The notes below the pieces were generated by a model, which saw only the letters and a program-made list of their open reading frames with translations, made no database searches and was not told the origin of the DNA. A program made the translations under genes and the position numbers. A stretch of DNA of 64,000 bases, from assembly GCA_938038815.1 (NCBI GenBank), contig CALHTF010000008.1, forward strand, positions 24,296 to 88,295, given 5' to 3'. The stretch is from an uncultured Acidimicrobiales bacterium (GTDB lineage: Bacteria > Actinomycetota > Acidimicrobiia > Acidimicrobiales > SHLQ01). Shown in pieces: positions 1-64,000 of this stretch (position 1 is the stretch's first letter; every line of letters starts with the position of its first letter).

Positions 1-1
1 C

Positions 2-619
2 GACCCTGGCCCCCACCTGACCGCCGAAGGGTGGGCGTTCTCGCTGATCGAGCACCGCGACCTCTCCCCCGTCGACCTTGAGTCCCACGCCGACGCGGTG
101 GCCGTGGGTGAGGCATACGCTCGGCTCGCCGTTGCGCTCGAACCGTTGGCGACCGAGATCGGCAACGGCGACGCCGGACACCCCTGGCCCGAAGTTGACC
201 GCCTGTTGCAAGCGGGCAGTTCCCTGCTGGTGCCCGAGCAGGTACGAACGATCGAGGAAATGCTTGCCCGGCTGCAAGCAACCGAACCGGCGGATCCGTG
301 GCGACCCGTCCACGGCGACGCCCACAAGAACAACGTCGCCTGGAGCAACGGCGACATTGTGTGGTTCGACTTCGAGGACGCGAACCTTCGGCCGTTGGCA
401 TGGGATTTGGCGAGCCTGCATCGTGCGTGGCCTGCTGCCGGCCAGGTGGCGTGCGAGCTACTCGAGGTCGATCCCGGTAGCCCATCGATGGTGTGGCACC
501 ACGACTTCCGAGAGGTTTACGCGCTGCTGTGGAGCCTGGTGTACGCCAACTGGTTCGAGAACGCTGTCGAGCCGACCGCCGAGCGGGTTCGTTTGTTCTT
601 CGAGGCGCTCGAGGAGTAA
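2..619 (+). CDS. Phosphotransferase-fold kinase (aminoglycoside phosphotransferase/APH family); 5' end lies outside the window
   Basis: The frame of the listed 98..619 ORF stays open back to the window edge. It has the catalytic-loop motif HGDAHKNNV (HxDxxxxN) followed by VWFDFED, which is the APH/choline-kinase signature. Confidence 0.75.
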   Translation, partial: DPGPHLTAEGWAFSLIEHRDLSPVDLESHADAVAVGEAYARLAVALEPLATEIGNGDAGHPWPEVDRLLQAGSSLLVPEQVRTIEEMLARLQATEPADPWRPVHGDAHKNNVAWSNGDIVWFDFEDANLRPLAWDLASLHRAWPAAGQVACELLEVDPGSPSMVWHHDFREVYALLWSLVYANWFENAVEPTAERVRLFFEALEE

Positions 620-620
620 C

Positions 621-1235
621 TCAGCTTCTCCGCAACACGTACACCGTCGAACGCGACCCAAGCTTTTCGATGTGGGGCCCGTCTTCGGCGAACACCTGGG
701 TAGCCACGCCCGAAGTCACCGCTTCGTTGAGGACATCGATGTATTCGGGCACCTCATGAACATGATCGTTGTACGAGAACGAAAGGTGACCGCCGGGGGC
801 TAACGCGGCCAGCGCCTCGGTGAGCAGCGATGGCGGAGCTGCGCCCACGCCGATAACCCCGGCAGCGTTCATCGCCGCGTAGGTGCTGGGTGCAAACGGG
901 AACGGTTGGTCGGGGTCGGCCAGCAACACCTGCTGATAGAGGTTGCGTCCACGCGCCAGGTCGAGCATGTCGGGGTTCACATCCGAGCCCGATACGTTGG
1001 CAAAGCCCGCTTCGACCAGCGCAACGCCCGACAGTCCGGTGCCGCAACCAATATCGAGTACCGGGTCGTTCGCGCCAACGAATTCGGCGAGTGCCTCAGC
1101 GCAGCGCTGCGGACTCCGGTAGCCGTTGCTTACTAGCTCATCGTCGTACGACTTAGCCCATGCTGAGTAGTACTGGTCGGTGGCCTCTTGGGAGTCGAGG
1201 TCGTAGGCCTTGCGGAGATAACCGTCGTCACTCAC
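621..1235 (-). CDS. Class I SAM-dependent methyltransferase
   Basis: 204-aa ORF with SAM-binding motif I VLDIGCGTGLSG and the following acidic loop (SGSDVNPDML). It ends 1 nt from the convergent kinase gene. Confidence 0.85.
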   Translation of the reverse strand: MSDDGYLRKAYDLDSQEATDQYYSAWAKSYDDELVSNGYRSPQRCAEALAEFVGANDPVLDIGCGTGLSGVALVEAGFANVSGSDVNPDMLDLARGRNLYQQVLLADPDQPFPFAPSTYAAMNAAGVIGVGAAPPSLLTEALAALAPGGHLSFSYNDHVHEVPEYIDVLNEAVTSGVATQVFAEDGPHIEKLGSRSTVYVLRRS

Positions 1236-1238
1236 GGG

Positions 1239-1637
1239 TTACCCCTCATCGAGTTGGTTGATCAGCTTCTTCGGGGCGGTCAGCCGAAACGATTCCTCGA
1301 CCAACTCGCCAACCTCGTCCCAGTCGGCGCGGTCGCGTAGGTCGATGCCGATCCATCCCGTTGGGCCCCAGTAGGCCGGGATGAAGAATCGAGGGTCTTG
1401 GAGGAGCGCTTCGCGTTCGTCGTCGGTGGGCATGATGAGCAGCGCTTGGTCATACCGACTCGAGTCGTGCTCGCCCTTCACCACCGCGCCGTACCCGGCG
1501 AAGATCTTCTTGGTGAAGAATGCCGGCCGGCCGTGCGAGATCTTCTCGTCGGCGCCCGGTAGGGCAAGACAAATCTTGCGCACCTGGGCGAGCACCGGGT
1601 CGTTATCGTCGAAGCGAGTGGGATGCGCCATAGCCAA
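1239..1637 (-). CDS. MmcQ/YjbR-like small protein
   Basis: 132-aa ORF lying 3 nt upstream of the methyltransferase gene. The pattern LPGADEKISHGRPAFF...GWIGIDL resembles the YjbR/MmcQ family. This assignment is from memory, not from a search. Confidence 0.55.
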   Translation of the reverse strand: MAMAHPTRFDDNDPVLAQVRKICLALPGADEKISHGRPAFFTKKIFAGYGAVVKGEHDSSRYDQALLIMPTDDEREALLQDPRFFIPAYWGPTGWIGIDLRDRADWDEVGELVEESFRLTAPKKLINQLDEG

Positions 1638-1736
1638 ACGCTAACACCCCGTTTCATCGCCGTTTCTGGCTGCTGACCGGGCGCGACGCCAGGCGAACGT
1701 TGTTCGGCGAGGAGCGATTGGGGTTAGCATCGGGCG

Positions 1737-3083
1737 ATGGCTGCTGTTTCACACTTGGGTTCGCCGTCCGTTGCCCGCACCCGTTTGCGCCACGTGATCG
1801 CCGCAGTGCTGTTTGTGGCGACCGGTGGGGCCGCCGCAACGGCACTCGGCGCCACCGCGGCCGATGCCCAAGGTACGGCGGGCGATGGGCTGCTGTACCT
1901 CGACACCTACGCCCGAGGCGGCGACCCATCGACCCTCGGCCCAACGTGGGACTACGAGGTCACCGGAAACTGCGTCACTGGCTCGTTCACCCTGCAAGGC
2001 AATGTGGCCGAGAGTTTCGACTATGGCTCCTACGAAACCTATGTGATCAACGAAAAGTTCGACGCCGACGGCAACCTGTGCGTGTACACGGCGACACCGC
2101 TGCCGGTTGCGGGGTACACCCCGTTCCCGGCCACCGTCGACTTCCACTTTGACGAGTACCCCGACTCGGAGGCCAACGTCTCGTTCTCCATGCTTGGTGC
2201 CGGGGCAACCGGCGACATCGTCATCGGAAAGAACTCCTTCGATATCTACGAATACCAGTACGACCGCGGAAACTGGCCCAGCTCCGACGGGTGGACCCAA
2301 GACACCCTTCCGGCACTCTGGCAGTTCTCGATCACCTCGCCCTGCCTGGCCGAAGACATGGTGGTCGACATGGACCCCATCAACCGCAACTTCTTTAGCG
2401 GGCAGGTCGAACTCGGCGGGTTCACCTTGCTCGACACCAACAACGAAATCTGTACCTACGTGATCACCGATCTCGGTGACCCCGGTTGGGTGACCAAACA
2501 GCCTTACAGCGTGCCCTACACCCCCGCCCGCCGCATCTTGCCGAACTTCCTCGTTAGCGTGAACTTCACCGCGGTGAAGGTCAACCCGCCGCTGTATACC
2601 TGCGGCGGATTGGCCGTGACGGTGTATCTCGAGCACGGCGACCTGCCGACCGGGGGTAGCAACGTCATCCGGGGTACCGAAGGCGACGACGAGATAAAGG
2701 CCCTCGGCGGGAACGACACCATTTGCGGCCTCGGCGGCGACGACCGAATCAACGGCGGCTACGGCAACGATCGCATCATCGGCGGCAACGGCAACGATTG
2801 GCTGATCGGCAACAAAGGGAACGACTGGCTCTCAGGCGGCCTCGGCAACGACGTACTGCTCGGGCGAGCCGGCGAAGACGTGTTGGGCGGCGGCGGAGGC
2901 AACGACTACCTCGGCGGCGGCAAAGACGACGACCGGCTGTCCGGTGCTGAGGGCAACGACTTCCTGCTGGGCAACATGGGCGACGACCGGCTCAACGGCG
3001 GCGACGGTACCGACACCTGCGACGGCAGGGGCGGCATCGACATTGCGTACTCAACCTGTGAGACGAAGAAGAACATTCCGTAG
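1737..3083 (+). CDS. Secreted protein with C-terminal RTX-type (hemolysin-type) Ca2+-binding repeats
   Basis: It has an N-terminal signal-like segment (RLRHVIAAVLFVATGGAAATALGATAADA). About a dozen consecutive GGxGxD nonapeptides run from ~nt 2690-3040 (GGNDTICGLGGDDRINGGYGNDRIIGGNGNDWLIGNKGND...). Confidence 0.85.
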   Translation: MAAVSHLGSPSVARTRLRHVIAAVLFVATGGAAATALGATAADAQGTAGDGLLYLDTYARGGDPSTLGPTWDYEVTGNCVTGSFTLQGNVAESFDYGSYETYVINEKFDADGNLCVYTATPLPVAGYTPFPATVDFHFDEYPDSEANVSFSMLGAGATGDIVIGKNSFDIYEYQYDRGNWPSSDGWTQDTLPALWQFSITSPCLAEDMVVDMDPINRNFFSGQVELGGFTLLDTNNEICTYVITDLGDPGWVTKQPYSVPYTPARRILPNFLVSVNFTAVKVNPPLYTCGGLAVTVYLEHGDLPTGGSNVIRGTEGDDEIKALGGNDTICGLGGDDRINGGYGNDRIIGGNGNDWLIGNKGNDWLSGGLGNDVLLGRAGEDVLGGGGGNDYLGGGKDDDRLSGAEGNDFLLGNMGDDRLNGGDGTDTCDGRGGIDIAYSTCETKKNIP

Positions 3084-3105
3084 CCATCGCCCGTAAAGTT
3101 GACCG

Positions 3106-3753
3106 ATGCATCTTCCGCAACGGTTGCCGGTCGTCTTGGTTCACGGCGGCTTCTACGACGACATGACGACCACCGAGTTCTGGACCGATACGGGAGTGAG
3201 CGCGGCGTTGAACGCCGGCGGGACGACCTTCATCGCACCCCAACGTCCGACTAACCCGGTCTCGTGGGCTGAGGAAACCACCGCCTTGCTTACGGCGATC
3301 GACGACGCTTCGTTCGATTCGGTTTTGCTGGTCGGCGGCTCGCACGGTTGCGCTGTGGCGGCCCGGTTTGCGGTCGACTATCCCGACCGCGTCGCCCGGC
3401 TGTTGCTCGCTTGGCCGGCGACCGCCGGCGACCAGGTAACCGACGGACTGGCTCGGGTCGTCATCGAAGATGTGCACGGAACCGAAGCCGCCGACGCCCT
3501 GCTCGAGGGCGAAACGCTCTGGGGTGTGTCCGACGCCGAGCTCGGCGCGCTCGAAATGCCGCTGGTCATTTTTCCGTCGATGCCCGCCAACCATACCCAT
3601 CAGCGCGAGACCACGACTCGCCTGCTCCAGGCTCGACCCGACGGCTTTGTCGCCACCGGCGGCCCCGAACCGCTCGACAAGCAGTTCGACGAGTTTCGCG
3701 ACGGGTTTGTACAGATCGTCACGACTGTCGCCCAGGTCGAGCACGACGACTAG
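3106..3753 (+). CDS. Alpha/beta-fold hydrolase
   Basis: 215 aa with VVLVHGGF near the N-terminus and a nucleophile elbow GGSHG within LLVGGSHGCAVAARFAVDYPDRV. This layout is typical of alpha/beta hydrolases. Confidence 0.7.
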   Translation: MHLPQRLPVVLVHGGFYDDMTTTEFWTDTGVSAALNAGGTTFIAPQRPTNPVSWAEETTALLTAIDDASFDSVLLVGGSHGCAVAARFAVDYPDRVARLLLAWPATAGDQVTDGLARVVIEDVHGTEAADALLEGETLWGVSDAELGALEMPLVIFPSMPANHTHQRETTTRLLQARPDGFVATGGPEPLDKQFDEFRDGFVQIVTTVAQVEHDD

Positions 3754-3953
3754 CGAACCGGGGTCACCGACTCCAGTTGTGAGCACTGGCTACCCTGGCG
3801 GTTTGGTCGGCTCGGATTGCCGACGCGACAAAGGCCGGTACCCATGACCCGTTCTCGACAAGCAGTCGCCGCCCCAGCACTGGTGCTGCTGACCGCGTTC
3901 GCATTGATCGCTTCGACGATGCCGACCTCAACGATCCTGCGACTGCTGCCGCG

Positions 3954-4763
3954 TTGTCGGTGCGGGCCGGGTCGGCGTTCTTGATGATCAGCCAAGTGTT
4001 TGTGGACTGCCTCGATGAAGCGGTGGCGGCCGACGCGTCGGCAGAGGTGTTGATGGCCGAGATGGCGGCGGTCGAGCGCGGTACTGGGCTGACCGTCGAG
4101 GCCGCCGACCTTGCGGCGTCGTGCATGGCGAGGCCGGGGTATGTCGACGATGTTCGCGACTCGTGGATCGGTACCGAAACCGAGCGAGAGGTTGTAGCGT
4201 ATCTCACCAACCTCTTCGACGTCGAAGTCGATGAAGCGGCGACATCAGCCTCGCTCCAGGTGGAGGCGACCGAGGCCGATATCGGCGGCGTTACGATGGA
4301 GTCGGCGTTGCTGTGCAGCGCGAACGAACTGCTGGTCCAGATTCTCTCGGACTCTGGGCTCGAGGACATAACGGCCGCCGAGTCCCAGTGCATCGCCAAC
4401 GCGTTGTCCGAAGCGCAACGAGCTGGCGAACGCCAGTTTGCGACCAACGACTTCCTCGACTGTCTCTCCGACGGAAGCCACAACTCGCTCGCCGAGCATC
4501 AATTCCGGTTCGAAACCTTTGGCACCGAAGGTCGCTGCCTCAACGAGTTCTTGGCCGACAACGACGACCCGAACAGCCGGGTTATCGGTGTGCCGGTGAT
4601 CTTGGCCGCCCATACCGAATGCGGAACGTTGGGACGCTTCGTCAACGACCAAAACGGTGGACGGTTCGATGACGATGTCGTCGACTGCATAAACGCCGAA
4701 GCCGAAGCCACCGGGCCCGAGAGCAATGCCGACCTCGGCGAGATTGTGAACGGGTGCCTGTAA
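3954..4763 (+). CDS. Hypothetical acidic Cys-rich protein, possibly secreted (a signal peptide lies in another frame upstream)
   Basis: The ORF has high third-position GC and is very acidic. A [DQRG]-C-[LI] motif recurs (VDCLDE, SQCIAN, LDCLSD, GRCLNE, VDCINA, NGCL). The only in-frame starts are TTG 3954, GTG 3960 and ATG 3981, so the 5' end is uncertain. Confidence 0.5.
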   Translation: MSVRAGSAFLMISQVFVDCLDEAVAADASAEVLMAEMAAVERGTGLTVEAADLAASCMARPGYVDDVRDSWIGTETEREVVAYLTNLFDVEVDEAATSASLQVEATEADIGGVTMESALLCSANELLVQILSDSGLEDITAAESQCIANALSEAQRAGERQFATNDFLDCLSDGSHNSLAEHQFRFETFGTEGRCLNEFLADNDDPNSRVIGVPVILAAHTECGTLGRFVNDQNGGRFDDDVVDCINAEAEATGPESNADLGEIVNGCL

Positions 4764-4794
4764 GTCGGCAGCGGCCGCAAACGGTCGGCTCCTC

Positions 4795-5658
4795 ATGGCA
4801 CTAGTTCTTGCGCTGCTAGCCGCCGCGCTTTTCGGTGTGGCGGACTTCTCCGGCGGCATGGCCACCAAGCGGGCCCCCGTGCTCGAAGTCGTGGCCGGGT
4901 CGCACGTTCTGGGTCTCGCCGCCCTGGCTGTTCTCGCTCCCGTGTTTGCCGACGCCTTCACTTGGACCGACCTTGGCATCGGGGCGGCATCGGGACTCTT
5001 CGGTGCCGCGGGCCTGCTCCTGCTCTACCGTCGATTGGCCGCCGGGCCGATGCAGGTCGTTGCCCCTCTCACCGCGGTGATGTCTGCAGCCGTCCCAGCG
5101 CTATGGGATGTCTTAACGGGCGGGCGACTCGACGGTCTCGAAATCGTCGGTACTGGCTTAGGCCTGGTGGCCGTGGTGTTGGTGTCGCTGGCCGACACCG
5201 AGGCCGACGACTCCGACTCCGCGCCGGTGACCCCGACGGTCATCATCGAATCGTGTCTCGCGGGGCTTGGATTCGGCGCCATGTTTATCTTGTTCGATCT
5301 AACCGAATCGGCGACCGCCCCGTGGCCGGTGTTCGGCGCTCGCCTGCTGACTTCGACGCTGTTTGTCGCGTTGCTGTTGCAAAGGCGCCGGGCCAACGCG
5401 ACGCAAGCCGCAGGAGCCCGGCCCGTCCGAACCACCCTTTACTGGATCGCCGCCGCGGGCCTGCTCGACACCGCAGCCAACGTTTCGTTCCTTGTCGCTA
5501 CCTCAAAGGGGCAGCTGTCCCTAGTTGCGGTCATGGCGTCGCTCTACCCGATCGGTACCGCAGTCCTGGCCTGGGTCGTGCTCGGTGAGCGACTGCGCTC
5601 GGTCCAGTACGTGGGGGTCGCTGCCGCCTTGGCAGCGTCGATCCTTATCGCCGTCTAG
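4795..5658 (+). CDS. EamA/DMT-family transporter
   Basis: 287 aa, almost entirely hydrophobic helices (about ten) with a two-halves organisation and Gly/Ala/Leu richness typical of EamA (RhaT) permeases. Confidence 0.75.
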   Translation: MALVLALLAAALFGVADFSGGMATKRAPVLEVVAGSHVLGLAALAVLAPVFADAFTWTDLGIGAASGLFGAAGLLLLYRRLAAGPMQVVAPLTAVMSAAVPALWDVLTGGRLDGLEIVGTGLGLVAVVLVSLADTEADDSDSAPVTPTVIIESCLAGLGFGAMFILFDLTESATAPWPVFGARLLTSTLFVALLLQRRRANATQAAGARPVRTTLYWIAAAGLLDTAANVSFLVATSKGQLSLVAVMASLYPIGTAVLAWVVLGERLRSVQYVGVAAALAASILIAV

Positions 5659-5663
5659 CCACT

Positions 5664-7727
5664 TTGTCGGTCGTCGCTACAATCGTCGCCATGGCCGGTG
5701 ACCCACTACTCGAACCGTTTGAAATCAAGCACCTCACGCTTCGCAACCGGGTGTTCTCGTCGGCGCACGAGCCGGCCTACTCCGAAGACGGAATGCCCAA
5801 GGATCGCTACCGGCTCTACCACGAAGAAAAGGCCAAGGGCGGCATCGCCCTAACGATGACCGCTGGCTCGGCGGTGGTGTCGCGCGACAGTCCCCCATCG
5901 TTCGGCAACCTGTTGGCCTACAAAGACGAGATCGTGCCGTGGATCAAACGGATGACCGACGGCGTGCACGAACACGGGTCGGCCTGCATGATCCAGCTCT
6001 CGCATCTCGGGCGCCGAACCACCTGGAACCAGTCGGACTGGTTGCCGGTTGTCGCACCGTCGGCGATCCGCGAACCCGCGCACCGGTCGATCCCCAAAGA
6101 AGCCGAAGACTGGGACATCGAGCGAATCATCGAGGACTACGCGTCGGCCGCCGCCCGCATGGAGGCCGGTGGAATGGACGGCATAGAGATCGAGTCGTAC
6201 GGACACCTCTTCGACGCGTGGTGGTCGCCGCAGATGAACTTCCGCGACGACGAATGGAGCGCCACCGAACCGAACCGGTTCCGCTTCGCCACCCAGGTGC
6301 TCGAAGCGATGCGCGCCGCGACGTCGGAGACCTTTCTTGTTGGCCTGCGGTTAGCGGTCGACCAGAGCGTTCCGGGTGGCATCGACGAACCAGCGGGGCT
6401 GGTGATCCTCGATCATTTCGAGCAGGCGGGTCTGATCGACTTCGTCAACGTGATCCGGGGCAGCGTCGAGACCGACGTCTTGTTGTCCGACGTTATCCCG
6501 ATCCACGGTATGGCGGCCGCTCCGCACCTCGAGTTTGTCGGTCGGGTTCGCGAGGCAACCGAACTACCAGTGCTTCACGCGTCGAAGATCGACGACGTTG
6601 CTTCGGCTCGGTTTGCGATCGAGTCGGGCAAGCTCGACATGGTCGGCATGACCCGAGCGCACATGGCCGACCCGCACATCGTGAACAAGATCGCCGAAGG
6701 TCGAGAGGCGCAGATCCGTCCATGTGTGGGTGCAACGTATTGCCTCGACCGGATCTACGAGGCTGGTGAGGCGTTGTGCCTTCACAACGCAGCCACCAGC
6801 CGCGAAGCCGAGATCCCCCACCACGTTCCGCGTGCTCCCAAAGCGAAGAAGGTCGTCATCGTAGGAGCGGGGCCGGCTGGTCTCGAGGCCGCCCGGGTCG
6901 CTGGGGAACGCGGCCACGACGTGACCGTGTTCGAAGCCCTGTCGGTTGCTGGAGGCCAAGTGCAACTGGCGGCCAGGAATCCGCGACGGGTCGACCTGTT
7001 GGGCATCGTCGACTGGCGCCTGTCCGAGCTCGACCGGCTTGGGGTGACGATCGAGTACAACACGATTGTCGACGGCGACGATGTGCTCGACCGGGCAGCC
7101 GATGTCGTCATCGTCGCGACCGGCGGCTCCGCTCAGCTTCCCTCCATCGACGATCCGGAAAGCCGCATGGTCACGGGCTGGGAAGTCCTCGGCGGCGACG
7201 TCAAGCCCGAAGGCGACGTTTTGTTCTTTGACGACTACGGGAACCACTCGGCGCTTTCGGCCGCCGAACTCATCGCCCGGTCGGGAGCGAACCTGGAAAT
7301 CGTGACGCCCGAACGGATGCTCGGCATCGATATCGGGGGCATGAATCATGTCCCGTACGCCCGAGCCTTCAACGAGACCGACACCCGGATCACGCTGAAC
7401 CAACACGTTCGGTCGGTCCTACCCGAAGCCGGCAGGCTTTGTGTCGAACTCGGCAGCGACCACTCCGACCATCGGGCGGTCCGCCATGTCGACTGGGTCG
7501 TCGCCGACCACGGCACGATTCCCAATAGCGAGCTGTACTTCGAGTTGAAGCCGTCGTCGACCAACCTTGGAGCGGTCGACTACGGCGCGCTCATCGGCGG
7601 CGAGTCCCAAAGGGTCGTGCGGAACCCCGAAGGAAGCTTCTCGCTCTTCCGGCTGGGCGATGCGGTCTCGAGCCGAAACATTCACGCCGCGATCTACGAC
7701 GCGGTACGGCTGATGAAAGACATCTAG
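5664..7727 (+). CDS. FMN/FAD Fe-S flavoprotein of the 2,4-dienoyl-CoA reductase / N-methylproline demethylase (StcD-like) family
   Basis: It has an OYE-like N-terminal barrel (LKHLTLRNRVFSSAHEP, IQLSHLGRR) and a central Cys cluster (RPCVGATYCLDRIYEAGEALCLHN). A Rossmann motif follows (VVIVGAGPAGLEAARVAGERGHDVTVFE). ATG at 5691 (MAGDPLLEPF) is the more likely start than TTG 5664. Confidence 0.85.
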   Translation: MSVVATIVAMAGDPLLEPFEIKHLTLRNRVFSSAHEPAYSEDGMPKDRYRLYHEEKAKGGIALTMTAGSAVVSRDSPPSFGNLLAYKDEIVPWIKRMTDGVHEHGSACMIQLSHLGRRTTWNQSDWLPVVAPSAIREPAHRSIPKEAEDWDIERIIEDYASAAARMEAGGMDGIEIESYGHLFDAWWSPQMNFRDDEWSATEPNRFRFATQVLEAMRAATSETFLVGLRLAVDQSVPGGIDEPAGLVILDHFEQAGLIDFVNVIRGSVETDVLLSDVIPIHGMAAAPHLEFVGRVREATELPVLHASKIDDVASARFAIESGKLDMVGMTRAHMADPHIVNKIAEGREAQIRPCVGATYCLDRIYEAGEALCLHNAATSREAEIPHHVPRAPKAKKVVIVGAGPAGLEAARVAGERGHDVTVFEALSVAGGQVQLAARNPRRVDLLGIVDWRLSELDRLGVTIEYNTIVDGDDVLDRAADVVIVATGGSAQLPSIDDPESRMVTGWEVLGGDVKPEGDVLFFDDYGNHSALSAAELIARSGANLEIVTPERMLGIDIGGMNHVPYARAFNETDTRITLNQHVRSVLPEAGRLCVELGSDHSDHRAVRHVDWVVADHGTIPNSELYFELKPSSTNLGAVDYGALIGGESQRVVRNPEGSFSLFRLGDAVSSRNIHAAIYDAVRLMKDI

Positions 7728-8893
7728 CGCCGCGACGCAAACGGACCGAGGTCGAGCTGACTCGTTCCGGTCATCACCTGCTGGACAACCGCCTCCCCTA
7801 GCGCCGCCGAGTGCTTAAACCCGTGACCGCTGCACGGCGACATCACGGTGATCCGGTCCGACCGCGGGTCGGCTTCGATCAGGAAGTGATCGTCGGGGGT
7901 GTTGGTATAGAGGCACACCTCGCGTTTGATGCACCGGGTGCTGATGCCATCGAACTTCGGCGCCACGTGGCGGGCGTGAAAGGTTGCCACTTCGTCGTCG
8001 GAAATAACTCGGTCAACCGTGTCGGCGGTTGTTGTCTCGAGGAACTGCTCGGAAAGAACCTTTACTGCCTCGACAGTGCCTTCAGGTCGCCCAAAGACCG
8101 CCATGTAGTCCTCGTCGGTCTCCCCGACCCACATAACAAAGGGGTGCTGTTCGACGCCGAACCGACCGAGGTCGTCGGCCTCGAACCACAGCACGACCTG
8201 GCGGGTGACCGTGAGTTGGTTTCGATGCTCGGGGCTTGCGAGGTCGGCCAACCATGGTCCGGTGGCAAGGACCACGTGGCCGCCGCGGTACGTGCCCTGG
8301 TTCGTCTCGACGATCACCTCGTTTGGATGGGGATCGATCCTCGCTACCGCTTCGTTTCGGCGAAGCGTTGCCCGACTCCGAGCGGCGAGGTCGAGTTGGG
8401 CCTTGATCGCCCGTTCGCACATGACCAAACCGGCGGTCGGCTCGAACCCCACCCGCACCGAGTCGGGAAGTTTGATGTGGGGGAATCGGGCCCGAACATC
8501 GCTCGGCTGCTCGACGACAAAATCGACACCAGCTCGGTCGGCGATACGCGACGTTTCGGTCACGAAGTCGTTCCACCGGTCGCCCCGGCCGCCGTGGTCG
8601 GTCACGATGAAGCCGCCGGACTCATGAAACACGGGGTACCCGACCGCATCAGAGATCGACGACCACAGTTCATGGGAACGCGCGACGAACGGCAGGTACT
8701 GCTCCCCCTCGCCCACCGCGAGCCGCGATATGCGGGTATCAGCATGAGATGAACCCAAGTGGTGCGGTGGATCGAACCGGTCGATCCCCAGAACGTCGAG
8801 GCCCGCGTGCGCCGCCTGGTAGGTGACCGCGGCACCCATTGCTCCGAGCCCAACGACGATCAGGTCATAGGTGGCGTCGATCTCGCTACTCAC
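7724..8893 (-). CDS. FAD-dependent amine oxidase of the monomeric sarcosine oxidase / N-methyltryptophan oxidase family
   Basis: It has the dinucleotide fold YDLIVVGLGAMGAAVTYQAAHAG and the covalent-flavin Cys motif SPCSGHGFKH. I place the start at GTG 8893, because the longer 439-aa ORF runs through the 3' end of the upstream gene. That gives an 8-nt overlap with the upstream stop. Confidence 0.85.
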   Translation of the reverse strand: MSSEIDATYDLIVVGLGAMGAAVTYQAAHAGLDVLGIDRFDPPHHLGSSHADTRISRLAVGEGEQYLPFVARSHELWSSISDAVGYPVFHESGGFIVTDHGGRGDRWNDFVTETSRIADRAGVDFVVEQPSDVRARFPHIKLPDSVRVGFEPTAGLVMCERAIKAQLDLAARSRATLRRNEAVARIDPHPNEVIVETNQGTYRGGHVVLATGPWLADLASPEHRNQLTVTRQVVLWFEADDLGRFGVEQHPFVMWVGETDEDYMAVFGRPEGTVEAVKVLSEQFLETTTADTVDRVISDDEVATFHARHVAPKFDGISTRCIKREVCLYTNTPDDHFLIEADPRSDRITVMSPCSGHGFKHSAALGEAVVQQVMTGTSQLDLGPFASRR

Positions 8894-9896
8894 CCTGCAC
8901 GACAGCCTGGCTCTGGTTGTAGCTGATCGTCGGATACTTCGGCGGATTGTCCGGGCCATGGCAGCTGGGCAGACACTCCATTGGAAAGTCCGCGTTGGCG
9001 TTGAAGAAGAAGGGCACCGAGTAGCGACTGGTGGGTGCGACATTGTTGGCGAAGTGCCGGGTGCTCAAGAACCGGTCGTTTGACCACTGCCGCAACAGCT
9101 CGCCCGAGTTCACCACCAAAGCCCCGTCGATCACCGGCACCGAGATCCACTCATTTCGTTGGTGGCTGTAGATCGTCAGGCCAGGCCCGTCCTGGAGGAG
9201 CAGGGTAAAGAACGTGGTGTCGACGTGGGGCGCTATGCCAAAGGCCCCATCCGCTGGGTCCGGGTGCTCGTCAACCCCCGGGTAGTGGGTGAGTCGAAGC
9301 CGCCAGAACGGGTCGACGAACGCCTCAGCAAAGAAATCGGGCGCGAGATCGAGGGCGACCGCATACAGAGGGAGTAACGATTGAGCCAGCGCAGCGATTG
9401 CCGTCGCGTAGGACTCGACGGTCTCGCGGAACCCGGGTAGGTCCGCTGGCCACTGATTGTCGTCGAACGACAGGTGGTGATCGGTCTTGATCAGGAAGGC
9501 CTCGTTGGCGTTGCCCACCGCTCTGCGCGGCAGTTTGCGTTCGTGCAGTGGCAAGTACCCCATGCCGCCGGTTGGCCACCCGGGTCGATCCATCAAGATC
9601 TGGCGCTTGTCGGCCAACGCCAACGCGTGAAACCGCCCCGTTGCCGCGAGTATTTGCTGTTGTTGGTCGGCGGAAATGCCATGGCCAACGACTTGATGGA
9701 ACCCCACCTCTTGTGATGCCCTCCGAAGCTCGTCGGCGATCGCCGACCGGTCATTCGCCGACCCGGTCTGTAGATACGGGCCAACGTCGATGATCGGTAC
9801 GTCGCCCGGCCGGGCCTGCACCGGCGACGACGTATCCCACTGGTTGGCCGCGGCAAGAAGTTCCTTCTCTTTGGCGACCGCGTCGAAATTTGTCAT
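8886..9896 (-). CDS. 2-oxoglutarate/Fe(II)-dependent oxygenase (isopenicillin-N-synthase-like)
   Basis: 336 aa with the HxD iron motif in FGIAPHVDTTFFTLL and a distal His/Arg region (NDRFLSTRHFA). The N-terminal non-haem dioxygenase region is typical of the family. Confidence 0.8.
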   Translation of the reverse strand: MTNFDAVAKEKELLAAANQWDTSSPVQARPGDVPIIDVGPYLQTGSANDRSAIADELRRASQEVGFHQVVGHGISADQQQQILAATGRFHALALADKRQILMDRPGWPTGGMGYLPLHERKLPRRAVGNANEAFLIKTDHHLSFDDNQWPADLPGFRETVESYATAIAALAQSLLPLYAVALDLAPDFFAEAFVDPFWRLRLTHYPGVDEHPDPADGAFGIAPHVDTTFFTLLLQDGPGLTIYSHQRNEWISVPVIDGALVVNSGELLRQWSNDRFLSTRHFANNVAPTSRYSVPFFFNANADFPMECLPSCHGPDNPPKYPTISYNQSQAVVQGE

Positions 9897-10137
9897 TCGT
9901 TCACCGTACCCAAAACATCGTTGCCGAAATTGGGAAAGCGCATCCCATATGGTGGGAAATTCCGGCGATTTTCGGCGGTTGAGTTACCTTGGTCACGTTT
10001 TTGTCCTAAGGTGGTGGCATCACCGGGGGGGTGAGTATCCATCTTGCAGGCAACTGCGGGAGACGAACCCGTCCCCCCGACCGCCAATCGTTTCCAAATT
10101 CTGGAAGCGGTCTCTAACAAGAAGGAACTACTCGCCA

Positions 10138-11907
10138 ATGAACTGGAAGAGCCTTGATGCCACCAGGCGCAACATTGGGCCGATTGAACTCGACCTCGTT
10201 GAGGCCTACGCCCAGAAGAAGATCAGCCGACGCAACTTTGTAAAGCGCGGCACGATCATCGGTCTGAGCGCCCCCACGATGGCCGCTGTCATCGCCGCTT
10301 GCGGCAGCGACGGAGGATCCGACTCCGCAGGCGACACCGCAGCACCTAGCGACGACGGAGATACCGCTCCAGCAACCACTGCCGCAGCAGCCCCCGCGGC
10401 GGGCGGTGACCTGCGAATCGGTGTTCAGTTCGGTGACGCCAACTCGGGTCTTGACCCGATCAACATGCTCGACCTTGGAACCTACGCCGTGGTCTCGCAG
10501 AGCTTTGAGTACCTCGTTGGCCTCGGGTCCGATGGAAACATCGGTGCCACCGGCCTCGCCGAGAGTTGGAGCCCCAACGACGACGGCTCGGTATGGACCT
10601 TTAACCTTCGTCCCGGTGTCATGTGGCACGACGGAACCCCGCTTACCAGTGCCGACGTAGCCGCCACCATCGACCGGATGGTCGCTGCTGGTGCCGGCCT
10701 TGCTGGCGTGGTCAGCGAAGGTGCAGTCGACACCCCCGATGACAACACCGCGGTGATCAACCTCGATGCCCCCAACGGCAACCTGCCCGTTCTGGTATCG
10801 CTGTTCAACCCGCAGTCGCTGGTAACCCCGGCCGCTTTCGAAGCCGGTTCCACCCTCGACGGAAGCCCCAACGGCACCGGCGCATGGATGCTCGACAGCT
10901 TCGATCCCGGAACCTTCGAGGCTCGCTTCGTGCCGAACCCGAACTGGTGGGGTGGATCGGTCAACTTCGATACCGTCACCATGACCGGTTACGAGTCGGC
11001 CGGTACCAAGGTCGCTGCTATGCAGGCGCGCGAAATCGACATGATCCAGGACTTCTCGGTCATCGATGGTGCGGCCCTGCTCGAAGACGCCAACCTCAAT
11101 GTGCAGAAGCCACCGTCGGCTAACCATCGCCAGCTGTGGTTCAACACCCAGCTGCCGTCGGGTGGACCCTTCACCGACAACCGAGTCCGCCAGGCTGTTG
11201 CGTACTGCCTTGACCGTCAGCAGATTGTCGACACCTTGTACTCGGGCCAGGCCCTGATCGGTAACGACCACCCCGTGCACCCGACCCTGCCGTTCTTCGA
11301 CGATTCGGTCGTTCCACAGCGCGAGCGCGATATCGAAAAGGCCAAGCAACTGCTGGCCGATGCCGGCTACGCCGATGGCGTCGAAGCAACCTTCGATGTC
11401 GGCGACATTGGTGAGGTTCCCGACTATGCAGCGCTGGTCGAAGGCCAGTGCGCCGAAGCTGGATTCACCTTCCCGGTTCGCGTCACCGCCAACTCGGACT
11501 TCTACGGTGAATACTGGTGTGCAGGTGCCGAGTGGGGTGCCAAGCCCGAAACCGGCGGCCCCGGGCTTCCCTGTGGAGAATCATCGCCCATCGGTATCGT
11601 CGACTACGGACACCGCCCGGTACCAGACATCTTCTTTGGTCGTGCACTGCAGACCGACGGTGACTGGAACTCCTCGAACTACGCATCGGCTGAGTTCGAT
11701 TCGACCTTCAAGGAATACCAATCGGCAGTCGATGTCGCTGGTCAGACCGCTGCGGTCAGCAAGATCCAGACGCTCCTGCACGAGGATGCTCCGGCTCTTT
11801 ACCCGGCGTTCTTCGACTACCTCAGCGCCCACGACAGCTCGCTGCAGGGTGTTGAAGTGACCGCTCTTGGACACATGCAGCTGCAGAACGCGTCGTTCAA
11901 AGGGTAA
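10138..11907 (+). CDS. ABC transporter substrate-binding protein, family 5 (peptide/opine/nickel type), Tat-type signal plus lipobox
   Basis: It has a twin-arginine-like SRRNFVKRG followed by AAVIAACGSDGG. Length and sequence are typical of DppA/OppA-like SBPs. The listed ORF start at 9790 overlaps the divergent promoter, so I chose ATG 10138. Confidence 0.85.
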   Translation: MNWKSLDATRRNIGPIELDLVEAYAQKKISRRNFVKRGTIIGLSAPTMAAVIAACGSDGGSDSAGDTAAPSDDGDTAPATTAAAAPAAGGDLRIGVQFGDANSGLDPINMLDLGTYAVVSQSFEYLVGLGSDGNIGATGLAESWSPNDDGSVWTFNLRPGVMWHDGTPLTSADVAATIDRMVAAGAGLAGVVSEGAVDTPDDNTAVINLDAPNGNLPVLVSLFNPQSLVTPAAFEAGSTLDGSPNGTGAWMLDSFDPGTFEARFVPNPNWWGGSVNFDTVTMTGYESAGTKVAAMQAREIDMIQDFSVIDGAALLEDANLNVQKPPSANHRQLWFNTQLPSGGPFTDNRVRQAVAYCLDRQQIVDTLYSGQALIGNDHPVHPTLPFFDDSVVPQRERDIEKAKQLLADAGYADGVEATFDVGDIGEVPDYAALVEGQCAEAGFTFPVRVTANSDFYGEYWCAGAEWGAKPETGGPGLPCGESSPIGIVDYGHRPVPDIFFGRALQTDGDWNSSNYASAEFDSTFKEYQSAVDVAGQTAAVSKIQTLLHEDAPALYPAFFDYLSAHDSSLQGVEVTALGHMQLQNASFKG

Positions 11908-11970
11908 CTAGCACATCAAAGCTGACACCGTCGCTGGTTCGCTGGCGTTGGTGACAAGTCATACGGCAGT

Positions 11971-12003
11971 CGGCGGCGAGGCAGATCATCTGTCTCGCCG
12001 CCG
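11971..12003 (+). terminator. Strong intercistronic stem-loop (partial terminator or mRNA-stabilising hairpin) between the SBP and permease genes
   Basis: cggcggcgaggcaga-tca-tctgtctcgccgccg forms about 15 bp (one G-U) with a 3-5 nt loop, followed by ttccggttt (a weak U-tract). It lies 64 nt after the SBP stop. Confidence 0.5.
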
Positions 12004-12057
12004 TTCCGGTTTAGGGGACCTCTTGTCTAAGGGTTCCAAGAGAAGAAAGTGGGGGGA

Positions 12058-13035
12058 ATGGCATTCTTTGTTCGACGGCTACTGCTGTCGCTCATAACCC
12101 TGGCGATCATCTTGACGATGATCACCCTGATTCCATTTGTTGCTCCGGGCGATCCAGCCCGTAAAATCGCCGGCGGTACGGCATCGCCAGAACGACTCGC
12201 CCAAGTCACCGAGTCGCTGGGTCTCGATGCGTCACCGCCTGTGCAGCTTGGTCGAGCCTTCAAGAGCGTGTTTACCCTCGACTTTGGTGAAGCGTTCACC
12301 AAGCCGGGCGAGTCGGTTGTGGGCTTGGTCAGTGCCGCCCTCTGGAAGTCGGGCAAGCTCGTGCTGTTCGCGTTGGCGGTGGTATTGCCACTCTCGATAC
12401 TTGGCGGCACGATTGCCGCCTACAAAAAGGACACCTGGATAGACCGGCTCATCGTCAACGTTGGGCTGGCCTTATCGTCGATACCCGAGTTTGTGGGGGG
12501 TGTGGTCTTGCTCTGGCTGCTCGGGGTGAAATTCGAGTTCTTTAAGATCAGCGCGAATGCACCGCAAGTGCGAGACGGGGCCGAACTTGTCGACCCGGGC
12601 ATCATCACCCAGCTCCACCACCTGTTGTTGCCCGTTCTGGTGGTCCTGTTTGTCTACTTTGGTTACATCGCGCGTGTAACCCGGGCTGGCGTGATCAACG
12701 CCCTTGACTCCGACTATGCCCGGACCGCCTTTATGAAAGGGCTGCCGACCGGGACCGTGTTTCGCAAGCACATCTTGCGCAACGCGCTTCAGCCCACCGT
12801 GGCGGTTGTTGCGACCCAGCTTGGTTACATGCTCGGTGGCATGGTCGGCCTCGAGATCGTCTTTAACTATCCCGGCCTCGGCCGGATGGTCGTCGATGCG
12901 GCGCAAACATCGGACTATCCGCTGTTGCGCGGCGCCGTGGTCGTCGTGGCGCTGATCTACATGGTCGCCACGCTGTTCGCTGATCTGATTATTGCTTGGA
13001 TGAACCCCCGGGCTCGTCTGGGCGGGGAAGGATAG
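12058..13035 (+). CDS. ABC transporter permease (DppB/OppB-like)
   Basis: It has the typical N-terminus MAFFVRRLLLSLITLAI, about six TM segments and a binding-protein-dependent transport-system inner-membrane signature region (YARTAFMKGLP). Confidence 0.85.
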   Translation: MAFFVRRLLLSLITLAIILTMITLIPFVAPGDPARKIAGGTASPERLAQVTESLGLDASPPVQLGRAFKSVFTLDFGEAFTKPGESVVGLVSAALWKSGKLVLFALAVVLPLSILGGTIAAYKKDTWIDRLIVNVGLALSSIPEFVGGVVLLWLLGVKFEFFKISANAPQVRDGAELVDPGIITQLHHLLLPVLVVLFVYFGYIARVTRAGVINALDSDYARTAFMKGLPTGTVFRKHILRNALQPTVAVVATQLGYMLGGMVGLEIVFNYPGLGRMVVDAAQTSDYPLLRGAVVVVALIYMVATLFADLIIAWMNPRARLGGEG

Positions 13036-13037
13036 CC

Positions 13038-13958
13038 ATGGCCGAAGAAACAACGCCCACGGGTGTTACCGATAGCGCCGCGGTTCTCGACATCGATGAA
13101 GAAGGGGTTGTCGACGGGGCAACCCGCCGCCAAGTACAACGCGAGCAATTCAAACTGCTGCTCAAGTCGCCAGGGTTCCTGATTGGCTTCAGCATCTTTA
13201 TGTTCTGGGTGGTCGCGTCGTTCTTTCCCGGGTGGTTCACCACGGTGGACCCCAAGGAGTTCACGCCTCAGCTCGATATCCCACCGGGCAGCGACGCCTG
13301 GTTCGGTACCGACAAACTGGGCCGAGATGTGTTCAGCCGGGTGATCTTTGGTGCCCGGCCCATCATGATCGTGGCTCCGTTGGCGGCTGGACTGGCCGTC
13401 ATCGCCGGAACCCTGCTCGGGCTCGCAGCGGGTTACTACCGCGGTTGGTTCGACGAGATCGTGAGTCGCATTGCCGAAGCCCTGCTCTCGACTCCGGCGA
13501 TCTTGTTGGCGATCTTGATCGTGGTGACCTTTGGTTCGACCGACCCGGTCATCATCGGCACCGTTGCGGTGCTGTTCACTCCCCCGGTGTACCGCACCGT
13601 GCGAGCCGCGGCCCTTAGCGAATCACGGCTCGACTATGTGACCTCAGCGAAGATGCGCGGCGAGAGCAGCCTGTTCATCATCGCCCGAGAGATCTTGCCC
13701 AACGTGATTGGTGTGACGGTCGTGGAGTTCACCGTTCGCCTTGGTTACGCCATCTTCACCGTCGCCACGCTGGCGTTCCTTGGCATTAAGGCCGGCAACG
13801 CTACCGATGCCGACTGGGGCATCGATGTGTCGGCGACCTGGGAGCGCATTGTTTCTGGCTCCTGGTGGCCCACCATCTTCCCGGCCCTCGCGATTGCCTC
13901 GTTGGTAATCGCGGTAAACCTGATCGCCGACTCGATCGAGGAGGCTCTGTCGTCATGA
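13038..13958 (+). CDS. ABC transporter permease (DppC/OppC-like)
   Basis: ATG 13038 lies 3 nt after the upstream stop. It shows DppC-like topology, including an EAA-like loop (YVTSAKMRGES). Confidence 0.85.
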   Translation: MAEETTPTGVTDSAAVLDIDEEGVVDGATRRQVQREQFKLLLKSPGFLIGFSIFMFWVVASFFPGWFTTVDPKEFTPQLDIPPGSDAWFGTDKLGRDVFSRVIFGARPIMIVAPLAAGLAVIAGTLLGLAAGYYRGWFDEIVSRIAEALLSTPAILLAILIVVTFGSTDPVIIGTVAVLFTPPVYRTVRAAALSESRLDYVTSAKMRGESSLFIIAREILPNVIGVTVVEFTVRLGYAIFTVATLAFLGIKAGNATDADWGIDVSATWERIVSGSWWPTIFPALAIASLVIAVNLIADSIEEALSS

Positions 13959-15976
13959 CGGTTACCGAATCAACATCAACCCAAACCGCCGCACTGTCGA
14001 TCCAGGACCTTCACATGTCCTACATCGTGCGTGGGACCCCGCGTGAGGTTCTGCGTGGCGTGAGCTTCGAAATCCGACCCGGTGAAGCGTACGGCCTCGT
14101 CGGCGAGTCGGGTTGCGGCAAGTCGACCACCGCGTATGCCGCCATGCGGTATCTGCCGTCTAATGGTCGGATTACCAGCGGCAAGGTTTTGGCGGGTGGA
14201 CGCGACCTGACCGCCATGTCAAGCAAAGACCTTCGAGCGTTCCGGGCGACCGAAGCGTCGATGGTTTACCAGGACCCAGTGCAGGCCGTGAATCCGGTGC
14301 ACCGGATTGGGCGCCAGGTTGCCGAGTGCTTCGAGATCGCCGGCGTCCCGAAAGGCCAATGTAAAGATCGGGCGCTCGGCGCCCTCAAACAAGTCCGTAT
14401 TGCCGACCCCACCAGCGTGATGGAACGCTTCCCCCACCAACTGTCGGGCGGCATGCTCCAGCGGGTGGTTATCGCCATGGCGCTGGCATCGGACCCCAAG
14501 CTTTTGGTGCTCGACGAACCAACGACCGGCCTCGACGCGACGGTGGAAGCCGAGGTTCTCGACCTGGTTCGTGACCTCAGCGCCGAAACCGGCGCCGCCA
14601 TTTTGCTGATCGCTCACAACCTGGGCGTTATTCGCTCGATGTGTGACCGGGTGGGCGTGATGTACGCCGGGCGAGTGGTGGAAGAAGGTTCGGTCGAAGA
14701 GGTGTTCGACACCCCGACGCACCCCTACACCGTTGGTCTGCTCAACTCGATTCCCCGCCGTGGTATCCGCAAGACCGACCGCGAGCTGTTCGCGATCCCT
14801 GGCAACCTGCCATCGATCGGCGATCCACTTCCGACGTGTGTGTATGTCGACCGGTGCCCGATCGCGACCGATGTATGCCGCACCGACGTTCCGCCTCGGG
14901 TCGACCTCGACAATGGCCACTTCACGATGTGCCATCACGCCGACAACATCTCGAGCGTTCCCGGGCCTGAGGACACCGAGTGGAATCACGAGATTGGCCT
15001 CGAAGAGGTCATCGGCGTCGAGAACGTCTCGAAGACCTTCCATCAGCGTGGTGTCGACATCCCGGCGTTGGTAAGTGTTGACTTGGGCTTCGCCGACGGC
15101 GAAACGCTTGGCTTGGTCGGCGAATCCGGTTCGGGTAAGTCGACCCTAGCGAAGACCATGTTGGGCGTTCACGAACCTGACGCGGGCGGTGCGATCACTT
15201 TGCGTGGTCGCCCAATGGCCACCAAGGCGACGTCTCGCAACGAAGAATCGATTCGCTCGATTCAGATGGTGTTCCAGAACCCCGACTCGGCGCTCAACCG
15301 GTCGTGGACGGTCCGACGCATCTTGACCCGGTCGATCACCAAGCTCACCGGCCTCAGCGGTGCGGCGGCCGATGCCCGTGCGGTCGAGATCGCCAAGGGA
15401 ATGCGGTTGTCCGAGCGGCATCTCGACATGCGGCCCCGTCAGCTATCAGGTGGACTCAAACAGCGGGTCGCTATTGCTCGAGCGTTTGCCGGTGACCCCG
15501 ATGTGGTCGTGTGCGACGAGCCAACCTCGGCGCTCGATGTGTCGGTGCAGGCCGCCATCTTGAACCTGCTCGGAACACTGCAGCGCGACGAACGAACCAG
15601 CTACCTGTTCATCAGCCACGACATCGGTGTTGTTCGGTACCTTGCTGATCGCGTTGCGGTTATGTATGTCGGTCGAATCGTCGAGTTGACCACCACCGAC
15701 AAACTCTTCGAGGGGCCAAATCACCCCTATACCGAAGCGTTGTTGTCGGCGGTGCCGTCGGTCGATGGTCGAACCGAGAACCGAATTCCGCTCGATGGTG
15801 AGATCCCGAGCCCGAAGGATCCGCCTCCGGGTTGTGTGTTCCACACCCGCTGCCACCGGGTCATCGAGGGCACCTGCGATACGCAGGTGCCGGAGCTGAA
15901 AGAGATCGCGCCTGGTCACTCGATGGCGTGTCATATCCCGGCCGAACAGCTGGTGGAGCTGCAAATCCGCCGGTAG
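13955..15976 (+). CDS. Fused double ABC ATPase (DppD-DppF type, two nucleotide-binding domains in one chain)
   Basis: It has two Walker A motifs (GESGCGKST, GESGSGKST), two LSGG signatures (QLSGGMLQR, QLSGGLKQR) and two oligopeptide-type C-terminal extensions. ATG 13955 overlaps the upstream TGA (ATGA). Confidence 0.9.
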   Translation: MTVTESTSTQTAALSIQDLHMSYIVRGTPREVLRGVSFEIRPGEAYGLVGESGCGKSTTAYAAMRYLPSNGRITSGKVLAGGRDLTAMSSKDLRAFRATEASMVYQDPVQAVNPVHRIGRQVAECFEIAGVPKGQCKDRALGALKQVRIADPTSVMERFPHQLSGGMLQRVVIAMALASDPKLLVLDEPTTGLDATVEAEVLDLVRDLSAETGAAILLIAHNLGVIRSMCDRVGVMYAGRVVEEGSVEEVFDTPTHPYTVGLLNSIPRRGIRKTDRELFAIPGNLPSIGDPLPTCVYVDRCPIATDVCRTDVPPRVDLDNGHFTMCHHADNISSVPGPEDTEWNHEIGLEEVIGVENVSKTFHQRGVDIPALVSVDLGFADGETLGLVGESGSGKSTLAKTMLGVHEPDAGGAITLRGRPMATKATSRNEESIRSIQMVFQNPDSALNRSWTVRRILTRSITKLTGLSGAAADARAVEIAKGMRLSERHLDMRPRQLSGGLKQRVAIARAFAGDPDVVVCDEPTSALDVSVQAAILNLLGTLQRDERTSYLFISHDIGVVRYLADRVAVMYVGRIVELTTTDKLFEGPNHPYTEALLSAVPSVDGRTENRIPLDGEIPSPKDPPPGCVFHTRCHRVIEGTCDTQVPELKEIAPGHSMACHIPAEQLVELQIRR

Positions 15977-16001
15977 GCGTCAAACAGCACCCGTAACCAT
16001 T

Positions 16002-16007
16002 TATAAT
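16002..16007 (+). promoter_or_regulatory. Candidate -10 hexamer (perfect TATAAT) upstream of the Fic gene
   Basis: Exact TATAAT sits inside a visibly AT-rich 85-nt spacer, about 55 nt upstream of the Fic start. No convincing -35 is seen. Confidence 0.3.
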
Positions 16008-16061
16008 GATGTTTATGGGCCGAAACATAACTATGGATCCGCGTGCTGCTGGTTGTGAGGC

Positions 16062-17258
16062 GTGATGTCGAACGACTTCGCGCCCTGGCCGCCGGTTCGT
16101 TATGAAGAACTCGCGTGGGAGCCTTCGCACCCGGGGCTGATGTCGCGCACGCAGCAAAAGCGCCACCGCGGCCCGTATTCGTCGGCGGTCGTGCCCGAGA
16201 TTGCCTCGGTCGCGGGGCTCGGTCTCGCTCCCGAAACCTTGGCCGCCGCCGACGACGCATCGGCCGAGATCGTGCGCTTCGACGCGAACGCGGGCGAACT
16301 GTTGCCCTTTGCCGCATTGTTACTTCGTTCCGAGTCCGCCGCCTCGAGCCAGATCGAGAACCTGACCGCGTCGGCTCGGGCGATTGCCTTGGCCGAAATG
16401 CAGACGCCATCGACCACCAACGGCGACATCATCGTCGCGAACACCCGGGCCATGGAAGCAGCGATCGATCTCGCCGGTCGACTCGACGGCGACGCGATTC
16501 TCGAAACCCACCGGGCCCTGCTCGAAGTCAGCCAGCCATCGATTGTCGGCAAATGGCGAGATCAGCCCGTATGGATTGGCGGCACGGCGTTCGGGCCTCA
16601 CCTGGCCGATTTCGTACCTCCTCATCACAACCGGGTGGCCGACGCGATGGCCGACCTGGTGACGTTCATGGGCTCTGACGGTCACCCGGCACTCCCCCAC
16701 GCCGCTCTGGCCCACGCCCAGTTCGAGACCATTCACCCGTTCCCCGACGGCAACGGCCGAACCGGCCGGGCGCTGCTGCACGCGATGCTTCGGGCGACCG
16801 GACTGACCCGTAACGTGACGGTTCCGATTTCGGCCGGCTTACTGTCCGATGTCGACGCCTACTTTGCGGCTTTAGGCGCCTACCGCGAGGGCAACCCCGA
16901 CGAAGTGGTGCTCCTGGTGGCCGATGCGTCGTTTGTGGCTATCGCCAACGGCCGCCGGCTCGTCGAGGACCTGCGCTCGGCCAAGGCCGAATGGCTCGAC
17001 ACCGTGAAGGCCCGGTCAGACTCCGCCGTGTGGAAGATCATCGACCTGCTGACCCGGCAACCAATAATCGACAGTCCACTCGTGCAGCGCGAGACCGGGG
17101 TGGCCGCAGGAAACGCCCTCGCGGCGATCGAGCGCCTTGAGGATGCGGGGGTTATCCGCGAAACCAGCGGTCAGGGCCGAAACCGGATCTGGCAGGCCGA
17201 TCAGATCCTGGTGGCGCTCGATGAATTCAGCGCTCGAGCAGGACGACGGAGCGGCTAA
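16062..17258 (+). CDS. Fic-family protein (AMPylase-type), class with an N-terminal intramolecular inhibitory helix
   Basis: The Fic motif HPFPDGNGRTGR lies at nt 16734-16769. The inhibitory motif SSQIEN ([ST]xxxE[GN]) lies at nt 16344-16361. There is a C-terminal wHTH-like tail. The start is GTG 16062 or ATG 16065. Confidence 0.9.
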   Translation: MMSNDFAPWPPVRYEELAWEPSHPGLMSRTQQKRHRGPYSSAVVPEIASVAGLGLAPETLAAADDASAEIVRFDANAGELLPFAALLLRSESAASSQIENLTASARAIALAEMQTPSTTNGDIIVANTRAMEAAIDLAGRLDGDAILETHRALLEVSQPSIVGKWRDQPVWIGGTAFGPHLADFVPPHHNRVADAMADLVTFMGSDGHPALPHAALAHAQFETIHPFPDGNGRTGRALLHAMLRATGLTRNVTVPISAGLLSDVDAYFAALGAYREGNPDEVVLLVADASFVAIANGRRLVEDLRSAKAEWLDTVKARSDSAVWKIIDLLTRQPIIDSPLVQRETGVAAGNALAAIERLEDAGVIRETSGQGRNRIWQADQILVALDEFSARAGRRSG

Positions 17259-17279
17259 GAGTCTGCCCTGGTGTACGAC

Positions 17280-19730
17280 TCACGCCGCGTGCGGTCGTTG
17301 CACAGCGGAGTCGAGCGTGTTTGCCCCGCGGGTTGCCCAATCGTTGATGCATTCGGTCAGGGTGAGCGCCGGAGCGAAGTACCACCCTTGCAACGTTTCG
17401 AATCCAAGCTGACTCGTGAGCTGAGCCTGTTCGAGGGTCTCGACCCCTTCGGCAACGACCCGGAGGCCAAGGTCGTGCGCCAGGGTGACGATGGCGGCCA
17501 CGATGGCCCGCTCGCTGGCACTTTGGGTGAGCTTGGCGACAAAGCTTCGGTCGACCTTTACCGATGAGATCGGAAGATCGCGCAGGTGCGCAAGCGATGA
17601 GTAGCCGGTACCGAAATCATCGAGGCTGAGTGGGAAACCAGCGTCGGCGAGCGCGGTCAGCGATTGGAGACCCATCGGGCCGGCGTCGAAGGCCGCGCTT
17701 TCGGTGATCTCAATGCAGATCTGGCTGGGCCTCAGCTTGGCGGCCTGGACCGTCTCGGTCACGACCGAGACAAAGTCTGGTTGAGCAATACTGACCGGCG
17801 AGAAGTTGCACGCGACGTATGGCGGATCGAACGGCGCGAGCTTCTCGAGCAACGCTGCCCCGTGGCACGCCTTGCTGAACGCGATCTGGTCGAGTTCCCA
17901 CATGCGGTAGGTCTCGGAAATGGTTTCCAAAAAGCTGCTCGGTCCGAGGAACCCACCGGTATCGGTCTCGATGCGAACCAGTGCTTCGTAGCCCTTGGTT
18001 CGGTTGGTTACCGAATCGACAAGCGGTTGGAAATGCACGAGGAGTCGATCCTCGTCGATCGCTTCGGAGAGCAGTCGACGTTGCTGCGACTCGGTCGACG
18101 ACGCTTCGGCGAGGGCGCTGTCGAATACCTCGACGCGGTTGCGGCCCTTGTTTTTGGCGGCGTACAACGCAAGGTCCGCCTGTTGCAGAATGCGCTCTTC
18201 GTCGAGATTTTCGGATTGAAAGATCGACACGCCGATCGATGCGGAGATATCGAACCGTTCTTCGCCGACCCGGTACGGATCTTCGAGGGAGTCGCGTAGG
18301 CGTTCGGCGATCGACTTGACGGTCTCGACCGAGTCGATGTCGACCAACAAGGCAACGAACTCGTCGCCTCCTTGGCGCACGAGGAGATCTTGATCTCGCA
18401 GCTGGAACGCCAGGCGGCTGGCCGCGAGGCGTATGAGCTCGTCGCCGGCGCGGTGGCCGTACTGATCGTTGACCAGCTTGAACCCGTCGAGGTCGATGAA
18501 GCACGCCGCGACCGTGATGTCGAACGCTGAGGCCCGAAGTTCCTTTAGCCGTTGTTCGAGTTGGCGCCGGTTGGCCAGCCCAGTCAACTGGTCGTGCAGC
18601 GCCTGGGATCGAAGTTCGTCCACCGCCAGTCGTTCTTTGGTCACATCGTGGAACACGAACACCGACCCGAGCGCGACGTCGTCAGGGTCTCGAACCGGTT
18701 CGATTGAGACGGTGACGTACCGAGGTGCACCCTCGGCGACAACGACGAAGATGTCGCTCGGGCGCGGATCGTCGATGCTGGGCAACGCGTGGAAGTTGCC
18801 GTCGAGGTCGAGCAGGTGGAGGTCGCCCAGTACCACCTGGCTGGGGACCAACGTCTCGAGGCTAAAGAGGTTGTGGGCGACGTCGTTCACCATTGTGACG
18901 GCGCCGAAGGAGTCGGTAGCAATGATGCCGTCGCTCAGCCCGCGGACGATAGCCTCGGACATGCGCTTTTCGCGCTCGGCCATCATCGTGACTTCGGTGT
19001 CGCGTTCGGCGTTACGAACCGAGAGTACGAACCCGCCGATCGTTGGGTCGTCGGTGTGGTCGAGGCCAGTGACATCGGTCTGCACGAAGTCGCCGGACGC
19101 GTTGCGTAGGCGAACCTTTAACCGGTAGACCTCGAGTCCTTCGGCCATCCGCACCAACGTGTGGAGTGCGCTTTCGATATCGTCGGGATGTAGCAGATCG
19201 AGGCTGGACGTGCCGATAAGTTCGGCCGGGGTAACGCCGAGCAACGACCCGACCGCTCGGTTGCACCAGGTAATTGTGAAATCGGCGTCGAGGATCACCA
19301 CGCTGTCGCGCAGGCCTTCAAGGATCGCCTCGGCGTGCTCGGTGTTGGCGGCGGTTTGGTCGCGGACCACGCCGCCGATGATTCGGGCGAGGGCTTGCAG
19401 CGGCACACCGTGGGCCGACTCATGGGCGCCAACCACGGTTATCGCACCGATCGTTTCGCCAGTCGGTGCGACAATGGCGACCGAAATCTGATCCTCGGCG
19501 GTTTCGAGGCGAGCGGTTCCGGCGACCAACGTCATCTCGCTGGTCGTGAGCGGCCGTGGTTGGCTCACCCGATCGACCAGGTCGCTGGCCACCACAAACG
19601 CTCGGTCGCTTTCGAAGATCGCAATGTCGGCTTGCCCATCGAACAAGGCAGTCGCCGCACGCACACAATCCACTGCGACAGGGTGCCGCAGAAGCGCGGA
19701 CCGGGCCGCGAGTGATGGATTGGTCTTCAT
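17280..19730 (-). CDS. GAF-PAS-PAS-GGDEF-EAL signalling protein (c-di-GMP turnover)
   Basis: The GGDEF motif RQGGDEFV is intact. EAL-domain motifs are present (YEALVR, EITES, DDFGTGYSS). Upstream are PAS-like and GAF-like regions. I chose ATG 19730 (MKTNPS) because the extra 67 codons of the listed ORF look non-coding. Confidence 0.9.
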   Translation of the reverse strand: MKTNPSLAARSALLRHPVAVDCVRAATALFDGQADIAIFESDRAFVVASDLVDRVSQPRPLTTSEMTLVAGTARLETAEDQISVAIVAPTGETIGAITVVGAHESAHGVPLQALARIIGGVVRDQTAANTEHAEAILEGLRDSVVILDADFTITWCNRAVGSLLGVTPAELIGTSSLDLLHPDDIESALHTLVRMAEGLEVYRLKVRLRNASGDFVQTDVTGLDHTDDPTIGGFVLSVRNAERDTEVTMMAEREKRMSEAIVRGLSDGIIATDSFGAVTMVNDVAHNLFSLETLVPSQVVLGDLHLLDLDGNFHALPSIDDPRPSDIFVVVAEGAPRYVTVSIEPVRDPDDVALGSVFVFHDVTKERLAVDELRSQALHDQLTGLANRRQLEQRLKELRASAFDITVAACFIDLDGFKLVNDQYGHRAGDELIRLAASRLAFQLRDQDLLVRQGGDEFVALLVDIDSVETVKSIAERLRDSLEDPYRVGEERFDISASIGVSIFQSENLDEERILQQADLALYAAKNKGRNRVEVFDSALAEASSTESQQRRLLSEAIDEDRLLVHFQPLVDSVTNRTKGYEALVRIETDTGGFLGPSSFLETISETYRMWELDQIAFSKACHGAALLEKLAPFDPPYVACNFSPVSIAQPDFVSVVTETVQAAKLRPSQICIEITESAAFDAGPMGLQSLTALADAGFPLSLDDFGTGYSSLAHLRDLPISSVKVDRSFVAKLTQSASERAIVAAIVTLAHDLGLRVVAEGVETLEQAQLTSQLGFETLQGWYFAPALTLTECINDWATRGANTLDSAVQRPHAA

Positions 19731-19906
19731 ATCCGTTAGTAACGGCGCTACCGATGCCCTCCCTGAGAACAATTTTTGTGGTTCTACCTGCGATTCTCCA
19801 AGAATTTTCGGAATTGTCTGGACATTTTGGGGTTCGATGCCCCAAACGCTTTTGACCGCCGCACCGTGGGGCGGTTGCATGGAGGTAACAACCAGGGGGT
19901 AAGGCG

Positions 19907-22375
19907 ATGGATGCCAGGGGTAGAACCACACACGGGAACCGCCAAGGGAGACGACCCCGAGGTGGGCTGTTCTTTGCGGTGCTGATCGCCTTGGTCACGT
20001 CGCAACTCGCAGCGGTGGGCTTGGGTGCACCGGCGCAGGCGCTGCCGGCTCAACCCAACGATCCAATCGAGTGCCCCGACGGCCTCGACCCGATCGACGT
20101 CGACGGCGACGGGGTTGCCGATCGCTGCGTCGGTAAAACCCAATCAAAGAAGTGCAACGGCATCTCCAACACGAAGGCCTTTAAGAGGCCTGCCAAGCCA
20201 GGAGCACCCAAAGTGTCCTACGGCCGCGCCCAGCGGTGTCTGCGCCTCAACCAGATTCAAACCCTTGGCTCGCACAACAGCTACAAGCAGCACGTCACCC
20301 CCGGAATCTTTGACCTCCTCAAGGACTTTGACGAAGAGATTGCCCAAGGGTGGGAATACGGTCACTCGCCGTTGGCCGAACAGTTCAACTACGAGGGAAT
20401 CCGCCAGATCGAGCTCGACATCTTCGCCGACCCTGAGGGTGGCCGGTACGCCCAGCGGGTAGCGCTCGACGCGTTTGGCTTGCCGAACGATCCGCCGGCC
20501 GCCCTTTTTGAACCAGGCTTCAAGGTCCTCCACGTGCAAGACCTCGACTTTGAGACCAGTTGTCTCACGTTGATCGAGTGCCTCACCCAGGTTCGCAAAT
20601 GGTCCAAGGCCCACAAGCGCCACATGCCACTCGCCATTTTGATCGAAGGAAAAACCTCCCCCATCGCCGACCCGCTCGACCTGGGGTTCACGGTGCCTTT
20701 GCCGATCGGACCCGCCGAACTCGATGCGATCGACGCCGAGATCCGCTCGGTGTTTTCCGACGACGAAATGATCACCCCCGATGACGTGCGCCAAAACGGC
20801 ATGACCCTCGAAGAGTCGATCCTGGCCGACGGTTGGCCCACCTTGAAAGCCAGCCGCGGCAAGGTCATGTTCTTGATGGACAACGGCGGACAAATGCGGG
20901 AGGACTACATCGCCGCAACGCCGTCTCTGGAGGGCCGGGTCATGTTTACCAATGCAACGCCTGGTCAACCCGACGCCGCGTTTGTGAAGATGAACGACCC
21001 CCAAGGCAACGTCGAGGTCATCAAGGAATTCGTCCGCCAGGGCTATGTGGTGCGCACCCGATCCGACACCCCAACTGTCGAGGCTCGCTCGGGCGACACC
21101 ACCCGACTTGAGGCGGCCGTGGAGAGCGGCGCTCAGTGGATCAGCACCGACTATTCGGTACCCGGACGTGCCGAGTGGTCGGACTACGTGGCGCAACTTC
21201 CTGGCGGGCTGAGCCTGCGCTGCAACCCGGTCAACACGGGAAGGCACTGCGATGATCGGCGACTGGAGCGGGTAAAGGTCAAGCCGCGTGTCGAGCCACC
21301 GCCTCCCAACCAACAATTGCCCGACGGGTACGAGGGCCACGAGAGCGAGATCTACGACCAAGCCAAGCATTGGATTTGTTTGCCTGGATCGGCCGACGAC
21401 GTGTGTGCTCGTAACCTCGACACGAGTTGGATCGGCGCCGACGGCACGGTGACGGTGGTCGCCCACGAAGTTGCCGACGATCCGGTCGCCGACTGCTTCT
21501 ATCTGTACCCAACGGTGAGCGGTGACCCGGGGGCGAGCTCGGACCTCGACCCGGCCGAAGATGAAGAGATCTGGACAACCCTGAATCAGGCGGCCCGGTT
21601 AAGCGGCGAGTGTCGGGTGTTTGCCCCGGTCTATCGCCAACGCACGCTTGCCGCCCTTGGTGGGCTGGTCGAAACACCGCCCGAGACCCGCCAGCTTGCC
21701 TATGACGATGTGCTCGACGCGTTCAAGCAGTACGTGGTGAACCACAGCGACGGACGCCCGTTCGTACTCATTGGTCACTCTCAGGGAGCCGGCCTTCTCC
21801 AGCGACTCATCGCCGAAGAGATCGATGGCGAACCGCTGCTCGCCGACCGACTGTTGTCGGCGATGTTGCTCGGTTCGAGTGTTGCGCCGGACGCGTTCGA
21901 CAACATTTCGGCCTGCTCGTCCACCACCGACACGGGGTGTGTGATCTCCTACGCCACGTTCCGCGACACGTCTCCGCCGCCCAGCGGGTCGTTCTTCGGT
22001 CGGGCCGGCGATGGCCCGGCGTTGTGTGTCAACCCGGTCGATCCGGCGGCGGCAACATCGTTGACCACCCCATTCTTTGCCACCGGCGCTGGCCTGATCG
22101 GCGGTGGGGTGAGCCCGTTTGCCGACCCCAGCCGCGATGGCGAGATCACCACGCAGTTTTACGCCATGCCCGATTTCCTTGAAGTTCGATGCGTCGACGA
22201 CGGGACCTTTGGGTACCTCGAAATGAAGGTCCTCGCCGATCCTGACGATGCCCGAGCCGACGACATCGGTGGCGACCTGAACGAGGTGTGGGGCATGCAC
22301 CTGGTCGACGTAAACATCGCCATGGGTGCCCTAACGGCGCTGGTCGCTGCCCAGGGGGCCGCCCACGGCGGGTAG
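19907..22375 (+). CDS. Secreted two-domain enzyme: PI-PLC-like phosphodiesterase (X-box type) fused to a DUF3089-like alpha/beta hydrolase
   Basis: It has an N-terminal hydrophobic signal segment. LGSHNSY lies at nt 20267-20284 and WISTDY near aa 411-416 (PLC-like TIM barrel). The C-terminal half has the nucleophile elbow GHSQG at nt 21773-21787. Confidence 0.8.
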   Translation: MDARGRTTHGNRQGRRPRGGLFFAVLIALVTSQLAAVGLGAPAQALPAQPNDPIECPDGLDPIDVDGDGVADRCVGKTQSKKCNGISNTKAFKRPAKPGAPKVSYGRAQRCLRLNQIQTLGSHNSYKQHVTPGIFDLLKDFDEEIAQGWEYGHSPLAEQFNYEGIRQIELDIFADPEGGRYAQRVALDAFGLPNDPPAALFEPGFKVLHVQDLDFETSCLTLIECLTQVRKWSKAHKRHMPLAILIEGKTSPIADPLDLGFTVPLPIGPAELDAIDAEIRSVFSDDEMITPDDVRQNGMTLEESILADGWPTLKASRGKVMFLMDNGGQMREDYIAATPSLEGRVMFTNATPGQPDAAFVKMNDPQGNVEVIKEFVRQGYVVRTRSDTPTVEARSGDTTRLEAAVESGAQWISTDYSVPGRAEWSDYVAQLPGGLSLRCNPVNTGRHCDDRRLERVKVKPRVEPPPPNQQLPDGYEGHESEIYDQAKHWICLPGSADDVCARNLDTSWIGADGTVTVVAHEVADDPVADCFYLYPTVSGDPGASSDLDPAEDEEIWTTLNQAARLSGECRVFAPVYRQRTLAALGGLVETPPETRQLAYDDVLDAFKQYVVNHSDGRPFVLIGHSQGAGLLQRLIAEEIDGEPLLADRLLSAMLLGSSVAPDAFDNISACSSTTDTGCVISYATFRDTSPPPSGSFFGRAGDGPALCVNPVDPAAATSLTTPFFATGAGLIGGGVSPFADPSRDGEITTQFYAMPDFLEVRCVDDGTFGYLEMKVLADPDDARADDIGGDLNEVWGMHLVDVNIAMGALTALVAAQGAAHGG

Positions 22376-22377
22376 TT

Positions 22378-22421
22378 GTTTACCTGCTGTTCACCTTTCG
22401 CCCGATCAATGTTCATGCGCC
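22378..22421 (+). promoter_or_regulatory. PHO-box-like array: 11-nt direct-repeat units in phase upstream of pstS
   Basis: The units are GTTTACCTGCT (22378), GTTCACCTTTC (22389), a degenerate unit (22400) and GTTCATGCGCC (22411). All sit in exact 11-nt register. Each good unit matches 8-9 of 11 positions of the Streptomyces PhoP repeat consensus G(G/T)TCAYYYR(G/C)G. Confidence 0.55.
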
Positions 22422-22534
22422 ACGTCCCGTGGGTTTGACGGGTGGTTGTTACCGTTTGAACTATCGAATCTCCACCGAATTCCCCACCCCCGGCCGCCGA
22501 ATTCCCCCCGAGTTCGGCCACCCGGTTCCAATGC

Positions 22535-23581
22535 ATGCTGAAGCTGCTGGGTCTGCTGGCGGTTTTTGCGATCGTCGGCGCAGCGGTCAACTTGATCGGC
22601 AACGACGACTCCACGGCCACCGCAGCGCCAACGACCTCGTCGGGCGAGTTCCGGGTTTCGGGATCGTCGACAGTTTTCCCGATCGTCCAACGTCAGGCTG
22701 AAGAGTTCAAGCTGATCGACCCCACCACCGCCATAGCGGTCGCTGGCCCCGGTTCGGGCGACGGCGCCCAGCAGTTCTGTGCGGGCGAAATCCCGATCGC
22801 CAATGCGTCTCGGACCTTCAAGGACGAAGAAATCGAGATCTGCGAAGCCAACGGGATCGAGTTCATCGAACTGCGCCGAGGCATCGACGGCATCAGCGTC
22901 ATCACGTCGATCGAAAACGATCTGGTCGAGTGCGTATCGTTCAACGACCTGTACGCGTTGATCTCCGAGGAAGCCATCAACACCGACAGTTGGGCCCAAG
23001 CCAACGCACTCACCGCCGAGTGGGACGGCACCGAATTCGACGACGTACGGCTCGACGTCTTTGGCCCTGGTGAAGAGTCGGGAACCTTCGACTCGTTCGC
23101 CGAAATTGTTATCGAGGGTGTGGCAAAGGGAAAGACCGGGCTCGACATCGAGGCCCGCGAGTTCACCAAAGAGATTCGCCCCGACTACACCTCGAGCCCC
23201 GATGACAACGTGGTGGTCGAAGGGATCGAAGGCAGCAAGTACTCCCTTGGCTGGGTCGGCTTCGCCTTTGCTCAAGAATCCGCTGCGGCGGGCCGGGCCA
23301 AGTTGCTCCAGGTTTCGAAGGAGGACGGGGGCGACTGTGTATCGCCAACCCCCGAGACCATTGCCTCGGCCGACTTCCCGATCGCTCGTTTCCTCTACAC
23401 CTACGTCAGCGTCGACGCCGCGGCGAACCAGCCAGGTGTTGCCGAGTTCGTCGATTACATGTTGAGCGACACCGGCCTCGAGTCGGTGAGTGCCGTCGGC
23501 TACATCGACCTCCCCGCCGACGAGCTGGAAAAGGTCGCAACCACGTGGGCCAACCGCACCCCGGGCCGGCAGTACGAATGA
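22535..23581 (+). CDS. pstS: Phosphate ABC transporter substrate-binding protein PstS
   Basis: It has a PstS-family PBP sequence (FRVSGSSTVFPIVQ...) and is followed by pstC, pstA and pstB. The N-terminal hydrophobic segment has no lipobox Cys. Confidence 0.85.
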   Translation: MLKLLGLLAVFAIVGAAVNLIGNDDSTATAAPTTSSGEFRVSGSSTVFPIVQRQAEEFKLIDPTTAIAVAGPGSGDGAQQFCAGEIPIANASRTFKDEEIEICEANGIEFIELRRGIDGISVITSIENDLVECVSFNDLYALISEEAINTDSWAQANALTAEWDGTEFDDVRLDVFGPGEESGTFDSFAEIVIEGVAKGKTGLDIEAREFTKEIRPDYTSSPDDNVVVEGIEGSKYSLGWVGFAFAQESAAAGRAKLLQVSKEDGGDCVSPTPETIASADFPIARFLYTYVSVDAAANQPGVAEFVDYMLSDTGLESVSAVGYIDLPADELEKVATTWANRTPGRQYE

Positions 23582-25005
23582 CCAGTCCCGCATGGCGACC
23601 AAGCCCGCCAACGGTTTGGGCCCGAGGCGCAGCCGCGGCGGTCGAGGGATTGCTGTACCTGGCAATCACCATCGTCGTGGCGATCGTCGAGTACTACGTC
23701 GCTGGCCCCCTGACCGATTTCGGACCGTCGAATTGGTGGATCGGTCTGGCCATCTTCGCCGCCTGGCAGGGCTGGCACTGGGCGGGAGCTCAAACCCCCG
23801 TCGGGTCCTATGTCGACCACTACGTCGCCGATGAGACCGGCGCTCCGGCATGCTTTTGGTGCGTCGTGGTTCGCCAGCTCACCCGGTTCGGCTTTCTGTA
23901 CGCCATTCCGTTCATATTGTTTAAGAACAACGTCGCACTGTTCGTCGCCCTGGCGGCGGTGGCTGGACTGATGATCAAGTTCCTGCCGAACACTCGGGCG
24001 CCGTGGGACCTCTTCGCCGGCACCCAACCCACCCAAACCCTGTCGATCGAACGTTCGTCGGCGCTGGCCGAGGTTCGGGTTCCGAGCGACTTCCGGCTCG
24101 GTGCTCAACGCTTGGCCGAGAACCGGCGGGCGAAGAACATCGTGGCGCTGGCGGGGCTTTCGTCGGTGGTGGTTACCGCCCTAATCGTCCGGTCGATCTT
24201 CTCCGAGGCGTACCTTTTCCTCGCCGCCGACGAGTTCAACTTCAGCGTGCTTCGCGATATCGGCTGGTTCCCCCGCCGAGGCAAGTTCGACCTGCAAACC
24301 CTCTTTGTCGGAACGCTGTGGGTCACCGGTATCGCTATCGTCGTCGCCGCGCCGATCGGACTCGGGGTCGCCATCTACCTCTCGGAATACGCCTCGACGA
24401 AGGTACGAACCTACGTGAAGCCGATCATCGAAACGTTGGCGAGTATTCCGTCGGTGGTCCTCGGTTTCTTTGCCATCTCGTTCATCTCGACCTCGGTGCT
24501 CAAACCAACCCTTGGAGCACTTGGCGTAGACATCGGAATCTTTAGTCTGCTCAGCGCGGGCATCGGCGTAGGCATCTTGACCGTACCGATCATTGCGTCG
24601 ATCGCCGAAGATGCGATGCGGGCGGTGCCACGCGAGCTGCGAGAAGCGAGTTACGGACTGGGTGCTCGCAAAGCAACCACCGCCCTGCGAGTGGTGTTCC
24701 CGGCAGCGCTTTCGGGTATCTCAGCCGCGATCATCGTGGCGATCTCTCGAGCGATCGGCGAAACGATGGTGGTCTTCATCGCAGCCGGTGGTTCTGGTGG
24801 TGCGATCTATGAAATCGACCCGACCAAGCCCGGCCAGACCATCACCGCCGCCATGGCATCGTTGGGCGCCGGAACCGACAGTGTCGCCGGCTCGGGTATT
24901 GCGTTCCAGAGTCTGTACTTCCTCGGAGCGCTGCTGTTCTTGCTGACCCTTGGACTCAACGTGATGTCCGACGCCATCGTTCGCCGATTCCGGCAGGTGT
25001 ACTAA
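23578..25005 (+). CDS. pstC: Phosphate ABC transporter permease PstC with an N-terminal extension of about 150 aa (RDD-like membrane domain)
   Basis: ATG 23578 overlaps the pstS TGA (ATGA). The C-terminal ~320 aa is a typical PstC (EDAMRAVPRELREASYGLGA). The N-terminal extension has 3-4 TM helices, an early Arg and a terminal PWDLFAGT, as in RDD-family proteins. Confidence 0.85.
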   Translation: MTSPAWRPSPPTVWARGAAAAVEGLLYLAITIVVAIVEYYVAGPLTDFGPSNWWIGLAIFAAWQGWHWAGAQTPVGSYVDHYVADETGAPACFWCVVVRQLTRFGFLYAIPFILFKNNVALFVALAAVAGLMIKFLPNTRAPWDLFAGTQPTQTLSIERSSALAEVRVPSDFRLGAQRLAENRRAKNIVALAGLSSVVVTALIVRSIFSEAYLFLAADEFNFSVLRDIGWFPRRGKFDLQTLFVGTLWVTGIAIVVAAPIGLGVAIYLSEYASTKVRTYVKPIIETLASIPSVVLGFFAISFISTSVLKPTLGALGVDIGIFSLLSAGIGVGILTVPIIASIAEDAMRAVPRELREASYGLGARKATTALRVVFPAALSGISAAIIVAISRAIGETMVVFIAAGGSGGAIYEIDPTKPGQTITAAMASLGAGTDSVAGSGIAFQSLYFLGALLFLLTLGLNVMSDAIVRRFRQVY

Positions 25006-25007
25006 CC

Positions 25008-25958
25008 ATGACAACCACCACTACTCCCCCGTCAGGAGAGTCCGCTCACTCCGGTCTCACGCTCGACAGCCTGCGCAAGCGGCGCTCCGACGACCTGTTT
25101 GGCCAGTCATTTCAAGGACTCTTGCTGTTGGCGGTAGCGATCGCGGGCGCCATGGTGCTGGCGGTACTCATCAGTGTGCTCATCGATTCGGCCGACATCC
25201 TCGGATCGCGTTTCTGGAGCTTTTTGACCAACGCGTCGTCGAGTGACCCGGCGGTCGCCGGTGTGGCGCAAGGCATCCGGGGCACGGTGATCATCGCCGC
25301 GATGGTGACCTTCCTGGCGTTCCCCATCGGAATCGGCGCCGCCGTTTACCTTGAGGAATACGCCAGCGACAACCCCTTCACCCGACTCATCGAGGTCACG
25401 GTTCGAAACCTCGCCGGTGTTCCATCGATCGTGTACGGCCTGCTCGGTTTGGCGATCTTTGTGCAGTCACTGCGGGGCATTACCGGCGGCTCGTCGGTCA
25501 TCTCGGCCGGCATCACCCTGTCGATTCTCGTGCTGCCGATCGTGATCATCACGGCGAGCGAAGCAATCCGAGCCGTGCCGAGCGCCCTTCGCGAAGGTGC
25601 CTACGGACTTGGCGCAACCCAGTGGGAAGTCATCCGAACTCAGGTCCTGCCCGCGGCGCTCCCCGGAATCTTGACCGGCGCGGTTCTCTCAATCGCTCGG
25701 GCCCTCGGCGAGGCGGCGCCTCTGTTGGTTATCGGCGCCGCACCGTTCTATTCGACAGGCGTGAAGTCTCAGCTCGAACAGCTCCAAGGCGCCTTTACTG
25801 CCCTGCCCATGAACGTCGCGACCTTCGCCAAACTGCCCGCCGACACGTGGGCGGGCCATGCGGCAGCGGCCAGTGTCGTCGTGCTCATCTTGGTCTTTGT
25901 CATCAACCTCGTGGCGATCATCGCCCGAGCCCGCATTTCCAAGAAGCTCGGCCGCTAG
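25008..25958 (+). CDS. pstA: Phosphate ABC transporter permease PstA
   Basis: It starts 3 nt after the pstC stop. It has the PstA-type EAA loop [21 protein letters not shown] and six TM segments. Confidence 0.9.
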
Positions 25959-26017
25959 TTCGGCCACCAACGCCAATCAACCAAACCTCCAATTACAACC
26001 GAGTAACGTCAAACCCA

Positions 26018-26845
26018 GTGACTTCAACCTTTGAACCGCCTTCGGCAGAGTCCGAAACACCCAACCCGCCCACGGTCTTCACCGTGCGCGACCTCAACGT
26101 GTACTACGGCGACTTCCGCGCCGTGGTCGATGTTGGACTCGAGGTCTACGAGCGCGAGATCACTGCATTCATCGGTCCGTCGGGTTGCGGCAAGTCGACC
26201 GTGCTCCGCTGCTTTAACCGGATGAACGACCTGATCGACATCGCTCGGGTCGAAGGCACGCTGTTGTTCCGCGACATCGACCTGTACCACCCCGATGTCG
26301 ATCCGGTCGCGGTTCGTCGCCGCATCGGCATGGTGTTCCAGAAGCCGAACCCGTTCCCGAAGTCGATCTATGAAAACGTCGCCTTTGGCCCCAAGATCGC
26401 CGGAATCGGCGGCGACCTCGACGAACTGGTCGAAACGTCGCTCCAGGGTGCGGGCCTGTGGGACGAAGTGAAGGACCGGCTCGATTCTTCGGCCCTCGGC
26501 TTGTCCGGCGGGCAGCAGCAGCGGCTGTGTATCGCCCGGGCCATCGCGGTACAGCCCGACGTGTTGTTGATGGACGAACCGTGCTCGGCCCTTGACCCGA
26601 TCGCAACAGGAACCATCGAAGAACTCATGCGCGAGATGAAGGATCGCTACACGATCGTCATCGTGACTCATAACATGCAACAGGCGGCCCGGGTCAGCGA
26701 CCGAACCGCCTTCTTCACCGCGGAGGCCGACGAGGCCACCGGTCAACGCCGCGGCAAGCTGGTCGAATACGACGACACCGGGTTGATCTTTTCGAACCCG
26801 AACGACGAACGCACCGAAGCCTACGTGACAGGACGGTTTGGCTAA
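26018..26845 (+). CDS. pstB: Phosphate ABC transporter ATP-binding protein PstB
   Basis: It has Walker [10 protein letters not shown], signature LSGGQQQR, Walker B LLMDEP and the PstB-typical N-terminus DLNVYYG. I chose GTG 26018, because the listed 407-aa ORF overlaps pstA. The exact start is uncertain. Confidence 0.9.
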
Positions 26846-28308
26846 TGAACGAAATTCGTACCGAACTCAACATCCGCCTCGAAGCCATCCGCTCGCTGCT
26901 GCTCGAATCGATGGCGCTGGTCGCCACCCGCGTCGACGAGGTCACCGAAGTGTTCCTCAGCCGCGATGTTGCCGGCGCCGACCGTATCATCTCCGCCGAC
27001 GACGAATTCGACCTCATTGCCCAGCAGATCGAAGACCTGTGCATCGAGACACTCATCCGTGAGCAACCGGTGGCGAGCGATTTACGCACCATCGTCGCCG
27101 CGATGCACATGAACTCCGACATCGAGCGCAGCGGCGACTTGTGCGCCAACATCGCCAAGGCGGTTGGTCGCCTCCAAGGAATCCAAGTAGACGACAAGGT
27201 TCGCGACCTGATCGTACGTATGGCCGCCCAAGCCAAGGTGCTCTTCGAACGCTCGGTTGAAGCCTACGACGGGCTCGACGCCGAACTCGCGAAATCGATC
27301 GACGCGCTCGACGACGTACTCGACGACCTGCATCGCGACTACATCCAGATGGTGATCCAGGAAGCCAAACACGGCGACATGGTCCCCCAACAGTCGCTGC
27401 AGTTTGCGCTGATCGGCCGGTTCTACGAACGAATTGGCGACCACGCAGAGAACCTGGGCGAGCGCATTCGTTACATCGTCGACGGATGGACCCCTGAACG
27501 CGAGGGCGCCGAACGGGCGAAGGCGCGAGCCGAAGCCGAGTCGCCCGAGATCCAAGACGAAGAAGTCCGCAGCCGTGGTCTTGCCGTGATCGACTCGATC
27601 AGTGAAGAACGACGCATCGATGCCACCCGACGGGACTTTGTGGCCAACGTGAGCCACGAGCTCAAGACGCCGGTCGGTGCTGTGGTACTGCTCGCCGAAA
27701 CGATGCAGGACGCCAACGAGGAAGAGCGAACACGCCTCGTCGAGCATCTCAACCAAGAAGCGCGTCGAATGGAAAGCATTATCGACGACCTGCTCGAACT
27801 CACCCGACTCGAAGAGTTCGACGCCAGCAAAGAGGTTGTCTCGCTTGACGAAACCGTGATGATGGCCGTCGACCTCGCCCGCGGCTTCGCCGAAGCCCGG
27901 AGCATCGATGTCGCCGTAGTTGGTATGCCGAGCTCGGTTTCGATCGAGGGAGATCAGCGCCAGATCGTTCGTGCACTGGTCAACCTGATCGACAACGCGG
28001 CCCGCTACTCCGAGTCCGGCACCCAGGTGACCGTTACCATCGATCCCCTGGTCGACGCGGTCGACATCGCGGTGAGCGACACCGGCATCGGTATTGCCCG
28101 ACCCGAACTCGAACGGATCTTCGAACGGTTCTACCGGGTCGACCGGGCCCGCAGCCGGGCCACCGGCGGCACCGGCCTTGGCCTGTCGATCGTGCGCCAT
28201 GTCGCCGACAACCATCAGGGCCGCATCCTGGTTGACTCAAAACCCGACGAGGGCTCGACCTTCACCTTGCAGCTACCCAAGCATGAGGCGGACGCTGCGT
28301 CGTCATGA
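26845..28308 (+). CDS. PhoU-domain / histidine-kinase fusion protein (cytoplasmic PhoR/SenX3-like kinase core with N-terminal PhoU)
   Basis: Residues ~1-213 form a two-repeat PhoU fold (DDEFD...DIERSGD; ERIGDHAENLGERI). The kinase core follows: H-box FVANVSHELKTP (His codon at nt 27655), N-box LIDNAARYS, G1 DTGIGI and G2 GGTGLGLSIV. There is no hydrophobic segment. The start overlaps the pstB stop (TAATG). Confidence 0.85.
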   Translation: MNEIRTELNIRLEAIRSLLLESMALVATRVDEVTEVFLSRDVAGADRIISADDEFDLIAQQIEDLCIETLIREQPVASDLRTIVAAMHMNSDIERSGDLCANIAKAVGRLQGIQVDDKVRDLIVRMAAQAKVLFERSVEAYDGLDAELAKSIDALDDVLDDLHRDYIQMVIQEAKHGDMVPQQSLQFALIGRFYERIGDHAENLGERIRYIVDGWTPEREGAERAKARAEAESPEIQDEEVRSRGLAVIDSISEERRIDATRRDFVANVSHELKTPVGAVVLLAETMQDANEEERTRLVEHLNQEARRMESIIDDLLELTRLEEFDASKEVVSLDETVMMAVDLARGFAEARSIDVAVVGMPSSVSIEGDQRQIVRALVNLIDNAARYSESGTQVTVTIDPLVDAVDIAVSDTGIGIARPELERIFERFYRVDRARSRATGGTGLGLSIVRHVADNHQGRILVDSKPDEGSTFTLQLPKHEADAASS

Positions 28309-28997
28309 CCGACACGACCGTGCTCGTTGTCGACGATGAGCCCGCGTTTCGCGAAGGCCTGAACCTGGCCCTGCGCAAAGAGGGTTTCGAAGTGCACCTC
28401 GCCGAAGACGGCGAGCGGGCAGTCGAATTGTTCGCGTCGATCAAGCCCCAGATCGTGTTGCTCGACGTCATGTTGCCTCGAATGTCGGGGATCGACGTGT
28501 GCCGCCATATCCGGGCCGAGGGCAACACCCCGGTCATCATGGTGTCGGCCCGCTCAGAGGAGATCGATGCCGTCGTCGCCCTGGAAGTGGGGGCCGACGA
28601 TTACATCACCAAGCCCTACCGGCTTCGTGAATTGGTGGCCCGAATGCGCACCGTGTTGCGCCGTAGTGGCCAAAGCGAAGCCCCGGCCGAGGACAAAGAC
28701 GTCCTGGTCGTCGACGACCTCAGTCTCGACCCCGAACGGCACGAGGTACGCCGAGCCGGCGAACTGATCGAGTTGCCGCTCAAGGAGTTTCAGGTACTTG
28801 CGTTGTTGATGGCGAACGCCGGATACGTGGTTACCCGTGACGATCTGATCAACCGGGTGTGGGGATACGACTACTACGGCGACACCAAGACCCTCGATGT
28901 TCACATCAAGCGTCTGCGCTCAAAACTCGAGGATGATCCTGCCTCGCCGTCCAAGATCGTTACGATCCGTGGACTCGGCTACAAGATGACCGCCTGA
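28305..28997 (+). CDS. OmpR/PhoB-family response regulator (RegX3/PhoP-like)
   Basis: It has a receiver domain (VLVVDDEP...LLDVMLP...KPY) plus a winged-helix trans_reg_C (TLDVHIKRLRSKLE...IVTIRGLGYKM). The ATG overlaps the kinase TGA (ATGA). Confidence 0.9.
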   Translation: MTDTTVLVVDDEPAFREGLNLALRKEGFEVHLAEDGERAVELFASIKPQIVLLDVMLPRMSGIDVCRHIRAEGNTPVIMVSARSEEIDAVVALEVGADDYITKPYRLRELVARMRTVLRRSGQSEAPAEDKDVLVVDDLSLDPERHEVRRAGELIELPLKEFQVLALLMANAGYVVTRDDLINRVWGYDYYGDTKTLDVHIKRLRSKLEDDPASPSKIVTIRGLGYKMTA

Positions 28998-28999
28998 GG

Positions 29000-30388
29000 T
29001 TAGTCGTACAACAAGTACGGCTCTCGCTGCTCGAGGAATGGCGTGAAGGACTCCTGCATCTCGGCGAGGATTTGTTCGGCCGCCACTCCGCCATCTAGGG
29101 CCCGCCGGAGCCGTTTGGTACCCGACAACAGATCGAACGCACTCTGGCGGTTGATGATCGACCCTTCGCCCGCCGCGCTGGCTTGGGTTTGGAACGCCGA
29201 ATGAACATGCACCGTCGTGGCTACCGGGTCAAAGATGTACATATCGTCGAATTCCAGCAGGACTCCGTGGAGTTCTTCGCCGGTCAGTCGGGGCTCGCCG
29301 CTGTTGCGGGGCAGTTTGCGAGGCGAGAAGGTGGTTGGGACAAACCGGACTCCCGGCAATCCAACCGCATTGAGCGTCTCGGCAAGAGCATCGCCGTCGG
29401 CCCATGGCGCACCAAACCGAAAGAACGGCTCGTCGGTGCCGCCGCCATAGCTCAGCTCGGTGGCTTCAAACAGGACCGAACCCGGGTAGGCCAACGCCGA
29501 GGGGAACTCCGGTAGTCCTGAGCTAGGCGGTATCCAGGTCAGGCCCGTGTCGGGCCAGAGCATGTCGCGGGTCCAGCCGTCGAGTTCGACAACTTCAACG
29601 TTGAGCCCCTCGACGTTGTCCATCCAGGCTTCACCGACCACCGCTCGGGCCAACTCACCGCTGGTCATGGCGTACTGCGAAGGCACTGGATACGGGCCAA
29701 TAAACGATGTTTGGGGTTCTTCGAGCACATAACCGCCCACCGTGTCGCCCCCGACCGGGTTGGGCCGGTCAAGCACCACGAACCGGGTGCCGGTCTGGGC
29801 GGCGGTTTCCATCGCCAAACCCATGGTGGCGATATAGGTGTAGAAACGGCTGCCCACATCTTGAAGATCAAAAACCAGAACATCGATATCGGCGAGGTGG
29901 TCAGCTGTTGGCTGGCGGATCTCGCCGTACAAGCTCACGATCGGTAGGCCACTGCCCGGATCGAGCGAGTCGCCGATCTCCTCACCCGCCGCGCCCTTAC
30001 CTCGCAGGCCGTGCTCGGGGGCAAAGATCCGCACCAACTCCACGTTGGGCGCATTGTTGAGAACATCGACGAGGTGTTCACCGCCGACGGTCGATGCCTG
30101 GTTGGCGATCAGACCAACCCGTTGACCATCCAGAATGGCGAAGTTGCTGGCCACGAGGCGGGCCGCGCCGGTGGTGACCGCCGGTGGCGGCAGCGTTGTG
30201 GTAGTACTCGTGGTCGGGGTTGGCGTGGTTGGCGGTGCCGCCGCCGTGGTCGGTGCTACCGAAGTGGCGGCGGTGGCCGGGTTCGAGGTCGGCGCAAAGG
30301 AAGGACGGGCGTCCTCTGGCACCCCGCCACATGCGGTGAGCACGAGGCAAAAGCCCAGGGAGACAACGAGCGGACGCCATCGATTCAC
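29000..30388 (-). CDS. DUF1343-family lipoprotein (NamZ-like exo-beta-N-acetylmuramidase family)
   Basis: It has the lipobox LVLTAC, a Pro/Thr-rich linker, and DUF1343-type motifs (GLIANQAS, FAPEHGLRG, VFDLQDVGSRFYTY). Confidence 0.75.
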   Translation of the reverse strand: MNRWRPLVVSLGFCLVLTACGGVPEDARPSFAPTSNPATAATSVAPTTAAAPPTTPTPTTSTTTTLPPPAVTTGAARLVASNFAILDGQRVGLIANQASTVGGEHLVDVLNNAPNVELVRIFAPEHGLRGKGAAGEEIGDSLDPGSGLPIVSLYGEIRQPTADHLADIDVLVFDLQDVGSRFYTYIATMGLAMETAAQTGTRFVVLDRPNPVGGDTVGGYVLEEPQTSFIGPYPVPSQYAMTSGELARAVVGEAWMDNVEGLNVEVVELDGWTRDMLWPDTGLTWIPPSSGLPEFPSALAYPGSVLFEATELSYGGGTDEPFFRFGAPWADGDALAETLNAVGLPGVRFVPTTFSPRKLPRNSGEPRLTGEELHGVLLEFDDMYIFDPVATTVHVHSAFQTQASAAGEGSIINRQSAFDLLSGTKRLRRALDGGVAAEQILAEMQESFTPFLEQREPYLLYD

Positions 30389-30528
30389 CGCTCGATCCTA
30401 GCGGTTCAACGCCCTGGTTCTTTGGGCGATCGTTAGGGGAGAAACCTGCTCAAAGACCATCTGAGCGAGATCGGCCGCCGATATCGTACGCGTTTCACAT
30501 CTGGTTCCCCAACACTCCCCCAGGTACC

Positions 30529-31992
30529 ATGCCTTCCCTCATGTCCTTTGTTTCACCGGTACCCGCGCCCGGTCCGCCAGGCGCTGCAGTTTCGGCGGTT
30601 CCACCCACCCGACGACGCCCGCTCCGGCGCAGCTTGGTGGCGTTGGTTCTCGGCTCGCTGCTCTTCTCGATGCTTTCGGTGGTGAACCAGGCGCCCGCCG
30701 AGGCCGGTAGCGTCGACCACTACGGCTGCTTCCCGACCCGATCACGGGGCCGCAAGGTCAAGGTGTACGACAGCAACCAACTCCGAGCTGCGCTGGCCGA
30801 CCGCCGCCCGGGCGACGACATTCGGGTAGCGATCACCGGCGACGTCGACCCGTTTCAGCTGCTCGACGGCACCGGCGGCCGCTCAGGCGAATGGATCACG
30901 ATTCGGGCCGCCAAAGGCCATTCGCCAAAGATCAACGCCCAAGGGTTCGCTGGCATCCAAATCCAGGTGCCCTACATCCAGGTTTGTGGTTTTGAAATCG
31001 TCGGGGTCGCCAACCGGTCGAACCAGACCGAACAAACCAAGGTCGGCGTGGCCATTATCCATACCGACCACGTTCGGGTCGCCGACAACGAGGTCTACAG
31101 CTTCTCGAGTAGCGGCATCACCGCCAATCACTCAAACAACATCGAAATCGTGGGCAACCACGTGCACCACAACTCCTACTGGAGCCCCGAACAGGGTTCG
31201 GGAATCTCGATCTTTAAGCCCAACAAAGACCGAGGGTCGATGAACGACCAGTACCAAATTCACATCGCGGGCAACAAGGTTCACCACAACATCAACCGGG
31301 TTGCGTCGTTTCGCAACGGGTTCACCGCCGCTACCGACGGCAACGGCATCATCCTCGACGATTTCCGCAACCTCTTTGGCGACGACGGACACGGCGCATT
31401 CACCGGCCGGTCCTTGGTCGCCAACAACGTGATCTACCAGAACGGTGGACGCGGCATTCACGCTGCGCCGAACGGCGGACTGCGAGTCCACATCGTGAAC
31501 AACACCGCCTACCACAACATGCAGTCGCTGCGGAACGAGCGCATCGGGTACGACGCCTGGGCCGAAGCCGAAATCAGTGTCGCCGGGGCCGCCAACTCCC
31601 GGTCGCTCGATATCAAGGTGGTCAACAACATCGCCATCAGCGACCCGTCGCTTCGATCAAAAGGGGCGCTGGCGTTCTTCCGGAACAACATTGGCGACTC
31701 GACGATCGAAGAACACCACAACAGCTTCAACGGCGCAGCCGAGCGCGACTTCTACCAGTACCCCGGTATCCCGTGGGCCAATGGACCCCACTCGTTGGGT
31801 CGCGGCTCGACCACGACGGCTGACATTTCGTTCGTCAATCCCGAAAAGGGCGACTTCCGGCTCGCCAAACGGGCCCCGAAGGGCAAGAACGACTGGAATA
31901 CCTGGCTAGGTAATCAAGACATCGACAACGTCAAGCGGCCGAAGGGCAAGCACCAAGAACGCGGCGCTCACGAATACAAGAAGCGCCGCTAG
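30529..31992 (+). CDS. Secreted right-handed parallel beta-helix repeat protein
   Basis: It has an N-terminal signal-like segment and repeated N-x-[IV]-x-x-N-x-[IVA]-[HY]-x-N turns (NNIEIVGNHVHHN, GNKVHHN, NNVIYQN, NNTAYHN), as in pectate-lyase-fold proteins. Confidence 0.75.
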   Translation: MPSLMSFVSPVPAPGPPGAAVSAVPPTRRRPLRRSLVALVLGSLLFSMLSVVNQAPAEAGSVDHYGCFPTRSRGRKVKVYDSNQLRAALADRRPGDDIRVAITGDVDPFQLLDGTGGRSGEWITIRAAKGHSPKINAQGFAGIQIQVPYIQVCGFEIVGVANRSNQTEQTKVGVAIIHTDHVRVADNEVYSFSSSGITANHSNNIEIVGNHVHHNSYWSPEQGSGISIFKPNKDRGSMNDQYQIHIAGNKVHHNINRVASFRNGFTAATDGNGIILDDFRNLFGDDGHGAFTGRSLVANNVIYQNGGRGIHAAPNGGLRVHIVNNTAYHNMQSLRNERIGYDAWAEAEISVAGAANSRSLDIKVVNNIAISDPSLRSKGALAFFRNNIGDSTIEEHHNSFNGAAERDFYQYPGIPWANGPHSLGRGSTTTADISFVNPEKGDFRLAKRAPKGKNDWNTWLGNQDIDNVKRPKGKHQERGAHEYKKRR

Positions 31993-31995
31993 GCG

Positions 31996-32562
31996 TTACA
32001 GGCTTTCGACGCCCAGTTCTTCGTGGATCTGGCCGATCTGTTGGTCGTCGAGGCCGAGGCCACCGGCGAGGTCGCGCAGATAGTCGACCTCGGCTTGGTT
32101 GTCGACGTTGATCGCCAGAAGCGACACCGCGTACGCCTGGGCGCCGAGGCCACCGGGAACCGTGCGGGCAAACGCCGAGGCGTCGATGAACGGGCCGTTG
32201 AGTTGGTCGCGTAGGTAGGCTTCTTCTTCGCCTGAAAGGTCGCCGAGTTGGCCAATGATGCTGTCGACCTCGGACTGGTCGACCTGACCATCGGACTTGG
32301 CCGAATTCACCATGGCGTTGATCAGGACTTCAGCCTGTTGATCGTCGAGGCCGTCGCTGGCTTCGGCCTTGTCGTCGCCGCCTCCGCCGAGCAATCCGCC
32401 AAGACCACCGAGCATTCCACCCGCACCGCGAGCGCCCCGCCCGGCGAGCATCGAGCCGGCAAGGCTACCGATCATTCGTCCGGTGCGGCCGCCCACCATG
32501 CCGCCGAGCATGCCGCCGGCGCCGCTTCCGAGCAGGCTTCCGAGAAGTCGAGTGAAGTTCAT
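31996..32562 (-). CDS. DUF533 / TerB-like (YebE-like) protein
   Basis: It has a Gly-rich N-terminus, then a TerB-like helical domain (LINAMVNSAKSDGQVDQSEVDSI...YAVSLLAINVDNQAEVDYLRDLA). Confidence 0.7.
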   Translation of the reverse strand: MNFTRLLGSLLGSGAGGMLGGMVGGRTGRMIGSLAGSMLAGRGARGAGGMLGGLGGLLGGGGDDKAEASDGLDDQQAEVLINAMVNSAKSDGQVDQSEVDSIIGQLGDLSGEEEAYLRDQLNGPFIDASAFARTVPGGLGAQAYAVSLLAINVDNQAEVDYLRDLAGGLGLDDQQIGQIHEELGVESL

Positions 32563-32677
32563 TGTGGGGGTTCTCCTTGTGGGGGTAGAAGCTCCAACTT
32601 AGTGCCACCGGCGCATCGGTGCGTGCGTGTGGCGCGACGACTTGTCGGGCTGGCGCGAATTCGGTTGGGATGGACCT

Positions 32678-33889
32678 ATGCGTCGTACCTTGGCCGCGGT
32701 CATCCTTGGCCCATCCCTGTTGTTGGCTTCCCTGGCGTGGTCAGCGTTTGGCCTGCTCAACACGATGCTCAATCCTGAACGGTCCGAAAAGGTCGCAACC
32801 GTGCTGCTCGACGATCCAATCGTGCAACAGCAGTTGCGCGAAACGGTTGCCGGCGCGGTGGGGAGCCAACTCCCCGACGCCGTCCCGGTATCGGAGCAAA
32901 TGCTGGAAGACGGCGCTGGCATTGCGCTCGACAACCCGGCGGTCGAACTGGTCATTCGCGACGCGTTCGTCCAAGCTCATCAGGCGTTCTTGGGTGAAGC
33001 GGAGATTCCCAGCGAAGTCGACTTGGGTGCGGCGGCGGGTGATGTGCGCTCGAATACCTTGGCCGATATACCCGGTGCGAACGAACTGTTGCCCGAGAGC
33101 CCGAGCCTTACCATCGACCTTCCCACCCAGAACATCCCGAACCTGGGTGGCTTTCGCCGTTGGTTGGCTCGGGTGGCGCCCCTGATGGCGCTCGCTGCAG
33201 TCGCCGGAGTCGGACTCGCCCTGCTCACGACGACCGACCGTCCAAAGGTGCTTCGTCGAGCGGGCGTGTGGGCGCTTGGTGCCTCGGTGGTTTGGTTGAT
33301 CCTCAACCTGGCGGTCCCGTGGGCGGCGAACGAATGGTTCTCGGGCCAGGCGGCGATCGCCGCGTCGTTGATCGATGCCATGTTCGGCGAGATGCTGCGA
33401 CCAGCATTGGTGCTCGCCGGACTCGGTATTGGGCTCTTCGTTGCCTCGCTGGTCGTACCGGTCGTGCAACGAACGTCGGGGCGGGCCTCCCGGACCGATG
33501 GTGGCGTCGTGATGCGCCGCTCCAACGATCTCGCCGGAGGGTTACCCGAGCCGCTCTATCAGGCCCCGGCTCGACCGGCTCGCACACCCCAACCCCTCCC
33601 CGACTCGCCACCGGTGATTCCGCCTCCGGCCCGGCCTACCGCCAGTGCTGCACCGACTGTTGCGCCCCAAGCCGCGCCTGGACCAGCACCCGCCAGCGAG
33701 CCCAAACCTCCGCCGGTGGAGCAGGAGTGGATACCCGGCGTTGGCTACGTCGACCCTGGAAGCGCCCCGGCGGCGGAGCCGACCCCGGAGCCGCCACCCG
33801 CTCCTTCGGCTGCACCGCCCGCGCCAGAACCAAAGCCAGAACCAACCTGGATCCCAGGCGTCGGGTATGTCGACGACCCACCGGAATGA
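32678..33889 (+). CDS. Membrane protein with a proline-rich C-terminal tail carrying two WIPGVGYVD motifs
   Basis: It has several TM segments (MRRTLAAVILGPSLLLASLAWSA; ALAAVAGVGLALL; VWALGASVVWLILNLAV; LVLAGLGIGLFVASLVV) and a P/A-rich tail. I prefer ATG 32678 over 32627. Confidence 0.65.
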   Translation: MRRTLAAVILGPSLLLASLAWSAFGLLNTMLNPERSEKVATVLLDDPIVQQQLRETVAGAVGSQLPDAVPVSEQMLEDGAGIALDNPAVELVIRDAFVQAHQAFLGEAEIPSEVDLGAAAGDVRSNTLADIPGANELLPESPSLTIDLPTQNIPNLGGFRRWLARVAPLMALAAVAGVGLALLTTTDRPKVLRRAGVWALGASVVWLILNLAVPWAANEWFSGQAAIAASLIDAMFGEMLRPALVLAGLGIGLFVASLVVPVVQRTSGRASRTDGGVVMRRSNDLAGGLPEPLYQAPARPARTPQPLPDSPPVIPPPARPTASAAPTVAPQAAPGPAPASEPKPPPVEQEWIPGVGYVDPGSAPAAEPTPEPPPAPSAAPPAPEPKPEPTWIPGVGYVDDPPE

Positions 33890-34012
33890 CCATCGCCGAA
33901 GAAATTCTTCGTTGGTTATGTTGCTTGTGTTGTCAACGGAAAGTGGTGTTGTTGTTGTGGCTACGGCCAGTGACGCTTTGACCGCGGCAGGTAGTTCCAC
34001 AACAATGGTGCG

Positions 34013-35113
34013 ATGCCACTGGTCACCGCACCCTCCACGCCACGGCGCCCCGATGCTGCGGCCGGCTACGAGGTCGACGCAACGGAGGTCTTATTCCCCG
34101 AACCAGACCGCCGCCGCCCCTTTGAACTAGGGCTGGTCGCGGGAGTGGTTGCGGTCGCGTTGGGACTCGTCGTCGTTGGGTACCGACAAGACAGTCGCCA
34201 GTCGCTCGACGAACTTACGGCGCCGACCGCCCAGATCGTGGTCGACACGCAACCCCGTCCTGTTCCCACCACCGTTGCCGACGCTGCACCGGCGTCGTCG
34301 GCCGCGCCGATTGTGCTCGACTTCTCGGGCGTCGACCTCACGGGCAACGGTACCGTTGCCCCGCCATCGCTCGGCGACGAGTTCGAACCCCGCGGGCCCG
34401 TAGCGACCGAACCCCCGGCTACCACTACCTCAGCCGCTCCGCCCACCACCGAAGCGTTGGTTGAGCCCGAGGTGGCCGCTGAACAGCCGGCCGAAACCGG
34501 AGCCGAGGACCTGAGCGACGACGCCGGTCCGCTCGCCGACGCTCTGCCCGCCCCAACGGCCACCACGCGCCACGTTCCTCCGGTGCTCTTTGGCGACAAC
34601 GCGGTCGACGGACCAGTGATCGGAACGGTCACCATTGAGGGTCAGGTCGCCACCGACCGCCAAGCAGCCGAACTCGTCGAGCTGGTCGAGGGTGTCTTTG
34701 GCGCCGAACTCGTCGTCAACAACTCGGCGGTCGGGCCTGCTGGCCAGACCGGCGCGGTTGCGAACATCCGGATCAGTGATGCGGCGCTCTTTACGACCAA
34801 GCGGGGCAGCATCGACTCTTCGGTCTTGCCCATGCTCGAACGCATCGTTGTGCTGCTTCGCTTGGCACCCAACGCCACGATGACCGTGGTCGGCCACACC
34901 GACAGCGTTGGTGTACCCGAGGAGAACATCGACTTGAGCCGTCGTCGGGCTGAGTCGGTCATCAACTACCTTGAGTTTCGCTCGATTTCGGCCGATCGGC
35001 TTCGGGCCGAGGGCGTCGGGTCGAACTACCCCATCGCCAGCGACGACACCGAAGAGGGTCGCAACGCCAATCGGCGTATCGAGATCGTGATCGAGGGCGT
35101 CCGGCCAGCGTAA
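34013..35113 (+). CDS. OmpA/MotB-domain (peptidoglycan-binding) membrane-anchored protein
   Basis: It has a single N-terminal TM (LGLVAGVVAVALGLVVVGY), a P/T/A-rich linker, and a C-terminal OmpA-like domain (TVVGHTDSVGVPEENIDLSRRRAESV...NRRIEIV). Confidence 0.85.
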   Translation: MPLVTAPSTPRRPDAAAGYEVDATEVLFPEPDRRRPFELGLVAGVVAVALGLVVVGYRQDSRQSLDELTAPTAQIVVDTQPRPVPTTVADAAPASSAAPIVLDFSGVDLTGNGTVAPPSLGDEFEPRGPVATEPPATTTSAAPPTTEALVEPEVAAEQPAETGAEDLSDDAGPLADALPAPTATTRHVPPVLFGDNAVDGPVIGTVTIEGQVATDRQAAELVELVEGVFGAELVVNNSAVGPAGQTGAVANIRISDAALFTTKRGSIDSSVLPMLERIVVLLRLAPNATMTVVGHTDSVGVPEENIDLSRRRAESVINYLEFRSISADRLRAEGVGSNYPIASDDTEEGRNANRRIEIVIEGVRPA

Positions 35114-35131
35114 CTCCCGTACGCTGTCGGG

Positions 35132-35941
35132 GTGACCCGACTGCTGCTGACCAACGACGACGGTATCGACTCTCCCGCATTGCTCCCGACCTACCGGGCG
35201 CTGCGCGACCTGTTCGACGACGTCACGATCGTGGTGCCGTCGATCGAACGGAGCTGGATCGGTAAAGCAATAACCCGCCATGGCGAACTCGAGGTCACCG
35301 AACACCAGCGCGAAGGCGTAACCATTCACGCCGTGTCGGGATACCCGGCCGACTGCACCCAGCTCGGGTTGTTCCACCTGGCCGATACGCCCGCCGATCT
35401 GGTGGTGTCGGGAATCAATATCGGGGCCAACCACAGCACGGCGTTTGCGGCGGGCAGTGGGACCCTGGGCGCCGCTATCGAAGCGTCGCTCGCCGGAGTT
35501 CCAGGCCTGGCCTTCTCCGCCACCAGCAGCCGAGAAAACTTCGCCGAATGGAATGCCGCCATGCGCGAATCGGCCTCCACTCTGGCATGGGAGAACCTTG
35601 CGTCAGCAATTCGAAGCATCGTAATCGACGTGCGCGATAACGGACTCCCGCCCGACGTCGATATCTTGACGATCAACCTGCCCGAAACCACCACCGACGC
35701 CACCCCGCACCGGGTAACGCCGCTTGGTGAAACCGAGTATGGATCGCTGTTTGGCAAGAAACGGCCCGGCGTGTACGAGCATGCCTGGCACGGCACCATC
35801 ACGGCCAAGAACGGGGCGAGCCTCGAGGGCACCGATATCGAGGTGTGCCTCGACGACGGAGCGATCACGATCACTCCCCTGCGGGTCGCTGCCCAGTCGG
35901 TCACCACCGACGAGATGCGAGCCCGGTTCACCAGGCACTAA
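35132..35941 (+). CDS. surE: 5'/3'-nucleotidase SurE
   Basis: It has the hallmark N-terminus LLTNDDGIDSPAL and the GINIGAN motif. At 269 aa, the length is right. Confidence 0.9.
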   Translation: MTRLLLTNDDGIDSPALLPTYRALRDLFDDVTIVVPSIERSWIGKAITRHGELEVTEHQREGVTIHAVSGYPADCTQLGLFHLADTPADLVVSGINIGANHSTAFAAGSGTLGAAIEASLAGVPGLAFSATSSRENFAEWNAAMRESASTLAWENLASAIRSIVIDVRDNGLPPDVDILTINLPETTTDATPHRVTPLGETEYGSLFGKKRPGVYEHAWHGTITAKNGASLEGTDIEVCLDDGAITITPLRVAAQSVTTDEMRARFTRH

Positions 35942-37254
35942 CGAATGGTCAGCGCACCTGAGGTCACGATCTCCACCCAGGTGACACCGGGGGTGAGCTC
36001 GATGACTCGGCCGTCGGGTCGGGTCAAGGTCGCCACGTCGGCCAAGGTGGGCCGAGTCCACACGCCGCGGAGCACCTTGCCGTCGCTAAAGACCGTTGCC
36101 GGCCCGGTACCGACATAGACGTATTCGGGGACTACACCGCCTGCCGAATCTTTCAGACCGGTTGGGACCTCTGCCACCTCGACCACCACCACGTTCGCCG
36201 CGGCGAGCTGCGCCCCATCGGTGGTTACGTGCGCAGCGCCGCCTTGTTCGCGAAGCCATCGGTCGCCGCTCCAGGTCCACGAGACTCGGTTCGAAGGAAA
36301 CGCAATGGTCGCGCCATCGGCTGGTGATCCCGCCGATTCGGCGTCGCTCTCGCGGTACGCGAACTGGGCCGGCGTCGGTGCCTGGCGAGCACTCGCCCAC
36401 AGCTGGTCGGTGGAGGTGTACAAGTTGTGGGGAGCGGAGCGGCCAGCACCTCGCCAGTAGCCACCGAAGCGATTGGCCCCCAAGTTCTGCACGCGTTCTT
36501 GGGCGCCGAGTAATGCTTCGGTGACCTCGTTAGCGCCCGAGTACGCAAGCACCGGGTTGCCGAGCGCACTCAGGTAGCTGATGTCGGTCGTTCGGCCCGA
36601 ACGCACCGGACCAACCTCGCCTCCGGCGGTGTGGAACACCGCCGCCAAACGGGTGATGCCCCATTCGACCTCTTCCTCAAAGATCAGGTCGGCTTCGTGT
36701 AGCCCGGTTTGGGGACGAGCCTTGCCGCTATTGTCGATCTTGATCACGATCGGCGCTCGATCGATCGGTCCCGACGCCAACCCGGTAAGCGGTGCAGTAC
36801 CAGCCCTGGCGACCGGCGCTGAGGCGACCGACGGGCTAACCGCTTCGTTGAGGCCTAGGCGGCCCAGGATCCCCTGGTAGAGGGTCGTTGGGTCAGCGGA
36901 GATACGAGGAACCGTGGGCGGGGGCGCCACCGGATCCAGAGCTTGCGAGGTTGAAGGCGCCGAAGGCTCGGTCGGCACCACAAAGTCTTCAGGCAGCCGG
37001 AAGCCGTCGGCGAACACCTCTACGGTCGTGGCGGGAATTTGCGTAGTGGGAGATGGCGTCGTCGGGCCCGCATTGGTGCTATCGCCGGTGAGCTCCGCCG
37101 CGGTCGCCTGAACCTCTCGCGGCTCGGCCGGAGCGAGGCTGTTGGGCACCCCGGGGGCATTGTTTGCACACGCCGCTCCCCCGAGCGCAGCCACCACCAG
37201 CAGCGCTATGCACGCGGGGTGGTAACGGCGAAGCGTTGGGGCAGCGTTCCTCAC
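35938..37254 (-). CDS. DUF3048-domain lipoprotein
   Basis: It has a lipobox-like LGGAAC and a DUF3048-type core (VIKIDNSGKARPQTGLHEADLIFEEEVEWGITRLAAVFH). I chose the start at GTG 37254, because the longer ORF is Arg-rich and implausible. Confidence 0.7.
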   Translation of the reverse strand: MRNAAPTLRRYHPACIALLVVAALGGAACANNAPGVPNSLAPAEPREVQATAAELTGDSTNAGPTTPSPTTQIPATTVEVFADGFRLPEDFVVPTEPSAPSTSQALDPVAPPPTVPRISADPTTLYQGILGRLGLNEAVSPSVASAPVARAGTAPLTGLASGPIDRAPIVIKIDNSGKARPQTGLHEADLIFEEEVEWGITRLAAVFHTAGGEVGPVRSGRTTDISYLSALGNPVLAYSGANEVTEALLGAQERVQNLGANRFGGYWRGAGRSAPHNLYTSTDQLWASARQAPTPAQFAYRESDAESAGSPADGATIAFPSNRVSWTWSGDRWLREQGGAAHVTTDGAQLAAANVVVVEVAEVPTGLKDSAGGVVPEYVYVGTGPATVFSDGKVLRGVWTRPTLADVATLTRPDGRVIELTPGVTWVEIVTSGALTIR

Positions 37255-37310
37255 CGTGTTCCATCGGCATGGCCGCACACGGTTGTAGCGGCGGCGATGG
37301 GGTCGCGACC

Positions 37311-37724
37311 CTACGAATCCGCTTGCTGGCCACCCTCGGGTGCTTGCGACAGTTCGAGAGCCACGAGTGCCCGTGCGTGTTCGACCACCCAATCGATCCC
37401 GCTGGGCAAGTCGGTGCCCCCATCCGACGTGCGCTCGAGGTCATCGAGGGCCAGACGCAATTGCAGGCGGGTCGATTCGTATCGCTCGAAGGTTGCCCGA
37501 TCGATGACGATCCGGTTCGGGTCCCGCCCCGCACCGACTGCGGTCCGGCGTTCGATGTAGTGCTGCTGGCGGCAACTTTGGCTGCAATATTGGCGAGGGC
37601 GGCCTGGGCCTTTGGTGGCGAGAAATACCGTGCCGCACCAACGACAGGGTCGTCCGTCGGAGCTGGTTTCGATGCGGTTGCGGGGAGTGTTCGCCGCGGG
37701 AGCCATGGCAAACCCTATACCCAC
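37311..37724 (-). CDS. Small zinc-ribbon protein, function unknown
   Basis: It has CxxC...CxxxC (RPCRWCGTVF...GRPRQYCSQSCRQQHY) followed by a helical acidic tail. Codon usage matches the neighbours. Confidence 0.55.
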   Translation of the reverse strand: MGIGFAMAPAANTPRNRIETSSDGRPCRWCGTVFLATKGPGRPRQYCSQSCRQQHYIERRTAVGAGRDPNRIVIDRATFERYESTRLQLRLALDDLERTSDGGTDLPSGIDWVVEHARALVALELSQAPEGGQQADS

Positions 37725-37773
37725 GCCCCCAGCCGGTTAGAGGGTTTTCGCTTCGCTGGGCGAGACTTGGCGA

Positions 37774-38946
37774 GTGAAAGCGCTTTTGTTCGAACGCAAA
37801 GAACTCAAATATGTCGCCGCGGCCTTATCGTCGCGGCTGAGCCCCGGGAGCGGGGCCGCCACCGGACCGTTACGGCTGGCGACCATCGACCAGCCCGACC
37901 TGCCAGCCGAAGGGTGGGAAGTGCTCAAGCCGCGCCTCACCGGCATTTGCGGCAGCGACATCGCGACCGTCGAAGGCAAGTCGAGCCGCTATTTCGAACC
38001 GCTGGTCTCGTTCCCGTTTGTGCCCGGCCACGAGGTCGTCGCCGATCTCGAATCTGGGCAACGGGTTGCGCTCGAGCCGGTGCTCGGCCCCGCCGCCCGC
38101 GGCGAAACCCCGCCGTCGCCCGACGCTCCCCCCGGCGACGCTCCGGATTACGGGTATCTTTCGTGCGATCATCACGTCGAGGCTGGAATCCAAGTCGGCT
38201 ACTGCGCCACCACCGGTGGTGGCTGGGGTACCCACCTGGTCGCCCATCAAAGCCAACTGCACGACGTGCCCGACGAGATGTCGGACGAAGCGGCCGTCAT
38301 GGTTGAACCAACGGCGACCGGTGTACATGCGGCGCTGAAGGGAAACATCTCCTCGGACAACACCGTGGCGATCCTCGGTGCCGGAACCATGGGGCTGTGC
38401 ACGCTCGCGGCAATCGATGCGTACTCCCCCGCCGGCCAGGTGATCATCGGCGCCAAATACCCGGTGCAGAAGGACTTGGCGGCTGAACTCGGCGCATCGG
38501 CGGTGGTCGAGCCACGCGAACTCAAACGCGCGGTGCGCCGAGCATCGGGTTGTCGGATGATCGGCGAACACCTCGCCGGAGGCGCCGACGTCACCATCGA
38601 CGCCGTCGGCACCGCACAGTCGCTCGCCGAGGCGATCGCCATCACCCGCCCACGGGGTCGCATCGTGCTCCTCGGCATGCCCGGGGTTACCAAGATCGAT
38701 CTCACGCCGCTGTGGCACCGCGAGATCGAACTCGTGGGTTCCTACACCTACGGTTCGGAAACCCTCGTCGACGGCACCGAGACCTCGAGTTTCGCTATGG
38801 CCTTCGACCTGGTTCGCTCGGCGCGCCTCGATCGTCTGGTGTCCGCCGCCTACCCGCTCACCCGCTACCGCGAAGCAATCAAGCACGCGGCCGAAGCCGG
38901 CCACCGGGGAGCGATCAAAGTGGTGTTCGATCAACGTGCCGGCTGA
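37774..38946 (+). CDS. Zn-dependent medium-chain dehydrogenase/reductase (threonine/sorbitol dehydrogenase-like)
   Basis: It has GICGSD near the N-terminus, the catalytic-zinc region PGHEVV and a Rossmann motif AILGAGTMG. Confidence 0.85.
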   Translation: MKALLFERKELKYVAAALSSRLSPGSGAATGPLRLATIDQPDLPAEGWEVLKPRLTGICGSDIATVEGKSSRYFEPLVSFPFVPGHEVVADLESGQRVALEPVLGPAARGETPPSPDAPPGDAPDYGYLSCDHHVEAGIQVGYCATTGGGWGTHLVAHQSQLHDVPDEMSDEAAVMVEPTATGVHAALKGNISSDNTVAILGAGTMGLCTLAAIDAYSPAGQVIIGAKYPVQKDLAAELGASAVVEPRELKRAVRRASGCRMIGEHLAGGADVTIDAVGTAQSLAEAIAITRPRGRIVLLGMPGVTKIDLTPLWHREIELVGSYTYGSETLVDGTETSSFAMAFDLVRSARLDRLVSAAYPLTRYREAIKHAAEAGHRGAIKVVFDQRAG

Positions 38947-38965
38947 CGAGGGGTAACCGCAGTAC

Positions 38966-39526
38966 ATGGCGCCGACCGCTGTCGTACCCGAGCGCGGCAA
39001 GTTGCTCATCGCCCGGCCGATGTCGCTCGACGCCAACTTCGACCAAACCGTCGTCTTGTTGATCGAACATAACGACGAAGGTTCGTTGGGCGTGGTGCTC
39101 AACCGTCCCCTCGATATGGCGGTCAGTGACGCGCTGGCGGACTGGTCGGAGGTAGCGGCGGGGCCGAGTGTGGTCTTTGCCGGAGGCCCCGTGGGTCAAG
39201 GTTCGGTGCTCGCGGTGGGTGAGGCACCGCCCGACGACGCACCCGACGGCTTCGCCCGGTTCGCCGGTCCGCTCGGCGTGATCGATCTCGCCGCCGAGCC
39301 TCCGCCAGCGAGCTTTCGACGCGTACGGATATTTTCGGGGTATTCAGGCTGGGGGCCTGGACAACTCGCCGATGAGTTGTCGGTCGACGCCTGGTTTGTG
39401 GTCGACGCCCAACCCGACGACGCCTTTACCGGCACGCCAAGCGACCTGTGGTCGGCTGTACTGCGCCGCCAAGGCGGCTCGTTGGGTCGAGTCGGCCTGT
39501 TTCCGACCGACCCGCAGTTGAACTAG
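38966..39526 (+). CDS. YqgE/AlgH-family protein (UPF0301)
   Basis: It has the typical pattern LLIARPMSLDANFDQTVVLLIEHNDEGSLGVVLNRP ... GGPV ... FSGYSGWGPGQL. Confidence 0.85.
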   Translation: MAPTAVVPERGKLLIARPMSLDANFDQTVVLLIEHNDEGSLGVVLNRPLDMAVSDALADWSEVAAGPSVVFAGGPVGQGSVLAVGEAPPDDAPDGFARFAGPLGVIDLAAEPPPASFRRVRIFSGYSGWGPGQLADELSVDAWFVVDAQPDDAFTGTPSDLWSAVLRRQGGSLGRVGLFPTDPQLN

Positions 39527-40689
39527 CTCGTAACGTCCCAATACCGGCGGATCTCGGCGACGAGCAGGTCGGCGACCCAACTGGCCCCCTTGGGCGTAAA
39601 GTGCACGCCGTCGCCCGAGCGGACACGAACATCGGAGCCCGACGAGTCGGTGACATAGGCGGCAAAGGTCCCGTTCGGGGCAAAGATGGCATCGACCGGC
39701 ACGACCCGTACCCACGGTCGCCCGGCAGCGGCGTCTCGAACGTCCTGATTGAGCCGCCCCAGCGCAGCGCTGGTCTCGCCGTCTCGAATCGGTGGGGGCG
39801 CCACCCACAACACTTGGCGGTTGGGCGATTGGAGAAGATCGAGGGTCACTTCGATCCGTCGACGGTACTCCTCGAACCACTCGTCTGATCCCCGAACGAG
39901 TCGTTGGCCATCGAGTTCCATGTCCTGGTAGTCGTTGCCGCCGAAGAACAGCACGACCGCCTCGACCTCGTCGTCGATGGTGGCCAGTTGGGCGGGCCAG
40001 TTGAAATAGTCGGGTCGGGCGAGGCCGGTCGCAATCCGCGAGTCGACGTCGACGGTGAAGGGCAACTTCCCAGTGACCGACCGGTTCGTCAGCGCTTGGC
40101 CGGGAAATTCTGCTTGAGAGTCGCCGGCGACAAACACGTTGAGCGGTGCTTGTTCGGTGACCGTGCGATACGGCTCGGGAACAACGGTGGTTGGCACGGT
40201 CGCTGGCGCTTCGGCGGCCGGTTCTTCAACCTCGGTAACCGGGGCCACGGTGGGCTCGGGACCGGCCGACGACGCTCCCTCACCGGGGGTCGTTATCGCC
40301 AGTGGATCGACGAGCGGTTCCGGGTCGCCGAATCGAATGCGGTGCACGAGGTCGCCCGGCCGGTTGAGCGACAAGAAGTTCGCCACGCGATCAATGGGCT
40401 CGGCAATCGCCAGCATGGCGTCTCGCGACGATCCGTAGTCGCGCCGCTCGGCGGCCGATACCAGATTGCCCGACGTCAACAAGGCCGCGATACCGAGGCA
40501 AAGGCCAACGGCGACCAGAACTTGTCGGGTGCTGATCGACTCGATACGAAGGTCGTCATCTCGCTGGGCGCGAAACTCCTCGTCGGTCCAGCGGTGAACC
40601 GCCGGCCCGGTCCGGCGAGTCGATGCCCGCTCGAGCGATTCGCTGAACTTCACCCTGTCATAGTGCCAACGAAGCCGCCCGAGTGACAA
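39523..40689 (-). CDS. Membrane-anchored SGNH/GDSL-fold hydrolase (DUF459-like)
   Basis: It has an N-terminal TM, then SGNH blocks: I VFVAGDSQAE, III LFFGGNDYQD and V GDGVHFT. Confidence 0.8.
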   Translation of the reverse strand: MSLGRLRWHYDRVKFSESLERASTRRTGPAVHRWTDEEFRAQRDDDLRIESISTRQVLVAVGLCLGIAALLTSGNLVSAAERRDYGSSRDAMLAIAEPIDRVANFLSLNRPGDLVHRIRFGDPEPLVDPLAITTPGEGASSAGPEPTVAPVTEVEEPAAEAPATVPTTVVPEPYRTVTEQAPLNVFVAGDSQAEFPGQALTNRSVTGKLPFTVDVDSRIATGLARPDYFNWPAQLATIDDEVEAVVLFFGGNDYQDMELDGQRLVRGSDEWFEEYRRRIEVTLDLLQSPNRQVLWVAPPPIRDGETSAALGRLNQDVRDAAAGRPWVRVVPVDAIFAPNGTFAAYVTDSSGSDVRVRSGDGVHFTPKGASWVADLLVAEIRRYWDVTS

Positions 40690-40766
40690 CGGCGTGACCG
40701 TTGCGCACTCGGGCGGCGAAGTTCGTTGACGTTTTTGGTGCGAGCGGACTCGCCGACTAGTTGAGG

Positions 40767-43004
40767 CTAGAAGGTCTCACACTTTTGGTTCCTGTCGTTC
40801 TTGTGAACTCCTGACGAGGCGTTCTTCACACTCGAGAGGTAGCAGCGGTCCTTGCCCGAACCACCGTTGAGTGAGTCGCCGCCCGCGCCACCGACCAACA
40901 GGTCGGCGCCCTTTTTGCCCTTGAGGGTGTCTCGGTTGCGGTCGCCGTAGAGCTTGTCGTTACCGGAGCCACCCACCAACAGGTCCTTGCCGTCGCCACC
41001 CCGGATGATGTCTTTGCCCTGATCGCCGTAGAGCTGGTCCTTGCCGGGGCCGCCACAGATGCGGTCGTTACCGCCCTTGCCCTTGATGATGTCGTTTCCG
41101 CCTAGGCCCATGATGACGTCGTTGCCGCTCGTGCCGTCGATGCGGTCGTTGCCTACGGTACCGAGGATGGTCACCGCTCGGCCCGAACACTTGAGTGCGG
41201 GGAGCACGACTTCACCGACGCCGTACACGTTGTCGGCACCCTTGGCGCCTCGGTCAGCGATGGCGGTCTTGAGGTAGGCCTCAAGCTGGGCGGGAGTAGA
41301 TGCGATTCCCGCACCGAGAACGAGCGCCGCAGTTCCGGCAACCGCCGGGGTTGACGAGCTGGTTCCGTTGAAGCAGCGGTCATAGGCGGTCACCGCCAAG
41401 CATGCCGGTCCGGAGATGTCGGGCAGGATGCGGCCGTCGTTCGACGGGCCCTGCGACGAGTACGAGGCGATGACTCGACCATCGGGCGGATCGATTGCGC
41501 CGACCGACATGTGGCCCTTGGCGTTGGCGTCGGATCCTGGACCCGAAGCGCTGTGGCGGTTCTGGGAGTACTCGAGGATGCCGTTGTTTACCGCGATCTC
41601 GAGGATGTCGCCGCTGGTGCCATTGTTGGCGGCGGCCAAGCGGATCTTCATGTAGTAGATCACCGAGCAACGAGGACCACTGATGAGCTCGAGTGGGTCC
41701 TGGCCGTTGCCTTGGGTGTCGAGGCTGGCGAATACCGGGTTACCGGTACCCGACGGGTTGTCGTAGATCAGCCAGTCGTAGTCGGTTGCGTTGGCCTGCC
41801 CCCAGTCGCTCCAGCGCAGACCGTTCATAAAGCAGGCGCTGAAGCCCATCGATTCGTCGCCGGGAGCAAACTCGAGCCAGCCGTCGTTGTCGGCATCGAC
41901 CCAGGTTCCACGCCAATATGCGCCGTAGTCGCCGGGGAGCGCCGCATTGTTGCCGGCGGAGTTGAACCAGGCAATACCGTTGGCGACCGCGTAGTCGACG
42001 ACGCTATTGAGCGGGCCGGTACCGTCGCCGGCACCGTCGTACTCTGAGGTCAACGAGCGAGAGATGATGTCGACGCCGTTGGCGATGAAGTAGTCGACAA
42101 CCGCTTTGGTGTCGGCGGTGGTTACGGCGGTGGCCAGGTACAGCTCGGCTTCGGGCGCGAGGTCGTGGATGACCTCCGCGACGCCGACACCGTGGGCGGA
42201 GCGGGGGTCGGTGATGTTGCAGACCGTGCCCTGGAAGCGGCAGATCGATCCCGAGATTCGGGGCAGGTCGCCACTGCTGATGGCGTTCGACAGGTAGGGC
42301 TCACCAAAGAAGTCGATGATGCCGATCTTGACGCCGGCGCCTTCGAGGCCCAGGTTCTGCCACGGACCGGCCTTGATGGTTCGGACGTGCTCACCCTTGA
42401 CCGAACCGCTCGTGACTGCCGCGGCAGCCTCGCTGGCGAGATCGTCGTTGGCGGCCGAGTAGACGGGGAAGGAACGGGCGGGCTTGCGCACGTCGACAAC
42501 GGTCGAAAGACTCTCGAGGCCGTCGATCATGTCGGCGGCGATTTCGGCTTGGACCAAGTGGCCGGGCACGACTCCGGTCACGGTTCCGCCCGCTGCTTCA
42601 ACAGCCGCAAGAGCTGCCGAGTCGTTGCCGGTGTGGCGAACTTCGACCACGACCATCGCCGCGCCGTCGACCGGGCTGAGATCAGAACTCGTGCTTTGCA
42701 CGCCCGACTTCGACAGGTCGGCGATGTCGCCTTCTTCGACCGCTGCTGCGGTGATTTGCCAGACGTTTGCCGGGTCGTCGGCCCCTTGGGGCACATACCA
42801 CTCAAGCTCGGACGCCGTTGCGGAGGCCGGACTGAGGGAGTCAGCGACCCCTCCGGTGTCGGCAAAGGCGTTCGGTGTGAACGCACAAACGCTCGCCATG
42901 GTGGTGAGAGCGACCATCGATCGAGCGAACTTCGATCGAGAGAATCGAGAAACAGATGCTGGATTGGACACAAATACCCCTGGAAAACAACGTGATGTCC
43001 CCAT
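40767..43004 (-). CDS. Secreted subtilisin-family (S8) serine peptidase with C-terminal RTX-type Ca2+-binding repeats
   Basis: The catalytic triad context is GIIDFF / HGVGVAEV / [11 protein letters not shown]. The C-terminus carries about ten GGxGxD-type nonapeptides ([37 protein letters not shown]...). An alternative start at GTG 42971 has an AGGGG Shine-Dalgarno. Confidence 0.9.
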
Positions 43005-43102
43005 GGGTACCGTGTGAAAGATGGCTCGTCTCTAGGTCATTTAGCCCTCGTGACCAGCCCATCTGCGTCGAATGGCCCAGTTCGGCGCAGATGAATCTGG
43101 CG

Positions 43103-44611
43103 CTAAAACTGGAAGTAGATGAAGGGCGCCACGCCCTCGGGGCCCAGCGCAGCTACGACAAACAGCCACAACCCAAGCCCAACACCAAGCGCCGCCGGTG
43201 GCAGTCGGGAGACCGCCGCGCGGGCTTGCAGGCCATACAGCGGCGGCACGAGTTGGGCCGCCAGTGCGGCGACGATTGTCCCGACCACCAACGGCGTGGT
43301 CAACGTCGGCCCTTCGGTGAGTCCGCCAACCAGCGCCTGGGCGATCTCGCCGGCCCGATCGAGCGACTCGGCCCGGAACAACACCCACCCGACACACACC
43401 AGGTGAAAGGTGACGAATCGGGCGACCCAGACGTTGCGAACGCGAAGGGGGGCAAAGGGAACCGGCGAGGTGGGGTCGGCCCGCCATGGTTCGAGCTTGG
43501 TGCCGGTATGGAGCGCCGCAATCTCTTGGATGCGAATATCGGCCGCCGCGATGGGCTTGTCCGGCTCGCCCCGTACGTCGCCGGCGAACCGTTCGAGGCC
43601 CAACATCGCCCCCTGGTAGAACCCCCAGGCGATAAAGGTGCCGGCCGCGCCATGCCACAGACCGCCAAGGATCATGGTGAGGGCCAGGTTTCGGTAGGTC
43701 TTGAGCTTTGAGCCGCGGTTTCCGCCCAGCGGAAAGTAGAGATAGTCGCGTAGCCAGCGCGACAGGGTCATGTGCCAGCGCCGCCAGAAGTCCTGAAACG
43801 ACACCGCGGCGTACGGCTTGTCGAAGTTGAGCGGAAACTGGAAACCAAGGAGCAGGGCAATACCGATGGCGATGTCGGTGTAGCCACTGAAGTCGGCGTA
43901 GATCTGGATTGCATATCCATAGATGCCAAAGAGCACGTCGAGGCTGCCGAACGCTTGGGGGGTGGCGAACACGTCGTCGACGATCGCATCGGCGAGGAAG
44001 CTCGAGATGACCACCTTCTTGAACAAGCCTCGTCCAATGAGTAGCGCTGCTTCCCCGGCTTCGACCGAGTGGGCGGGGCGGCGGTCTTGCAACTGGGGCA
44101 AGAACTCGGTGGCCCGAACGATGGGGCCGGCAACGAGCTGAGGGAAGAACGCCAGATATACCGCGGCATCGAGCAGTGGGACCGGGGCTACGTCGCGTCG
44201 GTAGGTATCGATCACATAGCTCATGCCCTGGAACGTGAAGAACGAGATACCGACCGGCAAAACCACGTCGAGCAGAGGCATGGAAATGCCGAGGTTTCGG
44301 TCGAGCGATGAGATGAAGAACCCGTAGTACTTAAAGAAGCCGAGTAAACCGAGGTTGGCCGCCACCGCGGCGGTTACGAGCGCCTTGCGGGTCGACTCGT
44401 CCGAGCTTCGAAACACCGAGATCGCCGCCACCTCGTTCACGAGGGTCACGGCGATGATCAGGCCCAGAAAACGCCAATCCCACCAGCCGTAGAAAATGTA
44501 GCTGGCCACCAAGATGGCGACCTTCCAGAGCTGGGTCCGGTCACGAAGCGCCCAGCTCACCGGCAAGACCAGCGCAAAGAAGAGTGCGAAGGTGAGGGTT
44601 GGGAACAACAC
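43103..44611 (-). CDS. MBOAT-family membrane O-acyltransferase (AlgI/DltB/PatA-like)
   Basis: It has an AlgI-like N-terminus (MLFPTLTFALFF), the invariant-His region FWRRWHMTLSRWLRDYLYFPLGGNRG, and many TM helices. Confidence 0.9.
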   Translation of the reverse strand: MLFPTLTFALFFALVLPVSWALRDRTQLWKVAILVASYIFYGWWDWRFLGLIIAVTLVNEVAAISVFRSSDESTRKALVTAAVAANLGLLGFFKYYGFFISSLDRNLGISMPLLDVVLPVGISFFTFQGMSYVIDTYRRDVAPVPLLDAAVYLAFFPQLVAGPIVRATEFLPQLQDRRPAHSVEAGEAALLIGRGLFKKVVISSFLADAIVDDVFATPQAFGSLDVLFGIYGYAIQIYADFSGYTDIAIGIALLLGFQFPLNFDKPYAAVSFQDFWRRWHMTLSRWLRDYLYFPLGGNRGSKLKTYRNLALTMILGGLWHGAAGTFIAWGFYQGAMLGLERFAGDVRGEPDKPIAAADIRIQEIAALHTGTKLEPWRADPTSPVPFAPLRVRNVWVARFVTFHLVCVGWVLFRAESLDRAGEIAQALVGGLTEGPTLTTPLVVGTIVAALAAQLVPPLYGLQARAAVSRLPPAALGVGLGLWLFVVAALGPEGVAPFIYFQF

Positions 44612-44671
44612 GACGGGCCTAGTCTTGCCGGTTCTGGGCCAGAAATTTAGTCGGGCCGATTCGCCGAGTGG

Positions 44672-45538
44672 TTAGTCGGTGGCCGCCAGCTCGCCCGAAT
44701 GCTGAATAGCGTTGATTTCGGCGCCGATGAGTACCGCGACAGCCACCAGCTGGAACCACAACATGATCGCCGCGATCGTTCCCATAAGACCCGACGCGCT
44801 GTCGGCGGTGGCCGACGCATACAGACCGAACAAGTAGGTGAACAGCACGAACAGCACGGTGGCGATAATGCCTCCCAGGCTGAGCAAGGACATCTTGGGA
44901 CGGCCCTTGGGCACCACGCTGATCGGTTCGTGCGTTACGCCGACCTTCGATCCATGGTTTGGCCCGATCTGGTAGAGAACCGACAGCCCCATCATCATGA
45001 TCAGCGCCAGGATCGGGAACCGCAGCACGGCGGTAAGGGTTTCGCCCGTCGACCCAAAGTCCAGCTCCTTGGCCAGGGCGGGAAGCCCGTTCATGACGAA
45101 CATCGAGCCACCCATCACCACCAGGGTCCCGACCAACAACAACAATGCCGTTCCTCGCAGCTTGACGAAGTTGCGGTCCTCCTCGACTTCGTAGACGACG
45201 TTGAGCGCTTTCATCAGGTTGGCAACCGCGCCAGATGCGGAGAAGAACGCCACCCCGATCGAGATCAACAACGCGATAAGCCCGGCGCTTTCTTTCCCGG
45301 CTTCGACGATGCGGGTCATCTGGTCCTGCACGAAGTCCTGGGTGCTCTCGGGCTGGCTCGATAAGCCGTCTTCGACCAGGTCGATCACGTCCTGTTCGTC
45401 GGCGGCCATGCCATACGCGGTGATTGCACCGGTGAGGGTCGGGACCAACGCGAGGAAGGCAAAGAACGCGATCGCGGCGGCGAAGATAGGGGTGTTATGC
45501 CGTTTGATTCTGGCCAGAAGGGCTTTGATGAGCTTCAC
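44672..45538 (-). CDS. YihY/BrkB-family membrane protein
   Basis: The N-terminus has IFAAAIAFFAFLALVP, typical of the YihY family. It has six TM segments. Confidence 0.8.
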   Translation of the reverse strand: MKLIKALLARIKRHNTPIFAAAIAFFAFLALVPTLTGAITAYGMAADEQDVIDLVEDGLSSQPESTQDFVQDQMTRIVEAGKESAGLIALLISIGVAFFSASGAVANLMKALNVVYEVEEDRNFVKLRGTALLLLVGTLVVMGGSMFVMNGLPALAKELDFGSTGETLTAVLRFPILALIMMMGLSVLYQIGPNHGSKVGVTHEPISVVPKGRPKMSLLSLGGIIATVLFVLFTYLFGLYASATADSASGLMGTIAAIMLWFQLVAVAVLIGAEINAIQHSGELAATD

Positions 45539-45594
45539 GTCCCCAACCCTATAGTGTGAGTCAGTTCGTCGGCCGCAACTAGGGAGCCATCGTC

Positions 45595-46338
45595 GTGACT
45601 CGATTCACCGACAAAACCGCATTCGTTACCGGCGCCGCGTCGGGAATTGGTCGCGCGACCGCCCAAAAGTTGGCGAGCGAGGGGGCCACGGTGGTCGGCG
45701 CGGACATCGACGAGGCGGGTCTCGCCGAGGCGGCGGCCGAAATAGGGACCAACTTCCATCCACTGGCGGTCAACATCACCAGCCGCGACGAATGCCACAA
45801 GGCCATTTCGGAAACGGTCGCCAGCCACGGCGGTCTCGACATCTTGGCGAACGTGGCGGGGGTAGCGCGGTCCGAACATGTCGCCGATGTCACCGAGGAC
45901 CAGTGGCGACTGATGTTCGGGGTCAACGTCGACGGCATGTTCTGGTTGAGCCAGGCAGCGATCCCCCACCTGATCGAGAGTTCGGGCAATATCGTCAACA
46001 TCGCATCGAACGCTGGCCTGATGGGTCAGGCCTATTGCGTCAACTACTGCGCAACCAAAGGTGCGGTCGTGAACCTCACCAAAGCCATGGCAATGGAGTT
46101 CATGAAGACACCGATGCGCATCAACGCCGTGGCTCCCGGCGGCACCGACACGAGCCTGGTGCAGAACTACGCGCTACCCGACGACATCGACTTCAAACTC
46201 CTCATGCGGTACACGTCGGACCGCGGCATGTCCGATCCGTCGGACCTCGCCAATGTGATCTGCTTTGTCGCTTCCGACGATGCTCGCTCGATGCACGGGG
46301 CAATCATTAGCGCCGATAACGGGATTACGAGTGGCTGA
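45595..46338 (+). CDS. Short-chain dehydrogenase/reductase (SDR)
   Basis: It has TGAASGIGRA cofactor motif, NIAS...YCATK catalytic tetrad elements, and the start GTG 45595 preceded by AGGGAG. Confidence 0.9.
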   Translation: MTRFTDKTAFVTGAASGIGRATAQKLASEGATVVGADIDEAGLAEAAAEIGTNFHPLAVNITSRDECHKAISETVASHGGLDILANVAGVARSEHVADVTEDQWRLMFGVNVDGMFWLSQAAIPHLIESSGNIVNIASNAGLMGQAYCVNYCATKGAVVNLTKAMAMEFMKTPMRINAVAPGGTDTSLVQNYALPDDIDFKLLMRYTSDRGMSDPSDLANVICFVASDDARSMHGAIISADNGITSG

Positions 46339-46996
46339 GCCTCAAGCCACACCCTTTGTCTTTGGCGTCGACCTCGACGGCGTCTGCGGCGACTACACCA
46401 CGGCCTTTCGAGAGGTCGTCGCCGACGAACTCGGTGTGAGTATCGAATCGTTGCCGCTCGAGCGATCGTGGGACTTCAACGAATGGGGTCTCACCCCGGA
46501 AACATTTGGTGAACTGCATCAAAAAGCGGTGCTCGAGCGACGTATCTTTCGCGACATGCCGGTCATGAAGGACTGTGCCGACGCGCTCTGGCGGCTCAGC
46601 GACGCCGGCGTATGGATCCGAATCATCACGCACCGCCTGTACGTGAACTGGGGGCACGCGACCGCCATCGCCGACACGGTCGAATGGCTCGATACCGCTC
46701 GGATCCCCTACCGCGACATCTGCTTCTTGGGTGCCAAGCCCGAAGTCGCCTGCGATGCCTACGTGGACGATGGCGGACACAACATCATCGGGCTGCGCGA
46801 AACGGGCAACACGGTTATCGCCTTCGACGCGCCTTACAACAAGTCGATACCCGGCCTGCGGGCCCACGACTGGCTCGAGGTTGAACAGATCGTGCTCGAC
46901 CTGGCCGCCCAAGGCGGTCGGTACGTCGAGGTGCAGTTACCTGGCCTGCCATCGGGCGCTGAGCGGCTCGATAACCGCCGACCCGAGGCTGGCTAA
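46331..46996 (+). CDS. HAD-superfamily 5'(3')-deoxyribonucleotidase-like (NT5C-type) hydrolase
   Basis: It has the DxDGV motif in FGVDLDGVCGDY. I chose GTG 46331, which gives an 8-nt overlap with the SDR stop. The family assignment is moderate. Confidence 0.6.
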   Translation: MAEPQATPFVFGVDLDGVCGDYTTAFREVVADELGVSIESLPLERSWDFNEWGLTPETFGELHQKAVLERRIFRDMPVMKDCADALWRLSDAGVWIRIITHRLYVNWGHATAIADTVEWLDTARIPYRDICFLGAKPEVACDAYVDDGGHNIIGLRETGNTVIAFDAPYNKSIPGLRAHDWLEVEQIVLDLAAQGGRYVEVQLPGLPSGAERLDNRRPEAG

Positions 46997-47035
46997 AGCC
47001 CAGGCTCGCTAACCCCCGGGGCCCGCGAAGGGCGG

Positions 47036-47833
47036 TTAGCTCTTCTTGTAGTTCGGCTTGCGCTTCTCGGCGAAGGCTCGCGGGCCTTCTTTCGCGTCGT
47101 CGGAGTTAAACACCGCTTCGCCGATCGGAGCTTCAAAGGCCCACGCCTCTTCCTCGGTCATCCCGATGGTGCCCCGTAGCGTTTTGATAATGCCCTCGAC
47201 GGCCAGCGGACCGTTCTCGGCGATCGTGGCGGCGATCTCCTTGGCTTTGTCGAGCGCCGAGCCATCGGGAACCACGTGGCCGATCAGGCCGAGCGACTTC
47301 GCCTCGGCGGCGCTGATGTGTTTGCCAGTCAGCAAGATATCGGCCGCTTCGGTATAGGGAATTTGGCGAGCGAGGCGCACCGCAGAGCCACCCATTGGAT
47401 ACAACGACCACCGGGCCTCCGAAACACCGAACTTGGCGCTCTCGCCGGCGACGCGAATATCGGTGCCTTGGAGGATTTCGGTACCGCCGGCGATCGACAC
47501 GCCCTCCACCGCCGCGATGATCGGAACCGGCGGCTGATAGGTCTTGAGCAGACCTCGGTAGATGAAGTCCGAGCCTTCATTGGCCATCCGGCCCGAAACG
47601 TCGTAGTCGTCGGTGGCGTCGACATCGCCCGCCATCGCCCGCAGGTCCATGCCCGAGGAGAAGTTGCCGTCGGCACCGGTCAAGATGATGACTCGAATGT
47701 CGTCGCTCTCGGCCGCTTGCTCCCAGGCGTCGGCCATGCGGGCGAACATCGCCAGGGTCATGGCGTTCTTGCGCTGGGGCCGGTTGAAGGTGCACGTCAT
47801 TACGTGGTCAGCCACGTCTACCAAAAGATCCAT
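47036..47833 (-). CDS. Enoyl-CoA hydratase/isomerase (crotonase) family protein
   Basis: It has the crotonase fold pattern ([11 protein letters not shown] ... [15 protein letters not shown] ... [17 protein letters not shown]). ATG 47833 is preferred. Confidence 0.85.
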
Positions 47834-47841
47834 GCTTCTTC

Positions 47842-48591
47842 TTAGCGCGTGCGACGCACCACTTCGAAACACAGGATCGACGCGGCGGCCGACACGTTGA
47901 GCGACTCGACTCCCCCGGCGAGCGGGATGGCAACCGAGCGATCGACCGCGACCGATAGGCCTCGAGTCTCGTTTCCCAGAACAAAGGCGACCCGGTCGCC
48001 GAAATCGGCGGTGTAGATGTCGTCACCGCCGGCGTCGAGGCCAATCAACTCGAACCGACTGTCTCGTAGTTGCTCTACCGCGTCCTCGACGGTCTCGACC
48101 CGCAGGATCGGGGCTCGAAACGCCACCCCGGCCGACGCTTTGATCGTGATCGGCCCGATCGCTGCGGTGCCGCGGCTCGGAACTACGACCCCGTCGATCC
48201 CGGCGGCGACCGCCGAACGCAGGATCATGCCAACGTTGGCGGGGTTGTGGAGCTGATCGAGCACCAAAACGGTGGTCGCCCACTCGCGGCCACCTCGGCG
48301 GGCCTCCAAAAAGGCGCTGAGCTGGCGCATGGCGGGCGCGACGATGTCGGCCACCACGCCTTGGTGATGGCGAGGAGAACCAGCAACCGAGGTCACCTTG
48401 CGCTCGGTAACCTTCTCCACGGCAATGTTGCGAGCGCTGGCCTTGCGCCGGATCTCGGTAATCGGGTCGCCCTGGGCGCGGTCGGACAGGAGAATCTTGG
48501 CGATGTCGAGTTGCGGGTCGTCGAGCGCCTCAAGAACCGGGTTACGGCCGGCGACGGTGAGGTACCGGTCGCGGGGTGATGGTTCGGTCAC
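47842..48591 (-). CDS. TrmH/SpoU-family RNA 2'-O-methyltransferase (RlmB-like)
   Basis: It has SpoU motifs ([37 protein letters not shown]). The GTG start overlaps the upstream TGA (GTGA). Confidence 0.85.
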
Positions 48592-49421
48592 CCGCGTTCG
48601 GCGAGCACCGAACGGGCAACCTCGAGGTCGTCGGGATTGGTGACGCCGATCCAGTTCTCCGACGACGACAGTACTTCGACGGTCAGGTCGCCTGACGCCA
48701 TGAGCTCAGCAACCGCTTCGGGCAACAAGAACTCAGACTTCTCTTCGTGGCCGTGCGCCTCGAGGAACGTGGCGAACTTGGTTTCGAGGTGACCAAACAA
48801 CGATTGGGGTAATCCCCACATGTTCATCGATACCAGCGTGGTGTCCGGGTAGGACCCCGGCGGGTCCTCGCTGGTGATCTCGCCCGAATCGGCTCGAGCG
48901 ATGCCGTGCGTTTCGACGATCGACGACAGCCGGTTTGCCGAGTCGGCCTCACACACCCCCCGCGACACCGCGCCCACCTTGGGCAGCGTTCGCGACAGCT
49001 CGAATCCGACGATCGATGCTTCGGTCGGCGATGCGTTCTGCATAAACGACACCACCTGTTGGTACGAACTCGAACCGTAGTAGTCATCGGCATTCACTAC
49101 GACGAAGGGCCCATCGACCGCATCGGCCACGACGAGCACCGCGTGCGCCGTGCCCCAGGGCTTGGTTCGTTCGGGGCCGTGGGTGTCTTGGCACACCGTC
49201 TCGACATTGAGATCGGGGTGTTGGGTTGCGACATGGTCGAGGACTTGTTGTTCGATCGATGACCGCACGACGATGATGACTTTGTCGACCCCGGCCGCGG
49301 TTGCGTCGCGGATCGCATAGTCAAAGAAGGCTTCGCCGCTCGGGCCTACGTCGACGAGTTGTTTGTCGCCGCCGAAACGGGATCCGAGGCCGGCGGCCAT
49401 GATGAGCAGGTTTACACCCAT
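48588..49421 (-). CDS. Sugar-phosphate nucleotidyltransferase family protein
   Basis: It has the N-terminal NTP-transferase motif LIMAAGLGSRFGGDKQL. Confidence 0.75.
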   Translation of the reverse strand: MGVNLLIMAAGLGSRFGGDKQLVDVGPSGEAFFDYAIRDATAAGVDKVIIVVRSSIEQQVLDHVATQHPDLNVETVCQDTHGPERTKPWGTAHAVLVVADAVDGPFVVVNADDYYGSSSYQQVVSFMQNASPTEASIVGFELSRTLPKVGAVSRGVCEADSANRLSSIVETHGIARADSGEITSEDPPGSYPDTTLVSMNMWGLPQSLFGHLETKFATFLEAHGHEEKSEFLLPEAVAELMASGDLTVEVLSSSENWIGVTNPDDLEVARSVLAERG

Positions 49422-49490
49422 AGGAACGGACTTTCTATCGAAGTGGAATGCAAGTGTACGGCCTAGAAGGCCGACACCTGTGAACGCTCG

Positions 49491-50264
49491 CTACTTATCG
49501 CCCGCGGCGTTCGGCGGGCGCTCGCCCGCTACGAATGCGTCGCGGGCCTTGTCGCCCACGCCTAACAGGTTTAGCTCGAAGGTAAAGCCCTGCTCATAGC
49601 GATAGCTCGATCGAACATCGACCTCATCGATACCGTTCATCGACGCCTTGGCGGCCCGCATAACGGTCGGGTCCTTGCTGGCGATCACGGCCGCCAAACT
49701 CTGGGACTCCTCGGCCAAATCGTCGACCGTGTCGACCACTTTGTAGACCGATCCGTAGCTGGCCAGCTCGCTGGCCGGCGCCGGCTCGGCGGTGTAGAGC
49801 ATCTGGCGAGCCCGGTGCTGGGGTACGAGCCGACGAAGATGGGTCGCCGCCCCGAGGGCCCCGTTATCGACCTCGGGTAGCCCAAAGGTGGCGTTGGAGG
49901 TCGCCAACAACACGTCGGCGTTGCCGGCGATACCGATGCCCGTTCCGAGGCAGAAATCCTGCACCGCGACGACCGTCGGGACCGCGCACTCATACACCGC
50001 CCGAAACAGTTCGAAGCACGACCGGTTGGCCTGAACGATTCCTTCGTTGTGTTCGAGTTGTTGCATTTCCTTGATATCGACCCCCGCGCAGAACCCGCGG
50101 CCGGCGGCCGACAGCACCACGACCCGCACGTCGGGGTTCCACTTGTACCCATCGAGGATCTTGGCCAGCTCGTACGTGTCGGCGATGTTCAAGGCGTTGA
50201 CCGGCGGGTTGTTCATCACCAGCGATGCGATGCCTGCGTCGTCGATCGATTCGTGAATCGTCAT
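49491..50264 (-). CDS. Enoyl-CoA hydratase/isomerase (crotonase) family protein
   Basis: It has crotonase motifs (NNPPVNAL, VLSAAGRGFCAGVDI, VVAVQDFCLGTGIGIA). Confidence 0.85.
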   Translation of the reverse strand: MTIHESIDDAGIASLVMNNPPVNALNIADTYELAKILDGYKWNPDVRVVVLSAAGRGFCAGVDIKEMQQLEHNEGIVQANRSCFELFRAVYECAVPTVVAVQDFCLGTGIGIAGNADVLLATSNATFGLPEVDNGALGAATHLRRLVPQHRARQMLYTAEPAPASELASYGSVYKVVDTVDDLAEESQSLAAVIASKDPTVMRAAKASMNGIDEVDVRSSYRYEQGFTFELNLLGVGDKARDAFVAGERPPNAAGDK

Positions 50265-50273
50265 GGGCGAACC

Positions 50274-51464
50274 TTAGGCCTTCACGATCACGGACGAACC
50301 GTGTCCGAACAGGCCTTGATTGGCAGTGATGCCGACTTTGGCGCCTTCTACCTGACGGCCGGTGGCCTGGCCGCGTAGCTGCCAGGTGAGTTCGCACACC
50401 TGGGCGATTGCTTGGGCGGGTACGGCTTCGCCGAAGGCGCCGAGCCCGCCGCTCGGGTTTACGGGTAGGCGTCCGCCGATGCTGGTATCGCCGGCGCGCA
50501 ACAGCTGTTCGGCTTCGCCCTTAGCGCAGAACTGCAACTGCTCGTACCAGTCGAGTTCGAGGGCCGACGACAAGTCATACACCTCGGCGACGTCGATGTC
50601 GTCGGGGCCAACACCGGCTTGTTCATAGACCCGAGCACCGATCGCCTCTTTAAAGCTGAGGTCGGGTTCGGCCACCGCGCCTGCGCTGTCGGTAGCAAGG
50701 TACGGCAGATCGATGATGGTGTCGGGATAGGTCGGCGTGACAAGCGAGATGCCGGCCACCTTCACCGGGTTGGTATGGCCGTGCGCCTTGGCGTACTCCA
50801 TGCTCGATACCACGATCGCTGCTCCCCCGTCGCTGGTCGCACAAATATCGAGCAACCGAAGCGGATCCGAGACCACGGGTGAGTTCTCGATGTCTTCGAG
50901 GGAGTACTCCTTGGTGAACCGGGCGTTCGGGTTCGATGCACCATGGCGAGAATTTTTGACCTTCACCGAAGCGAAGTCGGCCGCCGAAGCGCCGTACAAC
51001 TCGATGCGCCGGCGGGCGTGCATACCGAAGTACACCGGGTTGGTGGCACCGATCATGTGGAACCGCAGCCAGTCGGTGTCGTCGGGGCGCCGGCCTTCGT
51101 TGGGCGCCAAGAAACCCTTTGGCGTGGTGTCGGCACCGATCACCAGTGCCACATCGCAGGCGCCCGAAAGAATCTTGTTCCGAGCGACATCAAGCGCGGT
51201 TGCCCCAGAAGCACACGCCGCGTACGAACTTGCGACCTCGGCGCCGGTAAACCCAAGCGCCCGGCTAAAGCTCGACGCCGAGACGTACCCCGGGTAGCCG
51301 TTACGCACCGTGATTGCGCCTGACACGAACCCCACGTCGCCATAGGCGACGTCAGCGTCGGCCAACGCGTCGCGGGCAGCCTTTACGCCGTACTCGACAA
51401 AGTTGCGGCCCCACTTACCCCACGGGTGCATCCCCACCCCAAGAATCGCTACTTCGTCGGTCAT
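50274..51464 (-). CDS. Thiolase-fold protein of the SCP-x / lipid-transfer type
   Basis: It has the nucleophile region SSYAACASGATAL and a C-terminal NPSGGLGAFG region. ATG 51464 overlaps the upstream gene's TGA (ATGA). Confidence 0.85.
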   Translation of the reverse strand: MTDEVAILGVGMHPWGKWGRNFVEYGVKAARDALADADVAYGDVGFVSGAITVRNGYPGYVSASSFSRALGFTGAEVASSYAACASGATALDVARNKILSGACDVALVIGADTTPKGFLAPNEGRRPDDTDWLRFHMIGATNPVYFGMHARRRIELYGASAADFASVKVKNSRHGASNPNARFTKEYSLEDIENSPVVSDPLRLLDICATSDGGAAIVVSSMEYAKAHGHTNPVKVAGISLVTPTYPDTIIDLPYLATDSAGAVAEPDLSFKEAIGARVYEQAGVGPDDIDVAEVYDLSSALELDWYEQLQFCAKGEAEQLLRAGDTSIGGRLPVNPSGGLGAFGEAVPAQAIAQVCELTWQLRGQATGRQVEGAKVGITANQGLFGHGSSVIVKA

Positions 51465-51934
51465 GACGGGGTCCCTTCGGTCGTGCTCAGTTGCCATTTC
51501 CAGGTCAGGTATTCGTTTTCGTCGTCTTCGTACAACGTGTCGATGATCAGCTCGACCGGCGTTCCCAAGGTGAGGTCGTCGATGCTGACGCCGTCGGCCA
51601 TTTGGCCGAGCACGACCATCTGTTCCTTCTCCAACTGCACCGCGGCGATGACGATCGGCTCATACGGTTCGGTCGCCACGACGTAGGGCGGTGGCGGGGC
51701 ATAACTACTGGTGGTGAAGCTCCACACCGTGCCGGTTCGGCTCAACAGCACCTCTTCCATATTGGCGCCGAGCGCCCCCGAGTCGGTGGTGGCGGCGGGG
51801 ACGGTCGGATCGGTTCCGCCGAGATGCTTGGGAAAGCAGTAGTTCTCTCGGCCCGGCGATTTACCGCCGATCAGATGAGGTGGGTCGTCGGTCGTGAACA
51901 AGCCTTCGACCGCGGGAACTCGTGTTTTGGCCAC
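51461..51934 (-). CDS. DUF35 OB-fold protein (thiolase partner subunit)
   Basis: It has an OB-fold C-terminal pattern (GTVWSFTT...PIVIAAVQLE...VVLGQM...GTPVEL). GTG 51934 is preceded by AGGAAG at good spacing. It is translationally coupled to the thiolase gene. Confidence 0.7.
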   Translation of the reverse strand: MAKTRVPAVEGLFTTDDPPHLIGGKSPGRENYCFPKHLGGTDPTVPAATTDSGALGANMEEVLLSRTGTVWSFTTSSYAPPPPYVVATEPYEPIVIAAVQLEKEQMVVLGQMADGVSIDDLTLGTPVELIIDTLYEDDENEYLTWKWQLSTTEGTPS

Positions 51935-52053
51935 CGGTGGTGCTTCCTGACTTTGCGTTGATGGTCTGGCCACCATACCGGCGATGGGTGTTACAGACCG
52001 AAACACTCGACCACTCGGTCGGGCGCGTCAGAGGGGTCAGGTACCGTGGCCCC

Positions 52054-52881
52054 ATGGCAACTCAGCGGAGCGTTCTTGTGGTGTCGGACCTCGACGGCAC
52101 GTTGTGGGACGAACACCAGTGGATTCACCACGACACGGCGGCCGCTATCGCCGAACTCGAGAGCCGCGGCGTGGAGCTGTTGTTGGCTACCGGTCGGCGT
52201 CTGTCGAGCGCCCGCAGCGCGTTTGCGCTCAACGACCTGTGGAAGCCATCGATCATGCTCAACGGCACGCTCGGGGCGTTGTTTCCCGATGACGAGCTGT
52301 TTCATACCGCGTGCTTCCCGGTCGAGGCCGGAGCCGCGGTGCACGAGGTCTTTCTGCATCACGGCCACGAACCGGTGCTCTATGGCTCCGATGGGTTGGT
52401 GTATGGCGCCGCGACGGCCACGACCGGCGCAACCCATCGGCGGGCGCTCGCCGCCGATCTCATCGAGTCCGATCCGGTGCGCCACCTCGAAGCCGGTACG
52501 GCACTGGCACTGTCGATCAACGGGGTACAGCTCGATGGTCTCGAAGGTCTCTGTAGCGACCTCCAGGGCCTGGGCCTGTTCGTCGACGTGTACCAAGACC
52601 CGCTGTATGGCCAGTGGTCGATAACCGCTCAGCCGCCCGGCGTGTCGAAACAGACGGGCATCGATGCCTATATCGCTCACCGGTTTTCCGGTGAGCCTCG
52701 TCCGGCGGTGATAGCGCTGGGCGACGCGGGCAACGATGTCGAGATGATCGCTGCCGCCGACATTGGCATTGCCATGGCGAACGGCCACGAGTCGGTGACC
52801 TCGATCGCCGACCGACTCGTCGCTGGCCCAGCCCAAGGTGGGTGGGCCCAGGTGCTGTTGGCGGTCGACGAGTTTTCGTAA
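52054..52881 (+). CDS. HAD-IIB (Cof-type) phosphatase
   Basis: It has motif I VVSDLDGTLWDE and motif IV ALGDAGNDVEMI. I chose ATG 52054. Confidence 0.8.
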   Translation: MATQRSVLVVSDLDGTLWDEHQWIHHDTAAAIAELESRGVELLLATGRRLSSARSAFALNDLWKPSIMLNGTLGALFPDDELFHTACFPVEAGAAVHEVFLHHGHEPVLYGSDGLVYGAATATTGATHRRALAADLIESDPVRHLEAGTALALSINGVQLDGLEGLCSDLQGLGLFVDVYQDPLYGQWSITAQPPGVSKQTGIDAYIAHRFSGEPRPAVIALGDAGNDVEMIAAADIGIAMANGHESVTSIADRLVAGPAQGGWAQVLLAVDEFS

Positions 52882-52923
52882 CCGGCACACGGGTTTTGGG
52901 GCGGTTCACCGCTGGTCACTATC

Positions 52924-54015
52924 GTGCGAAACATGATCTCAGCAGGCGACGAATACCCGGTCCATCAAACCGCGGAGTGGATCGCCCACCCCGCGACGAG
53001 CGACAAGAATTTCTACGATCGCAACTACTTCAACTTGCATCACTGCAACGACGATCTGTTCGCGATCTTTGGGATGGGCCAATATCCAAACCTCGGCGTG
53101 CACGACGCGTACATCACGGTGCGTCGAGGCGACACCCACCACGTGATTCGATCGTCGCGCCCGCTGACCGACCGCATGGACACCACCGTGGGCCCCATCC
53201 GGATCGAAGTGATCGAGCCGCTCCAGAAGGTGCGGTTCATCGTGGAGCCGAGCGAACACAGCGTCGAGGCCGACGTCACATGGCACGCCAGCTGCCCCGC
53301 CTTCGAAGAGCCGAACCAGTTCCTGCGAGCTGGCGGCAAAGTGGTGTTCGATACCCAGCGATTCGCGCAAACCGGAACCTGGGAGGGAACGCTCAAGGTT
53401 GGCGACGAAACCTTTGATGTGCAGCCCGCCGATTGGTGGGGGGTTCGCGATCGTTCGTGGGGCGTGCGACCGGTGGGCGAGAAAGAAACCGATGGCATCC
53501 GAGCGGGCCTCAATGTCATGCCAGGTATGTGGAACTATTTCCCAATGAAATTTGATGATCACGCGATCATCTATATGTGCCACGAGCGTCCCGATGGGGT
53601 TCGTCCCCTCGAGGAGGCGGTTCGGGTGTGGGACGACCCAACCCGCGAGATCGAACATCTCGGGCGCCCAGAATGGGAGCATCAGCTCACGCCGGGCACC
53701 CGCATGCTCGAAGGCTCGACCATCCGGATGCCCCATGCCGGCATCGAAGTGGCGTGCACCCCGCTGTTGGTCAACTATGTGTCGGTCGGAACCGGCTACG
53801 GCATGGACCAGGATTGGCGCCACGGCATGTATCACGGGCCCGAACTGGTCGTACAAGGGTTGCAGTTGGCGACCGAGGAGATCGCCAAGCTCGGTCAGTA
53901 TGGCGTGGTCGACCACGTTGGGCGCTTCGAGTACGAAGGCAACGTCGGATTCGGCCTGTACGAACATGGGTTCTTTGGCCCGTTTCCACCGGTGGGACTG
54001 TCCTCAGCTCACTAG
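52924..54015 (+). CDS. Conserved hypothetical protein (all-beta-looking, DRSWG motif)
   Basis: 363-aa ORF with good coding character. I recognise no named family with confidence. WGVRDRSWGVRP is reminiscent of CrtC/AttH-like lipocalin folds, but only weakly. Confidence 0.55.
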   Translation: MRNMISAGDEYPVHQTAEWIAHPATSDKNFYDRNYFNLHHCNDDLFAIFGMGQYPNLGVHDAYITVRRGDTHHVIRSSRPLTDRMDTTVGPIRIEVIEPLQKVRFIVEPSEHSVEADVTWHASCPAFEEPNQFLRAGGKVVFDTQRFAQTGTWEGTLKVGDETFDVQPADWWGVRDRSWGVRPVGEKETDGIRAGLNVMPGMWNYFPMKFDDHAIIYMCHERPDGVRPLEEAVRVWDDPTREIEHLGRPEWEHQLTPGTRMLEGSTIRMPHAGIEVACTPLLVNYVSVGTGYGMDQDWRHGMYHGPELVVQGLQLATEEIAKLGQYGVVDHVGRFEYEGNVGFGLYEHGFFGPFPPVGLSSAH

Positions 54016-54080
54016 AGGAGCGGCGGCCGCTCCGGTTTTTGGTTAAGCACCCCAGATCGGGGCGCCGATGATCAAACCGT

Positions 54081-55433
54081 ATGAGTGACACCGCCCTCCC
54101 GCCAGAACGACTGCTTCGGTCGCCTTCGTCGATCGAAGAACTCGGTATCCCCCGCACCCTCATCGAAGACATCTTCATGCGCCGCCTCGCTGCGGAACGC
54201 CAGTCAATGCTGTATGCGTTGTGTGAGAGTCTCGGACTCAACATCGCCGTCGGCCGCGCCATCGCCGATGACCTGCGCGAAAAGAAGATCGTCGAGTACT
54301 TCGCGTTGGAAGGCCGCGACTACCGGATCGGGCTGACCGAGGCGGGCACCAAGATGTCCCACGACAGCCAGAAGTCATCGCAGTACTCAAGCTACCTGCC
54401 GGTTCCACTCGACCAGTACGTCGCCCAAGTATTGGCCCAAAAGGCCACCCTGCAACTCAACCGAGAAAACGTCCGAGCGGCCTTTGCTGACCTGGTGGTT
54501 GAAGAGTCGCTGCTCGACTCGCTCGGTCCGGCGTTCCTCAACGACGGTGCCATCTTCTTGTACGGCCCTCCCGGTACCGGTAAGACCGCACTCGCCGAGC
54601 GCATGATTCGGGTGCACAGCGACCAGGTTCTGGTTCCTCGAACCGTCGAGGTTGATGGTTCGATCATCTCGGTGTTCGACCCTGCGGTTCACACCGAGGC
54701 CGAAGAACAACCGGTTGGCCTCGACCCGCGGTGGGTTGCGTGCGATCGTCCGCTGGTGATCGTCGGTGGTGAGCTCAGCGCCAACATGGTTGACCTCAAC
54801 CTCGACCAGGTGTCGGGCGTGTACTCGGCTCCAATCCAGATGCTTGCCAACAACGGCATTCTGGTGGTGGACGACTTTGGTCGCCAGCAGATCGAGCCCA
54901 ACGAACTGATGAATCGCTGGATTGTGCCGCTGGCTCGCGGTATCGACTACCTCAAGCTGGCCAACGGTACGAAATTCACCTTGCCGTTCGAGCTCAAGCT
55001 GGTCGCATCGACCAACCTTGACCCCAACGCGTTGGGCGATGATGCGTTCCTGCGTCGTCTCCGCAACAAGGTGTTCATCGGCGGTATCACCCCCAATGCC
55101 TTCAACTGGATCTTGGCTCGAGTCGCCAAGGCCAAAGGCATCGAGGTCACCGGCGAAAGTGCCGCCCACCTCAAGACCATCGCCGAACGCGAGATCGGCG
55201 AGCTTCGCCCCTACCTTGCGGTCGACTTCTGCGACTTGATGATCGGTATCTGCCTTTACGAGGGGATCCCCCGGGTGCTCGATAGGGCCATGATCGACCG
55301 GGTTGCCTCGGTCTACTTCGTGAACGAAGAAGATGGTGCCGCTGCCGCAGCCGGTAGTGCATCGCTCGCCGCCGATAAGACCCCGGCCGGCAAAGCAGCC
55401 GAAGAGGCCGCCGCCGAGACTGTCGCCGCGTAA
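54081..55433 (+). CDS. wHTH-like N-terminal domain + AAA+ ATPase, function unknown
   Basis: Walker A GPPGTGKT lies at nt 54564-54587. Walker B reads ILVVDDFG (DD rather than DE). It has sensor-1-like LVASTN, and an Ala/Glu-rich low-complexity C-terminal tail. Confidence 0.75.
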   Translation: MSDTALPPERLLRSPSSIEELGIPRTLIEDIFMRRLAAERQSMLYALCESLGLNIAVGRAIADDLREKKIVEYFALEGRDYRIGLTEAGTKMSHDSQKSSQYSSYLPVPLDQYVAQVLAQKATLQLNRENVRAAFADLVVEESLLDSLGPAFLNDGAIFLYGPPGTGKTALAERMIRVHSDQVLVPRTVEVDGSIISVFDPAVHTEAEEQPVGLDPRWVACDRPLVIVGGELSANMVDLNLDQVSGVYSAPIQMLANNGILVVDDFGRQQIEPNELMNRWIVPLARGIDYLKLANGTKFTLPFELKLVASTNLDPNALGDDAFLRRLRNKVFIGGITPNAFNWILARVAKAKGIEVTGESAAHLKTIAEREIGELRPYLAVDFCDLMIGICLYEGIPRVLDRAMIDRVASVYFVNEEDGAAAAAGSASLAADKTPAGKAAEEAAAETVAA

Positions 55434-55511
55434 CCACCGGCCGACCGGCCGAACCACGCCAACCAAGACTGGGTAGACGCACCGTGGGTGTCTATACTCA
55501 GAACTGCTGAA

Positions 55512-55698
55512 TACCTCTTGTGGGAGAGCGGCGGGTGCACATGGCCCGCCCGCCGAAGGAGCAACCGCCCCGGAACCTCTCAGGCATCTTGGACCGCAGG
55601 AAACTCGCACTCTGGAGAGTGGTAACCAACGCTGGTTACCCACCGAAGGGGCAAGCCGGGAAACCGGTCAAGCTCTCAGGTTTCAGGACAGAGGGGGC
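55512..55698 (+). promoter_or_regulatory. Tandem glycine riboswitch (two aptamers) in the gcvP leader
   Basis: Aptamer 1 has GGGAGAG...CGCCGAAGGAGCAA...CTCTCAGGCA...GGACCG. Aptamer 2 has CTCTGGAGAG...CACCGAAGGGGCAA...CTCTCAGGT..CAGGACAGAG. Both match the conserved glycine-aptamer cores, and the position directly upstream of gcvP is canonical. Confidence 0.88.
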
Positions 55699-55732
55699 GC
55701 CTTTACCGACGCGCACCTGGAGCCCTGAGCAC

Positions 55733-58621
55733 GTGACTAACCCAACCAAACCAGCCCCCGATCCGGCCTTCGAAGCAGCCTTGAGCGACCCGCCTTTCGC
55801 CGCCCGCCACATCGGTCCCGATCCGAGCGAGCAACAAGCGATGCTCGACACGATCGGTAGCGAGAACCTCGATGCGCTGTTGGCCGAGACCATCCCGCAC
55901 TCGATCCTCACCACGGCGCCCCTCGACCTTGCTGGGCCGCTTAGCGAAACCCAGGCTCTAGCCCGGCTGCAGGAGTTCGCCGCCCAAAACACCGAAGTCG
56001 TTTCGCTCATCGGCACCGGCTACTACGGGACCGTGACGCCGGGGGTCATCAAGCGCAACGTGCTCGAGAATCCTGCGTGGTACACCGCCTACACGCCCTA
56101 CCAACCCGAGATCAGCCAGGGCCGGCTGGAGGCGTTGCTGAACTTCCAGACGATGGTGTCGGACCTCACGGGAGTCGAAATTGCCAACGCGTCGATGCTC
56201 GATGAGGCCACCGCGGCCGCCGAGGCCATGACCCTGCTGCACCGGGCGAGCAAGACCAAACGATCCACCTTCCGGGTCGACCATGCCTGCCATCCACAGA
56301 CGATCGCCGTTATCGAGACACGCGCCGTTCCCCTCGGTATTGCCGTGGAGGTCACCGACCGCAATGCCCCGCTGTCCGACGACGTGTTCGGCGTCTTGAT
56401 CCAATACCCGGGAACCACCGGCGAGGTTGTCGACCTCGAACCGTTGGTCGCCGCGGCCCACGATGGTGGCGCCTTGGTGGCGGTCGCCGCCGACATTTTG
56501 GCCCTAGTGCTGTTGCCGTCGCCCGGTTCGGTCGGCGCCGACGTTGTGGTGGGGTCCACCCAACGTTTTGGCGTGCCGCTGGGGTACGGGGGTCCGCACG
56601 CCGGCTACCTGGCTGCGCGCGAAAGTTTCAAACGATCGTTGCCTGGCCGGCTGGTGGGTGTATCGGTCGACGCTCACGAACGGCCTGCGCTTCGCCTCGC
56701 CCTGCAAACCCGCGAGCAACACATTCGCCGTGAGAAAGCGACGAGCAATATCTGTACCGCTCAGGTACTCCTCGCCAATATCTCGGGCATGTACGCGACC
56801 TACCACGGGCCGGGCGGGTTGCGCCGAATCGCCCAACGGGTGCACCGTTTGGCCGCCACCCTGGGGCACGGGTTGCGAGCCGAAGGCATCGAACTGGAGC
56901 ATGACCTGTTCTTCGACACGGTGGTCGCCCGCGCCCCCGGAACGGCGGCCTCGGTGGTCGAAGCAGCACTCGCCGCCGGTATCAACCTGCGCCTCATCGA
57001 CGATGATCGGGTCGGCATTTCGTTCGACGAAACGTCGGAGGTCGAAACCCTCCACAAGGTGCTCGGTGCGTTTGGCGCGAACCCACTCGACCCCGAGCCA
57101 GCGTTCGACGTGTTGACCCACGACCAGTACCGGACCGACGAGATTCTCGATCACGAGGTGTTCCACCGCTACCGGAGCGAGACCGAGATGCTGCGGTATC
57201 TGCGCAAGCTCGCCGACAAAGACATCGCCCTCGACCGGGCCATGATTCCGTTGGGTTCGTGCACGATGAAGCTCAACGCCACGACCGAGATGGAGCCGAT
57301 CACCTGGCCCGAGTTCGCCAACATTCACCCGTTCGCCCCGATCGACCAGGCCGAGGGGTACCAGAACCTCATCGGCGAACTCGAAGCCATGCTGGTTGAG
57401 ATCACCGGGTACGACGCCGTATCGCTCCAACCCAACGCCGGATCTCAGGGCGAGTTTGCTGGGCTTCTCGCTATTCGGGCCTACCACCACGCCAACGGCG
57501 ACGAACAACGCCATATATGTCTCATACCCGCCTCGGCTCATGGCACGAATGCCGCCAGCGCCGTGATGGCCGGCATGAAGGTCGTGGTCGTGGCATGTGA
57601 CGACGAAGGCAACGTCGATATGGGCGACTTGAAAAACAAGGTCGTCGAGTCGGGCGACGACCTGTCGGCGGTCATGGTGACCTACCCATCGACCCACGGT
57701 GTGTTCGAAACCTCGATCCGCCAGATCTGCGACCTGGTCCATGAGTACGGCGGTCAGGTGTACCTCGATGGCGCCAACCTCAACGCCATGGTCGGCACCG
57801 CCAAGCCCGGCCAGTTTGGCGCCGACGTCTCGCACCTCAACCTGCACAAAACGTTCTGTATCCCCCACGGCGGCGGCGGACCCGGTGTTGGGCCTATCGG
57901 CGTGGGGGCCCACCTCGCGCCGTTCCTGCCCGACCATCCGTTCTTCAGCGAGGCTGGTCCAGACGTAGGACCCGAGGTTGGATGCGGCACGATCTCGGCC
58001 GCACCGTGGGGGTCGGCGGGAATCTTGCCGATCTCGTGGACCTACATCGCGCTGATGGGAGCCTCGGGGCTTCGCCAGGCGACCGAAGCAGCGATCTTGT
58101 CGGCCAATTACATCGCCACCCGCCTCGAACCGCACTTTCCGGTGTTGTACCGCGGCGAAAACGGACGAGTAGCCCACGAGTGCATCGTCGACCTGCGCCC
58201 CATCAAAGACGAGACCGGCGTAAGCGTCGACGATGTCGCCAAGCGACTCATCGACTACGGATTCCACGCCCCAACAATGTCGTTCCCGGTGGCGGGAACG
58301 CTGATGATCGAGCCGACCGAGTCCGAGTCCCGCGAGGAGGTCGACCGATTCTGCGATGCCATGATCGCCATCGGCACCGAGATCGCCAAGGTGCGCAACG
58401 GGGAATGGTCGAGCGACGATAACCCGTTGGTCAACGCCCCGCACACCGCCGAGGACCTGTTGGTCGAGGACTGGACCGCCGGCTACTCACGCGAAACCGC
58501 CGCGTATCCGGTCCCCGGGCTGCGCCACAACAAATATTGGCCGCCGGTCAGCCGCATCGACAACGCCCACGGCGACAAGAACTTGGTTTGCAGCTGCCCA
58601 CCGATGAGCGAGTACGAATAG
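55733..58621 (+). CDS. gcvP: Glycine dehydrogenase (decarboxylating), single-chain P protein
   Basis: It is full-length GcvP-like, with N-terminus FAARHIGPD and the PLP-lysine motif [20 protein letters not shown] chose GTG 55733 (GGAG 12 nt upstream), because the listed 1033-aa ORF start lies inside the riboswitch. Confidence 0.93.
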
Positions 58622-58705
58622 CTCGTCGACGAGCGCATTTGTGCCCTTCTGGGGTGGGTGAATTGGGGCTATAGGTCCTGGTGAAATCTGCCGATCACTA
58701 CGGGT

Positions 58706-59545
58706 ATGGACAATGCCCGCGCCAAATCGGTCGAAGCCTTGGAAGAGGCCGCGAACACCACACCGGCGATGACCTTTGACGAGCCAGCCGAGACGCATGT
58801 CTTTGGCTGCCGTCTGCACGCCATCGACGAACCGACGATGTTCGGCATGATCGAGCGGTCGGTCGATACGAACGAGCGGATCATCGTGGCCAGCCAAAAC
58901 ATGCACGGTGTCCACACCCATCTCACCGACCCGGCGTTCCGCATGCTTCACGACGCGCCGGAAACGCGGGTCCACATCGACGGCACTCCTCTGGTGTGGC
59001 TCTCGCAGCTAAAGGGCGACGACGTCGGTTACGAACACCGCACCGGCTGCATCGACTGGGTCCCCGAACTGTTTGCTCTGGCTGCCAAGCGGTCGTGGCG
59101 CATCTACCACCTCGGTTCAACCGATGAGGCGCTCGACGCTGGCCTGGCCCAAATTCGAGCAACCCACCCCAACTTGTTGATCGAAGGCCGCAACGGGTTC
59201 TTTGACGCCGATCCGTCGAGTGCGGAGAACCGCGAAGTGGTGGAAAAGATCAACGCCGCCGACCCCGACATCTTGTTGGTTGGCATGGGAATGGGTCGTC
59301 AAGAGCAGTGGATCCTGCAGAACAAGGAGCGGCTGAACGTTCCGGTCATCATCACGACCGGCGCCATGATCAAGCTGCTCGCCGGCGAACTCAACATGGC
59401 ACCCCGCTGGCTGGGCCCGCTCGGCCTCGAATGGGTGTTCCGTCTCTACGACAACTTCGGCGAGACGGCCCAGCGGTACCTGGTCGAGCCGTTCCACATC
59501 TTGTTCAACGCCTCAAAGCGCAACCTGAAGAACCGGTCGAAGTAA
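58706..59545 (+). CDS. WecB/TagA/CpsF-family glycosyltransferase
   Basis: It has a family-typical core (VNMHGV-like QNMHGVH, LLVGMGMGRQEQWI, PRWLGPLGLEWVFRL). Confidence 0.8.
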   Translation: MDNARAKSVEALEEAANTTPAMTFDEPAETHVFGCRLHAIDEPTMFGMIERSVDTNERIIVASQNMHGVHTHLTDPAFRMLHDAPETRVHIDGTPLVWLSQLKGDDVGYEHRTGCIDWVPELFALAAKRSWRIYHLGSTDEALDAGLAQIRATHPNLLIEGRNGFFDADPSSAENREVVEKINAADPDILLVGMGMGRQEQWILQNKERLNVPVIITTGAMIKLLAGELNMAPRWLGPLGLEWVFRLYDNFGETAQRYLVEPFHILFNASKRNLKNRSK

Positions 59546-60324
59546 TGGGGCGGATCATCGTTTCCGCCGACGACTTCGGGTTCGACGAAGACACCACCGC
59601 CGCCACGATCGAATCGTTTGAGTCCGGCGTACTCAAGAACGCATCGCTCATGGCGAACATGGACGCCACCAAACTGGCCGCCGATTACGCCGCCGACAAT
59701 CCACAGTTCAGCTGGGGTGTGCATCTCACGTTCACTCGCGACACGACCGAAGAGCCGGTACTCCCCTCGGCCGACGTACCGTCGCTGATCGGTCCCGAGG
59801 GCATGTTCCTTGAGGGGCGCGCCGCCCAAATCAAGGCATTGGCCGGCCGATTCCCGGTCGAGGAGATCGCCCAGGAGATGTCGGCCCAAATCGGCCGGCT
59901 TCGCGACCTCGGCGTCAAGGTCGACTACGTCGATAGCCACAAGCACCTGCACAAGTTTCCAAACTTTTCCAAAGCGTTGGTGCGGGTACTTCCCACGTTC
60001 GGCATTTCGCTTGTCCGCAACGTACAGAACGTGTTTGTGCCCGCCCCGAGCAAGACCCGCCCGACCGTGTTGCTCGGTGGCGCGCTGCGGCGTCCGTTGG
60101 TCGCCCGCTGGCGCACCACCGACCAGTTCTTCATGGGTGACGGCGACACCTCGTTTGACTGGTGGGACAAGGTGCCGCTGCCCAGCGGCGGTCGAGTGCT
60201 CGAAGTCGGTGGCCATCCCGGGACCAACGAGCCGTGGCGGGCCCACGAGGCCGAGCAGTTGGCGAAGTTTGTCAACCGGGCCGCGGGTGAGGGTGCGCAG
60301 CTCATTCGCTGGCGCGACCTGTAA
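59545..60324 (+). CDS. YdjC/ChbG/HpnK-family carbohydrate deacetylase
   Basis: It has the N-terminal motif IIVSADDFG and HxH-type region VDSHKHLH. ATG 59545 shares one base with the upstream TAA (TAATG). Confidence 0.8.
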   Translation: MGRIIVSADDFGFDEDTTAATIESFESGVLKNASLMANMDATKLAADYAADNPQFSWGVHLTFTRDTTEEPVLPSADVPSLIGPEGMFLEGRAAQIKALAGRFPVEEIAQEMSAQIGRLRDLGVKVDYVDSHKHLHKFPNFSKALVRVLPTFGISLVRNVQNVFVPAPSKTRPTVLLGGALRRPLVARWRTTDQFFMGDGDTSFDWWDKVPLPSGGRVLEVGGHPGTNEPWRAHEAEQLAKFVNRAAGEGAQLIRWRDL

Positions 60325-60378
60325 CCAGGCGCAACCCAAAACCGGCGGCCGGCGATCGCGGCGACGTAGAGTCGCGCC

Positions 60379-61254
60379 ATGGCAACCTTTTCGATCGCAT
60401 ACCTCGGGCTCGGCGTTATGGGCTACCCGATGGCCGGACACCTCGCGGCTGCGGGCCACGACGTCACCGTGTGGAATCGCACCGCGGCCAAAGCCGAAGC
60501 CTGGGTTGGTGAGCATGGTGGTCAACTCGCTCCCACGCCTGCCGCCGCCGCGGACGGCGCAGACTTCGTGTTTTTGATTCTCGGCGACGACGCCAGCGTT
60601 CGGTCGGTGGCCTACGGCGACGACGGGGTCCTCGCCACGATGAGGCCCGGCGCAGTGCTTGTCGATCACACCACCGCGTCGGCCGAACTGGCGCTCGAAC
60701 TTTGGTCCGCAGCGGCCGAAAAGCAGGTGGGCTTTCTCGACGCTCCGGTGTCGGGTGGCGAGGCGGGAGCGCAAAACGGCGTGCTAACGGTCATGTGTGG
60801 AGGCGACCCCGAGCACTTTGGCGCCGCGCAACCGGTGATCGATACCTATGCCCGCGCGACCACGCTGTTGGGGCCCGCCAGCAGTGGCCAGCTGACCAAG
60901 ATGGTCAACCAGATCTCGATCGCCGGAGCGATCCAAGCGCTGAGCGAGGCGATCAACTTCGCCGGGCGCGCCGGGCTCGATGTCGACCAGGTGGTCGATG
61001 TGATCTCCAAGGGCGCAGCCGGTTCGTGGCAACTCGAGAACCGCGGCAAGACAATGGCGGCCGACGAGTTCGACTTTGGCTTCGCGATCGAGCACATGCG
61101 AAAGGACCTCGGGATCGCCATCGCCGAAGCAAAGCGCCGCGGCGCCGACGTAACGATCACCGAACAAGTCGATGGCTACTACGAAGAGGTCATGGCGATG
61201 GGCGGCACCCGCTGGGATACCTCGGCCCTGATTCGCCGCATCAACGGCCACTAG
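60379..61254 (+). CDS. NAD(P)-dependent beta-hydroxyacid dehydrogenase (3-hydroxyisobutyrate dehydrogenase family)
   Basis: It has the Rossmann motif IAYLGLGVMGYPMAGHL, LDAPVSGG, and a catalytic Lys region (GQLTKMVNQ). Confidence 0.85.
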   Translation: MATFSIAYLGLGVMGYPMAGHLAAAGHDVTVWNRTAAKAEAWVGEHGGQLAPTPAAAADGADFVFLILGDDASVRSVAYGDDGVLATMRPGAVLVDHTTASAELALELWSAAAEKQVGFLDAPVSGGEAGAQNGVLTVMCGGDPEHFGAAQPVIDTYARATTLLGPASSGQLTKMVNQISIAGAIQALSEAINFAGRAGLDVDQVVDVISKGAAGSWQLENRGKTMAADEFDFGFAIEHMRKDLGIAIAEAKRRGADVTITEQVDGYYEEVMAMGGTRWDTSALIRRINGH

Positions 61255-61306
61255 GCAACCAGAGCGTTCGGGTACATAGGGCTGACGACACCGGTACATT
61301 CGAAGG

Positions 61307-62671
61307 GTGGAAAACTATGACCTGCTCATCATCGGCACCGGCTCGGGTAACTCGATCCTGACCCCCGACTTCGACAATTCGCGCGTCGCGCTCGTCGAAA
61401 AGGGAGTCTTTGGCGGAACGTGCCTCAACGTCGGATGTATCCCTTCGAAAATGTTCGTGTACACGGGCGACATGGCCGAGCACGCTCGCACCAACGACAA
61501 GTTCGGCATAACCACCAGCTTCGACGGCGTCGACTGGCCCGCGATTCGCGACCGCGTGTTTGGGCGCATCGACCCGATCGCCGCCGGGGGCGAGAACTAC
61601 CGCACCAACGAGAACGATCACGTCACGGTCTACAAGGGCGAAGGCACCTTCACCGGACCGAAGCAACTCGAGGTAAACGGCGAGACCATCACCGCCGACC
61701 ACATCGTTCTGGCCGCCGGCGCCCGAAGCTTTACCCCCGACATCGCCGGCTTGGCCGAGGTGGGTTTCCACACGTCCGACACCATCATGCGAATCGATGC
61801 TCTCCCCAAGCGCCTGACCGTGTTGGGTGGCGGCTACATCGCATCGGAACTCGGGCACGTGTTTGGCAGCCTCGGGGTCGACCTGACCATCATCAACCGC
61901 AGCGGGCGCCTGTTGCGGAACGAAGATAGCGACGTGTCGGACCGCTTCACCGAAATCTACCAACGCCGGTTCAACGTGTTGTTGAACACCACGGTGTCAC
62001 AGGTCAGCCAAGATGACGGCGGGCCAATAACGATGAACCTGGAGGTCGATGGCGAGGCTCAAGTTCACGAGACCGACATGATCCTGGTCGCCACCGGCCG
62101 TATCCCGAACGCCGACACGCTCGGTGTCGCGGCGTGCGGGGTCGAAGTCAACGACTCCGGTTACGTCATCACCGACGACCACGGCCGTACCAATGTTGAC
62201 GGGGTCTGGGCGCTCGGCGACATCACCACCGCGCTGCAACTCAAGCATTCGGCGAATCACGAGGCCAAGATCGTCGCCCACAACATCGCCCATCCCGACG
62301 ATCTGCGTAGCCGCGACCTGTCGCTCGTACCCCATGCGGTGTTCGGCCACCCGCAGGTGGCGGCGGTCGGCAAAACCGAGGCCCAACTCATCGCTGATGG
62401 CACCCCGTACGTGTCGAAGCTGCAGAACTACGGCGACACCGCATATGGATGGGCCATGGAAGACACCGAGAGCTTTTGCAAGCTGCTCGCCCACGCCGAA
62501 ACCCGGCAGCTGCTCGGCGCTCACCTGCTCGGCCCGCAGGCGTCATCGCTGATTCAACAACTCATCCAAGGCATGCGATTTGGTCAAACCGTCGACGAGA
62601 TGGCGACCGGCCAGATGTACATCCACCCGGCACTGAGCGAAGTTGTCGAGAACGCCCTGCTCGGGCTGTAG
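61307..62671 (+). CDS. mtr: Mycothione reductase-type pyridine nucleotide-disulfide oxidoreductase
   Basis: The N-terminus YDLLIIGTGSGNSIL is characteristic of mycothione reductases. It has the redox disulfide GGTCLNVGCIPSK and the C-terminal dimerisation/His-Glu region HPALSEVVENALL. Confidence 0.75.
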   Translation: MENYDLLIIGTGSGNSILTPDFDNSRVALVEKGVFGGTCLNVGCIPSKMFVYTGDMAEHARTNDKFGITTSFDGVDWPAIRDRVFGRIDPIAAGGENYRTNENDHVTVYKGEGTFTGPKQLEVNGETITADHIVLAAGARSFTPDIAGLAEVGFHTSDTIMRIDALPKRLTVLGGGYIASELGHVFGSLGVDLTIINRSGRLLRNEDSDVSDRFTEIYQRRFNVLLNTTVSQVSQDDGGPITMNLEVDGEAQVHETDMILVATGRIPNADTLGVAACGVEVNDSGYVITDDHGRTNVDGVWALGDITTALQLKHSANHEAKIVAHNIAHPDDLRSRDLSLVPHAVFGHPQVAAVGKTEAQLIADGTPYVSKLQNYGDTAYGWAMEDTESFCKLLAHAETRQLLGAHLLGPQASSLIQQLIQGMRFGQTVDEMATGQMYIHPALSEVVENALLGL

Positions 62672-62728
62672 CGGTTGTGGATCTCGACGCACTGGGAAGC
62701 GCGGCCGGTCTTCTGACACAATCCCTGC

Positions 62729-63631
62729 ATGAGTAACGACATCATCGCCACCCCACGAGATCTTGCGGGAAAGGTCGCCGTGATCACCGGCGGGGCCTCC
62801 GGCATGGGCAAGGCGTTCGCCCAACGTTTCGGGGCGGCCGGTATGAAGCTGGTGCTCGGCGATATCGAAGAGCCCGTGCTGGCCGAAACGGTTACCGAAC
62901 TCACCGCGTTGGGGCATGAGGTTGTCGCCCAACGGACCGATGTCTCAGACAAAGCGTCGGTGGAGTCGCTCGCCGAGTTTGCTCGCACCTCGTTCGGCGA
63001 ACCGTACCTGGTTGCACTCAATGCTGGAGTGGCGGGCGGCAGCGGCCGCATGGACGAACTGTCGACCAAGGACTGGGAGTGGACCCTCGGGGTCAATCTG
63101 TGGGGAATCATCCATGGCATCTCGGCGTTCCTGCCCGGACTCAAGGCAGCAAACGAGGGCCATGTGCTGATCACCGCGTCGATCGCTGGTCATCTGTGCA
63201 TCCCGAGCATGGGCCCGTATAACGTCACCAAACATGCGGCGGTCAGTATCGCCGAGACCATGTCGAACGAGCTGCGCGAAGACGGCGTTGGGGTCGGGGT
63301 GACCTGTTTATGTCCGGGCCTCGTGCTCACCGGAATCTTTCAGTCCGATCGCAACCGTCCCGAGACGCTCACCGATCCCGGGATCGCCGACGAGCCGCTC
63401 AGTCCCGAGGACGAGGAGCGACGAGCCGCCCTGTTCGAAATCCTCCTGGCCAACGGCAAAGCCCCCGAACATGTAGCCGAACTGGTACACGATGCGGTCC
63501 GCGACAACACGTTTTGGGTCTTCACCGATAGCGACTTCGACGACGCGATGGCGGATCGTCGCAACCGGATCCACGAACGCCAAATGCCCCACTCGAGCGC
63601 AAACCTTCTCGCCATCTATGAAGACGACTGA
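62729..63631 (+). CDS. Short-chain dehydrogenase/reductase (SDR)
   Basis: It has TGGASGMGKA cofactor motif and the ASIAG...YNVTK catalytic elements. Confidence 0.85.
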   Translation: MSNDIIATPRDLAGKVAVITGGASGMGKAFAQRFGAAGMKLVLGDIEEPVLAETVTELTALGHEVVAQRTDVSDKASVESLAEFARTSFGEPYLVALNAGVAGGSGRMDELSTKDWEWTLGVNLWGIIHGISAFLPGLKAANEGHVLITASIAGHLCIPSMGPYNVTKHAAVSIAETMSNELREDGVGVGVTCLCPGLVLTGIFQSDRNRPETLTDPGIADEPLSPEDEERRAALFEILLANGKAPEHVAELVHDAVRDNTFWVFTDSDFDDAMADRRNRIHERQMPHSSANLLAIYEDD

Positions 63632-64000
63632 GCCTTCCGCGCCCTCGAAGACCTCGTGTGTGGTCTTCGCCGGCGGCACCGGAAACCGATTCGGCGGGCA
63701 AAAACAATTCGAGATGTTGGGCACCGAACGAGCGGTGGACCGGGTGGTCCGCACCGCGCTCGCCACCTGTGATCACGTCGTTCTTGTGTTGCCCGTCGGC
63801 CACGAATGGACCGGAGCCGAGGTCGACGTGGTGGTCGAAGGTGGCAACTCCCACGCCGAGTCGGTACGCAATGGCGTGGATCATGTACCAGCCGAGGCCG
63901 CCATCATCTTGCTGGCCGCGGCGTCGCACCCATTGGCCAGCGCAGCGCTCTTCGATGCGACGATCGAGGCGGTGCGAGCCGGAGCCGATGCCGCAGTCCC
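63618..64000 (+). CDS. ispD: 2-C-methyl-D-erythritol 4-phosphate cytidylyltransferase (IspD), 3' end outside the window
   Basis: My own translation from ATG 63618 is MKTTEPSAPSKTSCVVFAGGTGNRFGGQKQFEMLG...VEGGNSHAESVRNG...LAAASHP. It carries the IspD motifs A-G-G-x-G-x-R and KQF. It overlaps the SDR stop by 14 nt. The ORF is absent from the supplied track because it has no stop in the window. Confidence 0.75.
   Translation, partial: MKTTEPSAPSKTSCVVFAGGTGNRFGGQKQFEMLGTERAVDRVVRTALATCDHVVLVLPVGHEWTGAEVDVVVEGGNSHAESVRNGVDHVPAEAAIILLAAASHPLASAALFDATIEAVRAGADAAV

Follow-up and report, generated by a model that had tools for sequence, protein, structure and literature searches.

Introduction

In E. 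coli and Salmonella the phosphate (Pho) response is carried by seven components, PstS, PstC, PstA, PstB, PhoU, PhoR and PhoB. The PAS domain is the part of PhoR that PhoU binds to repress the kinase in these enterics (PMC4423584, PMC9239213), and helix 6 of Salmonella PhoU also touches the PhoR kinase domain (PMC9239213). PMC4423584, citing Gardner 2014, describes both PstB and PhoR as binding partners of E. coli PhoU. The way in which PhoR perceives phosphate has been a puzzle for decades: it lacks a periplasmic sensor, and what PAS, PhoU and PstB each contribute is still argued over (PMC4415409, PMC10055408, PMC9239213).

A second type, represented by Streptomyces PhoR–PhoP and Mycobacterium SenX3–RegX3, relies on membrane-anchored, PAS-containing kinases and on a separate PhoU (PhoY). 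Its phoU is usually divergent and pst lies elsewhere in the genome; the PHO-box core of S. coelicolor is GTTCACC (PMC4415409). Streptomyces pst and phoU mutants have been reported without constitutive Pho induction (PMC4415409), so that Actinomycetota may not be wired like E. coli. PhoU also serves as a regulatory module at phosphate importers, in Na/Pi cotransporter–PhoU combinations (PF02690 plus PF01895) and in importer-paired PhoU/PitR clades (PMC13170248). The 2026 survey describing the latter retained only two-PhoU-domain proteins without a further known Pfam domain; as multidomain PhoU proteins were excluded, a kinase fusion falls outside its data (PMC13170248).

The 64 kb stretch of Acidimicrobiales DNA analysed here (the window) shares its parts list and logic with the enteric system, i.e. 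a Pst transporter, a PhoU module, a bifunctional HisKA-type kinase, and an OmpR-family regulator of its own transporter operon, and its PhoU domain retains every conserved acidic motif. It differs from E. coli and Salmonella in that PhoU and PhoR form one chain whose kinase has neither transmembrane (TM) helices nor PAS, and in that the pst operon itself contains the genes of kinase and regulator. The closest kinase cores (45–52% identity) and regulators (52–58%) outside Acidimicrobiia belong to the Streptomyces/Mycobacterium type, with which the window also shares the GTTCACC core, whereas membrane anchor and PAS set those kinases apart from the fusion. Where Na/Pi-type proteins couple PhoU to a transporter, the fusion couples it to a signalling enzyme.

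Results and discussion

Organisation of the pst operon

The operon comprises the following features:

22378..22395, + strand: tandem direct repeat GTTTACCtgctGTTCACC resembling a PHO box (period 11 bp), with the pstS ATG 140 nt further on
22535..23581, + strand: pstS, phosphate-binding lipoprotein / solute-binding protein (PBP_like_2, E 7e-31)
23578..25005, + strand: pstC, permease of 475 aa (BPD_transp_1 at 261-472)
23578..24072, + strand: N-terminal membrane extension of PstC, residues 1-165
25008..25958, + strand: pstA, permease (BPD_transp_1, E 1.4e-19)
26018..26845, + strand: pstB, ATPase of 275 aa with a GTG start at 26018 (ABC_tran, E 2.4e-28)
26845..28308, + strand: fused PhoU–kinase gene, an uninterrupted ORF of 487 aa
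28305..28997, + strand: OmpR/PhoB-family response regulator of 230 aa and PhoP/RegX3 type (Response_reg and Trans_reg_C), translationally coupled to the kinase

A first-pass annotation, made from the letters alone, had proposed a single pstSCAB/kinase/regulator operon with the kinase gene translationally coupled on both sides, and domain matches and gene boundaries bear this out. The TAA of pstB and the ATG of the fusion have base 26845 in common (TAATG; GGCTAATGAAC), and fusion and regulator overlap by ATGA at 28305-28308, as do the pstS stop and the pstC start. PstB, for which the public gene call likewise gives 275 aa, is 70–73% identical to the PstB of three comparison loci (L001, L079 and L008). 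The PstC extension is kept in L084, L088 and L089 and absent in L079, L060 and L087. An assignment to the RDD family was discarded: the match at residues 11-148 reached only 20.6 bits against a Pfam cutoff of 24.1, and in the window's copy only.

The regulator is 52–58% identical to PhoR/SenX3-paired regulators from Streptomyces, Mycobacterium and others and 58–74% identical to those of Acidimicrobiia loci, while reaching no NCBIfam equivalog cutoff (MtrA 255 vs 300, PhoB 224 vs 296). Domains, gene boundaries and the PHO-box-like repeat are all those of a Pst operon, the repeat being a putative target of the response regulator encoded in the same operon. The pattern GTTYACCN4GTTYACC, which was picked after viewing the sequence and is thus partly post hoc, has one exact match in the window and none in 100 shuffles. 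It is also present upstream of pstS in L084, with a near-match in L060.

The operon had further been said to hold no separate phoU, and tblastn together with a custom PhoU HMM confirmed this for the entire 64 kb. Against all 739 six-frame ORFs the HMM matched the fusion alone (E 3e-93; runner-up E 1.8), and tblastn likewise found no second PhoU domain, PhoR-like kinase or OmpR-type regulator elsewhere in the window.

Integrity and domains of the fused gene

The fused gene is divided as follows:

26845..27486, + strand: PhoU domain (residues 1-214) with two PhoU repeats in a six-helix bundle (PF01895 twice, TIGR02135)
27487..27573, + strand: C-terminal tail helix of PhoU (217-230) followed by a variable acidic tether (about 228-243), from alignment, conservation and AF2
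27574..27816, + strand: remnant of the last PAS β-strand (244-254, RGLAVIDSISE, ending in a degenerate D-I/V-T-E), then the DHp domain, whose phospho-acceptor is H271 (nt 27655-27657), from alignment, HisKA and AF2
27832..28308, + strand: CA domain (residues 330-480; HATPase_c 369-480, E 9e-31), C-terminal tail and stop codon

The single chain proposed at first pass, i.e. a two-repeat PhoU, a linker of about 50 aa and a HisKA plus HATPase_c core, is recovered in full, and each of the motifs quoted for it was located residue by residue in the 487-aa protein. In the PhoU part these are DDEFD (52-56), DIERSGD (92-98) and ERIGDHAENLGERI (195-208), and in the kinase part the H-box FVANVSHELKTP (265-276), the N-box LIDNAARYS (381-389), G1 DTGIGI (412-417) and G2 GGTGLGLSIV (441-450).

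Odd fusions in metagenome assemblies can be errors, and on this general prior, rather than on any specific support, the ORF might be taken for an artefact (frameshift, missed stop or chimeric assembly) or a decaying pseudogene, the true genes being a free phoU and a truncated kinase. Conservation of the fusion across a family already refutes this reading, whose probability we regard as negligible. The identical protein is called on separate assemblies, which excludes a frameshift or missed stop together with the best 120 database clusters, all of the same three-domain architecture and about 480 aa long. At least 120 protein clusters from Acidimicrobiales MAGs, at 59–86% identity, carry this PhoU-HisKA-HATPase_c arrangement. 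Moreover, the junction segment 244-262 ranks among the most conserved stretches of the protein, and every catalytic residue is intact.

PhoU, usually a free-standing protein of about 210-240 aa, here makes up the N-terminal 45% of a 487-aa kinase. Pfam finds two PhoU domains (E 5e-32), and the NCBIfam model TIGR02135 (phoU_full) exceeds its cutoff of 130.25 with 148.0 bits, aligning residues 11-214 with profile positions 6-209 of 212. AF2 predicts six long helices across residues 3-213 with pLDDT mostly above 90, and the PDB PhoU chains 1xwm, 4q25, 1t72 and 2i0m match residues 4-237 by sequence. Both repeats contain the conserved acidic (E/D)xxxD metal-site motifs. The residues D52, D56, E94, D98, D156, D160, E195 and D199, which align with E. 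coli PhoU D58, N62, E100, D104, D161, D165, E200 and D204, are invariant in 120/120 fused members and equally so in free-standing PhoU. The PAS-contact residues A147/R148 of E. coli PhoU map to a position that is variable in fused and unfused Acidimicrobiia alike. Salmonella R184 maps to a loop of differing sequence in fused vs unfused proteins, a comparison of one fused clade with six unfused in which shared ancestry is not separable. The same comparison, to be read as a lead only and with the same limit on ancestry, yields fused-clade signature residues in PhoU (R29, V33, E73, N90, G108, Q111, E202) and in the kinase (R295, E324, R376).

Kinase core, tether and PAS remnant

Pfam places HisKA at residues 262-324 (E 2e-18) and HATPase_c at 369-480 (E 9e-31). 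AF2 helices in the DHp region span 253-287 and 292-324, and Foldseek and PDB matches are the kinase cores of HK853, WalK and VicK. Invariant throughout the fused family are H271-E272-x-x-T275, N384, D412/G414/G416 and G441-G446, which comprise the catalytic histidine with the ExxT phosphatase motif and the N, G1 and G2 boxes.

Neither TM helix nor PAS domain had been noticed in the sequence, and hydropathy and Pfam agree. The fusion has no TM segment, its highest Kyte–Doolittle mean over 19 residues being 1.12 with no stretch above 1.6, as compared with 107 such stretches in PstC and 67 in PstA. Pfam likewise finds no PAS; all that is left are about 10 residues in alignment with its last strand. 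This remnant, RGLAVIDSISE, aligns with GAIAQIHDFTD in L079 and GAVAIIEDVTE in L008, at the end of the PAS_4 matches of these unfused kinases, and within it G245, A247 and I249 do not vary across the family. On the other side of the junction the PhoU tail DGWxPExxGAxRAKAR aligns with the C-terminus of the free-standing PhoU in both loci. Between the two lies an unconserved stretch (residues 228-241), and family members have anywhere between 67 and 85 residues separating the last PhoU motif and the H-box. The AF2 pLDDT falls below 50 over residues 236-258. The PhoU bundle and the kinase core are thus predicted as two confident modules on a disordered tether, with no rigid helix between them; at a monomer pTM of 0.50 the model holds no confident PhoU–kinase interface and no usable inter-domain geometry.

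Relatives and origin of the fusion

The placement of the kinase in the actinobacterial PhoR/SenX3 group was corroborated by the loci of its nearest relatives. In about 70 actinobacterial loci the gene of a nearest kinase core has that of a homologous regulator behind it, and most of these loci have a divergent phoU; outside Acidimicrobiia the nearest relatives are phoR/senX3–phoP pairs with an adjoining divergent phoU (about 45 actinobacterial loci). In neighbour-joining trees, calculated without support values, the fused clade nests inside the Acidimicrobiia PhoR group. NCBIfam kinase equivalog cutoffs are not reached (PnpS 257 vs 400, PhoR_proteo 234 vs 334, PRK11006 158 vs 390), and these models match the fusion by their C-terminal halves only.

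Unfused Acidimicrobiia operons have the order pstB-phoU-(TM-PAS-HisKA-HATPase)-regulator on one strand. L079 (chromosome OZ224042.1) and L008, the latter with two tandem phoU genes, share gene order and strand with the window, to which their PstB is 70–73%, their PhoU 42% and their kinase core 43–51% identical. Their PhoU tail and PAS-end/DHp leader line up with the fusion in the same order, yet they belong to two genes, and the kinase possesses an N-terminal TM helix and PAS_4. As the junction alignment with these loci shows the missing part, the extent of the deletion can be read from it: by alignment, the fusion is PhoU joined to a kinase from the last PAS β-strand on, with the TM helix gone and PAS all but deleted.

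PhoU–PAS–kinase proteins without TM also occur between pstB and regulator. Like the fusion, P0125 (585 aa) and P0126 (577 aa) carry PhoU N-terminal to the same kind of kinase without TM, and P0125 is situated between pstB and the regulator. Unlike the fusion, both retain about 100 residues, the size of a PAS domain, that line up with the PAS region of unfused relatives; Pfam gave no PAS match there at E 0.001 or better. Since both trees place them among unfused sequences, they probably arose in separate fusion events and are not direct ancestors of the window's clade. Together, the trees, which carry no bootstraps, suggest at least three independent phoU–phoR fusions in Acidimicrobiia.

The distribution of the fused architecture was taken from protein searches and a few contig look-ups. 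A scan of genome contigs returned mostly ordinary PhoR/SenX3 kinases, with at least two fused loci among the matches listed. Most fused loci have the gene right behind pstB, with an overlap or a gap of 10-19 nt, and it directly follows pstB in the window, L001, L084, L088 and L089. In L087 it is divergent from pst, and in L002 fused gene and regulator lie away from pst, beside a Na/Pi cotransporter and a PhoU-family gene; coupling of the fusion to a pst operon is therefore not obligatory. A Na_Pi_cotrans plus PhoU-family gene pair also stands beside the fused gene of L084, giving this locus a second PhoU-family gene. The label "Gammaproteobacteria" of L002 was set aside as probable mis-binning, its genes being 54–66% identical to the window's and its downstream UvrD/PcrA-like helicase matching Acidimicrobiales loci. 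With its unfused and PAS-retaining relatives the fusion appears as a conserved family, less a one-off and a better-founded evolutionary case.

Proposed function

We propose, with moderate confidence, that the gene encodes a Pho-regulon sensor histidine kinase of an Acidimicrobiia lineage, born by fusion of phoU and phoR, with PhoU as its only input module and read out from PstB. An in-frame fusion of the neighbouring phoU and phoR in an ancestral pstSCAB-phoU-phoR-phoP operon would have removed the single TM helix of the kinase and almost the whole PAS. The product would be soluble, consisting of the PhoU six-helix bundle, a flexible tether of about 20-25 residues and a bifunctional (kinase/phosphatase) DHp–CA core. 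Its PhoU domain would dock on PstB, encoded just upstream, and read transporter activity as free PhoU does in E. coli. When phosphate is plentiful, direct but non-rigid contact with PhoU would hold the DHp–CA core as a phosphatase; once transport stalls, this restraint would be lifted, H271 autophosphorylated and the phosphoryl group passed to the co-translated OmpR-type regulator. The latter would bind the PHO box of GTTCACC type that precedes pstS, raising expression of the whole operon. Control of the fused kinase by PstB is plausible; the first-pass proposals that transporter state would be the sole sensory input, and contact with PstB the sole route to the membrane, may claim too much. 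That PhoU alone suffices as input to a PhoR-type kinase, contacting DHp–CA directly without PAS, anchor or rigid signalling helix, is a more tentative proposal, possible rather than probable.

The same fused Pho kinase could instead sense a cytoplasmic signal directly through PhoU (free Pi, or metal-phosphate at the acidic clusters), contact with PstB being unneeded. The invariance of the eight acidic metal-site residues in all 120 fused proteins speaks for such sensing, although their equal invariance in free PhoU means that nothing in it is specific to the fusion. A fully soluble protein in which a disordered tether of variable length, and no rigid helix, separates PhoU from the kinase is likewise compatible with it, and work in Salmonella indicates that PhoR answers an intracellular P-insufficiency signal (PMC10055408). 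Gene neighbourhoods point both ways: the position of L002 away from pst, by a Na/Pi cotransporter and a PhoU-family gene, the divergent gene of L087 and the second PhoU-family gene by a Na/Pi cotransporter in fused L084 leave room for a signal from the cytoplasm, whereas the position right behind pstB in most loci (overlap or 10-19 nt) fits stoichiometric co-assembly with the transporter. On balance we consider direct cytoplasmic sensing unlikely, though a reading to be taken seriously.

Far less probable is that kinase and regulator are not Pho-specific at all, but an MtrAB- or WalKR-like pair that landed by pst, with PhoU acting mainly as a transporter brake. MtrA and YycF are the best NCBIfam models of the regulator, WalK and MtrB are among those of the kinase, and no equivalog cutoff is reached; the top kinase models are nevertheless PnpS and proteobacterial PhoR. 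The closest homologues in other Actinomycetota adjoin a divergent phoU, as in the phoU/phoRP arrangement of Streptomyces, and unfused relatives at the same operon position have the PhoR-type TM-PAS architecture. The PHO-box-type repeat upstream of pstS also argues against this reading.

Conclusions

The fusion is a conserved, uncharacterised natural variant of known Pho sensor parts. In agreement with the first-pass remark that the architecture had not been experimentally characterised, full-text searches, whose coverage leaves out most subscription journals, returned no experimental or descriptive paper on a PhoU–kinase fusion, an absence that is not proof. Public annotation labels the fused proteins just "PhoU"; as this label hides the kinase, genome surveys would score the organisms as lacking PhoR.

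Being soluble and self-contained, the protein should be easier than membrane-bound PhoR to study structurally and to reconstitute with PstB or PstSCAB, and the fusion could make the question of PhoR phosphate sensing easier to test. The fused lineage amounts to a natural deletion experiment, in which PhoU was hard-wired to the kinase while anchor and PAS were discarded. It indicates that a Pho sensor can work with neither membrane anchor nor PAS, and that in Actinomycetota, where genetics had given no clear answer, PhoU has a physical and functional link to the kinase. If PhoU is indeed sufficient, the fused protein would provide, in one soluble chain, a means of reconstituting the signal from PstSCAB to the kinase in vitro, and the repeated fusions in Acidimicrobiia would mark the contact between PhoU and the kinase core, so far known only as a secondary contact in Salmonella, as the primary, ancestral route.

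Gene arrangement and surroundings

The fusion lies in a compact pst operon whose parts are arranged as follows.

22378-22395, tandem repeat GTTTACCtgctGTTCACC, upstream of pstS
22535-23581, pstS
23578-25005, pstC, overlapping pstS by ATGA
25008-25958, pstA
26018-26845, pstB, GTG start, 275 aa (the public gene call gives an equal length)
26845-28308, + strand, fusion, between pstB and the regulator
28305-28997, OmpR-type response regulator

Both junctions described in the first-pass annotation are present: base 26845 is common to the pstB stop and the fusion start (TAATG), and the fusion stop overlaps the regulator start in an ATGA (28305-28308). The partner regulator is co-translated with the fusion. 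The operon likewise contains no separate phoU, as had been claimed, and no second PhoU domain, PhoR-like kinase, OmpR-type regulator or Na/Pi cotransporter was found within the 64-kb window.

Within the window, GTTYACCN4GTTYACC is matched exactly by the repeat ahead of pstS and nowhere else, and 100 shuffles yielded no match, although this significance is somewhat inflated because the pattern was written after the sequence had been seen. The pattern also occurs upstream of pstS in the fused locus L084, with a near-match in the unfused operon L060. In S. coelicolor the PHO box has GTTCACC as its core (PMC4415409).

Ending 3 nt ahead of the repeat is the gene of a secreted-looking 822-aa protein (19907-22375, +) that combines PI-PLC-C1 (Ca2+-dependent PI-PLC, E 5e-125) with DUF3089 (α/β hydrolase). 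It may be a phosphate-scavenging phospholipase, but the 200 nt preceding its gene hold no PHO-box match. A Fic-domain protein (16062-17258, +) and an 882-aa PAS-GGDEF-EAL cyclic-di-GMP protein (17280-19931, -) have no evident tie to the Pho operon. On the other flank, a NamZ exo-muramidase gene (29000-30388, -) converges on the regulator. The regulator stop (28997) and the NamZ stop are 2 nt apart (28995-29002), which leaves no space for an intergenic terminator. Within the operon, residues 1-165 of PstC (23578-24072) form an extra N-terminal membrane extension of ~150-165 aa, which matches the RDD family weakly (20.6 bits, under the 24.1 cutoff). This extension is kept in the pst-linked fused loci L084, L088 and L089 and is missing in the unfused operons L079 and L060 as well as in the fused locus L087.

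Domain composition and conservation

The ORF is uninterrupted and encodes 487 aa. Pfam searches identified two PhoU domains (E 5e-32), HisKA (262-324) and HATPase_c (369-480) and matched no PAS family, in line with the first-pass annotation, whose quoted motifs were all found where it had placed them. Residues 11-214 score 148 bits against TIGR02135, the NCBIfam equivalog for full-length PhoU (cutoff 130.25). The kinase half aligns with the C-terminal halves only of the PnpS and PhoR models and, as a consequence, stays under their cutoffs. In a 19-residue hydropathy scan the fusion peaks at 1.12 and has no window above 1.6, compared with 107 such windows in PstC and 67 in PstA; thus, there is no membrane segment, as the initial reading had it. 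Judged by its parts, this is the Pho system. Of the PhoU properties checked by sequence and model, the fusion lacks only that of being free-standing, and it shares the catalytic residues and neighbourhood of PhoR/SenX3 kinases but lacks their transmembrane segment, PAS domain and equivalog-level score.

Other assemblies contain the identical protein as well. From a search of a 5.8-billion-protein database the best 120 clusters were taken, all of which carry the same three Pfam domains (453-512 aa, 59-86% identity). Named members derive from Acidimicrobiales, Actinomycetia or Actinomycetota MAGs and bear the public label “phosphate signaling complex protein PhoU”. The PhoU motifs, H-box (H271, E272, T275), N box (N384), G1 box (D412, G414, G416) and G2 box (G441-G446) are invariant in the family; the H-box residues constitute the ExxT phosphatase motif of HisKA kinases. 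The eight acidic metal-site positions of the PhoU module (D58, N62, E100, D104, D161, D165, E200 and D204 in E. coli numbering) are invariant in 120/120 members. The PhoU module of the fusion is complete, and its predicted bifunctional kinase core is intact. The missed stop or frameshift against which the first-pass annotation had cautioned is excluded, as is a pseudogene, by the identical protein elsewhere and by a conserved family with invariant motifs. In a library of 50%-identity representatives the fused architecture shrinks to a handful of sequences, among them the PAS-less P0121, P0123 and P0124, the single-repeat P0128, and P0125 and P0126 (below). On the evidence of these protein searches, the family is therefore lineage-restricted rather than widespread.

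A set of clade-signature residues (window 26845-28305; R29, V33, E73, N90, G108, Q111 and E202 in PhoU, R295, E324 and R376 in the kinase) is near-invariant in the fused clade and almost absent from 52 unfused PhoU proteins and 78 unfused kinases. Several alter the charge, and in opposite directions in the PhoU and kinase halves; the set could reflect a new intramolecular interface or simply shared ancestry.

Origin of the fusion

The closest kinase cores from beyond Acidimicrobiia, at 45-52% identity, belong to Streptomyces, Nocardia, Mycobacterium and other Actinomycetota. A homologous regulator (52-58%) comes after every one of them, and most adjoin a divergently transcribed phoU, which is the phoU/phoRP (senX3-regX3) layout. 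In other Acidimicrobiia the parts are separate genes on one strand. The Acidimicrobiales chromosome L079 has pstS-C-A-B, phoU (243 aa), a 428-aa kinase with an N-terminal hydrophobic segment, PAS_4, HisKA and HATPase_c, and a regulator. The layout of L008 is the same except for a tandem phoU, the two overlapping genes (1944-3382; 240 and 263 aa) lying between pstB and the TM-PAS kinase.

Alignment with these pairs shows that residues 1 to ~227 of the fusion are collinear with an entire free PhoU, including the tail DGWxPExxGAxRAKAR, and that residues 244 onward are collinear with the unfused kinase from the last PAS strand (RGLAVIDSISEERRIDATRRDF in the window, LGAIAQIHDFTDLEHHNAIRRDF in L079, GGAVAIIEDVTERSRLDAVRTDF in L008). 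Judged from these alignments, the TM helix and nearly all of the PAS domain are deleted in the fusion relative to the unfused pairs. About 15 acidic, poorly conserved residues span the junction gap.

In neighbour-joining trees, built separately for PhoU and kinase parts, the window's clade is monophyletic both times, and the fused P0124, P0125 and P0126 are placed among unfused sequences, with L079 as the neighbour of P0125 in each tree. On this topology phoU and the kinase gene would have fused independently at least three times, a number that is provisional because the trees carry no support values. P0125 (585 aa) and P0126 (577 aa), probably independent events, hold a ~100-residue segment between PhoU and HisKA that has the size of a PAS domain and aligns collinearly with the corresponding PAS region in unfused relatives; Pfam gave no PAS match in it at E 0.001 or better, and neither protein has a hydrophobic stretch. 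The P0125 gene is flanked by pstB and a regulator gene on contigs of two different sources (L082 4047-5804; L083 1141-2898). Both P0125 and P0126 could serve as natural single-chain models for how PhoU contacts PAS. P0124 (506 aa) represents a second PAS-less fused lineage, and P0128 (396 aa) resembles it minus one PhoU repeat. Both occur on short contigs only, so that P0128 may be an assembly or deletion artefact.

Two fused loci, L084 (3742-5554) and L002 (6028-7948), have a Na/Pi cotransporter (PF02690) and a divergent PhoU-family gene (219-224 aa) adjoining the fused kinase locus; fused genomes are thus not necessarily free of other PhoU-domain proteins. L002 (CAXMSE010000014.1) is labelled “uncultured Gammaproteobacteria”. 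Its fused gene and regulator are 54-66% identical to the window's, and its downstream UvrD/PcrA-like helicase gene is of the same kind as in Acidimicrobiales loci; the label is probably a binning or labelling error.

Structure and signal input

An AlphaFold2 monomer model (54-sequence alignment; mean pLDDT 82.9, pTM 0.50) gave the following elements.

residues 3-213, PhoU bundle of six helices, pLDDT mostly >90
residues 217-230, tail helix
residues 231-252, disordered stretch, pLDDT <50 at 236-258
residues 253-287 and 292-324, DHp helices
residues 330-480, CA domain, α/β

Solved structures match PhoU (residues 4-237: 1xwm, 4q25, 1t72, 2i0m) and the kinase core (residues 246-482: HK853, VicK, WalK), and none among the matches spans both. 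Between the last PhoU motif and the H-box, family members have spacings of almost every length from 67 to 79 residues, and also of 85, a variation that a rigid coiled-coil transmitter would not tolerate. We infer signalling via a tethered domain that makes and breaks DHp/CA contacts, not via a continuous helix. The conserved remnant 244-254, in which G245, A247 and I249 are invariant, lacks structural context in the monomer model.

E. coli PhoU has PstB and the PAS domain of PhoR as binding partners (PMC4423584); Salmonella PhoU further uses R184 in helix 6 to contact the kinase domain of PhoR (PMC9239213). Since the fusion has lost PAS, only the contact to the kinase domain can persist in it. 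On balance we favour a mechanism in which the PhoU domain would dock on PstB and set the kinase/phosphatase balance by direct DHp/CA contact. The main rival, to which we attach a clearly lower probability, is sensing that bypasses PstB, the PhoU domain itself responding to phosphate or a metal in the cytoplasm. Two loci would fit this rival: in L002 the fused gene and its regulator adjoin the Na/Pi cotransporter and PhoU-family gene, and the 8 kb upstream contain no pst; in L087 the pair is transcribed divergently from pst. So would the evidence that Salmonella uses an intracellular signal (PMC10055408).

The first-pass annotation had considered the architecture uncharacterised, and full-text literature, a scope with few subscription journals, gave no description of it. 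A 2026 PhoU-clade survey retained only those proteins that have two PhoU domains and lack any further known Pfam domain, a filter that left the fused kinases outside it. Domain databases and NCBI annotation certainly show the architecture, and neither fold nor chemistry is new, so the novelty lies in its recognition and interpretation.
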